Shown here: piece after piece, positions 1-64,000 of the stretch
How positions within the stretch are numbered: position 1 is the first letter of the stretch
How the letters are laid out: each line of letters opens with the position of its first letter
NCBI GenBank assembly: GCA_963758525.1
Contig: CAVWVQ010000003.1
Coordinates: 2,720,001-2,784,000 of the forward strand
Direction: 5' to 3'
DNA length: 64,000 bases
Source of the DNA: an uncultured Phycisphaerales bacterium
GTDB lineage: Bacteria; Planctomycetota; Phycisphaerae; Tepidisphaerales; Tepidisphaeraceae
Translations under genes and position numbers: made by a program
Notes under the pieces: generated by a model
What the model was told of the DNA's origin: nothing
Databases searched by the model: none
What the model saw: the letters and a program-made list of their open reading frames with translations, nothing else

Positions 1-28
1 GTCAAGCTTACGATGAGAGGGGCGGGCA

Positions 29-630
29 GTGCTCTGCGGGTGGTGGGGGACAATCAGTTTCTCACCGGAAGGTCGGCTCGCGCTGGACATCAACTCGACC
101 ACGCTGCAGGGGGTGTTGCGTTCGATCCAGCCGTCGCGTCCCCACAGCGTTCATGCACCGCGCCGCGACGCTCGATCCGCTCTGATCGGCCAGGCGACGA
201 TCATCCCAATCACCAAGCGATTACCGGAATCTCCGATCTCTGTTTTGGTCCGGGATATCAGCCCCAGCGGTGTCTGCATCATCCTCACGCAGATTTTTCA
301 CGTTGCTGATCGCTTTTTGCTGCTGCTGGCACACACTGCCGGGCCGCAGCGGGCGGTGTTGTCAGAAGTGAAACATTGGCGATCGCTCTCCAACGACCTA
401 TTTGCAATCGGTGCGGAGTTCGTGCGAATGGTGGAGGGCGCTCAGGCTGCGAGCGAGCTCGCTCGTGAAGATTCACCGTCTCCCACGGCTCATGTCGCAG
501 CGCCCGTGGCGATCCCCATGGAGGAAACGATCGGGCAATTCAGAGAGACGCCTGGCGAGGAATGCCGCCGGCGGACGTGGCTCAGCTCCAAGAACTTGAG
601 GCAAGGCTGGCGACGCTGCTCAATGAGTGA
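29..630 (+). CDS. PilZ-domain protein (start uncertain, probable frameshift near 555)
   Basis: RRDAR...VRDISPSG matches the PilZ RxxxR and DxSxxG motifs. A shifted frame gives a natural-looking tail MPPADVAQLQELEARLATLLNE* ending at 630. Confidence 0.65.
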
Positions 631-958
631 TCCGGCTACACCGCGTCGGATTCGTGTCGGCAGTCCGCCGCTACATTGTCGATGGGAGAGCTGGAAGCCA
701 GATAACCCGACTCGCCAATTGGAAACACGCGCAGCCCTCGTGCTTCCGTAGGATTGATCGATCGATGACAGCGATGCCCAGATCGATCGATACTCGATGC
801 CACCGGATTCGACCGAGCTAATCACACGCATGATGACGCTTTTGTGAAACCATTCTACCCATCGAGCGGGTTCGTGCAGGATGGAGTGCGGAATTGCCAT
901 GTGATACGTTGTGTGAGTTCGTGCCGGGGATGGGTACTCTCTTGAAAGGATATTTGCT

Positions 959-1255
959 GTGGCAACTTTCATCACCACCATCAAGTTCACTCGGCAGGGC
1001 ATAACGGGAATCGGCGAAACGACCAAACGGGCGGCGGCGTTGAAAGCCTCCGCCAAAAAGATGGGCGTCACGATTACAAACATCTACTGGACCATGGGGG
1101 AGCACGATGGCGTGCTGATCTTTGAAGCGGCGGATGACGAGACGGCTAGCGCTTTGCTGCTGCACGTGGCCGGAATGGGGAATGTTCACACCACAACCGC
1201 GCGGGCCTTCACCGTCACAGAAATGGACAAGATTCTGGCCAAGGTGCATGGCTAA
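959..1255 (+). CDS. GYD-domain protein
   Basis: 98 aa; IKFTRQG...YWTMGEHD...GNVHTTTARAF is the typical GYD family pattern. Confidence 0.85.
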   Translation: MATFITTIKFTRQGITGIGETTKRAAALKASAKKMGVTITNIYWTMGEHDGVLIFEAADDETASALLLHVAGMGNVHTTTARAFTVTEMDKILAKVHG

Positions 1256-1459
1256 AGTTTTGTCACCGCGTCGAGGCGCGTACGAAACATTCGCGAGATC
1301 CGCTGAGTTCGCGGAAAAACCGGGATCACTCAAAAGACATATTTCCGAATTGAATCTGTTCAACTCCGGAAGAACTCGATCGCCGAAGCAGTTTAGCCCG
1401 TGCGCGCGTCGTCTGGCCGCTGCCCAGAGAGCGAAGCTGTAGTCCCCCCGGTTGCGTCT

Positions 1460-1600
1460 GGCGCGGCGACCCCCACTTGCCCGAGGCGTAATGCGCGGCG
1501 ACGGCCAGAGCGTGAACAGCGTTTTCGGCTCTGACCGCGGCGAGATACAGCGTATCCCGCGGCGTATCCGATCTGCTCCAGCCGCTCGCGGAAAGCGCAT
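1460..1600 (-). pseudogene. Degenerate paralog of the small protein at 12318-12539 (approximate ends)
   Basis: Two frames give RERLEQIGY and DTLYLAAVRAENAVHALAVAAHYAS, aligning with RMRLEQLGY...DPLFQAALQAEHAAQNLSVTAHYDS. Confidence 0.55.
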
Positions 1601-1723
1601 GGTGGCACCATCTCACCTTCAAACAATCGTAGCTTTCATCCGGGTTGGAGGGAGGAGGGGGGATAGCACCGGCGCGACAGCACCCGGGGGCTCTTTGGGG
1701 TGCAGCATTTCCCGGAAAACTGC

Positions 1724-1972
1724 TCACCTTCGCAGCTTGGCCAGTTCAGTGAGCGCTTCGGCAGGGTTCACGCCACACCCAATCGCGAATTCGATGAACT
1801 CCGCCACATCCAGTCGCCGGCTTCCCGTCTCTGACCGCGCCACCCACCACTGATCCTGTTTGATTCGATCCGCGAGCTCCCGCTGCGTGAGCCCGGCCTC
1901 TTTACGCATCGCCCGCAGAAATGCGGGAACCCTGCGGTAGAGAAGAGCGTGATTGGGCTTCGTGGACATCAA
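1724..1972 (-). CDS. XRE-family helix-turn-helix regulator
   Basis: LRAMRKEAGLTQRELADRI...VARSETGSRRLDVAEF. Confidence 0.9.
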   Translation of the reverse strand: MMSTKPNHALLYRRVPAFLRAMRKEAGLTQRELADRIKQDQWWVARSETGSRRLDVAEFIEFAIGCGVNPAEALTELAKLRR

Positions 1973-2001
1973 CGCGGACTATCCGCAACCGACCCACTGA
2001 G

Positions 2002-2083
2002 GCGCTTTGCGCATATTTGTCTTGACGCGCTTTACGCATCAACTGACAATCCCTAACTGAAGTGACCGGCCCGTGACCGGCCC
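2002..2083 (+). promoter_or_regulatory. Putative sigma70 promoter with direct repeats between the XRE gene and the divergent operon
   Basis: TTGACG (2022-2027), 17 bp spacer, GACAAT (2045-2050). Repeats GCGCTTTRCGCAT at 2002 and 2027; tandem GTGACCGGCCC at 2062 and 2073. Confidence 0.55.
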
Positions 2084-2118
2084 AAACGGCGGGGATTTCA
2101 ATTAACGGGAGGAGTTAC

Positions 2119-3374
2119 ATGTCTATGAAAATGACGCGTCGCCAAGCGATGCAGGCAATCAGCGCTGCAGCCCTGGCGGCGGGCTCCTTCAAAGATGTTT
2201 TCGCGGCTGATGCGCCGAGTGTACTGCCAAGCAGCCTCAGAACGGTCGGGGTCGGCATGGCAAAGGTCGAGCCGTTTGTTCAGCCAGGTATGAACTGGAG
2301 CAGCGCGGAATTGAATGACTTTCTTGCAGAACTGCCCGCAGAGGGAATGCTGAGTCTCAAACAATCGCTGCGATTGCTGCCACCGGATGCGACGATCAAA
2401 GAACTGCACGGAGACCAGCGCGATATGGGTGAATTCCAAGACGCACTCCTGCGGGCGTCCACCAACATCTTTGAATACCCGATGAGCGACAAGACAAAGA
2501 TCTATTATCACGAGCTGGTCAAATGGGTTGCCGGAAAGGCCGGCGTCGATCAGTGGATCATCGACACGCAGCCGACGTTCTTAATTGAAAGAGCGTACAT
2601 GGAGCAGTTCTTTGCGACGCTGTGGGACAAGCTCATCGCTAAACAACGAACGGAACTCGTGGCGAAGATTGATCCCCAACGCACGCTCAAGGACGTCGCG
2701 GCAATCATTTCCTTAAGCGGCGCAGGTGCGCTGGCCGCACTCTCGACCACGGCCTGTTTCGCGGGTTTCACGTTCTACACGACGATGAGCGTTACGATCT
2801 GCACCGCGGCTGGCTGGTTCGGAATTACCCTGCCATTCGCAGCCTATACGTCCGTTGCATCGCTGGTCGCGTTCTTGAGTGGCCCATTCGGATGGGCGCT
2901 TCTCGCAATCGTCGCGGCCGCTGGCGTTGCGCTCGCGGGCGCGCCGATGCGCAGAAGACCGCGGCAGCAATCTGCCAACTGCACGTCTTGAAGGTCGCTG
3001 CCCTGAAGGACGCGGGGAAATCTGAGGATCTTTTTCAGGCGCTAGGCGACCCACTCAAGCGGCAGTTGGTCGGAAAGTGGAGTTGGCGCACCAGCGATGG
3101 AAGCGTAGACGCCGAGTTGCGAAGCGATGCGACGTTTACTGCGGAGAACAAGCCTGACAAGAAACCAGAATGGAAGGATCCGGCGCGCTGGGTCACGACA
3201 GGCAAGGGCAACTGGAGCGTGCGGGATCAAAAGCTGACGATCACGATGACCCAGGTTTGGGCGGTTGCATTCTGGAAGGACTATCCGGTGACCTGGTTCG
3301 ACAATGAGAAGATCGCCGCGGTCAAGCCCACTCAGGTTGAGCTTGAAGATGGCTCGCTGCTGCAACGTCAATGA
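2119..3374 (+). CDS. Tat-signal protein with YaaW-like core and C-terminal beta-rich domain (frameshift near 2940)
   Basis: N-terminal MTRRQAMQ twin-arginine leader. YHELVKWVA...IERAYMEQFF..LWDKL and a hydrophobic LSGPFGW segment resemble YaaW. ORFs 2119-2991 and 2892-3374 join by one indel. Confidence 0.6.
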
Positions 3375-3517
3375 CGCCGGTCGGGATGGAATCCGGATGA
3401 TGGGTCCCAGTGGAAGTCGGCATGAGGGAATTACGTCCTCGGATTCTCATGGCAAATCTGGTGCAACTTACGATCGCGCGGCATGCCTTCAAATCTTGAC
3501 CGCGCAAGGAAGGTTCT

Positions 3518-4537
3518 ATGGGTATAACTTCGCCTACAGCTCGCACGAATAATGTAGTCTTGATCTCGGCCCTGCTCATGTTCGCGATTCCCCTGTGCCA
3601 GAACGGAATTGCGCAGACTTCGCAGCCAGCGGGCAGCCCAGAAATAGATCACGTTTTTGACTGCGCGATAAAAGCATTCGCGCTCCAATCCCAGGCCGAC
3701 CGCGTTGCGACCGACCCGCCCACCAAGCCGGTGGGAACGGACAATTGGAGGAACCTCCAGCCGAAGGAATTCGAGTCAGACCAAGACTTCACCCAGCGCC
3801 AGACGACGGCACGCGCCCAAGAAGAGCGAGCGTACAGTGACGCAACGGCCGCTTGGAAAAATGCCTCGGCGCAGTATGATCGGCTGCAGTTAGAACGCGC
3901 CGATTTGCATGCGGAGGCGATCCAAACCCTCATTAAAGGTGCTGTGTCCGTCGATGTCGGTATAGTCCCTGAACTTCCCCGGTACGATCGCGCAAAGAGG
4001 GTGTTCGAACCAGTTGCCGTCCGAGTGGATAATCAGGACGCGGTGCACGGTGCTGATAAGGCTGCGCATATCGTTTGTGATCCATTCGACCTATCAATAG
4101 CCATAAACGACATGCGCCGCGCCCAAGAGTTCAAAGAGGGCGTGGCTGCCGGAACGATCAAACTCCGCATATGGGTATCACCGCGCGATGTGACCGTAAC
4201 CACGCCGATCTTAGTCTCGGCCGCGTGGACTGAGACGGTGCCCGCGCCAGCGCCAGCGCAAAAGCCTGGTTCCACATATCTCAAACAGCTGGCAGCGGGC
4301 CTGTTCACTTACGCGCTGGGTGGGAGCCCAAACCAAGTTGAGGGTGCCGAAGCATCGGTTGGGACGCCTGACGAGCCGCAGCATATCGAGCACCCGGCGG
4401 TCACACGGGAGGGCGAGGAGTATACGATCTACCTCCAGACGGTACGCGCTGTCGCCGTTGACCAACAAGGGAAGCCGTTGGATGGGGTTGTGGTCAACGT
4501 GATCACACAGGACACCAGCGGCCAACGCGCGCCATAA
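3518..4537 (+). CDS. Hypothetical exported protein
   Basis: 339 aa ORF with a hydrophobic signal-like N-terminus; no family recognised. Confidence 0.65.
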   Translation: MGITSPTARTNNVVLISALLMFAIPLCQNGIAQTSQPAGSPEIDHVFDCAIKAFALQSQADRVATDPPTKPVGTDNWRNLQPKEFESDQDFTQRQTTARAQEERAYSDATAAWKNASAQYDRLQLERADLHAEAIQTLIKGAVSVDVGIVPELPRYDRAKRVFEPVAVRVDNQDAVHGADKAAHIVCDPFDLSIAINDMRRAQEFKEGVAAGTIKLRIWVSPRDVTVTTPILVSAAWTETVPAPAPAQKPGSTYLKQLAAGLFTYALGGSPNQVEGAEASVGTPDEPQHIEHPAVTREGEEYTIYLQTVRAVAVDQQGKPLDGVVVNVITQDTSGQRAP

Positions 4538-4775
4538 CCCGAACTCTTGGCAGAAATGGAGGGACGGCGGTAACGATCCGCCTCAGCGCACCGCTGCCGG
4601 TCCCGATCGGAGAACAGTTTATACCGCTTCATTGTGAAGAAAATTACCATGCATAACGGAATCAAGAGGGCACCAAGCGGCATGTGCAAAACTGAGAGCA
4701 GGGCTGGTCCGCGCGACGAAATCTTGATGCAACGAGGCCAAACCGAGCCGCCAGGTAGATTGACGCGTTTCTCGG

Positions 4776-6335
4776 ATGGCGAACGCAATTTTGGGATCCG
4801 TCATGTCTGAGGCAGGAACTGCGTCAAATCATTTCTGGCGGGATCTCCAGCGCAGATGCGTGGCATCGTTGCATGCCGCAAGAGCGGAACTCGCAATCGC
4901 AATCTCGCGAATTCAGCGGTTTCGAGCTCGCCGTGATATGGCAGCTTGCGCAGTTGAATGTGGCGGATTAGCTGTAAGCGAAAAATTGGTCTTCACAGAT
5001 CCGCGGTTGTCGGAGGCATGCGAGTCTGGATCGGCCCTGCTGGACCAAATCAAGCAGAAGCATAGGGAGCAGGCCTCGCTTCGATCAAGCCTCTCGACTT
5101 TTGATGCGAACTCTGAGTCGGCAAAAATCAGTGAAATTCGCGGCAAGATCAAAGCCTTGTCGCAGACCCTGAAGTTGAACCGGCGTAAGCTGGAGCGTGT
5201 TCATCAGCAACTGGGAGAACAGATTCTCGCAATCGGGGAACATGCAGATCGCTTCCCAGATCAGTTCAGGAAGCAGAAGGCAGCCGTCGAGCAAGTCCGC
5301 GAAGCGGAGTCGGCGATTGCGGTCGGAAATGCTCGTCGCAAAGAACTGAACGCTTCCATTGGAGTAAGCTTTCGCACGCTCGCTGTAGCTGTGATGGTCG
5401 CGTTGCTCGCTATAACGTGGATGTTGCGGTCATCCGCCAAGCGCCGACACCTGGTGGCAATACCGGCGATGTCAACAGCCGTTGCGGCACCTTCGCCCGC
5501 TCCAAAGCCCGTAGAAACACCAGTAAAACCTTCAGGTCTCTCGCGGCAAGAGCTGGCGCTTTCCGCTCAACTCGTGCAGTTGCATTGGGTGGCGTGGCGG
5601 CCTGGCAGTCAGAGCCTATTTGGGTGGAATGATGTCCCTGATGCGGACGAAGGATGCACGGGCTCCGCTGGAGTTGTTGCCGTGAGAGGCGGCACTCTTT
5701 GGCTGGTCACCAATCGCCATGTTTTGATGCTTGAAGATATTGCAGGGACCAAGACCACCGAGATCGCGCTCAAGTCGTACGACATGCAGGTGAAATTTCC
5801 TTCCGGTCAGATCCGGGACGTGAAGAGAATCGCACACCTTGCCGGTTCACTTGATCTGGCGGTACTCGAAGTCGACGCGACGAACTTGTCGGAAGGAACT
5901 GACTTCGTGATGCTCCCGCTGATGCCGAAGGAGATGAGTATGCAAGTCGGTGACGAGGCGGTGGCCGTAGGAAATCCCGGATATCAAGGCGTCACTTTCG
6001 AGGGCACCCAGACCTTTGGTCACATCAGCGCACTTCGTGAAGATCCGCCGGATAACAGCGGTCATTCCTGCAAATGGCTACAGGTTGATACCGCGATCAA
6101 TCACGGGAACAGCGGCGGGCCGTTGTTCGAAAAGGAGGAAGACCGCTACTTTTGGGTCGGCGTCAACACACTAGTCATCGGCCGCGAGCAGGGATATGAG
6201 GGTATCAATTTAGCGATCGATGCTCGCGAATTAGCCGAAGCCGAGGCGACCTGGTACGACGCAACCAAGGAGGGGGCCGCAAAGGCGCTCACCGAAGTGT
6301 ATGGGTCCGCCACTGGCGTCTACACCCCACCATGA
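4776..6335 (+). CDS. Trypsin-like (S1C) serine protease with N-terminal coiled coil and one TM helix
   Basis: Catalytic triad motifs TNRHV, DLAVL and INHGNSGGPL; TM segment LAVAVMVALLAITWML; no PDZ domain seen. Confidence 0.9.
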   Translation: MANAILGSVMSEAGTASNHFWRDLQRRCVASLHAARAELAIAISRIQRFRARRDMAACAVECGGLAVSEKLVFTDPRLSEACESGSALLDQIKQKHREQASLRSSLSTFDANSESAKISEIRGKIKALSQTLKLNRRKLERVHQQLGEQILAIGEHADRFPDQFRKQKAAVEQVREAESAIAVGNARRKELNASIGVSFRTLAVAVMVALLAITWMLRSSAKRRHLVAIPAMSTAVAAPSPAPKPVETPVKPSGLSRQELALSAQLVQLHWVAWRPGSQSLFGWNDVPDADEGCTGSAGVVAVRGGTLWLVTNRHVLMLEDIAGTKTTEIALKSYDMQVKFPSGQIRDVKRIAHLAGSLDLAVLEVDATNLSEGTDFVMLPLMPKEMSMQVGDEAVAVGNPGYQGVTFEGTQTFGHISALREDPPDNSGHSCKWLQVDTAINHGNSGGPLFEKEEDRYFWVGVNTLVIGREQGYEGINLAIDARELAEAEATWYDATKEGAAKALTEVYGSATGVYTPP

Positions 6336-6348
6336 GAAGGTTGACCTG

Positions 6349-6831
6349 ATGCGTGCCGTTTGTGTCAATCCCTCCTGCACTCAGCACAACAAGGCCGTTG
6401 CCGGCCATGCGCGGTTTTGCAAATCCTGTGGACAACTTCTCGCCGTGCCCGTGTCCGAGCCTCTTCCGTGGTGGATGTCGGCAGGATTGATCGTAATCTC
6501 GTTGCTGCTGCTGACACTACTCAGTGGTTGTAAAAAGACAGATGACACCGCGACCGTATCGCCGTCAGCACCAGCTCCAGATCGCTGGCAGGTGAATTTG
6601 GCTGAGATACGAAAGTCCTATGAGCAAAATCAGGCGAAGCTTCGGGTCGACTGGCGGGCAGCGCTCGCAGAGGCGCAAGCGGGAGACCTGAACGCTGATG
6701 CCTTGGACCGAGATATTGTAGGGCTTTCCGCGAAGCTTCAGCGGTCGACCGCGGCGCTAAATGAGTGGGACGATCAGCTCGTGGCTGAGATCGAAAAGCG
6801 CGGCCTCAACGCAGGAACACCTCACCAATGA
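6349..6831 (+). CDS. Zinc-ribbon membrane/lipoprotein with coiled coil
   Basis: CVNPSC...CKSC, then a hydrophobic stretch ending LLSGC, then a helical tail. Confidence 0.6.
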   Translation: MRAVCVNPSCTQHNKAVAGHARFCKSCGQLLAVPVSEPLPWWMSAGLIVISLLLLTLLSGCKKTDDTATVSPSAPAPDRWQVNLAEIRKSYEQNQAKLRVDWRAALAEAQAGDLNADALDRDIVGLSAKLQRSTAALNEWDDQLVAEIEKRGLNAGTPHQ

Positions 6832-7271
6832 GTGTCGAGCTGCGCCAGCTGTGGTATCGGCATCCGGGCCGCTGGCTCGCGCTGAGCGTCGTGTGCGTTC
6901 AGATTATTCTGTTTGTTGCCGTCGTGGTGCACAGAAGCCGGAATGTGCGCCTTTCGGAGCAGTCTCTGGACTTGGCCAACCAGAATTATCAAGCACATGC
7001 GCACGAACAGCAGCTCGCGACCGACATTGCGGATTATCAAAATATGGTTGAGCGCTATTCCGCTCAAAAAAGCCAGCTAATACACGATGTAACGCAATTC
7101 CAAGGCGAACTTGATTTGCTGAATCAGAAGACCAAGAGCCTTGATCGTGTGCATGGAGACATGACACGGCTCGAAGGCGGCTTGAACGAATACACCCGTG
7201 CCCAAGAGAGCTTCCTGAAGCACCTCGCGCTCCTTGAAGCGCAGACGAAGAATACGGCTGGATTACAATGA
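6828..7271 (+). CDS. Single-TM coiled-coil protein
   Basis: ATGA overlap with the upstream gene; TM followed by a heptad-rich region. Confidence 0.7.
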   Translation: MSVELRQLWYRHPGRWLALSVVCVQIILFVAVVVHRSRNVRLSEQSLDLANQNYQAHAHEQQLATDIADYQNMVERYSAQKSQLIHDVTQFQGELDLLNQKTKSLDRVHGDMTRLEGGLNEYTRAQESFLKHLALLEAQTKNTAGLQ

Positions 7272-7699
7272 AAACGACAGTTGTTGAATGGTGGCTTCAG
7301 ATGACTGCTGCCGTCATTGCTGCAATTGCGGTTGTTGCCGCAATCATCGCGCTGGTACTCCAATTAACACAATGCGCCCGTCTGCAGGAGCAGATTGCAA
7401 GCGAACATCGCGAGGCTGTCGAGATTGCGACGTCGACCGCTTCGACCGAATCATCTCTCAAGCGGGAATCTGAAAAGGCGGAAAAGCTTGTCGCGGATGT
7501 TAAGGAGGAACTCAAGCAACGCGACCAAACGCTTGAAGTGATGGCCGATGTGCTGGCGAAGGTTAAGGTTCTTCAGCAACAGCGCGATACCTTCGACGCT
7601 AAGCGCTCTGAAATCGCGGAGAAGATGTCAAAGCTGGACGAAGACTATTCCAGAGCTGGTGCGGTGGCTCCATCCGCAAAACTGAATTCACTGCCGTAG
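7268..7699 (+). CDS. Single-TM coiled-coil protein
   Basis: ATGA overlap; TM followed by an E/K-rich helix. Confidence 0.7.
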   Translation: MKTTVVEWWLQMTAAVIAAIAVVAAIIALVLQLTQCARLQEQIASEHREAVEIATSTASTESSLKRESEKAEKLVADVKEELKQRDQTLEVMADVLAKVKVLQQQRDTFDAKRSEIAEKMSKLDEDYSRAGAVAPSAKLNSLP

Positions 7700-7822
7700 C
7701 GTTGTAAGCGGCTGTTTAGTTGCGAGCGAGAGCTTGCCCACCGTCCGGCGATACCTAAAAAAGGGGCGTCGAGCGTAGCAGACAAAGCCGCCGGCAAGAA
7801 CGCCCACTTTCGCGCGGGCAGG

Positions 7823-8231
7823 CTATCCCGCTACCCACTCAATACTTGACGCCCACCCCAAGTTGGCCAGGAACGCCACGAGCACTTGCTCCGTTTGTGC
7901 GTGGCATCGCTCGATGATCTCGGGGTCGTGCCCCGCAAGCTCCACAACCATCTGCGCCTCCCGCATCGCGCGGTTGACCGCCGCGGTGTCGGCATCAGCG
8001 CCGCCAGGCGTAATCGCCCATAGCCCCTGTTCCTGTCCAAGAGCTTCTTGGCGGCGGACAGATACTGTCCCTCAGCGCCGAAGGATTCGGCGGCCTGGGC
8101 TTTCTGCTCGCTGTTGAGCGATTTCCGGACGCCGAACCAGGTGAACGAGCCGCGTACGGCAGCGAAGGCCGATCGCAGGCGCTGTGACGGTGACGTCGGG
8201 CTCGGGCGCCGGCTGATCGATCCATGGTCAT
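7823..8231 (-). pseudogene. Remnant of the DUF3150-like gene (paralog of 19770-20759) fused to the 3' end of another gene (possibly DUF4230-like)
   Basis: QRLRSAFAAVRGSFTWFGVRKSLNSEQKAQAAESFGAE..SAAKKLLD matches the N-terminus of 19770-20759. It then switches abruptly to EQGLWAITPGG...VNRAMREAQ...LANLGWASSIEW. Confidence 0.7.
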
Positions 8232-8501
8232 GGGACCTCCTGTGGGCCCGGGAATTGCCCCAGGCGAAAAGTGGGAATAATTGGTGTTTCTGAGATCGAC
8301 GTAACCAAAGGTGAATTCTGCAGTTACATGGGAGCGGGTTTCCAGGAGGCTCAAAGCAGGGGCTGCCTTGGGTCGTCGGAGGGTTACGGAACGCTCCAGC
8401 GGGGCTGGAATTCGCGGCAAACGGCCTTCCGACGGCTGCCTGTGACGGCATCGCGGGCCGATCTGGGGGAAGTCAAAAACCAGTTTTTGAAATGACAGGG
8501 A

Positions 8502-9100
8502 TCAATGGGCCGCGGATCGTGCGACGCGCCGAATGCTCTGCCGGCTCACCGTTGTCGCGTGTGTAGATCCCCGGCCGGCTGGCATGTAGGCACCTGCCAC
8601 TGGCCCAGGCGCGCAAACGTTCCACCGATTCGGCGGCGCTGACGGAGATGGGAACGACATTGCGCAGCTTCCTTGAGCGGAATGTTCAGGATCGCCGCCA
8701 GGCGGCAGCACGATTGAATCTCCGCGCCCGTCCATCCCTCGTCGGCGGGGCGCGTACTGGGGTGATCGCAGGCAAGCCATACTTACAGAGATAGATCGGC
8801 CAGATCGCTTCCCGCTCGGGGGCGGAGGGCAGGTCGATGTAGAAGATGCCGTCGAATCTCTCTGCCCGTCCAAACTCCGGCGGGAGCTTGGAGATGTCAT
8901 TGGCGGTGGCGGTGGCAACCACGAACACATCACTCATGTGATCCGCCAGCCAGGTCGATATCCCACACCGCCAGCGACCATTTGTTCTGCCGGGCGAGTT
9001 GGGCGATGTCGCGCAGGACATCGTGATGTTCCGCCGACTGGATCCAGATTCCGGTGAATGCGGCGGCAATGTATTCGGTGAAACGTTGAGTGAGCGTCAT
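8502..9100 (-). pseudogene. Internally deleted copy of the AAA ATPase at 21010-22506
   Basis: [33 protein letters not shown] joins directly to [40 protein letters not shown]; the Walker A/B region is missing. Confidence 0.9.
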
Positions 9101-9254
9101 GAAGTTCTCCTGTGTTTTGATGTTGGTTAAACCGGGAGGTAGGGAAACGACATGAACTGAGCGATGGCTAACCCGCCGCGAGAGCGGCGTCGCGGTGAAG
9201 CAAAATCGCGAAGCGGTTTCGGCCGATCATCAGGCGCGGTGCGCGACGAAGCGT

Positions 9255-10150
9255 TTAGAGCGTCAGAGTCGGCGAGGCAATGTGGTGTGAACGGCGCGCT
9301 CCGGCGCTGCTTCGTAGGGTCCCGCATTCGGGGCATCGCTCATTCGTTGCGCGAAGATCGTAGCCGCACTTGCGGCAGATGCCCGGACCGATGGTCTTCC
9401 AGCGTGACAGCCACAGGCAACCGAAAGCGATCAGCACCAAAAGTACCGACACCGGCCACAGCGAAAACTGAATGTAGTGCCCGTTGGCCGCGGTGAGTCT
9501 GGCCAGGCCAAAGAGCTCCGGGGCCGGGAGAATTGGGGCATCGAGTTTACGGTCCGCGCGAACGGAGACGCCCGGCGGGAGGCGAATCGAATCGAAACGA
9601 AAGCGCCCGTTGTTGCATCGAAACCACCGCAGCGTGCCAGATTCAACATTGTGAAGGTGCTGCGGATACCAATAACTCAGAATGGCCAGCGATGCTGCGG
9701 CCAGCGCCAGTGCGGTCAGCATGATGCCGGCAATCTTCAACGATGACCTCGCACCCCCGAGGGCTTGGCTGTGGTTGGGCAGCCTGACTCGTCGAAGAGC
9801 ACGAATGGCATCGACCGAGCCTATCGCGAAGAGAGCGGTCAGAAACCAGAGAGGCACGAACAGGTCGTGCACCGCGCCATGAAGAACAGCGTAGAAGCCG
9901 AGATAGCTTTTGACCGTAGGGAGTTTCGAGTGGATTGGCTCATCGAGCGCGTTCCACCACCCAGCTTCGCCCGGGTGTGCGGGTCTGTTCATCCAGACAA
10001 TCAGACCCTCCCGACAGGCCAGCATCCAGCGCGCTGATCAGTTGCGTGGGACAACTGATCAATTTGCCAATTGCTCCGCGCCCAAACCACGGCCGTTGCC
10101 AGGCACAATGCCAGTGACAAGGCGGAGAGAATGCGAAACAGCCGTCTCAT
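9255..10150 (-). CDS. Membrane protein with C-terminal zinc ribbon (frameshift near 10020)
   Basis: MRRLFRILSALSLALC leader; TM segments; CRKCGYDLRATNERCPECG. Confidence 0.7.
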
Positions 10151-10269
10151 GGTTTCCCCACGTAATCGACGAAAATGGAAAATTCCCCAGTGGCGCTGAC
10201 GCAAGCATCTTAGGGCGTGGCGAACAGCATCAAAATTCCCGCGAATCTCGCGACAACGGGGAAAATTGG

Positions 10270-11130
10270 TTACTCGGGCTTGCCGAGCCGCTGTAATGCG
10301 TAGGCAGCGTGCTCGCTCTGGCGGTCATGCCGCACGTACTCACGCCAGTGCAGGCGGGCTTCAACTTCCTCCCCCAGATCGTCGAGCGCATCTGCGAGGT
10401 TGTAGCGTGCCCTCCAGTTGTCGGGAGCGGCCTCCAACGCACGGCGGAATGCACCGGCTGCTTCCTGCAGGCTTCCCAGCTCTCCCAGGCACAGGCCGAG
10501 ATTATTCCATGCGTCGCTGTGAGAGCTGTCTATTTCGACAACTTGCAGATACCGCTCGACTGCCTGCTGCCGTTCTCCCAAGCTCCGCAAGACGTTGGCC
10601 AGCGCGAAGCAGACGTCGGCGTCGGGGCCGCCTTCCAGTAGTGCCTGGCGGTAAGATCCAGCCGCCTCCGCCAGCTGCCCCTGTTCCTCTTGCTGAAGGC
10701 CGTGCGTGAACCATTCCCCAGCGTTTCGCGGACCGCCGATGATCCGCAGCGGATGCTGCGGCCTGTCCTGATCGAAGTCAAAATGATATTGCCCATCGGC
10801 TTCGGTGAGATCTCCCTGCTCTAACCGCACGAGCAGTGTCCCGCTCCGCTCCAGGATGGCGAGTTGTTCAAGCGGATATTCCGTGTCCGACTGGCGCTCG
10901 CGTAAAACCTTGAGACTCTTGCGCACACGACCGAGAGTGACGCCGCTGGCCAGCAGATCGCAGAGGCATTTAGCCGCGGAGACCTGACGAAAATCAAATT
11001 GCGCGATATTACCCTGCGAGATGGTGGGGCGAATCAGGCCTGCTCGCACCCAAGCCCGCAGCCGCTCGGCGGGGACGTTCAAAATCTCGCCGAGCGAGTC
11101 GAGGGTATACGTCTTTACGCTCGTGTCCAT
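10270..11130 (-). CDS. MerR-like HTH plus TPR repeat protein
   Basis: LGEILNVPAERLRAWVRAGLIRP HTH; TPR motifs such as DAWNNLGLCL and ARYNLADAL. Confidence 0.9.
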   Translation of the reverse strand: MDTSVKTYTLDSLGEILNVPAERLRAWVRAGLIRPTISQGNIAQFDFRQVSAAKCLCDLLASGVTLGRVRKSLKVLRERQSDTEYPLEQLAILERSGTLLVRLEQGDLTEADGQYHFDFDQDRPQHPLRIIGGPRNAGEWFTHGLQQEEQGQLAEAAGSYRQALLEGGPDADVCFALANVLRSLGERQQAVERYLQVVEIDSSHSDAWNNLGLCLGELGSLQEAAGAFRRALEAAPDNWRARYNLADALDDLGEEVEARLHWREYVRHDRQSEHAAYALQRLGKPE

Positions 11131-11163
11131 CGCGGCTGGAGTATACGCTGAACAGCTCGCATT

Positions 11164-12029
11164 TTACGACGATTTGCGCCGCTTCGACGCCGCCGCTGAC
11201 GCGGCCGGTTTGCTGGCGCTGCCAGCTTGGCCGGCTTCTTCTTTTGAGGCTTGGCAGTTTCCAGGCTCTTCTTCAGCGCTTCCATCAAGTCGGGAATTTG
11301 CTGCAGATCATCCACCGGCGGCGTGACGATTTGCTTCCCGGCAACCTTGCTCTCGACGAGCTGCAAGAGCCGCTCATCGTACGTGTCCTTGTATTGCTTG
11401 AAGTCAAAATCTTCGTCAACCATCGACTCGACGAGCATGTGAGCCATCTTCAGCTCTTGCGCTCCTGTTTCTGCCTTTGGGACTTCGGCGGCGAACTCGC
11501 TGGCCGGCCGCACCGCAGACGCGAACGACAGGAATGTCATTGCCAGCAGGCCGCCGGTCGGCCGCAGCAGCACCACCTGATCTTTGGCCCCGAAAACGAC
11601 CTGTGCGAAGGCGTAGTTCTCCTGCTCCAGCATCGTGCGCAGAAGCAGCGCGTACGGCTTGAAACCGACCGGGCCATCAGGGACAAGATACATCGTGCGA
11701 CCGCTGTACTGCGCCGGATCGATCGCGTTCGGCTTGATGAACGCTACGATATTGACGGCCTTGTCCTTCTCCGACCGCAGTTTCTCCAGCTCGTTCGGAT
11801 CGATGATGACATACTGGTCCGGCGAGTATTGATAGCCGCTGACGATCTGATCGCCCTTGACCTCACCATGCTCGGGGCAGGTTTTGCGGTATTTGATCCG
11901 CATTCCGCAGTCTTTGTGGAGTTGATTCAACGCCACACCACTCTCGCTGGCCGTGGCGGAGTACGCCTTCACGGGGAGTGTGACCAGACCGAAGCGGATG
12001 AAGCCCTTCCAGACAGATCGCGCAGCCAT
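11164..12029 (-). CDS. ku: Ku protein (NHEJ end-binding); 1-nt indel near the C-terminus
   Basis: RSVWKGFIRFGLVTLPVKAY, LNQLHKDCG..IKYRKTC, IVSGYQY, YKDTY, IPDLMEALKKSL. Restoring one C gives a basic tail ending KRRKSS*. Confidence 0.95.
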
Positions 12030-12317
12030 ATAGCCTCTGAGGCCCGCGGCCTCGGGTGATCCGTCCATGGAGTAGGATTCGAAAATGTCGGAGAAGCGGC
12101 GTGAGTCGCCCGACAGATATCAGTGTATCGCCTGGCCGGCGGGCGGGAACAGAAGAAATTCGAGCGCGGCTCCGCGGACCAAGGGCACCCGCTCGGACGC
12201 TGGCCGAATGATGTTCTTATCGGACGAGGATCGGGGGCATGCGCGTTCGCATTCGCCTTTTGCACCGCCTCCCCAGGACGCGCGTCATGGGTTCTCGCGA
12301 TGGTGAGGCGATCTATT

Positions 12318-12539
12318 TCATTGTGCTTCAAACCTACCGACTCCCGACGTGCAAGAGTCGTAGTGGGCCGTGACGGACAGATTCTGCGCCGCATGCTCCG
12401 CCTGGAGCGCCGCTTGAAAGAGCGGATCGTTCCCAGTGTATCCGAGTTGCTCAAGTCGCATGCGGAGCCGTCGAAAGTAGCGAAGATGCCGGTTCACCTG
12501 CTCTCGTAACTCAGTGGCTTGGGCGGGGGTGATTCGCAC
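12318..12539 (-). CDS. Small hypothetical protein
   Basis: 73 aa ORF with a recognisable paralog remnant at about 1460-1600. Confidence 0.6.
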   Translation of the reverse strand: MRITPAQATELREQVNRHLRYFRRLRMRLEQLGYTGNDPLFQAALQAEHAAQNLSVTAHYDSCTSGVGRFEAQ

Positions 12540-12725
12540 GCCAGCAGCCTACATTACGGGCGCAATTTCGTCGCCACTGTTTGAACGATTTCAGATCAGC
12601 GCAATCGAGGAGGGCCGGCATTGACGGCCGGGCGGAGCTGTCGGTGTCAAACCACTGGGCAGCGTCGCGCGGGACATTCGCGATCAGCATCTTTGCGGTA
12701 TGTCGTTCCGGATGAATCAACAAGC

Positions 12726-13088
12726 TCACGTTTCAATACTGAGCGTCTTGACTCCGATCCATGCATGATCGCCCGCTCTGCCAAGGACATAAACCTCAAC
12801 TTCAGAGCCGCGTGTGACACGAAAGACACCAAGGCCATTGAAATTGGACTCCAAAACCTTCCGTAGCGACTGGAATCGGCTCGCCTGATCGTCATCCACC
12901 AATTCACCAAAAAAGGCTTCAATGGTCTGTTCACTGATCGCGTTCGAGTTTGCGTGAGCTGCTACGGCATCCCGCGATGATCCATCGGTCGCGGGCCAGT
13001 TGAAGACTTCAAATGGCTCATCACTCTCCGACGGGTAGAGCAATCCCGCGACAGCCAGCCGAAGTTGTGACAACACAGCGTTCATCAA
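12726..13088 (-). CDS. nuiA: Nuclease A inhibitor family protein
   Basis: GLLYPSESDEPFEVF...FF..LV...VYVLG...W.GVKT..IET; overlaps the stop of the nucA-like gene. Confidence 0.9.
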   Translation of the reverse strand: MMNAVLSQLRLAVAGLLYPSESDEPFEVFNWPATDGSSRDAVAAHANSNAISEQTIEAFFGELVDDDQASRFQSLRKVLESNFNGLGVFRVTRGSEVEVYVLGRAGDHAWIGVKTLSIET

Positions 13089-14071
13089 TCCGGTCCAGCA
13101 TGCAGCAACGGGCGGGGCGGGGTGATTGTTTCTGAATCGACCTTTGCGTCCAAGGCCATCCGGACGTCATCGGGTAGAGCCGTAAAGAAATGCAGTCCGG
13201 TCTTTGCTTCGATCGAGGCTGGCGCGCAGCGGAAACCCGCCCATTCCTCGCCAACGCGGTCATTGTCGTTTGGAACATCCACGGCAATCACCCGGTCCGT
13301 CGCATCAACGTTTGCCAAATCATCACGTCCAGTATCGCGTGTGACGACGATGACCTTCCAAATTTGCGCGGGCACGATCACGCGACCCTCGGCGATCGAA
13401 TCTGCCGGACCCTTGCTGCCGACGCCGCCACGGCCTGCCGGTCCGCTGCTGATGTACAGTCGATCGCCGGCCCGCGCCAGCTCGCGGCAATAGTTCTCCA
13501 ACTGAGCCCAGCACTTGCGATTGTTGTTTGGTGCCTGGGGGACGATGTTGGTCATGACGAAAGTGCCATAACTGCTCGAAAGAGTACTTGCGCGGTCGGA
13601 GTGATCGCACATATGCCCGCGATCGAATCCGCTGCCGGTGTAGTCTCGCGACGCGACGTGATCGAAGCTGGCGGGCAGGGTATCGTCAGAATCAAAAGTC
13701 CGCTTACGCGGCGCGCTTCCCAGGTCTGCTGCGCAGAGCCGCCAGGAAACCCATCGGGGCTCGCCGGCGGAGTCGTCATATGCGAGCGCAAAATACGGCT
13801 TGACCATCAGGTAGTTGTCGCGGTTAACGGGATCCTCTGTCGCGCCGCTGGGATTGCCGAGCAGCATCTGCACAGACGATGGGCCAGACGGCGGAGGCGG
13901 CGGAAGTGCGGCGTTGCTCGGAAAGGCTTGCGTTGCCGGAGAACCATCAGGCGCGTTCGGTCCCCGTGCCAAATCGTCCGGGGGGCGCGACAGCCACAAG
14001 CCCAGGACGATTAGCGCGACGCAGACAAGCAGGATCGAGATGACTAACAGCAATTGGCGGGGCTTTGGCAC
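13085..14071 (-). CDS. nucA: DNA/RNA non-specific endonuclease (NucA type) with N-terminal membrane anchor
   Basis: LLGNPSGA, NYLM.K, PRWVSW, DYTGSGFDRGHM, TNIVPQ...N..CWAQLENYCR; likely GTG start at 14071. Confidence 0.92.
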   Translation of the reverse strand: MPKPRQLLLVISILLVCVALIVLGLWLSRPPDDLARGPNAPDGSPATQAFPSNAALPPPPPSGPSSVQMLLGNPSGATEDPVNRDNYLMVKPYFALAYDDSAGEPRWVSWRLCAADLGSAPRKRTFDSDDTLPASFDHVASRDYTGSGFDRGHMCDHSDRASTLSSSYGTFVMTNIVPQAPNNNRKCWAQLENYCRELARAGDRLYISSGPAGRGGVGSKGPADSIAEGRVIVPAQIWKVIVVTRDTGRDDLANVDATDRVIAVDVPNDNDRVGEEWAGFRCAPASIEAKTGLHFFTALPDDVRMALDAKVDSETITPPRPLLHAGPD

Positions 14072-14103
14072 GGCCCCCAGCTTATCGATGCGCGCTTCGG
14101 CCG

Positions 14104-14661
14104 CTACTTCCAGCCGACCGCGAGTGCCGACGCAGTGGAAGCGCTGCACTCGGGGCAGGTACCGCTGACGTTGCCGGTCAAGGAGTACCCGCACTGGATA
14201 CAACGGTTCTCCTCCCGACGCTTGAGTCTTTGCTTCCGCCGGCCCAGCCAAGCGGGAGTTTGCCAGAGGAGACAAGCGGCGAACAGGATGCCGCTCATGT
14301 CGCGCACTTGCGAATACAAAGCCACCTGCCGGGACCGGTCGGCAGCGAGGTAGCTTTTTAGAAGGCTTCTCTGCCTAGCTTGCAGCCGTCTCACTTCCGC
14401 ATTCAGCGCGTGACCCTGTTGGACGAATACCGGATCATCGGTCTCGGCGACATGAGAATAAGGATCGGAAGAACGATAAGCAGCCGCCGCAAGCAACGCG
14501 CGATAGAGCTGCTGTTGGTTATTCCGAAGCAGCGGTACGAACTTTTCCTGCGCAAGCCGCGTTGTCCGCGCAGTCGAAGCTTTCAGCAAGGCGCAGGTGA
14601 TCCACACCAAGAGGGCCAGAAGAAGCACCAGATTCAGCGGCGACTTGAGGAGACGTCTCAC
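14104..14661 (-). CDS. Membrane protein with C-terminal zinc ribbon
   Basis: Two TM segments; CIQCGYSLTGNVSGTCPEC. Confidence 0.7.
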   Translation of the reverse strand: MRRLLKSPLNLVLLLALLVWITCALLKASTARTTRLAQEKFVPLLRNNQQQLYRALLAAAAYRSSDPYSHVAETDDPVFVQQGHALNAEVRRLQARQRSLLKSYLAADRSRQVALYSQVRDMSGILFAACLLWQTPAWLGRRKQRLKRREENRCIQCGYSLTGNVSGTCPECSASTASALAVGWK

Positions 14662-14707
14662 TTCGATATTTTATACGAGATGATCTGCCACCACGAAACG
14701 ATTAGAG

Positions 14708-15415
14708 GTGCAAGAGATGCAAGAGCCTCAAAAGCTTGATCGCACACACCTTCTCTATGGCCCGTATCGCCCGCCGAAAGCCCGTCGGGGCGACCGCCTC
14801 TTCTGTGAGATCCTCGGCACGGTCAAAGTAGGCGGCCATCACAATGCACCTGTCATGTGGCCGTGGATCGCCAAGAGCGGCCGTCACACGCTGGTCCTCT
14901 GCGGTGATCTGGTCAGGGCGGTCCGATCTGAATCGGAGATCGCCGTGGCGCATCATTTCGGAGTCGTCAACGCGACGGTTCGCAAATGGCGTCGAGCGCT
15001 CGGGGTGGGTCGAAGCACAGAGGGTACGCGCCAACTTGAGCGCGGCGTCGCACTTGGCAGAACGGACGATCGGCTGGAACTCGCGCGCCGGAATTCCAAA
15101 ACCGCGCCGGCCCTCGCGAAATCGTCGGCGAGACTGAAGGGTCGTATTCAGCCGCCGTCGGTGATCGAAGCAGCCAGGGAGGCGGCGCACCGTCCGCGGT
15201 CAGAATCGTGGAAGTTGCAGATGGCGGCATATTGGCAACGCCGCGGTCATCCACCGGGTCATCCCGAATCGAGATTCTGGACGTCGAGCGAGGATGCCCT
15301 GCTGGGAACCGCCACTGATGCAGAAGTGGGGCGGAAGATCCGCAGAAGCACAAAAGCAGTGAGCGGCCGTCGATTCGTGCTCAAGATCCCCAGATACCGG
15401 AAACGATCGATTTGA
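14708..15415 (+). CDS. Basic HTH-containing hypothetical protein
   Basis: ESEIAVAHHFGV..ATVRKWRRALGV and WTSSEDALLGTATDAEVGRKI, both HTH-like. Confidence 0.65.
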   Translation: MQEMQEPQKLDRTHLLYGPYRPPKARRGDRLFCEILGTVKVGGHHNAPVMWPWIAKSGRHTLVLCGDLVRAVRSESEIAVAHHFGVVNATVRKWRRALGVGRSTEGTRQLERGVALGRTDDRLELARRNSKTAPALAKSSARLKGRIQPPSVIEAAREAAHRPRSESWKLQMAAYWQRRGHPPGHPESRFWTSSEDALLGTATDAEVGRKIRRSTKAVSGRRFVLKIPRYRKRSI

Positions 15416-15500
15416 AAAGAGACGCCCATGTCGCGCTGGCGGTTCACGATTCTGTCAGCGGCTCCCAGGCCGTGATCAATGTCCCCGATGACGAGCGCCG

Positions 15501-15607
15501 TTTGTTCTGGCGGGCGAGTCGGGCGATATTGCAATGGGCATCGTGATGTTCCGAGGACTGTATCCAGTAATGCTGCGGCGTTGGGGACCCGGTTGCATGA
15601 GAGTCAT
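15501..15607 (-). pseudogene. Third, heavily decayed 5' fragment of the AAA ATPase gene
   Basis: Minus strand reads ATGACTCTC...TGGATACAGTCCTCGGAACATCACGATGCC...CTCGCCCGCCAGAACAA (WIQSSEHHDA...LARQNK), matching the 5' end of the gene at 22506. Confidence 0.8.
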
Positions 15608-16293
15608 AGAGTCCCCCGTGTGTGCGTTTTGGGGAGGGGCGAGGGGACGGAATGGATGGAGATCCGAGGGGCGAATTTTCTTTCACGGCGGGAATGTCGG
15701 GAACTGGCCTGGTGTTGTCACCTCCGGCGACGTATCTCGGCCGCTGAAAGGCCGGATCAGTTGGTCGTTTGACTTTGCGCTGTTAAACGGTGTTCTGCGC
15801 TCCGCCGAACCGGGAGTCGCTCGTTCGGCGCACCCGCCACGCCAGGAATCTCGATCGGCATTGCGATCGCGTGGGCACCTGCTCAACTCCAGCCAACGCA
15901 GCGCCCATGTGTAGACCCGTGCAACCTCCGCCGGCCGGGCCGCCAGTTTCGGCGGCAATGGCCAGTCGCTGAACACTCCGGTGGGGCTAGCGGGATCCGG
16001 TTCCGCGGCTACAGCATGCCGATGAAGCTCCGTGAAATGACGATCGATTGTCGTCCGAGGCTTCTGCCCCTTCACCGCGCTCGATGACTTACTGCCACGC
16101 CGTAGATCGGATCATCGGCGCAGACATGCGAGATCGGGGCGTGGTGATGTATCCGCTGGCCGAGTCGGGTCGCGTTCAGTCAACTCATACCGGTGCGTGG
16201 AAATCGCAATCGAGATCAGCGACGCGACCACGGCCAACGCCAGCACGGCAGCCACGTTGTGGAGGATGACGATTGCGCGGTCACCTACGCCGT

Positions 16294-16941
16294 TCACAGG
16301 CATGGGGGAAGCTCCCCCGATAGAAACCGCTGGCAGGGTTTGGCAACGGACATCGGAGCATAGGATGGCGCTTCGATTCTTTGCTCCGCCGCCCGCGCTC
16401 TCTTCTCTCCGGCCTCCACGAGCGATTTGATTGCGACGAGGGTGTCGCGTTCGCCCTGGCTGGATGCACCCCGCCGCGATGCCGCTATGGCGCGGGCAAG
16501 GTGCTCGGCCGCCTTCGCCAATTCGTCGGCGAGTGTCGTCGGTTGTTTCTCCACGGGCAGCGGTTCCGGTTTTGGCAGATCCATTTTCATTGACCGTTGT
16601 CCCCACACAGCTTCTGACGCCCACGTCGCAAGCAGCTCACCGCGGCTGCAGACGCCGAAGCGTTGGTACAGCCGCTTGATGTATAGATGCGTCGTGTGAA
16701 TCGAAATCCCCAACTTGCGGGCAATCTGCTTTTCACCTTCGCCTGACCGGAGGAGCGAGAGAACCTCCCTTTGGCGGGGAGGCAGGTGAAGCTCACGGGG
16801 AACGACCGTTGTTACTGGAGCGATAGTTGTGTGCTGTCCATGCAATATGAGATCAACGAGCGGGTAACTTTTTTCCGAAAAGGTAGCAGAAATGCCAATT
16901 TTTTTTGGGTGTGTAAACGGAAGGCGCGTTTCCGGCACCAA
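16294..16941 (-). CDS. LuxR-type HTH protein (start and C-terminal extension uncertain)
   Basis: LPPRQREVLSLL..GEGEKQIARKLGISIHTTHLYIKRLYQRFGVCSRGEL. Confidence 0.75.
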   Translation of the reverse strand: MVPETRLPFTHPKKIGISATFSEKSYPLVDLILHGQHTTIAPVTTVVPRELHLPPRQREVLSLLRSGEGEKQIARKLGISIHTTHLYIKRLYQRFGVCSRGELLATWASEAVWGQRSMKMDLPKPEPLPVEKQPTTLADELAKAAEHLARAIAASRRGASSQGERDTLVAIKSLVEAGEKRARAAEQRIEAPSYAPMSVAKPCQRFLSGELPPCL

Positions 16942-17278
16942 CTACCGACCCACTATTCCAAACTGCATTGCAGGCAGAACAGCTAACGGCGGTTATCGCT
17001 GCTGCACCCGCTGCTGCGTTTCCGCCGTCTGATGAAATTCCGCTGTCAGCTGCTCGGCGGTTCGATCGCCCGGGGCGTGCACGATGAAGTTGCCGGCCTA
17101 GCGGCAAGCCCGTGGGTCAAACATCGGCTTACAATCAATCGGGAAAGTAGCGAGTTGAAACTAACATCCTCGAATATCGCGAGACGACTGCTTATTCTCG
17201 CAACGATAGGTAAAAAAAAACAAGCATCCCCGCCGGCCGGCCCTCGTCGCTGAACTGCAACGAAGGCCGGCTCTGTAG

Positions 17279-18253
17279 TTATTCCCGCTGACGCGGGTCA
17301 AACCGTTTGCTGCAAGTCGCAGCGTCGATCACCCGACCCGCCGCCATTTGCTTGTCCTTCTCCCGTCGACGACGGAGTGCCTTTCTTTTCCAAGGACTCC
17401 ACAACCAGATCGCCACGTGACACAAGATACCGCCGACGAGGATCACAACGACTACGGCGACCGGACGGACAAATCTGTCAGCCACGCCGAAGACGAGTCG
17501 CTCGATCAGACCGGGCGTCGGCGCTTCGCCATTGGTCGACGGGGTCGTGCCGCCAAGCATGTTGTCTTTTACGGCAATGACCGTCGCGACGCCACCAGCC
17601 GTCAGCAAGACCTTCGGGTGCGTCTCCAAATAGTCCAATACCCGCGCCGGCGCTCTCGCCATCGCCACCAGAAGCCGGTTTCGCTCTCCCGCCGGCAGCG
17701 CCGCAATTTCGTCAGCGTAGCGGGCGAACGTCACCGCCTGATCGGTTGTGAGCCCCTGGCCGATGGTGATGCCGTCCGTGCCCAACTTCTCGGCGAGGCT
17801 GGCGCCCGCGCCAGGATGTTTTGCTTCCAACACCAGCGCATCCTTCCCATATGCCGCCACAAGCCGCGCCGTCACTTCTGGATCGCGTGCGGCGGCACGG
17901 ATGGCTGGCGCAACGAGATCGGGCGAAACGCCGTCCAACGCTCCAATGATTCGCGAGGGTGACCGTTCCACGGCGTTCAGCGCCGATGGTCCGTAGCGGG
18001 TGCCGTACTGGGTGACCCGTTCGACCAGTTCCTCGCCCCCTTCCTCCATGGCTCTATCGAGCACCTGGCGCACCGCCGCCTCGCCGCCCATTTCGGCAAG
18101 CTCCGTCGCTGCTTCACTCCCTCCTTCCCGAATCATGACGTCGACCAGCTCTCCGGCTGCGGCTTCCGTCGCCGAAGACAGTTGACACGTCATGATGCCG
18201 CTGGACGTCAAAGCAATCAGCAAAACAGACGCGAACAGAATTAGACGCCTCAT
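17279..18253 (-). CDS. Hypothetical exported/membrane helical protein
   Basis: Signal peptide, Ala/Gly-rich helical body, C-terminal TM; ATGA overlap with the upstream gene. Confidence 0.75.
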   Translation of the reverse strand: MRRLILFASVLLIALTSSGIMTCQLSSATEAAAGELVDVMIREGGSEAATELAEMGGEAAVRQVLDRAMEEGGEELVERVTQYGTRYGPSALNAVERSPSRIIGALDGVSPDLVAPAIRAAARDPEVTARLVAAYGKDALVLEAKHPGAGASLAEKLGTDGITIGQGLTTDQAVTFARYADEIAALPAGERNRLLVAMARAPARVLDYLETHPKVLLTAGGVATVIAVKDNMLGGTTPSTNGEAPTPGLIERLVFGVADRFVRPVAVVVVILVGGILCHVAIWLWSPWKRKALRRRREKDKQMAAGRVIDAATCSKRFDPRQRE

Positions 18254-19407
18254 CTCCGGGCCTCCAACAAAGCGTCAATAATCGCCTGCCGTTGGTTTTG
18301 CTCCGCCAGCTTCGCCGCCTGCTCGAACGATGCCCGCAAGCCGGGGGATTTCTCACCGCCGTCCACAATCTCATGTTCAAGCGTGTCCAGGAATTTGTCA
18401 GACTGATCGATGACATGCGCTTCAAGCCGATTGCTCGTCCACCAGTCGACCGCCGCGCCGACGGCCAAGCCAGCGCCTACGCCGATCGCGGTGCCGGCGG
18501 GGCCAACCAGCGATCCGGCTCCCGCACCCGTGGCGGTGCCGCCGACCATGGCGGTGTCGCCGGCAACGTCCACGGCCAGCGATACGCCAACGCGGGCGAG
18601 GATCTCGGCGGCGAGCGCCTCCCCCGCCTCAGTGCCCGCCCAACCGCCGGCCACCGATGCCAAGCCGGTTACCACACTGTCACGGGGCGTGGTGGCGTTC
18701 AGTTGGTTGGCACGGTTTTCGATGTCCGCGTACAGACCATCCCACCCCTCGTCGGCGAGCACGATCGGCGACTGGCTGCCTTCCAACGGCAGCTGGATCT
18801 CTGCGAAGAGCTGATTGCGGCTCGCCTCAAGATCTCCGCGATACTGTTTCAGCACGTCTTCCAAATCAGCCTGGAGGGCCTGTTCCGACAGGACGTGCGC
18901 GCGAAACTTTGCCTGGATGTAATCGGCGACGTGGTTTGTGACTTTATTTCCCCGGACGTGACGGTCCCATTGGTCGGTGACGAAGCACCCCATCACACCG
19001 AACCGTGTTCGCCATCCCGACACGTCTTCGGCGAAGGGTTTGACGCCGACGCGGTGGACGTCGAATCGTTCGTGGAGCGCATCGATTGCCCGCGCTGCCG
19101 CCTGACGGTTGCGCTGGAGCGCCGCATCGAGCAGCGGCGAAATCTCCCTGCGGTAGAACACCGTCACGTTATCCGCCGGCACCTGCACGGTCGGCGACTG
19201 CGCCGTGAAGCCGCCCAAGTGCAGGCGTTGCCGTATTTGCGTGATCCGCCAAGCTGCCGCGATCAGGCCGATCGCCGCGAGCAGTGCCACGATCCAGCGC
19301 ACATAGGGCCGTCGGCTCACGACCCGCGGTAGCGGCGGGTGGTATTGAAGAGCGTGTGGAGTGCTCTTGTTTGTCTGTGTTGTTCCGTTCGTACTTTGGT
19401 CTTTCAT
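18250..19407 (-). CDS. Membrane protein with glycine-zipper hairpin
   Basis: N-terminal TM; GGTATGAGAGSLVGPAGTAIGVGAGLAVGAAVDW. Confidence 0.75.
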   Translation of the reverse strand: MKDQSTNGTTQTNKSTPHALQYHPPLPRVVSRRPYVRWIVALLAAIGLIAAAWRITQIRQRLHLGGFTAQSPTVQVPADNVTVFYRREISPLLDAALQRNRQAAARAIDALHERFDVHRVGVKPFAEDVSGWRTRFGVMGCFVTDQWDRHVRGNKVTNHVADYIQAKFRAHVLSEQALQADLEDVLKQYRGDLEASRNQLFAEIQLPLEGSQSPIVLADEGWDGLYADIENRANQLNATTPRDSVVTGLASVAGGWAGTEAGEALAAEILARVGVSLAVDVAGDTAMVGGTATGAGAGSLVGPAGTAIGVGAGLAVGAAVDWWTSNRLEAHVIDQSDKFLDTLEHEIVDGGEKSPGLRASFEQAAKLAEQNQRQAIIDALLEARR

Positions 19408-19497
19408 CGAAACCTCCTTCAATTGTGAAAATGAGTCGGCAGACCGGCGGCAGGACGGATTCGTCCTGCTTCCGGTCCGCGGTGTTTGAGGATTCAG

Positions 19498-19773
19498 TTA
19501 TTGCGACGCGATCGTGGCGGAGCGGCCAAGCCAATGCCGGCGGAGCCAGGCAACTTCGGCTTCGAGTGCCTTGCTGCGTTTGGCGAACGGCCCGAGCTTC
19601 GGCCCCGCCACTGGAGCCAGGTCCGCCCACCAGCGTCCGTGCTCATCGGGCTCGCAGTGACTGGCCCGGCGGACCCGGATGTCGCCCAGCCGAGCGAGAT
19701 CCAGGTCGTCGGTGTAGATGCAACTGGCGGTTCCGTCCGGGTCGATCACCAGTTCAATGATCTCGCCCGTCAC
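19498..19773 (-). CDS. Small conserved-looking hypothetical protein
   Basis: Overlaps the upstream stop; LVIDPDG..CIY...RRASHCEPD..GRWWADL.PV.GP.LGPF. Confidence 0.75.
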   Translation of the reverse strand: MTGEIIELVIDPDGTASCIYTDDLDLARLGDIRVRRASHCEPDEHGRWWADLAPVAGPKLGPFAKRSKALEAEVAWLRRHWLGRSATIASQ

Positions 19774-20759
19774 GATGCCGCCGGCCCGTTCTGTCCCGCC
19801 GGCTGGCGGAGGATGCGGCGACGGGGTGCGTCCACGAGCATCTGGTCGAGGTGCGCTTGCACCGCTGAAAGCTGGCTGGTGAGATGGTCGCGGAGCGACT
19901 CGTTGTTGCGGACGACGGTGGGGTCCACGCCGGCCAACGTGCGCTGGGCCGTGTCCACCAGACGGTCGAGGTCACCGTTGGAACGCACGTTGAGTCCGCG
20001 GAACCGCTCGAAGAACTGGTTGAGGTTCTTCACGGCAGAGTCCCGGAAGATTTTCTTCTCGCCGGACGGGTCGGCGGTAAGCCGCTCGATCAGATGGGAA
20101 ACCAGCTTGCCAAACTCGGCCACAAAAGCCTGTTCTGCAAGTTGCACGGCTTCATCGAACCGCTGAGCAATGCGCTGGCGTTCCTGCTGATACAGACGCG
20201 GGTTGAGCCGGAGCAAATACTCTGGCGGCTCGACGGATGGAAAATCAAACTCGACGCCGAACAAGCCGCGCAGTGTCGGCGGATAATCGTTCGGGTTGAA
20301 CAGCCGGCCAAGCCGATCCCGCGCTGCCAGCTTGAGCTGCTCAAAGTGCTCGTCGAGGTTCTCCACCGCCGTCAACAACTCCTGGCGAAGATCCGTCATG
20401 CGGGAGTTGAACGGGTCCACGTCATCCTGTGGGACGAGCCGCACGCCATTCTCGGGATACGGCAGGGACATGCCCTTCCAATACGAGATGATCTGCGAGC
20501 GGACGGCGGTCACGGCCCGGAAGGCTTCATGTTTGTTGTCGAGAAGCTTCTTGGCGGCGCTGAAGAATGCCGCTTCGGCACCGAAGCTGTCGGCGGCCTG
20601 GGCTTTTTGCTCAGACGTCAGCGCCTTGCGCGTGCCGAACCAGGTAAACATGACGCGGGTGGCGGCAAAGTTGAGCCGCAGTCGTTGGGCGGCTGCGGTG
20701 TTGGTCGTACTGGAAGCCGACGCGGCGCGCCGGCTGGGACGATCGACGGCCATAGTCAT
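19770..20759 (-). CDS. DUF3150-like helical protein
   Basis: About 329 aa, follows the AAA ATPase; SLPYPENGVRLVP, LFNPNDYP, KKIFRDS; paralog remnant at about 8.0-8.2 kb. Confidence 0.65.
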   Translation of the reverse strand: MTMAVDRPSRRAASASSTTNTAAAQRLRLNFAATRVMFTWFGTRKALTSEQKAQAADSFGAEAAFFSAAKKLLDNKHEAFRAVTAVRSQIISYWKGMSLPYPENGVRLVPQDDVDPFNSRMTDLRQELLTAVENLDEHFEQLKLAARDRLGRLFNPNDYPPTLRGLFGVEFDFPSVEPPEYLLRLNPRLYQQERQRIAQRFDEAVQLAEQAFVAEFGKLVSHLIERLTADPSGEKKIFRDSAVKNLNQFFERFRGLNVRSNGDLDRLVDTAQRTLAGVDPTVVRNNESLRDHLTSQLSAVQAHLDQMLVDAPRRRILRQPAGQNGPAAS

Positions 20760-21009
20760 AGGAGTCCTTTCGTGAAAAGAGGGGGGTGATTCGTTGGCCA
20801 ATCAGAGTGGCGGTTGCGATGTCGCGAAAAATGCGACGCAACTGACGGCAAATGAGCCACGTATGGGACGGTCGTTGAGTTAACTGACGTTTTGGAGGGC
20901 GTAATTCAGGGCGTCAGCCGTGAAAAACGCCTCAGCGTGGCGGGGATGGGCATCGCGGGGGGCGCAGGCCCCTTTCCCGGTGCGGAAAGTACCAGACGCG
21001 GGATTCGCG

Positions 21010-22506
21010 TCAGTTGTTGGATGGTCGGGACACACGCCGGTTGCTCGGTGCAGCGGGTTCAGCGGTTGCACGGACATAAATCCCCGGTCGGCTGGCATCG
21101 AGACACCGACCCGCCGCCCACGCCCGCAACCTGTCCACGGATTCTGCCGCAGTGACGGCAACGGGCACGACATTTTTGGCGGCATCGATGAGCGGCATAT
21201 CCAGCAGCGCCGCCAGACGGCAGCACGACTGGATTTCCGCGCCGGTCCAGTCCCGGTCATCGGGGCGCTGAGCCCTGGGGTCGTGGCCGTAGCGGGCCAG
21301 ATGGATTGGCCAGATCTTGTCTTTCTCTGCACGGCCCGGCAGGTCAATGAAGAACACCGCGTCAAACCTCTCGGCGCGGGTGAACTCGGGCGGCAGCCGG
21401 GTGATGTCGTTCGCCGTCATGATGAAGAAGATGTCGCTTTCGTGATCGGACATGAACGAGAGGAGCGACCCGAAGAGCCGAGAGGTGACGCCGCTGTCAC
21501 CGCTGGATGAGGCTCCGGCCAGCGCCTTGTCCGCTTCATCCAGAAACACATTGCAAGGTGCCATGGCTTTGGCGAGGGAGAAGACCTGCCTCGTCCGCTC
21601 TTCGGTTTGACCCACCAGAGATCCCATCAGTGCGCCGGTGTTCAACACGAGCGTGGGCCGGCCGGTTTCATTGCCCAGGGCCTTGCAGAATAAACTCTTT
21701 CCGGCCCCCGGAAGTGATACCAGCATCAGCCCGTGGGCCACGGCCCGACCGGAGCCACTGGCGCGAATGATCCGCTTGCTGAAATCCTTCAGCGGCTCAA
21801 GTCCGCCGAGATCGGCGAACGTCTCACCGCCGCAGTAGAGCGAAACCAGCCCGGACTTCTTGAGCATGCTGCCCTTGAGTTCCCAGATGCTCTGCGGTTC
21901 CAGCCTGCGATGGCGGACGAGCGAGAGACTGAAGGCCGATTCCGCCTCGACACGGGTCAAGCCAGCCGCCGCGTCCAGGAGCCGTTGCAGATCCTCGCCC
22001 TTGGGCATCTCGCCTTTCTCCGTGGCGATGCCGCTGGCGATGGTCTGGAGCTGTTCTCGGTCGGGAAGCTCATGCTCGATCACCACGAAGCATTTCTCCA
22101 GCTCGATGGGGATTTGCACGATGGGGGAGAGAATCACGATGAACGTGCGGTTGTTTTTCCCGGCTTGGATTTGGTGGGCCAGGGCTTGGACGATCGCGTT
22201 GGATTCGCTGGACTGGAGAAAACGATGGAAGTTGGGAAGCACAAGCAACGCCGAGCTGTCGGTTTTGGCCAGGGCGTTGAGCGCCCGGATGGCGGCGACT
22301 GGATCGGTGGCGTTGGTCGCGGCAGCCTGGCCGTTATTACCCGCAACGGACAGACCTCTGTCCACGTCCCAGGTCGCCAGTGCCCACTTGTTCTGGCGGG
22401 CGAGCTGGGCGATCTCGCGCAGGGCATCGTGATGTTCCGCCGACTTTATCCAGATGCCGGTGAATGCGGCGGCGATGTATTCGGTGAGACGGGTAGCGAG
22501 GGTCAT
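21010..22506 (-). CDS. Ycf46-like AAA+ ATPase
   Basis: Degenerate N-terminal AAA half, then LGGL, Walker A PGAGKS, MGSLVGQTE, Walker B FLDEADK, TAND, PPEFTRAERFD. Confidence 0.92.
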   Translation of the reverse strand: MTLATRLTEYIAAAFTGIWIKSAEHHDALREIAQLARQNKWALATWDVDRGLSVAGNNGQAAATNATDPVAAIRALNALAKTDSSALLVLPNFHRFLQSSESNAIVQALAHQIQAGKNNRTFIVILSPIVQIPIELEKCFVVIEHELPDREQLQTIASGIATEKGEMPKGEDLQRLLDAAAGLTRVEAESAFSLSLVRHRRLEPQSIWELKGSMLKKSGLVSLYCGGETFADLGGLEPLKDFSKRIIRASGSGRAVAHGLMLVSLPGAGKSLFCKALGNETGRPTLVLNTGALMGSLVGQTEERTRQVFSLAKAMAPCNVFLDEADKALAGASSSGDSGVTSRLFGSLLSFMSDHESDIFFIMTANDITRLPPEFTRAERFDAVFFIDLPGRAEKDKIWPIHLARYGHDPRAQRPDDRDWTGAEIQSCCRLAALLDMPLIDAAKNVVPVAVTAAESVDRLRAWAAGRCLDASRPGIYVRATAEPAAPSNRRVSRPSNN

Positions 22507-22889
22507 GAAATTCTCCTGTGGGTATGAGTGATTCGAACGTGAGGAAACGACGGGCGATTCAGCGGTGGTTGTCACGCCGAAATGGGCGGGTACGGTAATG
22601 GCTCAAATGCTGACTGGAAGTACGGAGATCAAAAAAACTGTCGCCGAAACTTGAAGCTGAAATCGCCGAAATCATCAAACGCGAATGTCCCGGGGAAAAC
22701 ACCCGGCCGAACCAAGCCAGAAACAGACGCAGAGCCCGCTGCGCGAGAAGGTAGGGCAGTAGAGGGCGGAAAGTAGGCATCAGAAACTGGCGCGTGACTC
22801 AATGAGAATATTCAATCCCGGAGCGGCCACTCACCCCCGATAACGGGCGAACCCGTCGAGTGTGCGCCTGATGACGTATTGTCCTTCCC

Positions 22890-24845
22890 TCAACGGGCAC
22901 GGCGCGGAGACAGCGTGATGCTGCGGCGCGAACGGCGTTGCTCCCCAAGGTGCTTGCCGTAATACGTCAGAATATCGCCGCGTGTAATGATTCCCGCGAG
23001 TTTGGCACGATCGCGCTGAATCACGGGCAGCCGGCCGACGTGGTGGTGGATCATATGATCGATCGCGTCACGCAGCGTCGAATCATCGTAGACCACCACC
23101 GGCGGACGCTTCAGAAGTTGCCGGAGCATCAGACCTTCCGCGACGCGCGGATCCGTGACATCACGGCGGGTGACGACGCCCACCAGATCACCGAAATCGT
23201 TGACGATCGGAAAACCATGATGCTTCGCGTCTGGCGCGCCGCTGTCGAGCCACGTCCGGGTAACCGCAACCGTCTGATCGGCGGGGAGCACAACCGTCTC
23301 TCCCGAGCAGGCGTCGCGGACCAGCACCTGCGCCAGAACATCAGCTCGGTATTCAACCGGAACGCGCACGCCCTGGCGATGCATCTTCTCGCTCATGATC
23401 GATGTGCGTGAAATCAACGTCGCCACGGTGTAGGAAGCTGCGCAGCCACATCGCGCCGGCAGGATTGCCCAGGGCTGCAGCGTCGTTTCGAACGCGAAGA
23501 CGACGCAGGTAAGCATCGCCCGCGAAGCACCGGCAAAGATCGCGACCATCCCCACCAGCGAGGCCACTCGGATGTCCAACGCGATGGCCGGATCGACACG
23601 ATGCGCGATCAGCGCGAGCACCGCGCCGAGCGATCCGCCGATGGTGAAGACCGGGGCGAGCGTGCCGCCAGCGGTACCGCTTCCCAGGGAGACCGTCCAC
23701 GTCAGGAATTTGAAAAGCAGGAGCAGCGAGGCTGCCCGCAGGGCAAGATCGCCGCTAAGCAGATGGTCGATGTTGAAGTATCCCGAACCGAGCGTGTAAG
23801 GGGCGACATAGCCAATCACTCCGACCACGAGTGCGCCGACTGCGGGATGCCACATCCAGTGACACGGGATGTGCTCGAAGAGATGCTCCACGAGATACAC
23901 CGCCTCGGTCATGATGACGGCGGCAACCCCCATGATCCCACCGAGAATGGTCCAGATGGTGATCTCCAGATAGCTCGCCGGCACAAACGGCCCACCGCCG
24001 ATCTTGAAGAACGGCTCGAAGCCTTCAAAGTGATAATGAACCACGGACGCGACGGCGCATGCCATTGCAACCGGGATGATCGAGCGCGGACTGAACTCGA
24101 AGAGAAGCAGTTCGATGGCAAGCAACACCGCCGCGACGGGACATCCAAATGCCGCCGCGATTCCCGCCGCCGCCCCGGCGGCGAGCAGTATCTTGCGCTC
24201 GGACGGCGTGGTGTGGAGTAACTGTCCGACCAACGATCCGAGCGCCCCGCCGGTTGCGATGATCGGCCCTTCCGCGCCGAATGGCCCGCCGGTGCCGATG
24301 GAAACGGCCGCCGACAGTGGCTTCAGGAACGTCATCTTCGGCGGAACCCGGCTCTGGTTGAGCAGCACCTGTTCCATCGCCTCGGGGATCCCGTGCCCCG
24401 CCACCTGCCGCGAGCCGTAGCGGGCGAGCAGCCCGATCAATATCGCTCCCGCAACCGGAATAAGAACGATCCACAATCCCAAATGATTCGCCCCCATCGT
24501 CTGCGGCGGCGTCCCATGCTGAATCGAAAGCCGGCCATAGAACGAGAGATTGGTAATCAGCCAGATGGTCCGTATCAAAACCTGAGACAGCAATCCCGCC
24601 AGCAATCCGATCAGGATGCACAGGCAGGAGATAAACAGAACCCTCGCATCGAGCGGATTGGATTGCACCGGCAGCTTCGCGTCTGCCAGCGTCGGCCCCA
24701 TCGATAGGGAGATCGGCAATCCGTCCGTGGTCGAAGCCGCCCGAACCTTCTGTTCGGCCGCGTCACTCTTATTTTCCGCGCTCAACGCTTCCGCCTGGTC
24801 AGGGGTGAGGGAAGCAACGTATAGACGAGCACGGAATGTTGTCAA
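22890..24845 (-). CDS. CLC (EriC) chloride channel/antiporter with tandem CBS domains
   Basis: GHGIPE, GAEGP, GGTLAP signatures; C-terminal CBS pair (FPIV..LVGVVT, LPVI..LAGIIT). Confidence 0.95.
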   Translation of the reverse strand: MTTFRARLYVASLTPDQAEALSAENKSDAAEQKVRAASTTDGLPISLSMGPTLADAKLPVQSNPLDARVLFISCLCILIGLLAGLLSQVLIRTIWLITNLSFYGRLSIQHGTPPQTMGANHLGLWIVLIPVAGAILIGLLARYGSRQVAGHGIPEAMEQVLLNQSRVPPKMTFLKPLSAAVSIGTGGPFGAEGPIIATGGALGSLVGQLLHTTPSERKILLAAGAAAGIAAAFGCPVAAVLLAIELLLFEFSPRSIIPVAMACAVASVVHYHFEGFEPFFKIGGGPFVPASYLEITIWTILGGIMGVAAVIMTEAVYLVEHLFEHIPCHWMWHPAVGALVVGVIGYVAPYTLGSGYFNIDHLLSGDLALRAASLLLLFKFLTWTVSLGSGTAGGTLAPVFTIGGSLGAVLALIAHRVDPAIALDIRVASLVGMVAIFAGASRAMLTCVVFAFETTLQPWAILPARCGCAASYTVATLISRTSIMSEKMHRQGVRVPVEYRADVLAQVLVRDACSGETVVLPADQTVAVTRTWLDSGAPDAKHHGFPIVNDFGDLVGVVTRRDVTDPRVAEGLMLRQLLKRPPVVVYDDSTLRDAIDHMIHHHVGRLPVIQRDRAKLAGIITRGDILTYYGKHLGEQRRSRRSITLSPRRAR

Positions 24846-25147
24846 CCGGAGATCGAGCCCGTTGCTGATTCAAGCGTGACCGAATATTCCGAAATCCAAG
24901 CGCATCAGCCATCGAGTTGCTCGGCCATTTGCAGGGCTCGTTTCGCAAATGGCTCCAACCCCAATGGGCACCGCTTCCCCAACACATCGAGGTCAATCAC
25001 CTTGGCCGGCGCGGCGTATAGTGTAGCAAGGCTCAGCTCAACGCCTGCCTCATCACGAACTGCGGTGCAAATGAGGAGGCTCGGGCAGAGGTAACTGTTT
25101 ACCGCACGGATTCTGTGAGTGCCCCGGATCGGAGTTTGAGGCATTGT

Positions 25148-25192
25148 GTAGCGGGGTCGCTGAACCCGGACCGGCGTCAGCGACGCCGACTA
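25148..25192. repeat. GTAG-type REP inverted pair, interrupted at its right end by the intron
   Basis: GTAGCGGGGTCGCTGAACCCGG and CCGGCGTCAGCGACGCCGACTA are imperfect inverted repeats; the terminal C of CTAC is replaced by the intron start. Confidence 0.7.
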
Positions 25193-25877
25193 GTGCGCCT
25201 GAAAGCGTAAGAGATCTGAGAGGTGCAAGTCCTCTCCGGGCAAACGTTCTCCGGCCCGTAACCGAGAGTAACTGCGTGGCCGCGAGGCCAGGTGGAGAGC
25301 AACAGGAGGTGAATGACCAGTCCGCAACGCAAGTGAACTCGATTCGGCCGGATGTGGTGGCGAGCCTGCTACGGTGGGCGACCGCATCGTTCAAGGCGCG
25401 GTCCGTCACGCGATCGAACCGATCTTCGAGAAGGAGTTTGCCCAGCACAGCTACGGCTTTCGCCCCGGCAGGGGATGCAAAGACGGGTTGCGGCGGGTGG
25501 ATGGACTTCTCAAGAGCGGACATCGTTACGTGGTGGACGCGGACCTCAAGAGCTACTTCGACACGATCCCGCACGACCTGCTGATGAAGCAGATCGGCAA
25601 GCGGGTGGCGGATGGCCGGGTGCTGAACCTGATCGAGTCATTCCTTGAAGCCAAAATCATGGAAGGGCTGGAGCAGTGGACGCCGATGGCCGGTTCGCCG
25701 CAGGGCGCGGTGTTGTCGCCATTATTGAGCAATATCTATCTGAACCCGCTGGATCATCTGATGGCGGGCAAAGGATACGAGATGGTTCGATACGCCGACG
25801 ACTTCGTGATCCTCTGCCAGTCGGAGGAAGATGCCCAGCGGGCGCTGGCCGAGGTGCGGCAATGGACGGCGCAAGCC
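25193..25877 (+). mobile_element. Truncated class C (IIC) group II intron
   Basis: Starts GTGCG right after a hairpin. About 175 nt of domain I-like RNA is followed by an RT fragment. No domain V/VI found. Confidence 0.85.
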
Positions 25878-25886
25878 AGACGGTGA
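25369..25886 (+). pseudogene. ltrA: Group II intron reverse transcriptase fragment (RT2-RT5)
   Basis: TVGDRIVQ, SYGFRPGR, VVDADLKSYFDTIPH, GSPQGAVLSPLLSNIYL, RYADDFVIL; both termini missing. Confidence 0.92.
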
Positions 25887-26212
25887 TTCAGCACGATCAG
25901 GCACCCCTGAACGCACATGTCATACGGCTGATGGTTCGTCTTGCAGAAGCTGAACCACAAACCGCCCGCCCCCTGTTGATGTGGGTGCCGCGGGCGAAAA
26001 ATCCGCGGGACATGGAACGGCTCCCACGGGCCGCTGGTGACGTGACCGTTAAAACAGATCTCGGCGTCAGTGAAGGTGGGATTGCCGTTGCCCTCTGCAT
26101 CGCCCAGCGGAATGTGCAGGGCCTCGCACAACCGCCGGCAATCTTCCACGGCGGCGACAAACTGCGGGCGCGGCAGAACCTCCAGCCGCTCCCAGTAATG
26201 GGTGTAGCCCAT
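25878..26212 (-). pseudogene. 3'-truncated hypothetical gene (MGYTHYW family)
   Basis: AGGAG RBS, MGYTHYW...ICFNG...FSFCKTNHQPYD..V; runs head-on into the RT fragment. Confidence 0.7.
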
Positions 26213-26256
26213 GTGATCTCCTTAAATTGTTGAGAAGAAAATGCCCCCGCAGTGAA

Positions 26257-27851
26257 TTACAGGAGCGGACCGAAGTCCCGGCGGATTTGGTCGGCGCAGA
26301 GCAGCATGATTCTGGCCGCTCGTCCGGCCAGCTTCTCCATCTCTTTGTGGAAGTCCCGCCCATGATGCGCATTGAGGTGATGTGCTGCCTCATGGATAAG
26401 TGTGGTGAGACTTTCTTCCCCCATGGGCTCCGTCCAGAGCCAGGGCGTGTCGATCCCCAACGTCAGTACATCGTCGCTGCTCCAGGTGGCGATCGCATTG
26501 ACGGGCGCAGTTGCGCCAGCGTGACCGAACAGATATCTGCTGTCCCGTAACCGTCGAGCAGCTTTTGGCAGAACCAGCGGGCGAACGCCATGACGTTCTC
26601 GACCCGGGCCTTGCCGCCTACCGACTCGATCAGTTGCCTGCGCCGCTGGCTGGCATTGTCTGTTTGTTCGTATACGTCGGCGACGGCAAAGCCTCCCGCT
26701 GCCGCGGCGGTGACCAGGACATGGTTGTGCTGGTTGACCACTTCGCGGGTGGTGGGGACGTGCTCCTGCAGGATCTGACGGAATCCACCCGATGTCTGCC
26801 GCGTGTCGATGACCGTCTTGCCGATCTCGCGGGCGTCTTCGTCGAACTGCCGCACGCCCATCGGCGGAACAGACCGCGCGATGTCATCGCCAAAGCCCAA
26901 GCGGATTACCTCCTTTTGAATATCGTCAGCGCACTGCGGCACGGCGCTGCCCACCCAGTCCGCCCGCACCTGCTCGCTGTTCATCTCGGCTAACAGCAGT
27001 GGTAAGCCGGCGCGGTGCAGTTTGACCAGATAGCCGCTGGCCACGGCATCCCGGCAGGGATTCATGGGGACGCGTTGCCGGATATTGGCGTGGTAGGGCA
27101 CGTCCCATTCCACCGGGCAAATGGGGATTCCCATCTCGTACACGGTCGGTTCCTCCCCGGCAGTGGCTTTCACGAGCTCAATGACGGTGTTGCGCACCGG
27201 TCGAATCCATCGGCCGGCGTCGAACAATTCCGTGGGGAGTCTTGATTCAACCGCGTGCGAAGTGTCACGGCGCTCGATGCGCCGGCCGTTCACCTGCAAT
27301 TCGGCTCCCTGTGGCACCAGCAGTCGGCGGAAGTATTCATCCAGTTCTGCAATGACCTCGGCTTTCCACGGCATGAGCATCCGCACCAGCGTTCCGGGAA
27401 TGGCTTCATTCCCGCCGACCTCCACCTGGCGGGTGATGCGGCGGCCCTTTTCGATCAGAAACTCAATGCGCCGCCCGCCGCTGGTGACGGTTGCGGTCTC
27501 CGCCAGGCAGAGCATTTCCTTGAAGCCGCGTCCCATCCTGCCGCGTTGAAGATGGGAGTCGGTCTTGCTGGTATGAAAGACCGTGCGGATGTCGGCCAGA
27601 TTGTCCATGCCGCATCCGTTGTCGCGGCAGGTGATCTGCAGGCCGCCGGGACGGTGTTCGGCGGTGAGCTCGATCCGTCCGCCACGATCGCCAATGGCAT
27701 CCAGGGCGTTTTGCACAAGCTCTTTGACCAGGTGGGCAGGCTCGCGCCCGGCATTCATTGCGGCGAAACCGTCCGTGCTCACGGCGAGCCAATCGTCGAT
27801 GACGGAGGGGTTGGCCAGGTCCCCTCCGTCGGCGCTGGGTGTCTTGTGCAT
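26257..27851 (-). CDS. GHKL ATPase with C-terminal HExxH motif (frameshift near 26500)
   Basis: KELVQNALDA, DNGCGM, RGRMGRGFK, GTLV boxes; downstream frame has TLIHEAAHH...HGRDF. Confidence 0.85.
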
Positions 27852-27865
27852 GGTGATCGTTCCTT

Positions 27866-28696
27866 TCACGGTGAGATGTTATGACTACTTGTGCTCAACC
27901 TGCACGTGGCCGTCTGCTGCTGATCGGATTTGATTGCTCGTCGCCTGAGGCGACGGGGCTTGGGCGCGGGCTTCCCGGCTGGTGCCGGCAGTTGCTTTGG
28001 CTCCTCCGGGTCGTCGTACGCCGGGAAGTCGGCGCTGACGGGCATGACGACCGCCGCCGCCCGGCGTCCTGGACAGCGGGCATCGAGCCGGATCGGGCGA
28101 TTCGGTGCGACCGGCACGGTCATCACCACCGTGTTGTTTGTGTCCTCTGCGGCCAGGTCCGAGACCACCCGAAGCGTTTCGGCCAGTTGTTTGGCGTTGA
28201 CGCCAATGCGCGTATGGCTGAACGGGGCCGCGCCGTGGCGGCGCGGATCGTAGATACTTCCCTCCCGGCCCGGAGTGGGAAGAACCGCATCGCAGTCGGG
28301 GAACGCGGTCTGTTCGGCCAGGGCCTGCGTCCGGGTGACCTGACCGCCCGAGGTGGCGGCGATGCGAACGGTCGAGGCATCCGATTCATCCAGGAGCAGG
28401 TGCCCGAGGACCGGATTGGGCGTCGGGCGGGCGATCCCGCGGCCGGCCTGGGCCAGGGCCTTGGGCGGGACACTGGCGGCGAACTGGCGGACGTGACGGG
28501 GGTTCAGGCCCTCGATGGCCGGAAATTTGCCCGCCTCCGGTTCGTCCCACTGGAAGATGACGGCGCGGCGGCCATCTGTGGCGATGGCCCGTGGCCCCCG
28601 TTCGTGCCGCTCGATGCGGACAGTCGAGGGGCCAAAGCGGCCCGCGGCCTTGGCAACGATCTTGCCGAGGGCAACGATCTGCTTGGGCAGAAGCAT
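27866..28696 (-). CDS. Beta sliding clamp-like protein (about two domains)
   Basis: IATDGRR, FPDCDAVLP, IGVNAKQL and VVMPV parallel DnaN motifs ATDGHR, YPDY..VIP, IGFN..YL and VxMPM. Confidence 0.65.
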   Translation of the reverse strand: MLLPKQIVALGKIVAKAAGRFGPSTVRIERHERGPRAIATDGRRAVIFQWDEPEAGKFPAIEGLNPRHVRQFAASVPPKALAQAGRGIARPTPNPVLGHLLLDESDASTVRIAATSGGQVTRTQALAEQTAFPDCDAVLPTPGREGSIYDPRRHGAAPFSHTRIGVNAKQLAETLRVVSDLAAEDTNNTVVMTVPVAPNRPIRLDARCPGRRAAAVVMPVSADFPAYDDPEEPKQLPAPAGKPAPKPRRLRRRAIKSDQQQTATCRLSTSSHNISP

Positions 28697-28734
28697 GTAA
28701 AGCTCCTTTCGTTGGTAACGGGGTGAAGCGAACG

Positions 28735-28929
28735 TCAGCCGTTGCCCTGACGGATGGCCTGGTCAACGGTCTGGGTTTGATACATCTCGGCCGTGGGTTT
28801 ATCCGACTGCACGATGCCCAGCGCCTGCTCAATGAACTTGCTGGCGGCGCGGCAGGCGGAACCGGTGAAGCCTTTGGTAGTTACCGTGGTTTCGCCGGTC
28901 GGGCTGATGATGACTTCGATGGTTTTCAA
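28735..28929 (-). CDS. DUF2997-like protein
   Basis: MKTIEVIISPTGETTVTTKGFTGSAC..AS.FIEQALG......TAEMY. Confidence 0.85.
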   Translation of the reverse strand: MKTIEVIISPTGETTVTTKGFTGSACRAASKFIEQALGIVQSDKPTAEMYQTQTVDQAIRQGNG

Positions 28930-29297
28930 GCGGCACCTCCGACGACCTGAACGGTCAGTTTGATGCTCCCATCGGACAGAGTTTGTTCAGCGACACGGTG
29001 GCCGACCCGGCGGGCTTCGATGGACGCCTTCTCCGCGGCATACGCCTGAAGCAGCTTGTCGAGCTCCGCCTGCGCGCCCCAGCGGCCGTTGTAGTTGTCG
29101 AACTGGACTTCCCCTGACTTGGTGTCGACCACGACGGGATAATTCCACCCCGGCAGTTTCACGATCAGGCCCGTTGCGTGGCCGGAGAACAGTTTCGCGG
29201 TGCCCGACACGGGCTCGGGCAATTTCAACCTTTGGCAGGCGGCAGCAACGCCGCCTGGATCGGTGAGTTTGGTTTTGATGTTCACGATGTGCGACAT
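28926..29297 (-). CDS. DUF1257 (Ycf35-like) protein
   Basis: MSHIVNIKTKLTD...LLQAYA......A...G.......DGSIKL. Confidence 0.85.
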   Translation of the reverse strand: MSHIVNIKTKLTDPGGVAAACQRLKLPEPVSGTAKLFSGHATGLIVKLPGWNYPVVVDTKSGEVQFDNYNGRWGAQAELDKLLQAYAAEKASIEARRVGHRVAEQTLSDGSIKLTVQVVGGAA

Positions 29298-29362
29298 GGG
29301 TCACACCTCCTGTGTTGAGTTTTGAAATGAGAATGGACCAAAATTACAAAATAGTCGGGACT

Positions 29363-29725
29363 TCAAGTGAGCGTCAGGTGAGCGCCGCTTTCGGTCCTGT
29401 ACGCGATGCCACCTTTGCGGCGGAGTGCGTACACGACCTGGTAGCCCTCACCAAAGACCCGCGCCCATTCCGCCATGTTCTGACGGATCGCAGCCGTGGG
29501 CTCGCCGCACCAGAGCAGCCAGTTGTCATGCTCCTTGTCGTAGACAACGAGATGGAAAGACTTGAGTTTGAGCGGCGAGAACAGCGCCTTCTTCGCATCA
29601 TTCACCTCGACGTAGGGACGGCCAGAATCTCGTAATTCGTGTTCAACGTCGGCGAGAAGCGATCGGCGTTTGCGTGGGTGTTCCTCCTGCGCCGGCGCGG
29701 GAAGCGGCGTGGCGATTGCCGACAT
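29363..29725 (-). CDS. Divergent HYExAFE-like protein
   Basis: LRDSGRPYVEVNDAKKALF...LKSFHLVVY...NWLL resembles the HYExAFE core from memory, but lacks the namesake motif and the DVK motif. Confidence 0.45.
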   Translation of the reverse strand: MSAIATPLPAPAQEEHPRKRRSLLADVEHELRDSGRPYVEVNDAKKALFSPLKLKSFHLVVYDKEHDNWLLWCGEPTAAIRQNMAEWARVFGEGYQVVYALRRKGGIAYRTESGAHLTLT

Positions 29726-29755
29726 GGTTGTTGTCTCCTTCGATTTTGGGCCGGG

Positions 29756-30316
29756 CTAAAGCTTCCGGTCGAGCAGCCGGTATTGCACCGCTTCGGCAAA
29801 ATGGCTTTCCGCGATGCATTCGCTCTGGTCCAGATTGGCGATAGTCCGCGCGATGCGGACGGCGACGGTGAAGGCCCGGGCGGAGAGGCCCAGCTCGTCA
29901 TATGCCTGTTTGCCCAACAACAGGACGCTATCGGAGAGCGTCAGATCCTTATGCTTGGTTCCCCATTTCACCGCCGCATCCACCTGCTTGCCGATATGCG
30001 CCGAGTCCGTGCCGGGGCGCTTGGAAATGAGTTCGCGGTAGGGGACTGGGGGCACTTCGACGTGGATGTCATGCTGCATGTGCTGCCGGAATAACTGTGT
30101 GCGCTCCGGATCTCGCAGATCGTTGGTGATCTCAGCTATCTCAATGTCCCTGATTCCTTTCGCTGCCTGTGCCAGCATTGTCTTGCCATGACCGCTGGGA
30201 CCAATCAGCACGACCGAATGGTTGCCCGCCAGGGCGATGATCAAGGCACGCTTGACCGCTTCCTGGGATCGAACTTCCGCAAAATCAATGCGCGGAGAAT
30301 CTCTGTCTTCCGACAT
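29756..30316 (-). CDS. Miniature ComM/YifB-like (Mg-chelatase-related) protein
   Basis: DFAEVRSQEAVKRALIIALAGNHSVVLIGPSGHGKTMLA plus C-terminal LGLSARA...RIARTIANL...HFAEAVQYR; only 186 aa. Confidence 0.85.
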   Translation of the reverse strand: MSEDRDSPRIDFAEVRSQEAVKRALIIALAGNHSVVLIGPSGHGKTMLAQAAKGIRDIEIAEITNDLRDPERTQLFRQHMQHDIHVEVPPVPYRELISKRPGTDSAHIGKQVDAAVKWGTKHKDLTLSDSVLLLGKQAYDELGLSARAFTVAVRIARTIANLDQSECIAESHFAEAVQYRLLDRKL

Positions 30317-30379
30317 GGTGGTTTCCTTTGCCGCTGACGCGGCGAACGAGAAGGTTGAAAAGCCGCCCGCTCACGGCCG

Positions 30380-30775
30380 TCATGGTTCTTCCGGCCAGCG
30401 AGCGTCGGGCATCAGCCCGGCGTGTTGCAGACGCGATATGGACGCAAAAAGCTCCGTTGGTGGGTCGCCCGTCGACAGACCGCCAGAGATCAGGAGAACA
30501 ACACCCGGTCCCCCCGCAACACTGGCGGCGTCACGGCGCTTATGTCCCAGTGCCGCCTCAATGGCGGCAATGTCGCTGAGCAAGAGTTGCCGGTACTCGT
30601 CGAGCTCAGTGTATTCACCGCCCAATTCCTTGTTGATCGCCTCGAAATGCTTCTGGTCGAGTTCTTCAATCGCGCGTCTGGCCTGAGCGATCGCTGAGCA
30701 GGCCCACTGTTGATCTATTCCGAATTCGTGAATGGCTTTGAACCCGATTGACCGGACGAACATGTCTGCGCCCAC
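30380..30775 (-). CDS. Hypothetical protein, tandem paralog A
   Basis: AAGGAG RBS; aligns end to end with 30873-31262. Confidence 0.8.
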   Translation of the reverse strand: MGADMFVRSIGFKAIHEFGIDQQWACSAIAQARRAIEELDQKHFEAINKELGGEYTELDEYRQLLLSDIAAIEAALGHKRRDAASVAGGPGVVLLISGGLSTGDPPTELFASISRLQHAGLMPDARWPEEP

Positions 30776-30872
30776 GTCAGGCTCCTTTCAATTTTGGTTG
30801 TCGCCGGTGGTTTCCGCGCAGCACTTCAGTTGTGATGGAGGTTCCAACGCCGCGCGGTTACGGCTCTCACGG

Positions 30873-31262
30873 TTAAGTGGGCCAGCGAGCGTCGGGCATC
30901 ACCTCGGCGTGATGCAGGCGGGAGATCGACTCAAACAGTTCGCTCGGCGCGTCGCCCCACGACAGACCGCCCGAAACCAGAAGAACGACGCCGGATCCCC
31001 CCGCAATGAAAGTGGCGTCACGGCGGTCATCGGCCAGCCCCTCCTCAACCGTGGCGACATCGCTGAGCAGAAGTTGCTTATACTGCGTGAGATCAGTGTA
31101 TTCGCCGCACATCTCTTCGTTGATCGCCTCGAAACGTGCCTGTTCGAGAGCGGCAATTGCGCGCTTGGCCTGAGCAATCGCTGAGCGGGCTTGCCTCCGA
31201 TCCAGCTTGAACCCGCGGTTGGCTTTGAACCCGATTGACTGCAGCAGTGTGCCTGCACCCAT
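30873..31262 (-). CDS. Hypothetical protein, tandem paralog B
   Basis: AAGGAG RBS; shares SIGFKA, SAIAQA, LLLSD, SGGLS.GD.P.ELF and MPDARWP with 30380-30775. Confidence 0.8.
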   Translation of the reverse strand: MGAGTLLQSIGFKANRGFKLDRRQARSAIAQAKRAIAALEQARFEAINEEMCGEYTDLTQYKQLLLSDVATVEEGLADDRRDATFIAGGSGVVLLVSGGLSWGDAPSELFESISRLHHAEVMPDARWPT

Positions 31263-31272
31263 GTTGCTCCTT

Positions 31273-32367
31273 TCAGTTGTCGTCGTCAGAGGAGTTAGCC
31301 CGGTACTTGAGCTGCGACAGACGGCAATCGGTCGCTGCCACGTCATCGCGCACCCCGAGACATACAGGTTGATACAGACTGCCGCCCGGGTAGGCATACA
31401 AATAGCGTATCTCGATGATCTGGCCGGCGGCAGGAATATCCTGGTTGGCGGGAATGGTGACATTGCCGACAGCGACCCGGCGTGCCTCACCGTCGAGCAG
31501 CTCCAGCTTCACGCTCCGCTTGCTGCCGTTCGTGCCGGCGACAACGCAAGATGCCGTTGCCGTGAATTTGAGCTTGAACTGACTGCCGCCACTGTTGGGC
31601 CGGCCCGGCGTGTACGGCGCTGACCTGTCCTTGAAAACCACGCCTTCCCTCCTCTCCCGCTTCAGCCGTTCCAGCATCGCCCGCTTCGGCTTTGTGCCGC
31701 TGGCAGATTCGACATACCGCAGGCCATCGGCCGCAACACCGTCAACAAGGTCCAGCAACATCGTATGACGGATGGAGTAGCGACTGGCCCTCACATCAGT
31801 ACCACCGGCGTACAGGAGATCGAAGGCGTGGTAGATGTCGCCCACGACTTCGCCGTCGAGCAGGCAATCCGTGACGCTCAAGAGCTGGACGGCCTCGGCG
31901 ATCGGCAACGGCAGGCAGGTGGTCAGGCCCTTGCGGTTGATGGCCGTCACCGTGTTTCCGTGCTTGCGGATCAGTATCCTGCAACCGTCGTGCTTTTCCT
32001 GCATCCACCAGCGGTCGCCGGCGAGATATTGCTCGACTTCGGACTCTTCGATCGGATTGAGCAACTGCGGCAGGATGCCCGTGACGCGATCGGCTTTCTC
32101 GGTGTGCTGGTACGGCGTCCCGTCTTTGCCGGGCGTGTAGCCTTTGGCGGTCTTCTCCTTCACCAGCTTGTCGTAGATCCTCTTGGCCTCGTCGAAGCCC
32201 ACGGGCAACTCAGTCTTCGTGCCCGTGGTCATGGTCGAGCCCCGCCGGCCGTAAGAGTAGGTCACGATGAAGCCAGAACCGGACGGCTCGATCGCGGCGG
32301 AATAGACTTTGTCGCTGGATCCCTCGCGGTAATAGAGCGTGATTTGCTCTGCTTGTGTTTCTGTCAT
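31273..32367 (-). CDS. WGR domain plus ATP-dependent DNA ligase
   Basis: N-terminal SDKVY...SYGRRG...EK..KGY (WGR); QEKHDGCR (KxDG), LDGE, AFDLL, EGVVFK; short OB-fold tail. Confidence 0.9.
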   Translation of the reverse strand: MTETQAEQITLYYREGSSDKVYSAAIEPSGSGFIVTYSYGRRGSTMTTGTKTELPVGFDEAKRIYDKLVKEKTAKGYTPGKDGTPYQHTEKADRVTGILPQLLNPIEESEVEQYLAGDRWWMQEKHDGCRILIRKHGNTVTAINRKGLTTCLPLPIAEAVQLLSVTDCLLDGEVVGDIYHAFDLLYAGGTDVRASRYSIRHTMLLDLVDGVAADGLRYVESASGTKPKRAMLERLKRERREGVVFKDRSAPYTPGRPNSGGSQFKLKFTATASCVVAGTNGSKRSVKLELLDGEARRVAVGNVTIPANQDIPAAGQIIEIRYLYAYPGGSLYQPVCLGVRDDVAATDCRLSQLKYRANSSDDDN

Positions 32368-32601
32368 GTTTGTCTCCTTGGATAAATGAAAATGCGCCCT
32401 GAAGCGGGGTGTGAGTGATGGTTGGCGGGGCGTGCTGAGCGTCGCCAGCCCCCTCAAAACAAGTACAGGATTCTCCTAAACCGGCACACGACGGCGGCTC
32501 AATTGATTCGGGGCATGGGCGCTCGAAGAATTCAGATGAAGCAGGTTGCAACTCCGAGTATCGAGCCCGCTTCCTGCTGAGCTTCAAACGAGGAGAATCC
32601 C

Positions 32602-33036
32602 ATGACTCACAGCACATTTGACCCCACCGGCGACCCTGAACGCAGCGGCTCGACTATGCCGCCGCTGGCAACGCCGGGAATCGAAATCTCAGAAGAAAAC
32701 GAAGGCAGGCTGCTGATCGTCAAGCTGATCGGGAAGCTGCATAAGGACGACTACCGTCACTTCCTGCCCGTGGTGCAAAAGGCCATCGGGCGCTATGGCA
32801 AGGTTCGCATGCTGGTGCAGATGCTCGACTTCCACGGCTGGGACGCCGGTGCATTGTGGGAAGACATCAAATTCGACGTGAAGCACTTTAATGACATCGA
32901 GCGACTGGCGATGGTGGGCGAGCGGACTTGGGAAAAATGGATGGTGATCTGCTGCAAGCCGTTCACCACCGCGAAAATGCGGTATTTCCCGGTCGAAGAG
33001 CTAGCCGAAGCGCGGACGTGGATCATGGCAGCGTAA
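32602..33036 (+). CDS. STAS/SEC14 (SpoIIAA-like) domain protein
   Basis: GKLHKDDY...GKVRML...FHGW...ALWEDIKF...IERLAMVG...W. Confidence 0.9.
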   Translation: MTHSTFDPTGDPERSGSTMPPLATPGIEISEENEGRLLIVKLIGKLHKDDYRHFLPVVQKAIGRYGKVRMLVQMLDFHGWDAGALWEDIKFDVKHFNDIERLAMVGERTWEKWMVICCKPFTTAKMRYFPVEELAEARTWIMAA

Positions 33037-33057
33037 TCCCGGCCGCAGTTGAGCTGT

Positions 33058-33747
33058 TTATGCCGCGGAAAGCTCCGCCGATAGCAGGTTGATAGTCACG
33101 TCGCGATCGACGGGCAAGCCCCGCAGCCACCGGGCAAACTGGCCGACCATCAGGCCCGCACAGATCGATGCCGTGTACAGCGTGCTCTTGGCCGTACACG
33201 ATCCGGCATACGCCTCTTCGGCACCAAACAGCGTAGTGGCGTAGTAGTAATCACCGCCCGGCTGCCCGCTGGCCAGCACCCGGAGCACTTCGGCGGACAT
33301 TCTCCCATCTGCGAAGAAGTGGAGATGCTCTCTGGTCGATTCCCAAATGAGCTTTCGCGTCACAATGGAATCGACGCAGCAGAAGAGCGCCAACCGCACC
33401 CCGTTCTGGCGAATCCATTCCAGCCGACGGGCCGATGAGCGCCGGAAGGGCTCTGCCTGACAGACCAGTGTAATCTCCGGGTAGATGCAGCGGCAGAGCC
33501 GGCCGGTGGCCTCGACCTTGGGCTGGTCCAGATCCTGGGGCCAATACCCCTGGGGAGCCAGATTCTCGACACCAACGGTGTCGTGATCGATCAGATCCAT
33601 CACCGGCACGCCCGTCGCCGCCAGCTGCATCGCCACCTGCCGGCCCACCGCCCCCGCACCGACCACCACGGCATGGACCTTCGCCAGATTGTCAGGCGGG
33701 ATCAACTCCCGCTGGCGGATATCCCGGTCGGGATGACTGGTGCTCAT
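33058..33747 (-). CDS. ThiF-family E1-like adenylyltransferase
   Basis: [30 protein letters not shown]...R, DGRM; candidate catalytic Cys in GSCTAKS. Confidence 0.92.
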
Positions 33748-34561
33748 CGTTCCTCCCGGTCGGTGATCTCGAAGTAGCTGGCATAGCCGTCGTCCATCGC
33801 CAGCTCATCGTGCCGGGCATAAATGTCATCTTCCTGGAACAGGTGGCTGGTGCGGGATTGACGATGGGAGGGCCGCAGATCGACCTCGTCCTCGAAGTAG
33901 CTGGAGGGCGAGGCGTCATGGATGTTGGTGCCGTATTCATCCATCCACTTCTCGGTCACGGCGCTCAATTCAGCCCCATTGTCAATGAGGATCTGGGGCC
34001 AGGTTTCCCAGTCGACCCGCACGGGCAGTGAGACCGATCCGCCGGGACCGACGTTGAACGTCAGCCGTGCGAATGTCTGGTGGGTCCGGCTGACGATGAG
34101 CATGATCGCCCAGTCACATTTCCCGAAGACGCGCTGAAAGGTCTCCTCATCCACGGAACTGGGCAGGGGGCTCTCACCGGGGTGTGTGTGCGCCAGATCC
34201 TGGCAAACCGGGCGGGGGTGAGGCCGCGATCGATGCAGTCATCGAAGTAATCCGCCACTGCCGTGTCATCGAACGCCACGGTGACCGGCGTGCAGGTCTG
34301 CTTCACTGTCTGGAAATTTTCGACGTAGAGCGGCTGCTTCTCAGCGCTAATGGCGAAGCCGCCGACTTCCGTGTCGCCGGCGTGGAGGAAGAATAGGAAC
34401 TTGAGCCAGGCCAGCGGCGAGAAGGTCACTGCCGCGGGCTCCTCACGCCGCCTGTGCATCGGAAACGCCAGCGGTGCCGGCTCCGGCTTCTCCATCAGTC
34501 GTGCCGCCCGCAGGCCCGACTGGTTGGGGGTCGGAAATATCTCGGAAATGGGAATGTGCAT
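33744..34561 (-). CDS. JAB/MPN metallopeptidase (frameshift at about 34193)
   Basis: TEVGGF, then with one G restored [20 protein letters not shown], giving the E...HxH...SxxD JAMM motif. Confidence 0.85.
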
Positions 34562-35549
34562 GGGAGGTCTCCGTTTGGGGTTGCGGTTGTTCTGGAGCGG
34601 GATCGTGAACGGGATCGTCCTCGGTCTCTTCCGCTTCTTCTTCGTTGGCTTCCTCTCTCTTCTTGTCGTCGAGTTCTTTGCACTTGGGGCACAGCCGTTC
34701 GCCGTCGTCATTGCTGCCCGCGCAGCCGAGGCAGATGGATGCATCACATCGATCGCACGATCGAATGCAGTTGTCGCAGTACTCTTGATCGCAGTGGTTG
34801 CAGCAGTACGCTCCGTCGCTGGATGTCGACCTGCCGCAATCCGAGCACGGTTGGCCGTCCCAATCGCCCAGTGCCACGTAGGGGGAGGCGCGGTTGTAGG
34901 TGTGGAGAACGCGGTTCACGAGCTGAAACGCATCGCCGATCCGGCCTTCGGCCAGAGCGTAAGAGATCGGACCCCTGGCATCGCCGGCGCAGAGGCGTTC
35001 GCCCCGGACGTGTGGGTGTGTGCAGGTGTTATCGCTGGAAGCAGGATTGGGATCTTTGGCGAAAATTGTGAATGCCGATGCGTCTCTCCGCTGAGAGAAA
35101 ACATCAAAATGCAGTTGGATGGCAAAGCGGCCCAGGCAGACGTCTTCCAGCGTTATTTCATCCGTCGTAACATCGATGCGGCCCTCTTTGGGAAGGATCT
35201 CTACCTCGCTGAATTCGTCTGTCAGGTACCGGATTTCAGCGAGGATGTCGGCGACGCCGGGAACGTCGGTGGCAGTGGGATCGACTGTTCCTGGAGGGCG
35301 GGTGGTTCTGGAGGCGGAATTTATCTGAGTGATATGCCATTGAAGCCGGATAGACAGGAGCTCGGCGCTGTGCGTCCATCCGTGTGACATAGCCGTGCGG
35401 TACAGCCGCCAGCACCGTTCCATCGTCCGCTGCTGGTCCAGCAGCAAAGAGAGCGAAGTCATCCAATCAGGCGATTCGCCACGGTTGGCGCGGGTGAGAA
35501 TGCGGTGCAGTCGAAGGGCGGCCCAGAGGGTGAGGGATTTCTTCTTCAT
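34443..35549 (-). CDS. Prokaryotic E2-like protein with C-terminal multi-CxxC zinc domain and acidic tail
   Basis: THPHVRGERLCAG resembles the UBC HPN...IC motif; six CxxC pairs follow; lies between the Ubl and JAB genes. Confidence 0.72.
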   Translation of the reverse strand: MKKKSLTLWAALRLHRILTRANRGESPDWMTSLSLLLDQQRTMERCWRLYRTAMSHGWTHSAELLSIRLQWHITQINSASRTTRPPGTVDPTATDVPGVADILAEIRYLTDEFSEVEILPKEGRIDVTTDEITLEDVCLGRFAIQLHFDVFSQRRDASAFTIFAKDPNPASSDNTCTHPHVRGERLCAGDARGPISYALAEGRIGDAFQLVNRVLHTYNRASPYVALGDWDGQPCSDCGRSTSSDGAYCCNHCDQEYCDNCIRSCDRCDASICLGCAGSNDDGERLCPKCKELDDKKREEANEEEAEETEDDPVHDPAPEQPQPQTETSHAHSHFRDISDPQPVGPAGGTTDGEAGAGTAGVSDAQAA

Positions 35550-35575
35550 GGCGAACAGTCCTCCGGGAATGACAG

Positions 35576-35613
35576 AGCCCGCCTGAACGGAAAGATTCTC
35601 GTTCAGGCGGGCT
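35576..35613. terminator. 14-bp perfect stem-loop between the Ubl and E2-like genes
   Basis: AGCCCGCCTGAACG, 10 nt loop, CGTTCAGGCGGGCT; no clear U-tract. Confidence 0.6.
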
Positions 35614-35642
35614 GGAGAACGCATCTACGCACAGCCGGTGAC

Positions 35643-35861
35643 TCAGGCACCTTCGATCTTGAGCGGCGTCATGCTGATGCGGGAACCGGCCACCAGAACC
35701 TGATCGGCCGCGGCGGGAAGGCGATCGACCCGGATCAGATAGTCGGTGGGATTGGCGTCGGGCATCTTCTGCTGGAACAGTTTCTTGACGGTGGTGCCTT
35801 CCTCCACCTCGATGTGGTCGGCGAACCCGCCGCCTTCGTTGTTGATGTACAAAATCTTCAT
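35643..35861 (-). CDS. Ubiquitin-like (beta-grasp) protein ending KIEGA
   Basis: 72 aa with beta-grasp pattern (EVEEGTTV..L, YLIRV, L..G.RI); near-terminal Gly; AAGGAG RBS; first gene of the E2-JAB-E1 run. Confidence 0.85.
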   Translation of the reverse strand: MKILYINNEGGGFADHIEVEEGTTVKKLFQQKMPDANPTDYLIRVDRLPAAADQVLVAGSRISMTPLKIEGA

Positions 35862-35929
35862 GGGGTCTCCTTGTATAAAAGGGTTGGAATGGAAAACGGA
35901 TGAAAGAACATCGGGCGGGGCGGAATGGC

Positions 35930-36370
35930 TCAGCGATAACTTTCAGCGCACCGCGGGTCGAACTGACCATTTCCGCGGTGACGATCGTGTTGAGGCGAAT
36001 CGTACGCGCCAAATGGGCCATACTCTTCCTCCTCCGATCCATCATCGACGGGGCCACGCACCGGCGCTGGGCCACCCCGCCGGCTATCGCGATCGACCGG
36101 TGGCGTGGGGAACAAATGCCGCGGTCTGCTGATGGGGGATTTGAAAAGGACGCCCAGGCGATGGATGGCAAACGCCAACATCGTTATGCCGGCAATGGCG
36201 ATCGCCACAGCCGGCGGAACAAAGAGCGCGCCCTGGAGCACAGGCGAGCTTTGAACCAGCCGATGAACGACCGCTGCGCCGGGTTGGCCATTGAGTTCCT
36301 GTAACACGGCGTAGGCGGTCAGCACCATGCCGACCAAAGCGAAAAGCATGACACGAAAGAGCGAAGTCAT
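35930..36370 (-). CDS. Two-TM hypothetical protein
   Basis: GGAGG RBS; two hydrophobic segments. Confidence 0.65.
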   Translation of the reverse strand: MTSLFRVMLFALVGMVLTAYAVLQELNGQPGAAVVHRLVQSSPVLQGALFVPPAVAIAIAGITMLAFAIHRLGVLFKSPISRPRHLFPTPPVDRDSRRGGPAPVRGPVDDGSEEEEYGPFGAYDSPQHDRHRGNGQFDPRCAESYR

Positions 36371-36435
36371 GAAAACCTCCGGAATTCGGTACGAGGGGTG
36401 AATGCAAACGGGAAGACAGTGAATTGGTCGTTCGC

Positions 36436-36660
36436 CTACGAAGCGAGCGCCCGTGAGCTGGGGAATGACTTTGCGGGAACAGGATGCAGCCGCGTGACCC
36501 CTTCGTGCATGGCGGAAAGGGATCGATTCACGGCGGCGAGCACGCGCCGGTTGGCACGCTGGTCGTGGGTGCGCTGGAGCTGACGCCGGCTCGGCAGGAT
36601 GTTATTTCCCAGCATCTCCAGGTCGGACGACGAGAGGTCGGTGGCGGATACGTACAGCAT
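36436..36660 (-). CDS. Small protein, paralog of 37492-37719
   Basis: LSSSDLEMLGNN...LAAVNRSLSAM; AAGGAG RBS. Confidence 0.75.
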   Translation of the reverse strand: MLYVSATDLSSSDLEMLGNNILPSRRQLQRTHDQRANRRVLAAVNRSLSAMHEGVTRLHPVPAKSFPSSRALAS

Positions 36661-36781
36661 GGGATTCTCCTTCTGTTGCAGCCCACCCCGGCAAGGGGCG
36701 GCCGCGTGGTTATGTGAAACGCGACCACCCGGCACACGCCAGGCAGATCAGAGAGCTTGATTTGTTTGGGGAAACAGCGAA

Positions 36782-37050
36782 CTACGTCGGGGGTGAGGGC
36801 GGTGTGTCGGTGGGCGCTGCCGGTGGTTCACCGTCTTGCTCCCAAAGAGATCGGTGAGCGTTGCGGAGAGCAAGCACGCAAATGACGGCGGTTTTCTCTG
36901 CCCGGCGGTACGCCTTTCGGGCATCGGCTTCAGTAAGCCCCTGGCGGGTCAGATCGCCGTCGATCCCCGCCGGTCGTATTCCATTACCGCGCTCAGCACA
37001 TGGGCGGCGGTGACAATCCGTTCGGAGTGATTGTGTTCGCATGCAGCGCG
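36782..37050 (-). pseudogene. Internally shortened, frameshifted paralog of 37808-38176
   Basis: IVTAAHVLSAVMEYDRRG and AVICVLALRNAHRSLWEQ match QVHSRTILQTMLELQRQG and TMVCIVSLRKSHFELWEAQ. Confidence 0.65.
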
Positions 37051-37063
37051 ATGCGGGAGGCAA

Positions 37064-37452
37064 TCAGGCTTGTTTGGCTTCGCGAACCGCAATCGCGTCG
37101 AAATGCTGTTTGAGCGCCGCCTGAATGTTTCGGGCCTCAGAGCCCCGCCCGATCGTCTCGTGATATTCGACGCCGAGGGCAACGGCGAGAAACCGAAGCA
37201 TCTGAAGGCCGTACACACCGGTAAGCTCTTTCACGGGTTGGCCATTAACGAAGAGAGTGCCCTTGGGCGAGCCGTCCGACTTGTACTTCCTGGTCATGTG
37301 CTCCACGACTGCCGCCGGCAGCCCGGCATCGGTGAAAGCTTCAGGCTTGAGGATCGAATGACCGTTACAAAGTGATGCCGCCCGGAGATCACCTCCGGGC
37401 GGCACTCCTTGACCAGGCGCACGATCTGATGGATTTGTGGGCGTGAACTCAC
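37064..37452 (-). CDS. Hypothetical protein (start uncertain, likely frameshift)
   Basis: Protein-like 3' part GHSILKPEAF...SDGSPKGTLFVNG...GVYGL..L..LA..LGV...GRGSEAR. Confidence 0.55.
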
Positions 37453-37491
37453 AGTGTGTCTCCGGTGTGAGCGTTTGGGAGGGAGGGACCG

Positions 37492-37719
37492 TCAAGCCAC
37501 AACGGCGCTGACCGCAGGGGACGGCTGGTGGAGACAGGCGGCGTAGAGCGCGCCGACTTTCTCGCCCATGCTCGACAGCGAACGGTTCACGGCGGCGAGC
37601 TGGCGGCGCTGATACACGTGGCGGCGTTGCGGACTCCGGCGACGGTGACCGGGATCGACGTTGTTTCCCAGCATGGCAAGATCGCACGAGGACAGACGTG
37701 AAGCGGGAATAATGGACAT
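37492..37719 (-). CDS. Small protein, paralog of 36436-36660
   Basis: LSSCDLAMLGNN...LAAVNRSLSSM; AAGGAG RBS. Confidence 0.75.
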   Translation of the reverse strand: MSIIPASRLSSCDLAMLGNNVDPGHRRRSPQRRHVYQRRQLAAVNRSLSSMGEKVGALYAACLHQPSPAVSAVVA

Positions 37720-37807
37720 GAAATCTCCTTGTTGCGCAGAGTCGCGCAGCTTGAAAGTGGTGACACAGAGCGAACGCGGTATCCCGGCACGCGCCGGGAA
37801 CTACCGC

Positions 37808-38176
37808 TCAGGTGGTGAGATCTGAGTCAGGGGTGATCGGCGGCTCGGGAAGGGCGGCGGGTGGGGCTGATGGATCGAGCTGCTCCAGGCGTTCACCCAT
37901 CTGGGCTTCCCAGAGCTCGAAATGGCTCTTTCTCAGCGAGACGATGCACACCATCGTGAGAAGCTCGATGGCTTTCTGAACGCGCTGGGTTTTCTTGTGC
38001 GAGCCGCCAAGGGCCAGGAGTTTCTGGTACAGGTCTGAATATGACTCCATGACGAAGCTGGCCAGATCAGGCTCGACCTTTTCCAGGTGGGACATGGCGG
38101 GCGTGATCCCCTGGCGCTGCAGCTCCAACATTGTCTGGAGGATGGTGCGGGAATGCACCTGTTGATCAGATGCCAT
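37808..38176 (-). CDS. Hypothetical helical protein
   Basis: GGAG RBS before ATG 38176; paralog remnant at 36782-37050. Confidence 0.7.
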   Translation of the reverse strand: MASDQQVHSRTILQTMLELQRQGITPAMSHLEKVEPDLASFVMESYSDLYQKLLALGGSHKKTQRVQKAIELLTMVCIVSLRKSHFELWEAQMGERLEQLDPSAPPAALPEPPITPDSDLTT

Positions 38177-38544
38177 AAGTAAATGCTCCGGTTGAAATTC
38201 TCGTTGGCGGGCGGAAAGTGCTGGCCACTGCCCGTGTAACGGGCTACCCAACGACGTGGAACGTAAACGAGAGGACAATCGCCACGCGATCACCGCGAAG
38301 AGGAGGCACCCCAACATCGCGATGGCGGATCGCAAGCACTGGACGATTGCCGGCGTGCCTACGGTAACGGCGGCTTGGCGAGCTACAACTTCATCAGGCT
38401 AAAAGAGAGAAATACCAACACGATCCCCGCCGTCGTGTCGAATCAGCAGAGTCACGCAATGATGTCGCGAGGGAAAGCAAACATTTATTCGCGCCCGCGG
38501 TCGCGTTAGCATCTTCTTCTCTTCGAAATACACGATGGTGACAC

Positions 38545-39774
38545 ATGCAAGACGACACTTGGCTTAGCGCTCAATTTCCCTTTCCGCTGGTTCGCACGAA
38601 CATGGAAGGTGTCTACACGACACCAGCGCCGCCCGACCATCTGAACTTCGAGACGGCAAGTTCCGCTGCTGCAGCCCAGTATGGACTGCTGTTGCATCGT
38701 CCAAAGCGTGGCGATAGTGCTGCCGTGATATCCGCGTGGAAGCGGATCACTGAAAAGGGGCTGCGAATTCTCGCACCAATTCTGGAGCCACTGCCTGAGC
38801 CAGTGCGCCGTCCCAGGGGATCGCCGGGACGATGGCCGAATGGACCACAAGCACTGAGCACGAACTGGTGTGGGTGCGTGCTGGAGGGAGCGGGTAATTG
38901 GAGCAGCGTGGTCGGAACGTTCCGCCTGCCGTACTTGAACGCTCCATACGGTGTTCAGGCAAGCGAGTGTGCTGGCCTCTCGGCGTGGGTAGGCTTGGAT
39001 GGATGGAAGGCCGCGCCGTTGGAGCTGCTTCAAACAATTATGAACTTCAACTTGGACGCGAGTACCAATCCGCCCTCAGCGTTCTTCAATTATCCGACGT
39101 GGCAGTGGTGGATACCTGATCCGAACGATCCGAATGCGTCAAGTTACTTCGGGGGTGGCACCGTGATGAATGCGCCGGCGATGAAATCCGGAGACCTTGT
39201 CCAATTGTCCTGCGCGTATGCGACCGGTCTGGACGGATCACCCTGGGGTCATGTCTCTTTCCTGTTCTACAACGATCAGAGCAATGGAAGTCCGGTCCTG
39301 ATGAATTTCATGTTTCCCGGACCGCCGACGGTGGCAGGGCAAGGCGGGTCGATAGAGTGGATCATGGAGAACGAAGCGGCTACGAACAATCAGTCCGACA
39401 CGATCGTCCCCGTCTTCTCGGCAACCCCGAATTCGATTACTCCAATCACGTTCACTCAAGCGGCGGGTTCCAGTCAGTCGGGGAGTGTCATTGGCAATCC
39501 TTTGGACGGATTTACCGTCCTGTGGGAGGACAGCGCCGGGCAGGCGAGCAACGTCGCGGCGGTGTCCATCGCGCCGCAAGAGGTCTCCATTCTTTACAAA
39601 GGCGAAATTCCGCCGCCGGTCGACTGCGCCGAACTGGTGCAAAGTATCCAGGTAGTATTGACTACCAGTCTTCGCCTAACCGGGGCGCAGTGGGCACAAG
39701 CAAAACAACAGCTTCTCAACTGCCGGAGCGAGGGGCGGATCACTGAAGCGCAGTACCAGACCCTTGATGGGTGA
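38545..39774 (+). CDS. G1 (eqolisin) glutamic peptidase family protein
   Basis: STNWCG, SAWVGLDG, LLQ (catalytic Q), EWIME (catalytic E); N-terminal pro-region. Confidence 0.8.
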   Translation: MQDDTWLSAQFPFPLVRTNMEGVYTTPAPPDHLNFETASSAAAAQYGLLLHRPKRGDSAAVISAWKRITEKGLRILAPILEPLPEPVRRPRGSPGRWPNGPQALSTNWCGCVLEGAGNWSSVVGTFRLPYLNAPYGVQASECAGLSAWVGLDGWKAAPLELLQTIMNFNLDASTNPPSAFFNYPTWQWWIPDPNDPNASSYFGGGTVMNAPAMKSGDLVQLSCAYATGLDGSPWGHVSFLFYNDQSNGSPVLMNFMFPGPPTVAGQGGSIEWIMENEAATNNQSDTIVPVFSATPNSITPITFTQAAGSSQSGSVIGNPLDGFTVLWEDSAGQASNVAAVSIAPQEVSILYKGEIPPPVDCAELVQSIQVVLTTSLRLTGAQWAQAKQQLLNCRSEGRITEAQYQTLDG

Positions 39775-39947
39775 GATAGCTCGGTACTCGACATCGGGGT
39801 CGAACGAAAGCTTGCCAGAGCCGTGAGTGACGCGGCACGTATGTGATGAGCACATGGTCCGGTGCTCTTATTCGTTTTCTTGGCTGCAAATTTAGGACAT
39901 GGCAAGCGCGACGAACCGGCGACACAATCCTGTGGCAAAGGGCGATG

Positions 39948-40553
39948 TCATCGCCGCGTTGAGATATCGCCGCGATCCCAAGCGATCAATTCCTCGATCG
40001 CCGTCATCGCGTTACGCAGAGCCGACCGTGTCATCAGCGCCATCACGGCCTCGGGCAATGCGTTGAAATCGGCGAGGTTGGTGTGCTGCTCCGCGATTGT
40101 ACCCTTAACGGCCCAAAGTAATTCGCCCAGAGCCATCCAGGATCCAGCCCGCTGAGCCGGTGAACTGATCTTTCCAGCGCACACCACGTAGACGCGCTCG
40201 CTGGAACTTTGTTTGACCGCCTCGCAACAGGCCCGATCCATCGGCGTGTCGTTGTAGTTCACTTCGCTGCCGTCCGACGGCACGCATTCGATGAACATCC
40301 TCGGCTCGTGAAGTCCGACCAGACCAGGCTTCGGGTCGATGAGCAGCACACAGCTGGCGTTGTCTTCGATTGCGGTGATCAGATGGGGAAGCCGGAAGTT
40401 GATTGAGACATCGCTCATCGTTTCGAGGTCCTGTTCTCGTGGCAGAACTTCATGTGGTGTGACGGGGAGGTGGAGCAGCATGGCCGTATCCACCAGGGGT
40501 TTGATCTCCGTCAGCCACTTGCTGGCGATCTCGCGGAGTGCGTCAAAGATCAT
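39948..40553 (-). CDS. Hypothetical protein
   Basis: AAGGA RBS; directly follows the nuclease gene. Confidence 0.65.
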   Translation of the reverse strand: MIFDALREIASKWLTEIKPLVDTAMLLHLPVTPHEVLPREQDLETMSDVSINFRLPHLITAIEDNASCVLLIDPKPGLVGLHEPRMFIECVPSDGSEVNYNDTPMDRACCEAVKQSSSERVYVVCAGKISSPAQRAGSWMALGELLWAVKGTIAEQHTNLADFNALPEAVMALMTRSALRNAMTAIEELIAWDRGDISTRR

Positions 40554-41478
40554 GGGTGTTCCTTTCTTCCGTGTTCTTACCCTCTTGTTTCCCTGAGTGC
40601 CCGGCGAAGATCGGGCAGCGGGAACGAAACGGACAAGTCACGCAGTTCTGTGGCGACGGACTGGGGTAGAAATTGCCGCTCTGGATTGCCGCCCAGACCT
40701 GGGCGATGCCATCCCGCATGACATCGATCCGCTGCTCCTCTGCGGCGAGCGGCAGAATCTGCACGCGGGGAACCTTGTGCTTGGTGAGCACCGCGAAATG
40801 CAGCTTGATCGGCAGTCCCATGGAACGGGACATCTGCGCCAGCGTCTGACCGTACAGCACGAGCTGATCGCCCGACTCCTGTGCCTTCTGTTCGGTCCAG
40901 GAACTGCGGGATGTCTTAAAGTCAATGCAATGCAGCCAGCCGTCGGTATGCGTTAGCAAATCTACCTTGGTCAGCACATCAGGGAAACTTGCATCGAGCG
41001 TGACGGTGAGTGTTTCTTCGATGCCGAGAATCGTGCTCTTGGGGCTGGCGAGCGGTGAAGCCAGAAACGCCGTCAGCATCCGGCTGGCCAGTTCGTGAAG
41101 TGTGTCGGTGTTCTCGTTCTTGTTGAACCGCACGGGAACGGGCTTGCCCGACGTCGCGGGCCGCTTGCGCCAAGCATCGTGATACGCCGATAGCAATGCT
41201 TCAAGCGTCACGGCCAGACCCTCAAGTCTGGCCCGGAAATAAAGCTCCAGAGCCGCATGGATGCTGCCACCGAAGATCAAGCTGCTGGGAACGAAATCAG
41301 CCGGAGCATTCTCGACGTATTGAAAGGCGAACTTCCGAGGGCAGGCTCGAAAAAAGTAAAGCTGTGAGTGGGACAAGTACGGCCGCCCCGTGATCCGCTG
41401 GGCCAGCTGGTTGGGCGCACGGCTGCGCCGGTTCCCGGTGCGCGCAGCGTGAGCGGGCATGACCGTCTGCGTGGTCAT
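40543..41478 (-). CDS. PD-(D/E)XK RecB-family nuclease
   Basis: LSHSQL...CPRKF, GGSIH, E...KVDL...IDFKT, QLVLY, C..CPF...C (Fe-S-type cysteines). Confidence 0.92.
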   Translation of the reverse strand: MTTQTVMPAHAARTGNRRSRAPNQLAQRITGRPYLSHSQLYFFRACPRKFAFQYVENAPADFVPSSLIFGGSIHAALELYFRARLEGLAVTLEALLSAYHDAWRKRPATSGKPVPVRFNKNENTDTLHELASRMLTAFLASPLASPKSTILGIEETLTVTLDASFPDVLTKVDLLTHTDGWLHCIDFKTSRSSWTEQKAQESGDQLVLYGQTLAQMSRSMGLPIKLHFAVLTKHKVPRVQILPLAAEEQRIDVMRDGIAQVWAAIQSGNFYPSPSPQNCVTCPFRSRCPIFAGHSGKQEGKNTEERNTHDL

Positions 41479-41515
41479 GAGAACCTCCTTTCTTTTAGGT
41501 GTCGCGTGACGGCAA

Positions 41516-41537
41516 ATCTAAAAACCGGTTTTTAGAT
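41516..41537. promoter_or_regulatory. Perfect 22-bp palindrome upstream of the nuclease gene
   Basis: ATCTAAAAACCGGTTTTTAGAT; related TCAAAAACCAGTTTTTGA at 8473-8490. Confidence 0.6.
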
Positions 41538-41557
41538 GTAGCGAAATGTGGCCAGTC

Positions 41558-42022
41558 TCAGCGTCCTCGGTCTGCTGAGGTGAAGCACTTGAGGTGGTCG
41601 ATGAGATCACTGGCCTGCCGGACGCTCAGGTCGTCCAGCGCCACGCCGACGATCTGGTCGGATTCGTGTGCCGGATCAATGTTGGCGCGGCGGGCGATGG
41701 CGAAGATGGCCTTGCGCTGGCTTTCGGTCATGCCGCCGTGGTGACCATTGCCGTTACCGTTGCCGCCGTTGCGGTTGCTGGGAGCGCCGTTGCGCGAAGG
41801 GTATGGGCGCGACTGACGGGTGTCGTTGCGCGGGGCTCGACCCGCCTGTTGCTCAAGAGCCTGCTGGGCCTGCGCGTACAGGTTGCCGATCTCCTGCTGG
41901 AGTTCGTCGGGACGAGCCAGCAGCGATTGATCCAGCTCCGCGGTGACGTTGATCGAGACGCCGGTCGATTGGAAATTCCGGCTGGCTTTCCGGCTCAAGC
42001 CGACATTGACGGATAAGGGCAC
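41558..42022 (-). CDS. Hypothetical protein
   Basis: AAGGAG RBS with GTG start; NVGLSRK..NFQS.G.S; C-terminal T.SQ.KAI.AIA...LS..QAS.LID.LK. Confidence 0.75.
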   Translation of the reverse strand: MPLSVNVGLSRKASRNFQSTGVSINVTAELDQSLLARPDELQQEIGNLYAQAQQALEQQAGRAPRNDTRQSRPYPSRNGAPSNRNGGNGNGNGHHGGMTESQRKAIFAIARRANIDPAHESDQIVGVALDDLSVRQASDLIDHLKCFTSADRGR

Positions 42023-42290
42023 GGGAATCTCCTTTGCCCGAGAGGGCGGTTGTGGGTGTGAAGAAGGGCGGATGGCTATCCATCTGCACCTCACAGGTAT
42101 TGACGCAAAACGGGCTGCAATTTAGCTCAGAGGTTCCGATCTCAGACTCGGCGTCGAGTCGAGACTTAGAACGCCGTCGATCATGGAATGAATGCGGGGA
42201 AAAGAGCAGAAGGTAGTCGGCAATATCGCCGGACGACATGTTCGACGGATCAAGCGAACAGCGTTGCTGGAAATTGATGAGTCGGATACA

Positions 42291-42455
42291 TCACTTTTTA
42301 GCCTCCCTGGAGTCTGCGGCACATTGAGGGCAAACAGATCCCACTGGAAACGGAATTTGGTGCTTCGGACACAAGTTGCGTGTGATGGTCTCTGTCCTCA
42401 CCTTGTCCGTCGCCGGTTGGTTTTTCTCATCAGTGATGATTTTGTGTTTTGCCAT
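42291..42455 (-). CDS. Zinc-finger microprotein 2 (CxKH-x9-CPxC)
   Basis: 54 aa, CPKHQIPFPVGSVCPQCA; paralog of the adjacent gene. Confidence 0.65.
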   Translation of the reverse strand: MAKHKIITDEKNQPATDKVRTETITRNLCPKHQIPFPVGSVCPQCAADSREAKK

Positions 42456-42459
42456 TTTA

Positions 42460-42603
42460 CTATTCTTTATTCGCGGTCCGCGCACATTTCGGACAAGACG
42501 AGCCTTTGGGGTATGTGATTCCGTGCTTCGCGCATTTGCTTCTATTTACAACGGCAGTCACAGTTTTTCTTGGCTTGTTTTGTCCGTGCTTATTGATCGC
42601 CAT
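42460..42603 (-). CDS. Zinc-finger microprotein 1 (CxKH-x9-CPxC)
   Basis: 47 aa, CAKHGITYPKGSSCPKCA; GAGG RBS; overlaps the upstream stop. Confidence 0.65.
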   Translation of the reverse strand: MAINKHGQNKPRKTVTAVVNRSKCAKHGITYPKGSSCPKCARTANKE

Positions 42604-43411
42604 TGTGACCTCGGTTCGCCCGCCAAAATTGAGCATCCGCAATCAGCCTTGCCCCGATGAATCCTACCATTGCTACAGACGCAATCACAATCACTACTAT
42701 CACCGGCCCTGACGACCAAGAGTATACTGCTGCCAGTAACCAGACGGCAGACAAGGCGAGCAAAGAATAAGCCGTTTCAAGCAACCCGTCGCTGAGCTGG
42801 TCAATCCAGTAATAGAACTTGTGTTCTTGTAGTGATGCAGTGGTGAGAAAACAGAAGAAGCTGACTGCTGCATAGTAGATCGCCGGCAACAAGTCCTTCA
42901 CCAATAGCCCACCAACAACTGCAAGTCCCGCAACGAATGTAATACTGAAGCTAGCGAGCATCAAGGCGGTTTCACGGTGCGCGTCGGTGTCTCGCTCATC
43001 CTCTCCCAGAAGCCGCCACAACTCCGGCCGCAAGATAAGCACCAGAACGAGCCTTGGCAGCAGCGGGACAAGTGGCAAAAAGTACCAGAAGCATTTCGCG
43101 GAGCCATTGATTGCAGATGTCTTCGCTGCCGCTCCAGCAGCTTCCTCGGTTTTGATTTCCGCATCGAGCGATTCAACCGCGATCGACAACCGAGAAATCG
43201 CTTCATTCTCGCTCTGGGCGCGAAGTTGTGCACTCTTCTCGGTCGCCTCCAAAGTTCGAGCCAAACGATCCATGCTGGATACAACGGTGTTGTTTGCACA
43301 CCGCGCTGGCAGTTTCATTTTTTGGGTTGGAGTGTCAGCTGAGGCGATAATTGCGTTAAGCAGGAAGGCGACGAACGCGGGCAAGCAGAGCCAGTATCGA
43401 CAATGATTCAT
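42590..43411 (-). CDS. Multi-TM protein with signal peptide and exported coiled coil
   Basis: Signal peptide, helical region, about five hydrophobic segments. Confidence 0.75.
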   Translation of the reverse strand: MNHCRYWLCLPAFVAFLLNAIIASADTPTQKMKLPARCANNTVVSSMDRLARTLEATEKSAQLRAQSENEAISRLSIAVESLDAEIKTEEAAGAAAKTSAINGSAKCFWYFLPLVPLLPRLVLVLILRPELWRLLGEDERDTDAHRETALMLASFSITFVAGLAVVGGLLVKDLLPAIYYAAVSFFCFLTTASLQEHKFYYWIDQLSDGLLETAYSLLALSAVWLLAAVYSWSSGPVIVVIVIASVAMVGFIGARLIADAQFWRANRGHNGDQ

Positions 43412-43691
43412 GGTCTTCTCGGCACGTCTCTCAGTTAGTTAGAACGGGGCTTGGGTTGACGAGCTACGACCCGCTCTCCGGCCAAGCCGGCATTCAAGCT
43501 CAGGAATCGGCTTCGACAATGAAGGCGCGAAATCAAAGAGCTGAGCACAAGTCTTCCGAAGGCATGCGGCAATGTCAACCGCCTAGTTTCTGGATGGCCC
43601 GCGGTCCGGCGGCCGATGCGTTGGGCCGAGATTCGACTCGATTGCCCGAATTCCGGGTTCGCTATGTTCCGAACAGGGGACGGGAGCAGAT

Positions 43692-43961
43692 ATGACTCCT
43701 GACCAAAGCTGGGGCGTCGAAGGGCTCACCCTCGCCGTCCTTCATCAGATCGAATCGTCGGGGTACGCCGTGAGCGTCCATCGGCTCGGCGGCTCGCTCC
43801 ACGGGACTCTGCCACCATCTATCGAGATGCACGCCGTTCGCCTCGACGCCACTGAGCCGCCGCAGATCGCCCGCGTTGTCATCGAGAGCGTTGACGATCC
43901 GGAGTATCACTGCGCCTGCCTGTTGGCGCACGCCGTTGGAATCGACCTTGAAGACGGTTAG
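43692..43961 (+). CDS. Small hypothetical protein
   Basis: GGAG RBS; 89 aa; ends VGIDLEDG. Confidence 0.65.
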   Translation: MTPDQSWGVEGLTLAVLHQIESSGYAVSVHRLGGSLHGTLPPSIEMHAVRLDATEPPQIARVVIESVDDPEYHCACLLAHAVGIDLEDG

Positions 43962-43970
43962 AACACGCCG

Positions 43971-44723
43971 GTGATCACAGTGACGGCTGATTCTCTCCTG
44001 CCCAAGTACGCGGACGCAATCAGAGAGCTGCCTGCCGGTCCCCTTTCTTTAGCGATGTTGGCGGAGCGCTTCACGCTGTATCACGAAGTCAGGGTTCGGA
44101 TCGTTTACGCGCCATTCGATTTTGTGAATACGTCGGCGCGCATTGCCATCGTCGGCATCACGCCAGGCCTTTCTCAGGCGCAAATCGCCTTCGAGTCAGT
44201 CAGAGCGGCGCTGGTCGGCGGCAAGTCCCTCGAACAAGCTGCTAAAGAAGCGAAGACAGCCGCCAGCTTCGCCGGTCCGATGCGCTCGAATCTCTGTTCC
44301 ATGCTCGACGCCATCGGACTGCCGGCAGTTCTGGGGATTCCGAACTCCGTGGCGCTGTTCGATCAATCATCCGATCTGCTTCACTGCACGTCGGTCATCC
44401 GTTACCCGGTATTCGTGAATGCTGAGAACTACGGCGGGTCCAATCCATATGCCTGGAAACATCCGGCGCTGCTGGCGTACATCAAGGATGTACTGGCCGC
44501 GGAACTGCAAGCTGTCACCGGGTCATTGATCGTGCCGTTGGGGAAGGCTGCGGAGCGCGCAGTCAGGTATCTGGTCTGGAGTCACCGGCTCGACGAGCGA
44601 CGGTGTCTGATCGGCTTGCCTCATCCTTCCGGCGGGAATGGGCATCGAGTCGGGCAGTTCAACCAGCAGCGCAAGGCCCTGACGAGGCAGTTGAACGGGT
44701 GGAGCGAGCTGGTCGAGGACTGA
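43971..44723 (+). CDS. Uracil-DNA glycosylase superfamily protein
   Basis: IAIVGITPG (motif A-like), SFAG, IVPLG, LPHPSG (motif B-like). Confidence 0.75.
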   Translation: MITVTADSLLPKYADAIRELPAGPLSLAMLAERFTLYHEVRVRIVYAPFDFVNTSARIAIVGITPGLSQAQIAFESVRAALVGGKSLEQAAKEAKTAASFAGPMRSNLCSMLDAIGLPAVLGIPNSVALFDQSSDLLHCTSVIRYPVFVNAENYGGSNPYAWKHPALLAYIKDVLAAELQAVTGSLIVPLGKAAERAVRYLVWSHRLDERRCLIGLPHPSGGNGHRVGQFNQQRKALTRQLNGWSELVED

Positions 44724-44735
44724 ATCGCGGCGGCC

Positions 44736-45329
44736 CTACCCTCCAACGGTCTTTTGCAGCGCCACCATTTTCCGGTTCGCGGCTCTTAGTTCCTTGAGTA
44801 CCGCAGGCGAGAGCCGAAATGCGGGCTTCCCGGCGGGCATGACCTCTTGCATCAAGCCTTTCCACTTGCGGGAAAGTTTTGCGATCGACACCAACGCCTC
44901 CCCCGCGTCCTCCGGCGTATGAGCATGCCTGCCAGCCAGGGCTCTTCGCTGGCCGAATTTTTTGAGGATCTCCGAGTCCAATCGATTGCGACTCCATTTC
45001 CCAGCGATAGCCAGCCGTTCCAGTCGACACCGTGCCTCGCCTTTTGGTACTGACAACAGTCTGATGATGTGGCTGAAGCCCAGGGCGTATCCGGATTCCC
45101 GGGCGTCCTTGATCAACTGATCGAGTTCTCTGCGGGTATAGCCGACTTTCGGGTCAGCACAGACGCGGGCTTTTCGGAGCATTTCGGTGCTGGTTCCCCG
45201 TTTTTGAACCTCCAGCATGCCGCCATACGCCATGCGCTCCCGATATTGCTCCAAGCTTCCCTTGCCCTGATCGTAGAACTTTTCGATGTCCCTGAGTGAC
45301 TGCTCTACGCGCCGTTGTGTCTTCTGCAT
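44736..45329 (-). CDS. DUF1016 N-terminal-like helical protein
   Basis: LGFSHIIRLLSV...R......A....WS...L...I resembles the LSWSHY..LL..WS.R.L pattern. Confidence 0.45.
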   Translation of the reverse strand: MQKTQRRVEQSLRDIEKFYDQGKGSLEQYRERMAYGGMLEVQKRGTSTEMLRKARVCADPKVGYTRRELDQLIKDARESGYALGFSHIIRLLSVPKGEARCRLERLAIAGKWSRNRLDSEILKKFGQRRALAGRHAHTPEDAGEALVSIAKLSRKWKGLMQEVMPAGKPAFRLSPAVLKELRAANRKMVALQKTVGG

Positions 45330-45559
45330 GTGCTCACCAGCCACTGGAGAGAAATGATCTGCGTCAATGGCCCAGCCATTGGAGACGAGCGTACTGAGAA
45401 GACGCCACGGTGAACAGATCGTGCAACCTGGGCGAGTCCGTTCCAGATCGGAAATAAATCGCCGGCATATCGAAGGTGCGCGAGTCTGCCGGCCACAATC
45501 GAGCCGTGACCAGGACAGGCGTGACGCTCAAAAATGGATTGAGTAACATCGCGGACACG

Positions 45560-46093
45560 ATGTCCGAAGAGCCGGTGCCCGCTACGACGGAAGAAGAGAT
45601 GGACCCAATGTTCAGAGTGTCGTGCCCTCTCGCGATCCCTGTGTCTGAACTGGGCGACCAGGATATTTTTTGCCACAAATGCCAGAAGCAACTTGAGGAG
45701 GCCTGTTTCGACGGTTTCGGCAGGTACTACTGTGAAAAGTGCATGGAGACGCGAATTGCGCGCGTGGAAAAGAGAGCAGAAAGTTATGCGGCGTCGCAGT
45801 GCAGGATCACCGCGCAACTTCCAAAATACGATCGAGCGTTCGAATTTCGCTGCACTCCAGAGGACTACGAAATGGGCGCGAAGGAATCATATTCGCCGAA
45901 CGCATATCTGGCGCATTGTCGCCACAACTGCACGAACTACGAAATTCTCATCGAGAGACTGGATCCAGAGCAGATAGCGCACAAGGTCTGGTATTGGGCG
46001 ATAAGGGACAGAATTGAGACGCTGTTGCAGGACGCGATCGACGAAAGAGAGCTGCTCGATGATGATGAGGATGAAAGCGAGTCCTGGCGTTGA
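45560..46093 (+). CDS. Cys-rich hypothetical protein
   Basis: CHKC, CEKC, AHCRHNCTNYE; acidic tail. Confidence 0.65.
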   Translation: MSEEPVPATTEEEMDPMFRVSCPLAIPVSELGDQDIFCHKCQKQLEEACFDGFGRYYCEKCMETRIARVEKRAESYAASQCRITAQLPKYDRAFEFRCTPEDYEMGAKESYSPNAYLAHCRHNCTNYEILIERLDPEQIAHKVWYWAIRDRIETLLQDAIDERELLDDDEDESESWR

Positions 46094-46320
46094 AGCCGGG
46101 CGGTGATTGTGAGCCCCAGGAGCTTCGCAGCAAACCCTGCCGTTGTGAAAACTCTGTGTAAACTAGGCTCGAAACCGTGGTGAATCGCCATGAGTGCCCG
46201 TGATCCGCAGTGAATTCCAATGAAATTCGTAACTCCTGGTCCGATCAGTGCGTATGATACAAACACGGGCTTGTTAAAGAGTTGCAGTCGGCGATGGGGC
46301 CGTTTCCCCGTCTCTCCGTT

Positions 46321-46494
46321 TTAAGTTGCCCGCCCTAGAACCGTGAAATGAATCCCCTCGAGCGCAAGAGCGGGCAACGCCGTCTCCGGAACGACGGTCT
46401 CGCCGGTGGACCAGGTTTTGAAGGGAAACCGACCGACCAAGTAAGCCAACGCACGTCGCTCGGTCGCAAGATCAGCAAATCGGATCTTGATCAT
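46321..46494 (-). CDS. Small hypothetical protein
   Basis: GGAG RBS; MIKIRF..ERRAL.YL.GRF.FK.W..GE..VPE.AL..LA.EGI.FTV. Confidence 0.5.
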   Translation of the reverse strand: MIKIRFADLATERRALAYLVGRFPFKTWSTGETVVPETALPALALEGIHFTVLGRAT

Positions 46495-46581
46495 CTCAAC
46501 TCCAGCCGTATCGTAGCCGTAAACCTCTCTGTTTGCATGCCCAGCTTCCGCCTCGGCGGGTTTGCTTCTATCCTCGTTTGC

Positions 46582-47781
46582 TTGAAGATCCTTCTTCCCA
46601 TTCTCCATGCCGATCCCGCTCGCGGCGGGGCGGAGCGCTACACGATCGATCTGGCGGCCGGACTGCGCGCGCGCGGACACGATGTGCGCATCGCCGCTTC
46701 GACGTTCGAAGCAAAAGTGCAAACCCCTACCGATGTCGTGATTGACGCCGGCGGGTCGACGCGACACAGCCGGTATCTGCGGTTCCTCGATGGCCTCGAC
46801 CGTCACCTGGCCGCTCAGCGGTACGACATCGTTCATGCGATGCTGCCGGTCCGGTATTGCGATATTTACCATCCGCACGCGGGCATTGCGGCCGCCGCGC
46901 TGGCTGGCGGACATCTCAAGCATGACGGCGCGTTCATGCAGACCGTGTCGCGCGTCGCCACACGCCTCAATCGCCGCCGGCAGCGCTTCGGGGAAGTCGA
47001 GCGCTCGCTCCTGACCGGGCCGCGGCCGCCAGTGGTCCTGTGTCTCTCGCAATACGTGCGGGCCAATGTGCAGAAGCATTACACACTTGCAGATTCGCAA
47101 TTGGCGACGCTTTTCAATGCCGTCGATCTCTCCCGCTTTGACCCCGCCGCCCGCCCTGACGCGGGCGTTGAGGCGCGACGACAGCTCAATATCAATGCCG
47201 ACGCGATCGTCGCGCTGATGATCGCCAACGACTTTGAGCGAAAGGGACTGCGCGAAGCGATCCAGGCGACGGCCAGGGTGAATGATCGGCGCTTGCTGCT
47301 GGTCGTCGTCGGCAGAGACAAGCCCGGTCCCTATCGCGCCGTGGCGGAACAAAACAAAAACGCGAAAGTTCTTTTCGCCGGCGCCACGGATGATCCGTAC
47401 GCCCTCTACCGCGCCGCCGATTTCTTCCTGTTGCCAACCCGGCACGATCCGTGCAGCCTGGTGGTGCTGGAGGCATTGGCGATGGGATTGCCGGTGATCA
47501 GCACGATTTTCAACGGCGCGTGCGAAATCATGACCGACGGCCGCGAGGGTCTTGTGTTGCGTGATTCCTCCGACATCGTCACGCTGGCGGAAGCAATTCG
47601 TCAGATGCTCGATCCGAAGGTGCGCGCCGCCGCGTCCGCGGCAGCACTCGCGCTGCGGCCGCAACTCGCGTACAGCCGCCACCTTGACGCGCTGGAGGAA
47701 ATCTATCGGCGACGCGGTGTGCCTTCCGCCGGCAGTGAACCGCCGCTGATCCCTTCTCCCGGCACCGCGGGAGAAAGTTAG
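46582..47781 (+). CDS. Glycosyltransferase family 4 (WaaG-like)
   Basis: GGAERY, NDFERKGL, LPTRHDPCSLVVLEALAMGLPVI. Confidence 0.92.
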   Translation: MKILLPILHADPARGGAERYTIDLAAGLRARGHDVRIAASTFEAKVQTPTDVVIDAGGSTRHSRYLRFLDGLDRHLAAQRYDIVHAMLPVRYCDIYHPHAGIAAAALAGGHLKHDGAFMQTVSRVATRLNRRRQRFGEVERSLLTGPRPPVVLCLSQYVRANVQKHYTLADSQLATLFNAVDLSRFDPAARPDAGVEARRQLNINADAIVALMIANDFERKGLREAIQATARVNDRRLLLVVVGRDKPGPYRAVAEQNKNAKVLFAGATDDPYALYRAADFFLLPTRHDPCSLVVLEALAMGLPVISTIFNGACEIMTDGREGLVLRDSSDIVTLAEAIRQMLDPKVRAAASAAALALRPQLAYSRHLDALEEIYRRRGVPSAGSEPPLIPSPGTAGES

Positions 47782-47819
47782 CATCCGGGCGTCACCAGAA
47801 GTTAGGAAAGTAAGCCGTC

Positions 47820-48653
47820 ATGTGTAGAATGCGGTGTCGTCTGCCGCGGGGAGATTCGATGGCGGTTCGATTGAAGGAGACTGGCAAGTGTGCTTGCGGT
47901 ACCCGCCTGCGGGCATTCGTCTTCGTCGCCTGGTCGTTGCTTGTCCCGGCGGTTCTCTGCGCTCAAACCGGCTTCGCTCCCGGGCAACCGACAAAACTCC
48001 CGATCGACGCCAAGTTCGTGGTTTCCAGCGCAATCGATAGCGGCGGCGCGATCTGGATCGGCACGGAAGATCAGGGGGTCTGGCGCGTGAGTGAAGGGAC
48101 GGCAGCCCATTTCACCACGGCCGACGGGTTGGGTGACGATGACGCATATGCAATTGCCGTGGATCTTCAGGGTCGCGCGTGGGTCGGCCATTCGAGTCAT
48201 GGCGTGTCCGTGTTTGATGGGGCGGGACACTGGCGGAATTATGACGTGACGTCGGGGCCATGGGGTTCGCGCGTCTTTTCCATCGCTGTTTGTCCGATCG
48301 ATGGCGACGTTTGGATCGCGACGGAGGCGGGGCTCACCCGCTACGCGCCGCGAACCGATACCTGGTCGAACATCGATCGGACCAGCGGACTGCCGGCGAA
48401 CGAAACCAACGCCCTGGCGTTTAACGCGAAAGGCGATCTGTTTGCCGGTCTGCAGTGTGGCGGCATCGCGATCGCGCGGCGCAGCGACGGCTATCGCACC
48501 TGGCGATCCACTTCCGGCCCGGATCAGATGCCAACGACACCAACCGGCGACGGACTTCCCACTCCGTTGGTCAATGCGTTAATCGTTGCCCGCGAGGCGG
48601 CACATAGCTTTGCTGGAGGGAACCCTGCACCTGTGGGCGGCGAGCGGATTTGA
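47820..48653 (+). CDS. Two-component-regulator beta-propeller repeat protein, apparently truncated
   Basis: Repeats IWIGTEDQGV, FTTADGL, AWVG, VWIATEAGL, GLP.N..NAL; breaks off near 48600. Confidence 0.75.
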   Translation: MCRMRCRLPRGDSMAVRLKETGKCACGTRLRAFVFVAWSLLVPAVLCAQTGFAPGQPTKLPIDAKFVVSSAIDSGGAIWIGTEDQGVWRVSEGTAAHFTTADGLGDDDAYAIAVDLQGRAWVGHSSHGVSVFDGAGHWRNYDVTSGPWGSRVFSIAVCPIDGDVWIATEAGLTRYAPRTDTWSNIDRTSGLPANETNALAFNAKGDLFAGLQCGGIAIARRSDGYRTWRSTSGPDQMPTTPTGDGLPTPLVNALIVAREAAHSFAGGNPAPVGGERI

Positions 48654-49032
48654 GGAACTCCAGGCCGATCATCTCGACCAGACGGTCAGAAAACCTCGGA
48701 CCATCACGCTCGCCAGCGGACTACAGATCGCCATTGAACAGCAGAAGCCGCGCGGGCAGGAGCTGACGATCACCCTCGGCATGCTCCGGCATGACAAGCC
48801 GGTTACGGAGTGGAACTTGCTCGAGCGCCGCCTCCGCTCCATCCGGCTGACAGCAATCGATTCCAGCGAACATCACACCGAGATCGAACACAACGGCGAA
48901 AGCTGGAGTCCCAACGAGCACTGGATTCACTTCAATACGAAGCTGCCCGCGCCGGTGAAGGTCATCGCGCGCGTGCCGGTCGACGTCGAAATCCAAATCC
49001 CTTTTTCGCTTCACGATCTTCCGCTGCCATAG
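48586..49032 (+). other. C-terminal fragment of an unrelated gene
   Basis: Protein-like frame ending IPFSLHDLPLP with no convincing start. Confidence 0.45.
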
Positions 49033-49090
49033 GCCGGGAAGCAGGTTCCAATCGAATGAGAGCAATTTTCCGGGTTGGAGGTGGCGGCCA

Positions 49091-49147
49091 TTGTGGTGCG
49101 GGCTTCCAGCCTGCTCCGCAGGGGCAGGCTGGAAGCCTGCACCACAA
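49091..49147. repeat. GTGG-type REP palindrome
   Basis: TTGTGGTGCGGGCTTCCAGCCTGC, 9 nt loop, GCAGGCTGGAAGCCTGCACCACAA, between convergent genes. Confidence 0.8.
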
Positions 49148-49160
49148 CATCACAACTGCT

Positions 49161-49709
49161 TTAATCCAACTCGTCGTCCCGCAGTGAGACCGGCGGGCGC
49201 AGAATTTCCGTCAGAATGAACTGCTGCCGCAACAGCGCCGGCTGCATCCGCCGCGAAAGAGACCGCCCGTCGACCAGCGCCGGCGCGGTGGCTGTCGTTG
49301 TCGGAGAATCCTCGGATCGAGCGGCGGCGCTGAGTTTGACTGCCGGGGAGGAAGCCTCAGGCGCGAGGTGTCTGCGCTGCGGTGTCGCCGGCACGCGTCC
49401 GCCGGCGACCAGTTGGCGGATGGCTTCCGCCTGGCGAGCCGCGAACACGGCATCGGTCCGCTTCTTCGCCAGCGCACCCGGCCGCGGGATCGGCCGCAAC
49501 GATTTGGCGGTCATCGGGAGCGGCGGCGGGACGGGCTGGGGCCGTTTCGGTGAAAAAGGAGCAATGGGAACGACCGGCGTTTTTGGCCCAGTCGAGGCGC
49601 GCTTGAAAATGGCCGAGCCGATGCCGAAAAGCCAGATAGCGCCGACCACGATCATGGGGATGAATCGGAGCCAGCCCGTGTCAGCGAGAATGAGCGAGGC
49701 CGGCAGCAT
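49161..49709 (-). CDS. Membrane-anchored Pro-rich protein in the floA operon
   Basis: N-terminal TM; C-terminal LRQQFILTEILRPPVSLR. Confidence 0.7.
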   Translation of the reverse strand: MLPASLILADTGWLRFIPMIVVGAIWLFGIGSAIFKRASTGPKTPVVPIAPFSPKRPQPVPPPLPMTAKSLRPIPRPGALAKKRTDAVFAARQAEAIRQLVAGGRVPATPQRRHLAPEASSPAVKLSAAARSEDSPTTTATAPALVDGRSLSRRMQPALLRQQFILTEILRPPVSLRDDELD

Positions 49710-50093
49710 TCAGTTCGACGCTCCACGCCGCAGGGCGACCGGCGGCAACACCAGTTCGGTCATCATCAGCGCAGTGGCGATATTCTTGCGCGATCGCAAC
49801 GCCTCGGCGATCTGGGTCGCGGGCGACGTCGCTGGCGCCGCCGCGGCCGGCTCGGCGGTCGCCGCCCGCTTCGTGGAAGTTACAGCCTGCGGCGCCGGCG
49901 CGGAGCGTGGAAGTCGCTTGCCCCTTGCGGCGACAGCCGCCTGCCGTCCACGCGTCGCAACGGGAGTTGCCGCAACAATCGGCGCAGGCGCGGCTGGTAC
50001 GCGCGCCGCGGCTTTGCGGGCAGAGTTCGACTCCGATGCGGAGTTCACCGCCCGGATGATCAGCTTGATGATGAAAACCAGCAGTTCGTCCAT
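49710..50093 (-). CDS. YqfB-like protein in the floA operon
   Basis: C-terminal IATALMMTELVLPPVALR, similar to the neighbour's tail. Confidence 0.6.
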   Translation of the reverse strand: MDELLVFIIKLIIRAVNSASESNSARKAAARVPAAPAPIVAATPVATRGRQAAVAARGKRLPRSAPAPQAVTSTKRAATAEPAAAAPATSPATQIAEALRSRKNIATALMMTELVLPPVALRRGASN

Positions 50094-50100
50094 GAATGTT

Positions 50101-51101
50101 TCAAACCTTTGGCCCTTCCACCGGCTTGGCAATTGCCTCGCGCATGCTGGTGTCGGCCTGCACATTCTTGAGCTTGTAATAATCCATCACGCCTAGGTTC
50201 CCATTGCGGAGCGCCTCGGCGATCGCCTTGGGGATTTCCGCCTCGGCCAGCACCACCGCGGCCCGGTTGGCCGCGACATGCGCGATGTTTTCCTGCTCCT
50301 GCGCAATGGCCATCGCGCGGCGCTGCTCGGCCTCGGCCTGGAAGCGGCGCTTGTCAGACTCGGCCCGGTCGGCGGCAAGCTTCGCGCCAGGTTCTCTCCC
50401 ACGTCGATATCCGCGATGTCGATGGAGAGAATCTCGAATGCGGTGTTGGCGTCGAGCCCTTTGCTCAAGACGGCTTTGGAGATCGAGTCGGGGTTTTCCA
50501 GGACGTGCTTGTAATCGATGGCAGACCCGATCGCGTTCACGATTCCTTCGCCCACGCGCACGATGACGGTTTCCTCGGTCGCCCCGCCCACGAGGCTCTT
50601 GATGTTGGTTCGGACGGTGACCCGGGCACGCACCTTCAGTTGGATTCCGTCCTTCGCGACGCCGTCGATCGTCGTGCGGCCAAGTGTGGTGTTGGGGACG
50701 TCGATCACCTTCGGATTCACGCTGGTCTGCACCGCATCGAGGATGTCGCGCCCCGCCAGATCGATGGCGGTGGCAATCTGCCAGGGAAGCTCGATCTGCG
50801 CCTTGTTGGCCGCGATCATCGCGTTGATGACGCGCTGCACATCGCCGCCGGCAAGCACGTGCGATTCCATCTCGCGGTTGCTGACGTTGATGCCGGCGCG
50901 GCTGGCCTGAATGCGGGCGTTGACGATCGCCAGCGCATTCACTTTCCGCACGCGCATCCCCATCAGATCAAAAAGGCTGATGTGCGATCCGCTGGCAAAC
51001 GCGCGAATGTACAGCCCAAGAAACTGGGCGATGAATGCGAAGACGATCAGCAGAAAAATAAGAAAGACGACAAGCAGACCGACGCCGATAGGGTTACTCA
51101 T
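50101..51101 (-). CDS. floA: Flotillin-like protein FloA (frameshift near 50390)
   Basis: AIDLAGRD...[27 protein letters not shown]...[19 protein letters not shown]; tail GNLGVMDYY...ADT.MR. Confidence 0.93.
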
Positions 51102-51224
51102 ATGATTCCCTCCGATGGGAAGCGACACGGGACTTTGTTCATGCCCCGCTTATTCTATGAAGGCGGCGGGGGAAAGCGAAAGGCGTGCGGGATGCACGAC
51201 CGTCTCCGCGTCTCTGCGCACTGC

Positions 51225-51254
51225 CCCCTCTCCCGGTATTCCGGGAGAGGGGGT
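51225..51254. repeat. CCCTCTCCC-type hairpin repeat
   Basis: CCCCCTCTCCCGG-TATT-CCGGGAGAGGGGG; degenerate relative near 47751-47777. Confidence 0.55.
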
Positions 51255-51418
51255 AGCGCACAACGACGGCCCTGCATCAGGCGTGCGGCTGGACCTGACG
51301 GCTACATGCCAATTGTCGCTGCGCTGATCATTTCCCCTCCCCCGGAGTACCCAATATTTTGCACCTGCGATGTAAGTCCTCTTCCTCTGTTTTTCCAATG
51401 AAATGCTTGGCTCCCTTA

Positions 51419-52942
51419 TCACACTTGCCTGACTACCACGCGCGTGCCCCGCACTTCCTCAACCGCGATTTTACTGCCCGGCGGAACGAAGCCGCTCGAG
51501 CTGACCACGGAAGTGGTGCGGGTGTCGTCCGCGAAGGGAAAACGCGCAGATCCTCCCGGCTTCAATTCGCTCACGGCTTCGCCAATCGTCCCGACAAATG
51601 GCCAGGAATCGGGTTTGAGCGGCTGCAGCGCCAACGGAATACTCCCGCCCGATGTCTCAGTGAGAACCAGTCTTTTGAAGTATGGGATGGCGGGCAAATA
51701 TTTGCGGAGCCAGACGGAAAGAATAACTGAGCAGATCATTCCGCCGATCACGACAAGCAATCCGGTCTGCGCATTGCGCCACGTTTGATGCATGTTGGGA
51801 AGCCAGCCCGGCGACGCCGGTTCTCTGCCGACGAACGTCAGCACCAGTCCGAGCACGATCATGAACAATCCCAGCGCCAGTGAAACGCCATGGCCGGGGA
51901 AGACGAAGATCTCAAACGCGCACAGCGCCAACCCGGCGACGATCACCAGAATTTCCCACCACTGCGCATACCCCGTAAGCAGCGGCACGCCGACCAACAG
52001 CGCCAGCGAGACGACGGCAGTCGCCTCGGCGGCGCCATGACCAGGAGCGTGCAGGGAGATATTGAGCGCCATGATAAAGGCCGTCAGCAGCAGAAATCGC
52101 GCGAACGGATTGCTCAAAATCGCGACGATCTCGTCACCGACGCCGGGCGTCAAATCGGCAATGAGCGACAGATGCCGATCCTTGATGAGTTCATCAGTGG
52201 TCGGGACGGTCGCCTTGGAGAGGTTGAGCGTCTGCGCGATGTCCGGCCCAACCGTCAACAGCGTGTCGGCTCCATCGACCGGGTCAGGCACACCGGGCAT
52301 CGGTTTCCATCCCTGCTTGAGCAGATCCTTATAGCCGTCGTCGTCGACGAAGCGTTTGTCTCCGTTGGCGTTCTGCAGAACATGGACAACCGTTTGCACC
52401 CGCACCATCGCCTCGGCGACGAGCGGGTCGTATCCGTTCCGCCGGGCGCTGCTGAGGAAATCCGACAGCACCGGTGATTCCTCCTTCGCGCGCTCCGCAG
52501 CAGGAAGCGGCTGCAACTGTCCATCGGTGCTGAAGATGATCGGGGCGCAGTCGCCGATCTGCGAGCCGGGGGACATGACGATCTCGTCGCACGCGATCGC
52601 GATCATCGAGCCGGCGGAGATCGCCTTGGTCTTCACGAACGCAATCGTATGAATATCCGTCTGATCGCGGAGGAACCGGGAGATATCGAGCCCCGCGGTG
52701 ACAAGTCCGCCATAGGTGTTGATGCGAAGGATGACAGTCTTCGCCCCCATGTCGCGAGCCCGCTGGAACCGCCGCAGCAAATCGTCGCGCGTGTAGTCGT
52801 TGATCTCGTCGGAGATGGGGATGACAACAGTCTTCGCGCGCGCGTCGGACTCCGGGCCCGTCGGCTGCGTCGGCGAATCCGCAAACAGAAGGGCGGTGGA
52901 CGCGATGCAGATTGCCCACGCCAGCGCATGGATCGTCTTCAT
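51419..52942 (-). CDS. nfeD: Long-form NfeD (ClpP-like domain, TMs, OB domain)
   Basis: INTYGG, AISAGSMIA, M.PGSQIG, EIFVFPGHG, G.A.SELKPGG; upstream of floA. Confidence 0.9.
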   Translation of the reverse strand: MKTIHALAWAICIASTALLFADSPTQPTGPESDARAKTVVIPISDEINDYTRDDLLRRFQRARDMGAKTVILRINTYGGLVTAGLDISRFLRDQTDIHTIAFVKTKAISAGSMIAIACDEIVMSPGSQIGDCAPIIFSTDGQLQPLPAAERAKEESPVLSDFLSSARRNGYDPLVAEAMVRVQTVVHVLQNANGDKRFVDDDGYKDLLKQGWKPMPGVPDPVDGADTLLTVGPDIAQTLNLSKATVPTTDELIKDRHLSLIADLTPGVGDEIVAILSNPFARFLLLTAFIMALNISLHAPGHGAAEATAVVSLALLVGVPLLTGYAQWWEILVIVAGLALCAFEIFVFPGHGVSLALGLFMIVLGLVLTFVGREPASPGWLPNMHQTWRNAQTGLLVVIGGMICSVILSVWLRKYLPAIPYFKRLVLTETSGGSIPLALQPLKPDSWPFVGTIGEAVSELKPGGSARFPFADDTRTTSVVSSSGFVPPGSKIAVEEVRGTRVVVRQV

Positions 52943-53028
52943 GCCATGATTATAAGCATCTTTTCTATTCCCTTCTTCTCCTGTGCCCCGAGGCGGCGAA
53001 TTCCAGCAGCAGAAGCTATGATGCCGCC

Positions 53029-53370
53029 ATGAAGCACCAACGCCTGCTCTTCCTATTCGTTTTGTTGCTGACGATCGGCTTCCTTCGCGTCAGCGCCCGC
53101 AGCGACCCTGCCGACGCGCCAGGGCCGCTTGCCGACCGCGCGTTCGCATCGCATTTGAAAATCACGCTCGATCCGCGCACCGCATCGGATTACGGCGTTG
53201 ATCCCAAAAAGGTCGATTCGCTCATTAACGAATTCGCCGCCAAGCACGATTCATTTAATCTCAGCGATCTGCAGAACCTGAAGATTCCCGCCGGTCCTGA
53301 CAAAAATCTCCTGCTCAGCGAAATTGCAACGATCGACGTGCAATTCAACCCGATGGCCGCCAAGCAGTAG
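53029..53370 (+). CDS. Small exported protein
   Basis: Signal peptide MKHQRLLFLFVLLL. Confidence 0.6.
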   Translation: MKHQRLLFLFVLLLTIGFLRVSARSDPADAPGPLADRAFASHLKITLDPRTASDYGVDPKKVDSLINEFAAKHDSFNLSDLQNLKIPAGPDKNLLLSEIATIDVQFNPMAAKQ

Positions 53371-53378
53371 CAACCCAC

Positions 53379-54640
53379 ATGCGGACCTGGCTATGCATCC
53401 CGCTGATCTTCCTTTCCAGTGCGCTGTTGGCCCGCGCCGCCGCAATTGCGGAGAATCCCGCCGTTCCCGAGTCGATGGGAGTCAACATTCACTTCACCGA
53501 TCCGCGGCCGGGGGAAATGGAGATGCTCGCCGCGGCCGGATTCAAGTGGGTCCGCATGGATCTGGGCTGGAACGGCACCGAGCGAACGAAAGGCAACTAC
53601 GATTTCTCCGCCTATGACCGGCTGCTCGCGGCCCTGGATGCAAAACAGATGCACGCGATGCTCATCCTGGATTATTCCAACAGGCTCTACGACGAAGGCC
53701 TGTCCCCTTTTACCGATGACGGCCGTGCCGCGTTCGCGCGATGGGCCGCGGCCGCGGTGCAGCATTTCAAGGGTCGGGGCGTTCTCTGGGAAATGTACAA
53801 CGAGCCGAATGGCGGGTTCTGGAAACCCAAGGCCGACGCGGGCGCTTACTGGCAACTTGCGCTGACCGTCGGCAAGGCGCTTGCGCAGCGGCGCCGGACG
53901 AAACGTATATCGGCCCGGCGATGGCCGGCATGGAGTTCACCTACCTGCAGAAGTGCTTCGATGCCGGCGTGCTTCAGTACTTCTCGGCCGTCACCGTGCA
54001 TCCGTACAGGCAGGAAGAGCCCGAAACTGTCGCTAAGGACTACGCAAAGCTGCGGGCGATGATCGCGCAAGCTGCGCCCGCGGGAAAGAAAATTCCCGTG
54101 ATCAGCGGCGAATGGGGATATTCGGAACGCTTCCGCAATCAAAACGAAGAAAATCAGGGAAAGACGCTGGCACGCGAGTTCCTGACGAATCTCGCCGAAG
54201 GAATTCCCCTCTCAATCTGGTATGACTGGCACGATGACGGAGATGATCCGAAAAACGCTGAGCATCGTTTCGGCATCGTGCACCATGCATTCCTCAAAGA
54301 CGGTCTGACGCCATACGCGCCAAAGCCGGCATATCTGGCGGCCAAAACGCTCGGCACGACGTTCGCGGGATATCGTTTCGAAAAGCGATTGCCGGTCGGC
54401 GGTCCGAACGACTGCGTGCTGCTCTTCAATAACGGCAACGCCCATGCAATCGCGGCCTGGTCAACTTCGCATGAACAGCACGATGTCACGATTCCGATCC
54501 AGGGAGCGGTTCACCGAACCAGTCACGTGGGCGATGATCTGGGCGACAAGGTCGCCGCTGCCGACGGACTTCACATCGTGCTGACTGATGCTCCGGTGTA
54601 TCTCACGTCTGACGAGCCGAGGTCATTCCAACCGCTTTGA
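53379..54640 (+). CDS. Clan GH-A glycoside hydrolase (GH5/GH39-like; frameshift near 53880)
   Basis: GVNIH, GFKWVRMD..W, WEMYNEPN, HPY, SGEWGY. Confidence 0.85.
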
Positions 54641-54900
54641 TTCGCGCGTTATTGACCCGCCAGGGAGAGGTGCATTCGCGCACGAACAACTTGATCATTT
54701 TCGAAGCATAAATGAGGTAATTACGTATCACAGCCGTCTCGGCTGTGGCCCGCAAGCACAGCCGAGACGGCTGTGCTGGAACCGCCAGCCATTCCCGCGG
54801 TGCGACGATTCCCTGGGTTGAAGACCGCTCTTATCGGTCCCGCCGACTCACCCGGATGGCAGGAGCAAGCGGCGCGGCCGATGGTGCCGATACGAACATC

Positions 54901-56238
54901 ATGATTTCGATGTGGGAACGAGCGCGGGGCCTGACGACCCTGCTGAGTCATTCAAAGCTGCAGCAACGGCACCTCCGCGAGTTTCAGAACCGGCGGCTGC
55001 GCACTCTGGTGCGACACGCATACGACAACGTTCCCTTCTACCGCACGCTGTACGACCAGCATGGCGTCGATCCCCGCGCTATTCGCGGCGTTGACGACAT
55101 CGAACGGCTGCCTGTCACCACCAAGCGAATGTTCCAGGCGCTCCCGATGGAGCAACGTCTGGCGCGGGACGAACCAGGACCGGCTGATTCTGCGCAAAAC
55201 CAGCGGCTCGTCAGGGCAACCGTTCGTATTCGCGCGCTCGCTGATCGAAGAGCGATTTCTGGGATGGGTCCGGCTTCGCGCGATGCTGGAGATGGGCACC
55301 CGGCTGACCTACCGCCATGCCAGCGTCCTGATCAACCACAAACGGCAGAAGTCGGACAAGCAGTTGCCGCTGGGAATTCTCAAAGCCTTCGGGCTGATGC
55401 GGGGAGCGCCGATCGATTGCTTTCAGGAGCCGCGCGCCATCCTCGACCAGTTGGTGCGTGTTGATCCTGACGTGATCATTGGGTTTCCCGGAGTATTGTC
55501 GCGCGTCGCGACGCTGGCGCAGGCGCCGGCAAGTCGACTCTCAAGCCGCGCCTGATCTTCTGCGGCGGTGAAACCGTCACTCCGATGATGCGCAAGCAGA
55601 TCGAGCAGGGCTTTGGCGCTCCGCTGCGCGACACCTATGGGTGCGTCGAATTTAATCTGATTGCATCGCAATGCTGCGGCAACGGCGTCATGCACACCTG
55701 CGACCACGGAGTCATCAGTGAAGTGCTCAGCGGCGAAAAGCCGACCCCGTTTGGCGAGCGCGGGGAGATGGTGCTGACCGGACTTCACTCGTTTGCGATG
55801 CCCCTCATTCGCTACCGCATCGGCGACGTGGTCACGCGCGGCACGGCCGGCTGCGCGTGCGGCAGCCCCTTCGCGACGATCAGCGCGATCCAGGGCCGGA
55901 TGGTCGATCATTTCCAGCTTCCCGACGGCCGGCTCCTGCATCCGTGGAAGATCATCATCAGCGTCTTCGATGACCCGAAAATTGTGAGCGAGGTGCAGTT
56001 GCTTCAGGAGACCAGGTCGCGCGTCGTGATGCGGATCGTTCCGCAGCGGCCCATCTCTGAGAGCGAAATGAGCCACATTCGCGGCGGCGCCTCCCGACTG
56101 CTCGGCCCTGATGTGACCCTCGACATTCAACTGGTGGCTCGAATTCAGCAGGAAGCCACCGGCAAGTTCCGCACCTCCCGCTCGCTGGTGGAATCACAGT
56201 ATGACAACTTCAATGCCGCGGCGGCGGGCGCCGCGTAG
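54901..56238 (+). CDS. Phenylacetate-CoA ligase family protein (two frameshifts)
   Basis: HAYDNVPFYR, LPVTTK, TSGSSGQP, YGCVE, MPLIRYRIGD, GR. Confidence 0.85.
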
Positions 56239-56251
56239 CATGAACTGAACG

Positions 56252-57553
56252 TTGACGAACGCGGGCCAAGCGGCTATCCCAAGTCAAGTGTCTGCCGAAC
56301 TTATCCTTCTCATTGCATATGGGCTGCTGGGAGTGTGCGCCTGGGGCGTCTACGGGTTCGCCATCTGGTGGGGCCGGGAAAAGATGCTGCTGATGAAGCG
56401 CCCGCCGCACCCGTTCGCGGTCTCGCCGCTTCCGTCGGTCACCATTTTGATTCCGGCGAAAGATGAGGGCGAACGCATCCGCGGGTGCATTCAGTCGGCG
56501 CTCGGTCAGGATTATCCGCATACCCGCGTCATTGCAATCGATGATCGCAGCTTAGATCAGACCGGCGCGGTGATGGATGAGATGGCTTCCGCGAATCCGC
56601 AGTTGGAAGTATTGCACATCAAGGAGCCGCCCGCGCCGGGATGGACGGGCAAAAACAACGCTCTCTACACCGCCGCCAGGAACGCGCCCGGCGACTGGCT
56701 TCTGTTCGTGGATTCCGATGTGGTGCTGCAGCCCGACGCGCTCACGGTCGCAATGTCGGTGTCACTGCGAAAGCAGTTTGATCTGCTCTCGCTGCTGCCC
56801 CGGCTCGAGAGTCATACCCTCTGGGAGAGCCTGCTCGTCCCGCTGGCGGGCAGCGCGGCCTCCTCGCTCTATCTCATCGCGCTGACCAACTCGGCAAACT
56901 ACACGGGGCCCCCGTTCGCCAATGGGCAATTCCTCCTGATTAAGCGCACCAGCTACGACGCAATCGGCGGGCACGCGACCGTTCGCGACCGCTTCTGCGA
57001 AGACGTGGAGATTGCCATATTGCTCAAGCGCGGGGGGATGAAGCCGAGGGTTTCCTGGGGGAACGAGTTCGCGTCGGTGCGTATGTATGACTCGCTGTCG
57101 AACATCGTGCGGGGCTGGAGCCGAATTTTCTATTCCGCCCGCGTCGGAAGCCCCCGCACGGCCCTGAGCGGCATCGCCTTTTTGCTCTGCTGCTGTTTCA
57201 CCGCGTACCCCGCCCTGGCGTGGGGGCTGCTGGGACTCCTCCACCCGTCGGCCGTACCCCATCCGCATCTGGCGATCGCCTGGTTCGCGACGGCGGCAAT
57301 GCATCTCTCAATGATGACCTGGTTTGTCGGTCTGATGTATTTCTGGAGCGGAAACCCCCGGCGCAACGCTCTGCTGTTCCCGGTGGCGGGCGCCATGCTG
57401 ATGTTCATCTTCATGAAGAGTTTGAAGATGTGCATCACCAAGAAAGTAGAGTGGCGGGGCACTGCCTACTCGCACACCATGACCCATGATCTGGGCTCCG
57501 CGAAGCAACCGGCCGCGGCTCCCAGCTCGCCGCGGAGACAGGGGCATTGCTAA
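56252..57553 (+). CDS. Glycosyltransferase family 2, membrane-bound
   Basis: LIPAKDE, DDRSLD.T, GWTGK..AL, FVDSD, ANGQF, EDV, RMY, GWSR. Confidence 0.9.
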   Translation: MTNAGQAAIPSQVSAELILLIAYGLLGVCAWGVYGFAIWWGREKMLLMKRPPHPFAVSPLPSVTILIPAKDEGERIRGCIQSALGQDYPHTRVIAIDDRSLDQTGAVMDEMASANPQLEVLHIKEPPAPGWTGKNNALYTAARNAPGDWLLFVDSDVVLQPDALTVAMSVSLRKQFDLLSLLPRLESHTLWESLLVPLAGSAASSLYLIALTNSANYTGPPFANGQFLLIKRTSYDAIGGHATVRDRFCEDVEIAILLKRGGMKPRVSWGNEFASVRMYDSLSNIVRGWSRIFYSARVGSPRTALSGIAFLLCCCFTAYPALAWGLLGLLHPSAVPHPHLAIAWFATAAMHLSMMTWFVGLMYFWSGNPRRNALLFPVAGAMLMFIFMKSLKMCITKKVEWRGTAYSHTMTHDLGSAKQPAAAPSSPRRQGHC

Positions 57554-57625
57554 GCCGCGCACGCGGGGAGTACACTTTTCACTGCGTCGGTCCTGAGTGT
57601 CCTCAAGCACCCGGAGATTTGCCTC

Positions 57626-58645
57626 ATGTCCCTGCGCCACATTTGCGTTCTCCTTGGCCTCTGCCTTGTTTCGATTTCGCGCGCGGTCGCGGCAGACGAC
57701 GTCGCCAAGCCGCGCATCGGGAAGCTTCCCCACCTCGAGTTCGATCTGGACAAGAAACAGGTGCGCGTCGAATGCGAAGCGCTGGATACCAGCGCCCCGC
57801 TCGAATTCTTCTGTTGCGAAACCGGCACCAACGAATATGAATCGTTGCTCCGATCGTCAGTCAAGCCATCAGATGTCCATACTGCTCTGTTGGCCATCGG
57901 CCTCAAGCCAGGCTCGCCGGTCACGTATTCCGAAGCGCTCAAGAAGCTCATCCCTCCGCACGGCCCGCCGCTGCGAATTTCTCTCGAATATGAGAAAGAC
58001 GGCAAGGTCGTTCGCACCTTGGCACAACATTGGCTGCGGGACATCAAGACCAAGAAAGAGCCGCCGCATTTCGGCTGGGTGTTCGCCGGCTCGCGTGTGA
58101 TGCCCGACGGTAAATACGCCGCCGACATGACCGGCTACATCGTGAGCATTGTCAATTTCGACCTGACGATGATTGACGTTCCCGAGCTTGCCAGCAGCGC
58201 CAACGAAACGCTCGAGTGGGAGCGCAATCCCGACACCGCTCCGAAGGCCGGCACCACGGTTTGGATGGTCATCGAGCCGATGGGTGGCGGCGGCGATGCC
58301 GCCAATGCGCCAACCACCGCGCCCGCGCAACCAGTTGTTGCAGATGTTCCGTCGGCCCCGCCGGCGGACGCCTCCCCTCCACCGCCGGCCACCGAGCCAT
58401 CGCTTTCCGACGTGCATATCGACCAGGCGAAAGTAGACCGTCTGCAAAAGTACTGGGAGGAAAAAGTCTCCCCGCACGCCGCCGCGCTCCGCGAGGCGGC
58501 CGAGGCGCATTACAAGGTGATGGCCGACCTTCGGCGCGAACAGCAGCGGCTGATCGACGAAGCCGATCGTATTCAGCGGACCATTGATGCCCTCGAAAAA
58601 CAGTATCAGGACATGACCACACCGCATCCCGAGCCCGGATCGTGA
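57626..58645 (+). CDS. YdjY-like exported protein
   Basis: Signal peptide; LEFF.C...T.EYESLL...PS.VH.ALL..GL.PG, WVFAGS, IVNF. Confidence 0.75.
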   Translation: MSLRHICVLLGLCLVSISRAVAADDVAKPRIGKLPHLEFDLDKKQVRVECEALDTSAPLEFFCCETGTNEYESLLRSSVKPSDVHTALLAIGLKPGSPVTYSEALKKLIPPHGPPLRISLEYEKDGKVVRTLAQHWLRDIKTKKEPPHFGWVFAGSRVMPDGKYAADMTGYIVSIVNFDLTMIDVPELASSANETLEWERNPDTAPKAGTTVWMVIEPMGGGGDAANAPTTAPAQPVVADVPSAPPADASPPPPATEPSLSDVHIDQAKVDRLQKYWEEKVSPHAAALREAAEAHYKVMADLRREQQRLIDEADRIQRTIDALEKQYQDMTTPHPEPGS

Positions 58646-59319
58646 CCCGTTCCACCGTCTCTCGACTCGCCTTGCCATTTCTGCTTGCGCTGTGCGCCAC
58701 CGGCTTGTGTTACTTGGCCGCGGGTCCGACGCTGGGGCTGTTCTTCGGCACTTTTTTCGTCGCCGCGATGATCGTCCCGCCGCTGCAACAGACAGAGAGC
58801 GGCGCGAGCGCAATTGTCGCCGGAGTATGCGCCGGCGCAGCCGTCGTTTGGGTCGCGGCCGCGACGCGGCCGGATGTCTATGTCTGGGATTGCGGGAGAA
58901 GCGTGGTGATGCTCGCGGCCTGGATCCTGGCGCTCCTTGGCGTCGGGCGGCTGCTCCGTGTCGCGCACGTCGGGCCGACGCCCGCAGCCGGGCTGACTCT
59001 TTTCATCGCCCTGGCATGGCTGTCCTGGCCGGTGTGGCTCACTCCTGCGCTCGAAACGTCGCATGGCCAAGCCATCGTCGACCTCCTCGTCCCCGTGCAC
59101 CCCCTGTTCTCCATCAATGGAGTCATGAAGCACTTCGGCGCCTGGGATCATTATCCTGCCCTGGCGTATCCAACGCTGACTGTTTTGAATCAGGATGTCT
59201 CCTATCGTCAGCCGACCGGCATTCTTCCCGCCGCTCTTTTCCACGCGATGTTTGGCCTTGCGCTGCTGATTCCACGACGAAGCGTTCTTGAGACGGGATC
59301 GCCGCGTCGCGCGTTGTGA
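58642..59319 (+). CDS. Multi-TM hypothetical protein
   Basis: GTGA overlap; multiple hydrophobic segments. Confidence 0.75.
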   Translation: MTRSTVSRLALPFLLALCATGLCYLAAGPTLGLFFGTFFVAAMIVPPLQQTESGASAIVAGVCAGAAVVWVAAATRPDVYVWDCGRSVVMLAAWILALLGVGRLLRVAHVGPTPAAGLTLFIALAWLSWPVWLTPALETSHGQAIVDLLVPVHPLFSINGVMKHFGAWDHYPALAYPTLTVLNQDVSYRQPTGILPAALFHAMFGLALLIPRRSVLETGSPRRAL

Positions 59320-59328
59320 CCCGCGCGC

Positions 59329-60156
59329 TCACGGACGATCAATCGATCTCGTTGTGGCGGGGCTCCTCTTCCCGATCTCCAGCCCCGCAAGTACCAGAGG
59401 CGCCAAGACCCGTGCGGCAAATTCCGGCCTGAGCGTTCCAACATGGTCGCCAAGATTTCCGTATTTCATCCACGCTTTGTCGAACGGATATTGGATGAGC
59501 TTCGCATATTGCAACGGATCTCCGTCCTTTGGCATCACGAATCCGACCTTTCCCGACGCCTCGGTTCGCACGCCATCGATCGTGCCGAACGCGCTGGTGC
59601 CTGCGCCGAGAACAATCGAATCGTATTCACTGTTGAACGCGTATGCATTGCCGCTCACATGGCGGAGCGCCTCGCTGAGGTCATATCCCGGCGAGAGCGC
59701 CGACGACAGGAGAAACAGCGTTTGCACATGCACATCTTTGGGCAATCGTTCCAGCGCCCAGACCGCCAGTCCCGTGCCGCCGCTGTGTGCGGTCAGCGTG
59801 ATCTGTATTGCCGGGTCGTCCTTGACGAGCAGCACGATCTTGTCGGCGATACGCTGCGCTTCCTTGTCGTTGCGCTGGCGCGACCAGAGCGCGGACAACC
59901 CCGGCTGCGATTCGGTCCAATCGTAGATCTCGGCCGGCCCGTCGTACCCGCCGGTTTTGAGTCCGTGAATGAGATCGTGGTCGATTGATAGCTCTCCACC
60001 GACGCCAGGCAGATGGATCAATCGCGTGTGCTGGAAGGATACGGATTCAAGTCTCGGCGCCGCAGGAGTTGAATTATCAGCCGCGCGGGTTGCGCTCGGC
60101 AGCGACCACAACACGGTAAAGAGAGAAAGGCAGGAAATAGCACAGTTGACGGCCAT
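59329..60156 (-). CDS. Exported alpha/beta hydrolase-fold protein
   Basis: HLPGVGG, AHSGG nucleophile elbow, LLSSALS, GDH. Confidence 0.75.
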   Translation of the reverse strand: MAVNCAISCLSLFTVLWSLPSATRAADNSTPAAPRLESVSFQHTRLIHLPGVGGELSIDHDLIHGLKTGGYDGPAEIYDWTESQPGLSALWSRQRNDKEAQRIADKIVLLVKDDPAIQITLTAHSGGTGLAVWALERLPKDVHVQTLFLLSSALSPGYDLSEALRHVSGNAYAFNSEYDSIVLGAGTSAFGTIDGVRTEASGKVGFVMPKDGDPLQYAKLIQYPFDKAWMKYGNLGDHVGTLRPEFAARVLAPLVLAGLEIGKRSPATTRSIDRP

Positions 60157-60242
60157 GAAGCATCGAATCGTACCGGTCACAGCGGCGCCTGTCGCGAGAT
60201 ACACGACCGTCGCTGCGCCGTGGATCTGGCGATCGGCTCCAA

Positions 60243-60415
60243 GTAGGGCGGGATTCATCCCGCCGATTTGTCGGCCCGCCCAAAAACCGGCGGGATGAAT
60301 CCCGCCCACCATCTGGGTGTGGCGCTCGAAAGCGGCGCTCGCCCCGCGTAGGGCGGGATTCATCCCGCCGATTTGTTGGCCCGCCGAAAAAACAGCGGGA
60401 TGAATCCCGCCCTAC
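60243..60415. repeat. Two tandem GTAG-type REP inverted pairs
   Basis: GTAGGGCGGGATTCATCCCGC...GCGGGATGAATCCCGCCC(T)AC at 60243-60309 and 60348-60415. Confidence 0.9.
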
Positions 60416-61523
60416 CATCCCGCGGAAAGAAACGGTCACGGAAAGCCAAAGCTGGAAATTCAACGATCTTCGCGATCAACGCGCCGCAAATTGCGCAGGC
60501 GGCAATGGCGCTTGCCGCATAGATCGGCATGGAAACGCTGCTGGGCACGAGTCGATTCATCAGATCGAGTTCGCCAGCCATCCAACCCAGAACGAGGCGG
60601 TGATAGAGATAAATGGAGTAGCTGAACCAGCCGATCGCCGCGATCAAATTGATCGGCCACAGCGCCAGAGGATGACGTGAGACCGGAAGATGCAGGGCCG
60701 CGAGGAGTATCAGGCCATATCCCCAGGCGAGCATTGAGAAACCGATCGTGATGACGAATCGGCTATGCTCCAATCGAAATACTGCCATCGGCACGATCAA
60801 CGCACCCCCAATCGCCAGCAAGAGCAACGGGCGGGCGCAAAACCTCCGCAGTGACTGAGGATGAAAATGATGGAGATAGCTTAAGAAAACGCCAAAGAAA
60901 AGGCTGTCGATTCGAAGGTGAGTGCGATAGACGTGAGTCGGATACGTAAACGGCCGGTTCATATTGGCGATTCGCAGCGACAAACAAACAACCGAGAGGG
61001 CGATCGTGATTGCCACGACCGCTGGGCCGAGCCACGACCTGGGGATTCCAAAGGACAAGCCAAACAGTACCAGCGGCAGTGCCAGGTAGAAATGTTCTTC
61101 CAGTGCGAGCGACCAGGTGTGGTCGGTGTATGCGTTGTTGGGGTAGTAGTTTTGAACGTGCAGCAGATTGTGCCAGGTCACCGTGTCCCCCGATCCCCTT
61201 GTGATTAAATAGACCGCCAGCAGAAAGACGTAATACGATGGCCAGATCTTGAAAGCGCGGCGGATCAGGAATCGCCCCACATTCAGACGGCCGGTGAACT
61301 TCATTTCCTGGAACAGCAGCCCGCCGATCAAGAAGCCGCTGAGAATGAGAAATAAGTCGACGCCGGTCCAACCGAACCTTGCAAGCGTTCCCACCACCAG
61401 CCAACTCAATCCAGTTAATTTAGCGCTCAGCGGCAGGTGCCTGAATATCACGAGAATGATGGCGACCCCGCGCAGGAAATCCAATTGCACAATTCGCTTG
61501 TTCCGGATCACCGTCCAATCCAT
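60360..61523 (-). CDS. Acyltransferase family 3 (OafA-like)
   Basis: LDFLRGVAI..V..RH, GVDLF..LSGFLI, RRAFKIWP, HTWSLALEEHFY, SYSIYLYH. Confidence 0.93.
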   Translation of the reverse strand: MDWTVIRNKRIVQLDFLRGVAIILVIFRHLPLSAKLTGLSWLVVGTLARFGWTGVDLFLILSGFLIGGLLFQEMKFTGRLNVGRFLIRRAFKIWPSYYVFLLAVYLITRGSGDTVTWHNLLHVQNYYPNNAYTDHTWSLALEEHFYLALPLVLFGLSFGIPRSWLGPAVVAITIALSVVCLSLRIANMNRPFTYPTHVYRTHLRIDSLFFGVFLSYLHHFHPQSLRRFCARPLLLLAIGGALIVPMAVFRLEHSRFVITIGFSMLAWGYGLILLAALHLPVSRHPLALWPINLIAAIGWFSYSIYLYHRLVLGWMAGELDLMNRLVPSSVSMPIYAASAIAACAICGALIAKIVEFPALAFRDRFFPRDGRAGFIPLFFRRANKSAG

Positions 61524-61705
61524 TCTTCGCCAGGCAGAATGACGTGTCTGCGTCGATTCCGCCCTGTGAAACCGACAACAGTGTCGGCCATTGCGGCGCG
61601 GGCTTGCAGCCCGCTCCTCAGAGGGGTCGGGCGGAGCCGGCAGCGTACTTTAGCAGTATAAGGCTCGCGTTACGTTCGCGTTACATTTAATTCTTCCGCC
61701 TGCAA

Positions 61706-62615
61706 CTACTTTTCGAATGATGCCGCCGCCTCGGTTTCGGCGGCTTCGGGCGCATGCGTCTCGGTGGGATAGAACTCGCCGCCAAACGCCTTGTTTGTCT
61801 CTTCCGGGGGCGCAAACGCTGTCACATCCGGCAACGCGGTCAGCCGCTGGATCGCGGCCGGCAGCGGTTTCTCCAGGGGCAACAGCGGCGCTCCCGGTTC
61901 CCCCTCGCGCAACTGCCACTCGTAGTAGGCGATCAGATCAAGCACCACATTCAGTTTGGCCAGCGCCTCATCGGCCTCTTTCTTCCAGTCGTGTTTGGGC
62001 TTCGGAACCAGCGCCAGCGTAGCCAGCAGCTCCAGTCGCTGCTGCCGCCCGAACCCGGCCCCGGTCAGCAGCCGCGACGTCACCGGCCAGACGCCGCCGA
62101 CCAGGAAGGTCGAGCCGGCAATCCACAGCGCTGCCGACACCGCGGGAATTTCATACCACGCGTAGCGGTAGTGGAAGCCGCGCGCGGCCGGCTGGCGCTC
62201 GACGGCGCCAAGCAGATCGCGCACGCTCGCATGCTTGGAGGCGGAGATCGTCGGATCCAGCGGATGATACGGATCGTCCGCCCGGAACTTGGCCGGCGCC
62301 GTCAGCACCGAATCGGTCATTGGGCTGTGCCGGTTGTTCGGGTCGGAATGCACACGGATCGTGCGCAGTCCATTGTGCGGTGATCCAGTACCCTCCCGAT
62401 GCGTCCTTCGGGTGCACCACGACATTCGCCAGCGCCGGCCGGGCACTGACGGTGCTCTCCAGCAGCGCCGCTTCGAACTGCGCCTGCCCCATCGTCCTGT
62501 CGCGGCTCGCCATCCAATCGCGCGACGAACTCGGGCCCAGAAACGCCAGCAACACGCCCGCGATCGCTCCGATCGCGATCCAGTGCCACGTCTTGAGGTC
62601 CAGAATCCAAGCCAT
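61706..62615 (-). CDS. Membrane hypothetical protein (frameshift near 62350)
   Basis: ORFs 62151-62660 and 61706-62722 join; TM segments; FGGEFYPT tail. Confidence 0.6.
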
Positions 62616-62732
62616 CTTCGCCCCGCACTCCCAGGTGAATGTGCGCGGGTACGCACACATGCTAGAATGGACGGTGCCCGAGGACGGGCGGCTAAACGGC
62701 CCAAGATTGCGGGAATTCGCAAGCAGGGGCGG

Positions 62733-63452
62733 CTATGGTCCCTGCACCTGATCCCACGTCGCCAGTTCGTTCACGTCATACGTCATCGCCGAAACGTCAA
62801 ACGCCCGGAAACACGCCACGTGCCCGTCGGCAAACAGCACGTTGTTCCCGTCCCGATGAATGTTCAATCCGCCCGGCTCATTGGCAAAGAGCATGTGCTC
62901 CCAGACCTCATCGCTCTTGTCCACGTCCACCGTCGTGTACGTCGCGATCCCAAACGGCGGAATGTACGCCCTGGCCCCCGTGCAATCCCCGCTGAGGATG
63001 TACTGCGAAGAACGCTTCACATCCGAGAACTTGATGTTGTGCCGATCCTGCAGCTTCGACCATCTCGCCTCCAGGAAATAATTCATCGGCGTCTCCGGCG
63101 GAAACGACGGGCAGTTGTAGATCGCCGAATCCGGCTTCTGCCCGAACGTCAGCGCAAGCTCCTCCGTCCAGGCCAGTCCCGCCTCATCCTCCGGCGAAGA
63201 CCCGTCGGGATACACGTTCCAGCCCGACCAGCTTGGCAGGCTTCCTTTGTAGACATTGGCATACTCGAACAGCGCCTGCCCGATCTGCCGCAGGTTCGAC
63301 TGGCACTGAATCATCTTCGCCTGCTCACGCGACGACGCCAGAGCGGGAAGGAGCAACGCGGTTAGAAGGCCGATGAGGCCGATCACGACGATTAGCTCCA
63401 CGAGCGAGAAGCCGCGAGTTGCAATCATCTTTGGAGTTTTCCTGCCAAGCAT
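62733..63452 (-). CDS. Prepilin-type N-terminal methylation protein with H-X9-DG motif (DUF1559-like)
   Basis: GFSLVELIVVIGLIGLLTALLLPAL..REQA...C.SNLRQIG; HRDGNNVLFADGHV. Confidence 0.93.
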   Translation of the reverse strand: MLGRKTPKMIATRGFSLVELIVVIGLIGLLTALLLPALASSREQAKMIQCQSNLRQIGQALFEYANVYKGSLPSWSGWNVYPDGSSPEDEAGLAWTEELALTFGQKPDSAIYNCPSFPPETPMNYFLEARWSKLQDRHNIKFSDVKRSSQYILSGDCTGARAYIPPFGIATYTTVDVDKSDEVWEHMLFANEPGGLNIHRDGNNVLFADGHVACFRAFDVSAMTYDVNELATWDQVQGP

Positions 63453-63643
63453 ACCCGCTCCCAAGGCGTTTGACCGCTGTCTATTCTTTCCACCAGGGAA
63501 GTTTTGGGGTGACCGCGTCGTCACCCTCGGCGGAGGCCCGGACGAAATCATCATCGAGCAAAATGGCTACCGGCGTGGTCGCGAACCGGTCGCGCGTACG
63601 GCTTGACGACCCGACACTCGCTCCAAGATACTTTGGCCGCTTG

Positions 63644-63970
63644 TCATTTAGGTTCTGAGATACCAGCAGCCTTCAAAAGCTCGGAAGCGAATGTGTCATA
63701 TGCGATCTGCTCGAGCGGCGATCGCCCTTTAACTGAATATTGCCGATATTCTAACCACAGCGATTGCTCAGTCCTGTCGGTGCCCAATTCCTTAAATACA
63801 GGATTACCGACTCGCGCTAAATCCAAATATTTTCTGCACGCATCTTCAAGGCGCGATGGTGGACCTGTACTTTGCAATGATAGAGACTTTTCAAGCATTG
63901 CCGCCACCGCGTTGATCGCGGTTTCTTTATGACCATTTGACGGCCACTTGTACCTAATCCGCAGGTCCAT
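63644..63970 (-). CDS. Hypothetical protein (may extend beyond the window)
   Basis: 108 aa ORF in lower-GC sequence. Confidence 0.4.
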   Translation of the reverse strand: MDLRIRYKWPSNGHKETAINAVAAMLEKSLSLQSTGPPSRLEDACRKYLDLARVGNPVFKELGTDRTEQSLWLEYRQYSVKGRSPLEQIAYDTFASELLKAAGISEPK

Positions 63971-64000
63971 GACAATGAAATCAATGGCTGCCTGACGCCT

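Follow-up and report, generated by a model that had tools for sequence, protein, structure and literature searches.

A four-gene cassette on the minus strand

The window analysed here is a 64,000-nt stretch (positions 2,720,001 to 2,784,000) of contig CAVWVQ010000003.1 from an uncultured Phycisphaerales bacterium (Tepidisphaeraceae). Between 33058 and 35861 it holds four ORFs, all on the minus strand, for a ubiquitin-like protein (Ubl), an E2-like protein, a JAB/JAMM peptidase and an E1-like adenylase (Table 1), i.e. four soluble proteins in a cassette of ~2.8 kb. An earlier note on this DNA had described four consecutive minus-strand genes, and all of the ORFs were found where it had placed them. 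The 3′ end of the E2 gene and the start of the JAB gene (34561) share 119 nt, and the JAB stop and the E1 start share 4 nt. The possibility that the E2 gene naturally ends before this overlap was ruled out, as the overlap is conserved in homologues. The Ubl-E2-JAB-E1 order was seen again at ~40 further loci and is thus not a product of chance. Promoter and terminator scans gave matches at chance level only. The predicted activity of the cassette is the attachment of a ubiquitin-like tag to proteins, with no separate E3 involved.

Table 1. Features of the cassette and of the surrounding element (positions within the window)
Feature	Position	Strand	Basis
Ubl, single ThiS/MoaD-type beta-grasp, pro-form	35643..35861	-	ThiS matches of homologues; Gly-Ala in 41/41
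E2-like protein, 368 aa: helical hairpin, UBC domain, CxxC chain, acidic tail	34443..35549	-	ORF, alignment, model
E2 N-terminal three-helix/hairpin region, residues 6-82	35304..35534	-	model; only generic coiled-coil matches
UBC/E2 domain (predicted), residues 95-232, HPHV..LC, Cys187	34854..35267	-	VIA, Foldseek, Cys conservation
Six CxxC pairs; three chained zinc sites predicted (putative zinc binding)	34680..34847	-	sequence
JAB/JAMM (MPN+) peptidase gene, one-base frameshift near 34192 in the assembly	33744..34561	-	ORFs, homologues
Single-domain ThiF/E1-like adenylase, Cys184 invariant	33058..33747	-	Pfam, alignment, E1-Ubl model
Classic-clade AAA ATPase, weak CDC48/PAN/FtsH matches	21010..22575	-	homologues at 17/32 loci
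343 aa protein (DUF3150-like, lead only) and 91 aa protein, behind the AAA ATPase	19498..20801	-	20/32 and 16/32 loci
DUF1257-like and DUF2997 pair, same element module	28735..29297	-	12/32 loci each
PD-(D/E)XK exonuclease, in common with Tepidisphaeraceae locus L053	40543..41478	-	family match, locus comparison
WGR and ATP-dependent ligase-like gene, in common with Tepidisphaeraceae locus L052	31273..32457	-	family match, locus comparison
Gene immediately upstream of Ubl, in common with L052 and L053; no family match	35930..36370	-	locus comparison

The predicted tag, its enzymes and the break in the JAB gene

The Ubl is a 72 aa protein with the C-terminus IEGA, corresponding to a pro-form that ends in Gly71-Ala72. 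The beta-grasp assignment of the earlier note draws support from the homologues, 26/28 of which match the ThiS family (best E 6e-6), whereas the Ubl of this copy by itself gave no family match in the profile search; the nearest families are sulfur carriers (ThiS/MoaD), and the Ubl profile found nothing significant among PDB sequences. The Gly-Ala pair is present in 41/41 Ubls and is followed by a free tail, with 1-43 residues after the Gly, which in this copy consists of a single Ala. In addition, Ubls are encoded in tandem on two phage contigs (L072 and L073), and each unit ends in K-V-[EQ]-G-A. In combination, the invariant Gly-Ala, the free tails and the tandem phage Ubls support cleavage by JAB after Gly71, and hence the suggestion that JAB would remove the last Ala to expose the Gly.

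The E1 (229 aa; Pfam ThiF, E 2e-19) has a single ThiF domain, which measures about 220-230 aa in every row aligned, and carries no zinc CxxC pairs. It is as small as ThiF/MoeB and scores far under the ThiF/MoeB equivalog cut-offs. The spare cysteine that had been pointed out in this enzyme, Cys184, is kept in 37/37 copies, and in 20/20 of a set that includes five phage copies. Modelling of the E1-Ubl complex, proposed in the earlier note, gave 0.80 as compared to 0.00 for the best control, thereby passing a mark that is reached by 116/157 solved pairs and 2/215 mismatched pairs. Between runs, at least 97% of contacts are the same and the partner pLDDT is at least 91; the predicted complex has the Ubl tail bound, with residues 65-72 contacting the GxGxxG, CVD and 176-188 regions. 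Complexes of the MoeB-MoaD type have already been solved, and the pass may consequently reflect memorised structures.

In the E2-like protein, all the elements described earlier were located: the HPHV..LC motif at residues 178-187, six CxxC pairs at residues 235, 250, 258, 265, 273 and 287 (spacing 11-4-3-4-10), and an acidic tail with 16 D/E within residues 291-330. The Prok-E2 Pfam model matched none of 50 E2 homologues, the E2 profile found nothing significant among PDB sequences, and the model of the whole protein returned only coiled-coil matches in VIA, to residues 25-93, for which reason the UBC domain was folded separately. The resulting model (pLDDT 88) aligned in VIA with UBE2S (Z 7.6, rmsd 3.3, 121/138 residues), the best 8 rows being UBC enzymes throughout, and BubB was among the matches (Z 5.5). 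Foldseek likewise gave UbcA1 (prob 0.97, E 0.012), and the rows listed are all UBC, UFC1 or RWD, albeit with moderate scores by both methods (VIA Z <8, no Foldseek E <0.001). A UBC/E2 fold, the lack of which the earlier note regarded as fatal to its proposal, is predicted for the middle domain. The same was said of a cysteine that is not conserved; the HPH..LC cysteine, Cys187, is kept in 199/200 homologues, and H178, H180 and C187 are invariant in a 50-row alignment. Cys187 is the candidate catalytic residue, assigned by the HPx motif and its conservation and not by residue superposition. The E2 of phage contig L071 has HPN, the canonical UBC motif, in place of HPH.

The CxxC chain that follows is of variable length, with six pairs here, usually 10, and a range of 6 to 10 or more; 134/170 complete arrays hold 6, 8 or 10 pairs. 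Pfam searches with 50 homologues gave weak Siva matches in 19/50 and, for the zinc module, Prok-RING_1 in 1/50 (E 0.04), and Foldseek gave weak LIM rows. The chain appears distinct from a canonical RING, a fixed two-zinc domain of the C3HC4 type. This copy represents the short form, with three predicted zinc sites, as against five in the common form, and a one-residue pro-tail.

The JAB reading frame is split near 34192, and the HTHP..PSSVD site was confirmed in the second frame, as expected from the earlier observation that it appears after repair of one base. A Glu ... HxH-x7-S-x2-D motif is present across the break as well as in intact homologues. Matches to Prok-JAB were below cut-off; the best solved match of the JAB profile, a weak one, was an Rpn11-like N11 protein (positions 39-157, E 0.034), in which the Glu and HxH..S..D residues are aligned.

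Judging from the sequences compared, the break is probably an assembly or sequencing error, since it is unique to this copy (in 39/39 other copies for which both halves could be seen, JAB is in a single frame) and the assembly is rich in indels (105 orthologues, with 36,845 aligned residues, contain 9 frame breaks at 8 sites). It sits within a short G run, where a ~90% identical contig has one extra base at 34192, and the two halves, which keep every catalytic residue, share 70-90% identity with intact homologues over the N-part. These observations all speak against a real frameshift, in which case this copy would be dead, its Ubl would not be matured and the cassette would be decaying with its element. 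Such decay, which fits any function of the family, is the less probable reading but finds some support: no identical intact JAB occurs among 95 matches, broken AAA/DUF3150-like copies (7831-9100 and 15498) and a reverse-transcriptase remnant (25374-25886) lie nearby, there are a lone E2 remnant (C3:4759755) and a second partial module (C3:4814-4819 kb), and the E2 gene is broken at two related loci (L050 and L053). Two public sequencing runs hold a small share of the sequence, and there was no RNA run among those listed. The contigs from these runs, including the ~90% identical one, belong to relatives (other strains) and consequently do not settle the matter. Intact homologues, such as that of L052, are better suited to bench work than this copy.

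Distribution and genomic surroundings

The family amounts to 787 clusters (50% identity, E <1e-30) and is unnamed. The cassette was found in 17/401 genomes of the phylum Planctomycetota and in 6/61 close relatives (same genus 0/2, same family 2/36), with at most five matches per genome; it is patchy and mobile. Planctomicrobium sp. SH527 is a carrier in culture that has several copies. A single-protein scan of the genome contigs gave no match, whereas closer alignment did. All four genes occur on 6 IMG/VR contigs (L069-L073 and L095), with DNA polymerase, Sak4, exonucleases, helicases, SbcCD/Rad50-Mre11 or terminase as neighbours, the terminase large subunit being present in only 1/6 of the phage-like 20 kb stretches. 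No cassette match was obtained in 50,697 cultured phage records (GenBank) or 72,556 plasmids (PLSDB). In a quick version of the E1 tree, the E1 studied here groups with that of Tepidisphaeraceae locus L052, inside a 14-row set with 9 viral rows; the branches are long, and the direction of donation is therefore unsafe.

At cellular loci the cassette is constant beside DUF1257, DUF2997, AAA and tyrosine/serine recombinase genes, and the flanking cargo changes. The position in an element backbone claimed in the earlier note is borne out by these neighbours and strengthened by the phage copies. Its AAA ATPase partner has to be reassigned: the short YifB/ChlI-like ATPase nearest to the cassette (29756-30316) has no homologue in 32 related loci and was rejected, and it is the more distant classic-clade ATPase that recurs (Table 1). 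A homologue from the gene pair behind the latter falls in an ESM Atlas cluster that is 70% viral and in which 18% of members have DUF3150. Of five additional loci from the class Phycisphaerae with long sequence context, three (G441, G450 and G395) lack the AAA module, which was not seen on the G428 contig (39 kb) either; the link is thus frequent, not obligate. No integrase was found in the window, nor any att-like repeats or integrase defining the ends of the element, the nearest tRNA genes lie >100 kb away, and the element shows the signs of decay listed above.

PADLOC models were matched by 13/130 neighbouring ORFs, among them Gabija GajA, Wadjet JetB/JetD, Cas5/Cas7, SoFic and a type II methyltransferase, none of which recurs beyond two loci. 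No recurrent family of sulfur-donor or cofactor enzymes emerged from the 32 loci; a DndA/SspA-like gene lies a few kb from the cassette at one of them (L035; 1/32). The reported lack of thiamine, molybdopterin and tRNA-thiolation genes also held, with zero matches among the window ORFs scanned, a subset obtained by greedy ORF picking (25 besides the cassette, and 45 in a second scan).

Proposed function and relation to known systems

The proposed cycle would begin with JAB cutting after Gly71. E1 would adenylate the new Ubl C-terminus and load the Ubl on Cys184, a step for which the binding is modelled and the chemistry presumed, and the Ubl would then be passed to Cys187 of the E2, on the strength of its predicted fold. 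The weakest step is the next, in which the E2 itself may select the target, likely via its helical hairpin and zinc arm, and transfer the Ubl onto a lysine. Finally, JAB could reverse the mark and, more speculatively, proteins carrying it may be remodelled by the often linked AAA ATPase. The mark would likely be placed either on host proteins by which the element is restricted or on proteins of the invader itself that act in recombination and replication. Protein conjugation by the cassette family is, in our judgement, quite probable; given such conjugation, the presence of the cassette in uncultured phages makes it fairly likely that it serves the invading DNA rather than host defence. Taken as a whole, an invader-encoded, E3-free Ubl conjugation system with the Bil gene order but different enzymes has about an even chance of being the correct description.

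A Bil-like role in defence, with the same chemistry, the Ubl placed on proteins of incoming phages or rival elements and phages carrying the cassette against competitors, appears rather unlikely. The Ubl-E2-DUB-E1 order and the short post-Gly tail are as in BilABCD and some carrier elements do hold the defence cargo noted above, but no defence neighbour recurs, the recurring neighbours are element-backbone genes, and the cassette lies amid replication and recombination genes on the phage-like contigs. The E1 has one domain only, in contrast to BilD, and at E <=1 neither the Ubl nor the E2 had a match in PADLOC, version 2.0 of which may or may not include Bil models. More improbable still is a cascade that leaves proteins untagged, in which the Ubl would carry sulfur or an acyl group (as a thiocarboxylate) or the E2 would hand it to DNA, a nucleotide or another small acceptor: the ThiS/MoaD-like Ubl, the ThiF-sized E1, the established trimming of sulfur carriers by JAB enzymes, the DndA/SspA-like gene at L035 and the DNA-metabolism genes around the phage copies would fit, but the fixed partner is a protein of predicted UBC fold whose Cys is nearly invariant, sulfur-donor or cofactor families neither recur at the 32 loci nor appear among the window ORFs scanned, and the E1 scores argue against it.

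The invader-encoded conjugation system can be extended, tentatively, to one in which planctomycete phages and their integrated relatives run a complete and reversible Ubl pathway of their own. Some phages would make a precursor in the style of polyubiquitin, to be matured by an Rpn11-like enzyme; a minimal E1 would act with an E2 whose expandable zinc chain would be a built-in E3, and tagged host or recombination proteins would be fed to a Cdc48-like ATPase. If true, this would be the offensive counterpart of Bil, CBASS Cap2 and Bub, which, in the portions of the literature drawn on here, are the bacterial ubiquitination pathways tested to date and are host defence or presumed so. A cassette family situated in the replication regions of phages and in element backbones would be evidence that invaders use ubiquitination chemistry, and with the zinc chain, fused to the E2 and variable in length, one can ask how target choice by an E2 worked before there were separate E3s.

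The PRTRC cassette of TIGRFAM is presumably the operon of Iyer class 6d. In the sections of PMC1779556 considered, class 6d likewise encodes the Ubl, E2, JAB and E1 as separate genes carried by mobile DNA, but its E2s lack the upstream His that is kept here as HPH, and it includes an extra alpha-helical enzyme gene that is missing from the present four. PRTRC is described, in the part of PMC3318190 used, as a system of mobile elements; a mobile-element location is indicated here too by recombinases near related loci and patchy spread, with no integrase in the window. Nevertheless, the PRTRC ThiF model (TIGR03736) gives the E1 only 23.4 bits, the cut-off being 144.75, neither the five query proteins nor intact JAB homologues matched any of the other PRTRC models (protein A-F families), and, unlike in PRTRC, no ParB was seen with the cassette.

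Bub type I/II (class 6E) resembles the cassette in that JAB cleaves after the Ubl Gly, but differs, as far as the consulted text of PMC11601596 goes, in lacking a catalytic Cys (oxyesters) and in having fusions and DUF6527, none of which is found here. The archaeal and planctomycete Ub-E1-E2-RING-Rpn11 operons, in the excerpts of PMC5654768 considered, share a pro-Ubl with an Rpn11-like peptidase, a small E1 and a UBC E2 with HPx..C; in contrast to those excerpts, the cassette has no separate RING gene, its length-variable zinc module is fused to the E2, and its Ubl is ThiS-like. The ThiS/ThiF and MoaD/MoeB sulfur relays are set apart by the lack of linked sulfur-donor or cofactor enzymes and by the E1 score under the equivalog cut-off. 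The Ubl and E2 gave no NCBIfam or PDB-sequence match. The earlier description of an undescribed system stands in so far as no paper on the cassette family was found in the literature, where the supplementary tables of the Burroughs 2011, Ledvina and Chambers papers may list these operons; it does not extend to the gene order, which is that of BilABCD, or to the general kind of system, which was predicted in 2006.

BilABCD, type II of which is CEHH or Iyer class 6C in the portions of PMC10557695 and PMC11601596 used, has four separate genes in Ubl-E2-JAB-E1 order with no E3, a Ubl tail behind a conserved Gly, and a Cys-based E1 and E2, all as in the present cassette. By the same portions, the Bil E1 is an IAD-AAD-CYS multidomain protein and Bil resides in defence islands, whereas the E1 here is a single domain of 229 aa, the E2 combines HPH..LC with a helical hairpin and a chain of CxxC pairs, and the cassette is found in element backbones and phage-like contigs. 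BilB was absent among the 50 VIA rows shown for the UBC domain. Membership in Bil, Bub or PRTRC was rejected.

Organization of the cassette and its enzymes

The four genes proposed in the earlier note were borne out at their positions (Table), and the Ubl-E2-JAB-E1 cassette is real. The start of the JAB gene overlaps the end of the E2 gene by 119 nt, an arrangement also seen among homologues, and the E1 start and the JAB stop share 4 nt.

Positions of the cassette genes and of further features (window coordinates unless a contig or locus is named)
Feature	Position	Strand	Remarks
Ubl	35643-35861	-	C-terminus IEGA
E2-like protein, 368 aa	34443-35549	-	HPHV..LC at 178-187; CxxC pairs at 235, 250, 258, 265, 273, 287
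JAB gene	start 34561	-	frame switch near 34192
E1	33058-33747	-	ThiF match, E 2e-19
Tandem-Ubl protein, ~220 aa	L072:9560-10225; L073:9551-10216		phage-like contigs
Second E1 set	L072:2979-9557; L073:2711-9546; L095:609-7434		upstream of cassette, around SbcC/Rad50 and Mre11-like genes
Broken second and third AAA/DUF3150-like module copies	7831-9100; 15498-15567		83-90% alike at AAA 5' end
Ku, NuiA-like nuclease inhibitor, non-specific endonuclease	11115-14275		between decayed module copies
CLC-CBS channel gene	22890-24845
Reverse-transcriptase remnant	25374-25886		group II intron-like, within element
Tandem paralogous gene pair	30352-31138		300 nt repeat, 74% identical
SpoIIAA-like gene	32602-33036	opposite
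Lone truncated E2	C3:4759755-4760246
DUF1257-DUF2997-DUF3150-like module without cassette	C3:4814272-4818713		55 kb from truncated E2

In the full model of the E2-like protein (pLDDT 84), a helical hairpin (residues 6-82) is followed by an alpha/beta domain and then by a Cys-rich part; the tail is disordered. Folded alone, the middle domain (pLDDT 88) aligned with UBE2S over 121 of 138 residues (Z 7.6, rmsd 3.3); the best eight rows of a structure search were all UBCs, and the rows listed by Foldseek were all UBC, UFC1 or RWD, none with E below 0.001. Cys187 is kept in 199 of 200 E2 sequences. With this predicted fold and the kept Cys, the refuting case set out in the earlier note, a protein without the UBC fold or with a non-conserved Cys, was not borne out. 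Among 170 complete Cys arrays, ten CxxC pairs were found in 93, six in 21 and eight in 20, while 28 carried 7, 9 or 11 pairs by a loose pattern that also counted His, and 8 had other numbers. The most frequent spacings were 11-(4-3)n-4-x, and a 15-residue step of two pairs each would suit zinc sites that interlock in series (three here, five in most), a reading based on FYVE/RING spacing. The region does not look like a fixed RING, so the E3-like adaptor role suggested for it stays putative.

The E1 is a single ThiF-like domain that lacks zinc CxxC pairs; its Cys184 is invariant (37 of 37 cellular-locus rows; 20 of 20 rows including five phage copies). The E1-Ubl complex model scored 0.80, against 0.00 for the best control. 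Of solved pairs, 116 of 157 reach the score mark, and of mismatched ones 2 of 215; contact agreement was at least 97% and pLDDT at least 91. The Ubl tail is predicted to lie in the E1 nucleotide pocket, close to the Cys184 loop. Because similar complexes have already been solved, the model points to likeness rather than binding.

The putative Ubl precursor and the JAB frame break

The ThiS family was matched by 26 of 28 Ubls. Gly-Ala is present in 41 of 41 and is followed by unrelated tails; 1 to 43 residues stand behind the Gly, and Ala is the last residue in only 3 of 41. Conservation that stops at one bond is the pattern expected of a cleaved precursor. In the closely related viral contigs L072 and L073, the tandem-Ubl protein has a further N-terminal unit and then two family Ubls, each ending K-V-[EQ]-G-A, resembling a polyubiquitin precursor. 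PMC10557695 and PMC11601596 describe JABs, of Bil and Bub respectively, that cut after the Ubl Gly, and we infer that JAB matures the Ubl here.

The JAB retains Glu and HxH-x7-S-x2-D, its best solved-structure match being an Rpn11-like protein (E 0.034). Its frame break is probably an error. A genuine break in a decaying copy would agree with the decay of the element itself, with E2 genes likewise broken at 2 related loci and with the lack of any identical intact JAB on record. However, in all the other copies (39 of 39) the two JAB halves are read in the same frame, and a ~90% identical contig has one extra base at 34192, within a short G run. Judged against orthologues from two same-class genomes, the assembly moreover contains 9 frame breaks at 8 sites over 36,845 residues (105 orthologues), a rate giving about 0.06 expected breaks per JAB-sized gene. 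With some 8 such sites per 105 orthologous genes, split genes of this assembly call for cautious reading.

Spread and mobile setting

The host is a planctomycete; among named homologues, the closest come from Tepidisphaeraceae. With the E2 profile, matches turned up in 17 of 401 phylum genomes, at 15 GTDB loci and in 6 of 61 close relatives (same-genus 0 of 2, same-family 2 of 36), and some single genomes held four or five. The gene order recurs in nearly every locus showing enough DNA, in a set that includes kin and several copies per genome, so that loci are not independent. A UBC-region profile gave 787 clusters (50% identity) at E below 1e-30 and 2,632 at 0.001. No model for the E2 exists in Pfam, NCBIfam, PADLOC or PHROGs; an unnamed, mostly planctomycete ESM Atlas cluster of 2,546 members (score 0.88) is a lead only. 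No published account of the family was found in the main texts that the literature search covered.

Among 32 loci of at least 8 kb each, a ~70 aa gene neighboured the cassette at 26, a DUF3150-like gene at 20, an AAA ATPase at 17, a 91 aa gene at 16, and DUF1257 and DUF2997 at 12 each; tyrosine or serine recombinases recurred as well. The ~70 aa gene, upstream of the Ubl in all 26 (within L032-L066), may be a fifth cassette member; it was not found in the genome studied here. In the window, the module genes lie 4-14 kb downstream of the cassette, ordered as in the same-family locus L116, and a nuclease and ligase backbone is common to the window and the Tepidisphaeraceae loci L052 and L053; no module was seen near four other Phycisphaerae-class loci. 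From 205 non-core neighbour ORFs, reduced to 147 by dereplication and a size limit, 130 were scanned, and 13 had PADLOC matches, spread over different systems.

The window also holds broken module copies, which represent nested or repeated insertions, with Ku and nuclease-related genes between them, as well as a reverse-transcriptase remnant. The paralogous pair, also present in L052, matched no family. The CLC-CBS and SpoIIAA-like genes break up the backbone and look like later insertions. Elsewhere in the genome, on contig C3, the truncated E2 and the cassette-free module represent a second decayed element.

Searches with the Ubl brought up seven viral contigs, and JAB led to one more. All four genes occur on six (L069-L073, L095), beside DNA polymerase, Sak4, exonuclease, helicase, Rad50/Mre11 or terminase genes, while L067 is an element resembling the cellular ones and L068 stops just past the Ubl. 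No cassette match was obtained in cultured phages or plasmids. On L072 and L073 the second E1 is joined by a distant E2-like gene; a further small Ubl, with the C-terminus KVKGN, is encoded on L095. One phage may carry two parallel conjugation kits in this way.

Proposed function and known Ubl systems

Joining the observed genes, order, motifs, conservation and spread with the predicted folds and E1-Ubl fit, the matured Ubl would pass along a thioester relay and be conjugated to lysines of targets chosen by the E2 itself, as a reversible mark, the cascade acting for the invader. We give this function about an even chance, and favour it over both rivals because the cassette is the fixed core of mobile elements and lies within phage replication regions. 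Bil-like defence is unlikely, and a non-protein acceptor is quite improbable. Selfish modification-demodification pairs have been proposed for such operons (PMC1779556, PMC3417536). The cassette resembles Bil (PMC10557695) in gene order, E3 absence and a pro-Ubl, but its E1 departs from the BilD architecture.

Class 6d/PRTRC systems (PMC1779556, PMC3318190) share the mobile setting, but the cassette fails their family models and E2 motif. It is also distinct from Bub, the system of PMC11601596 and PMC11601603. PMC11354881 and PMC7159879 deal with further Ubl systems, among them planctomycete ones with RING E3s, but not with this cassette.
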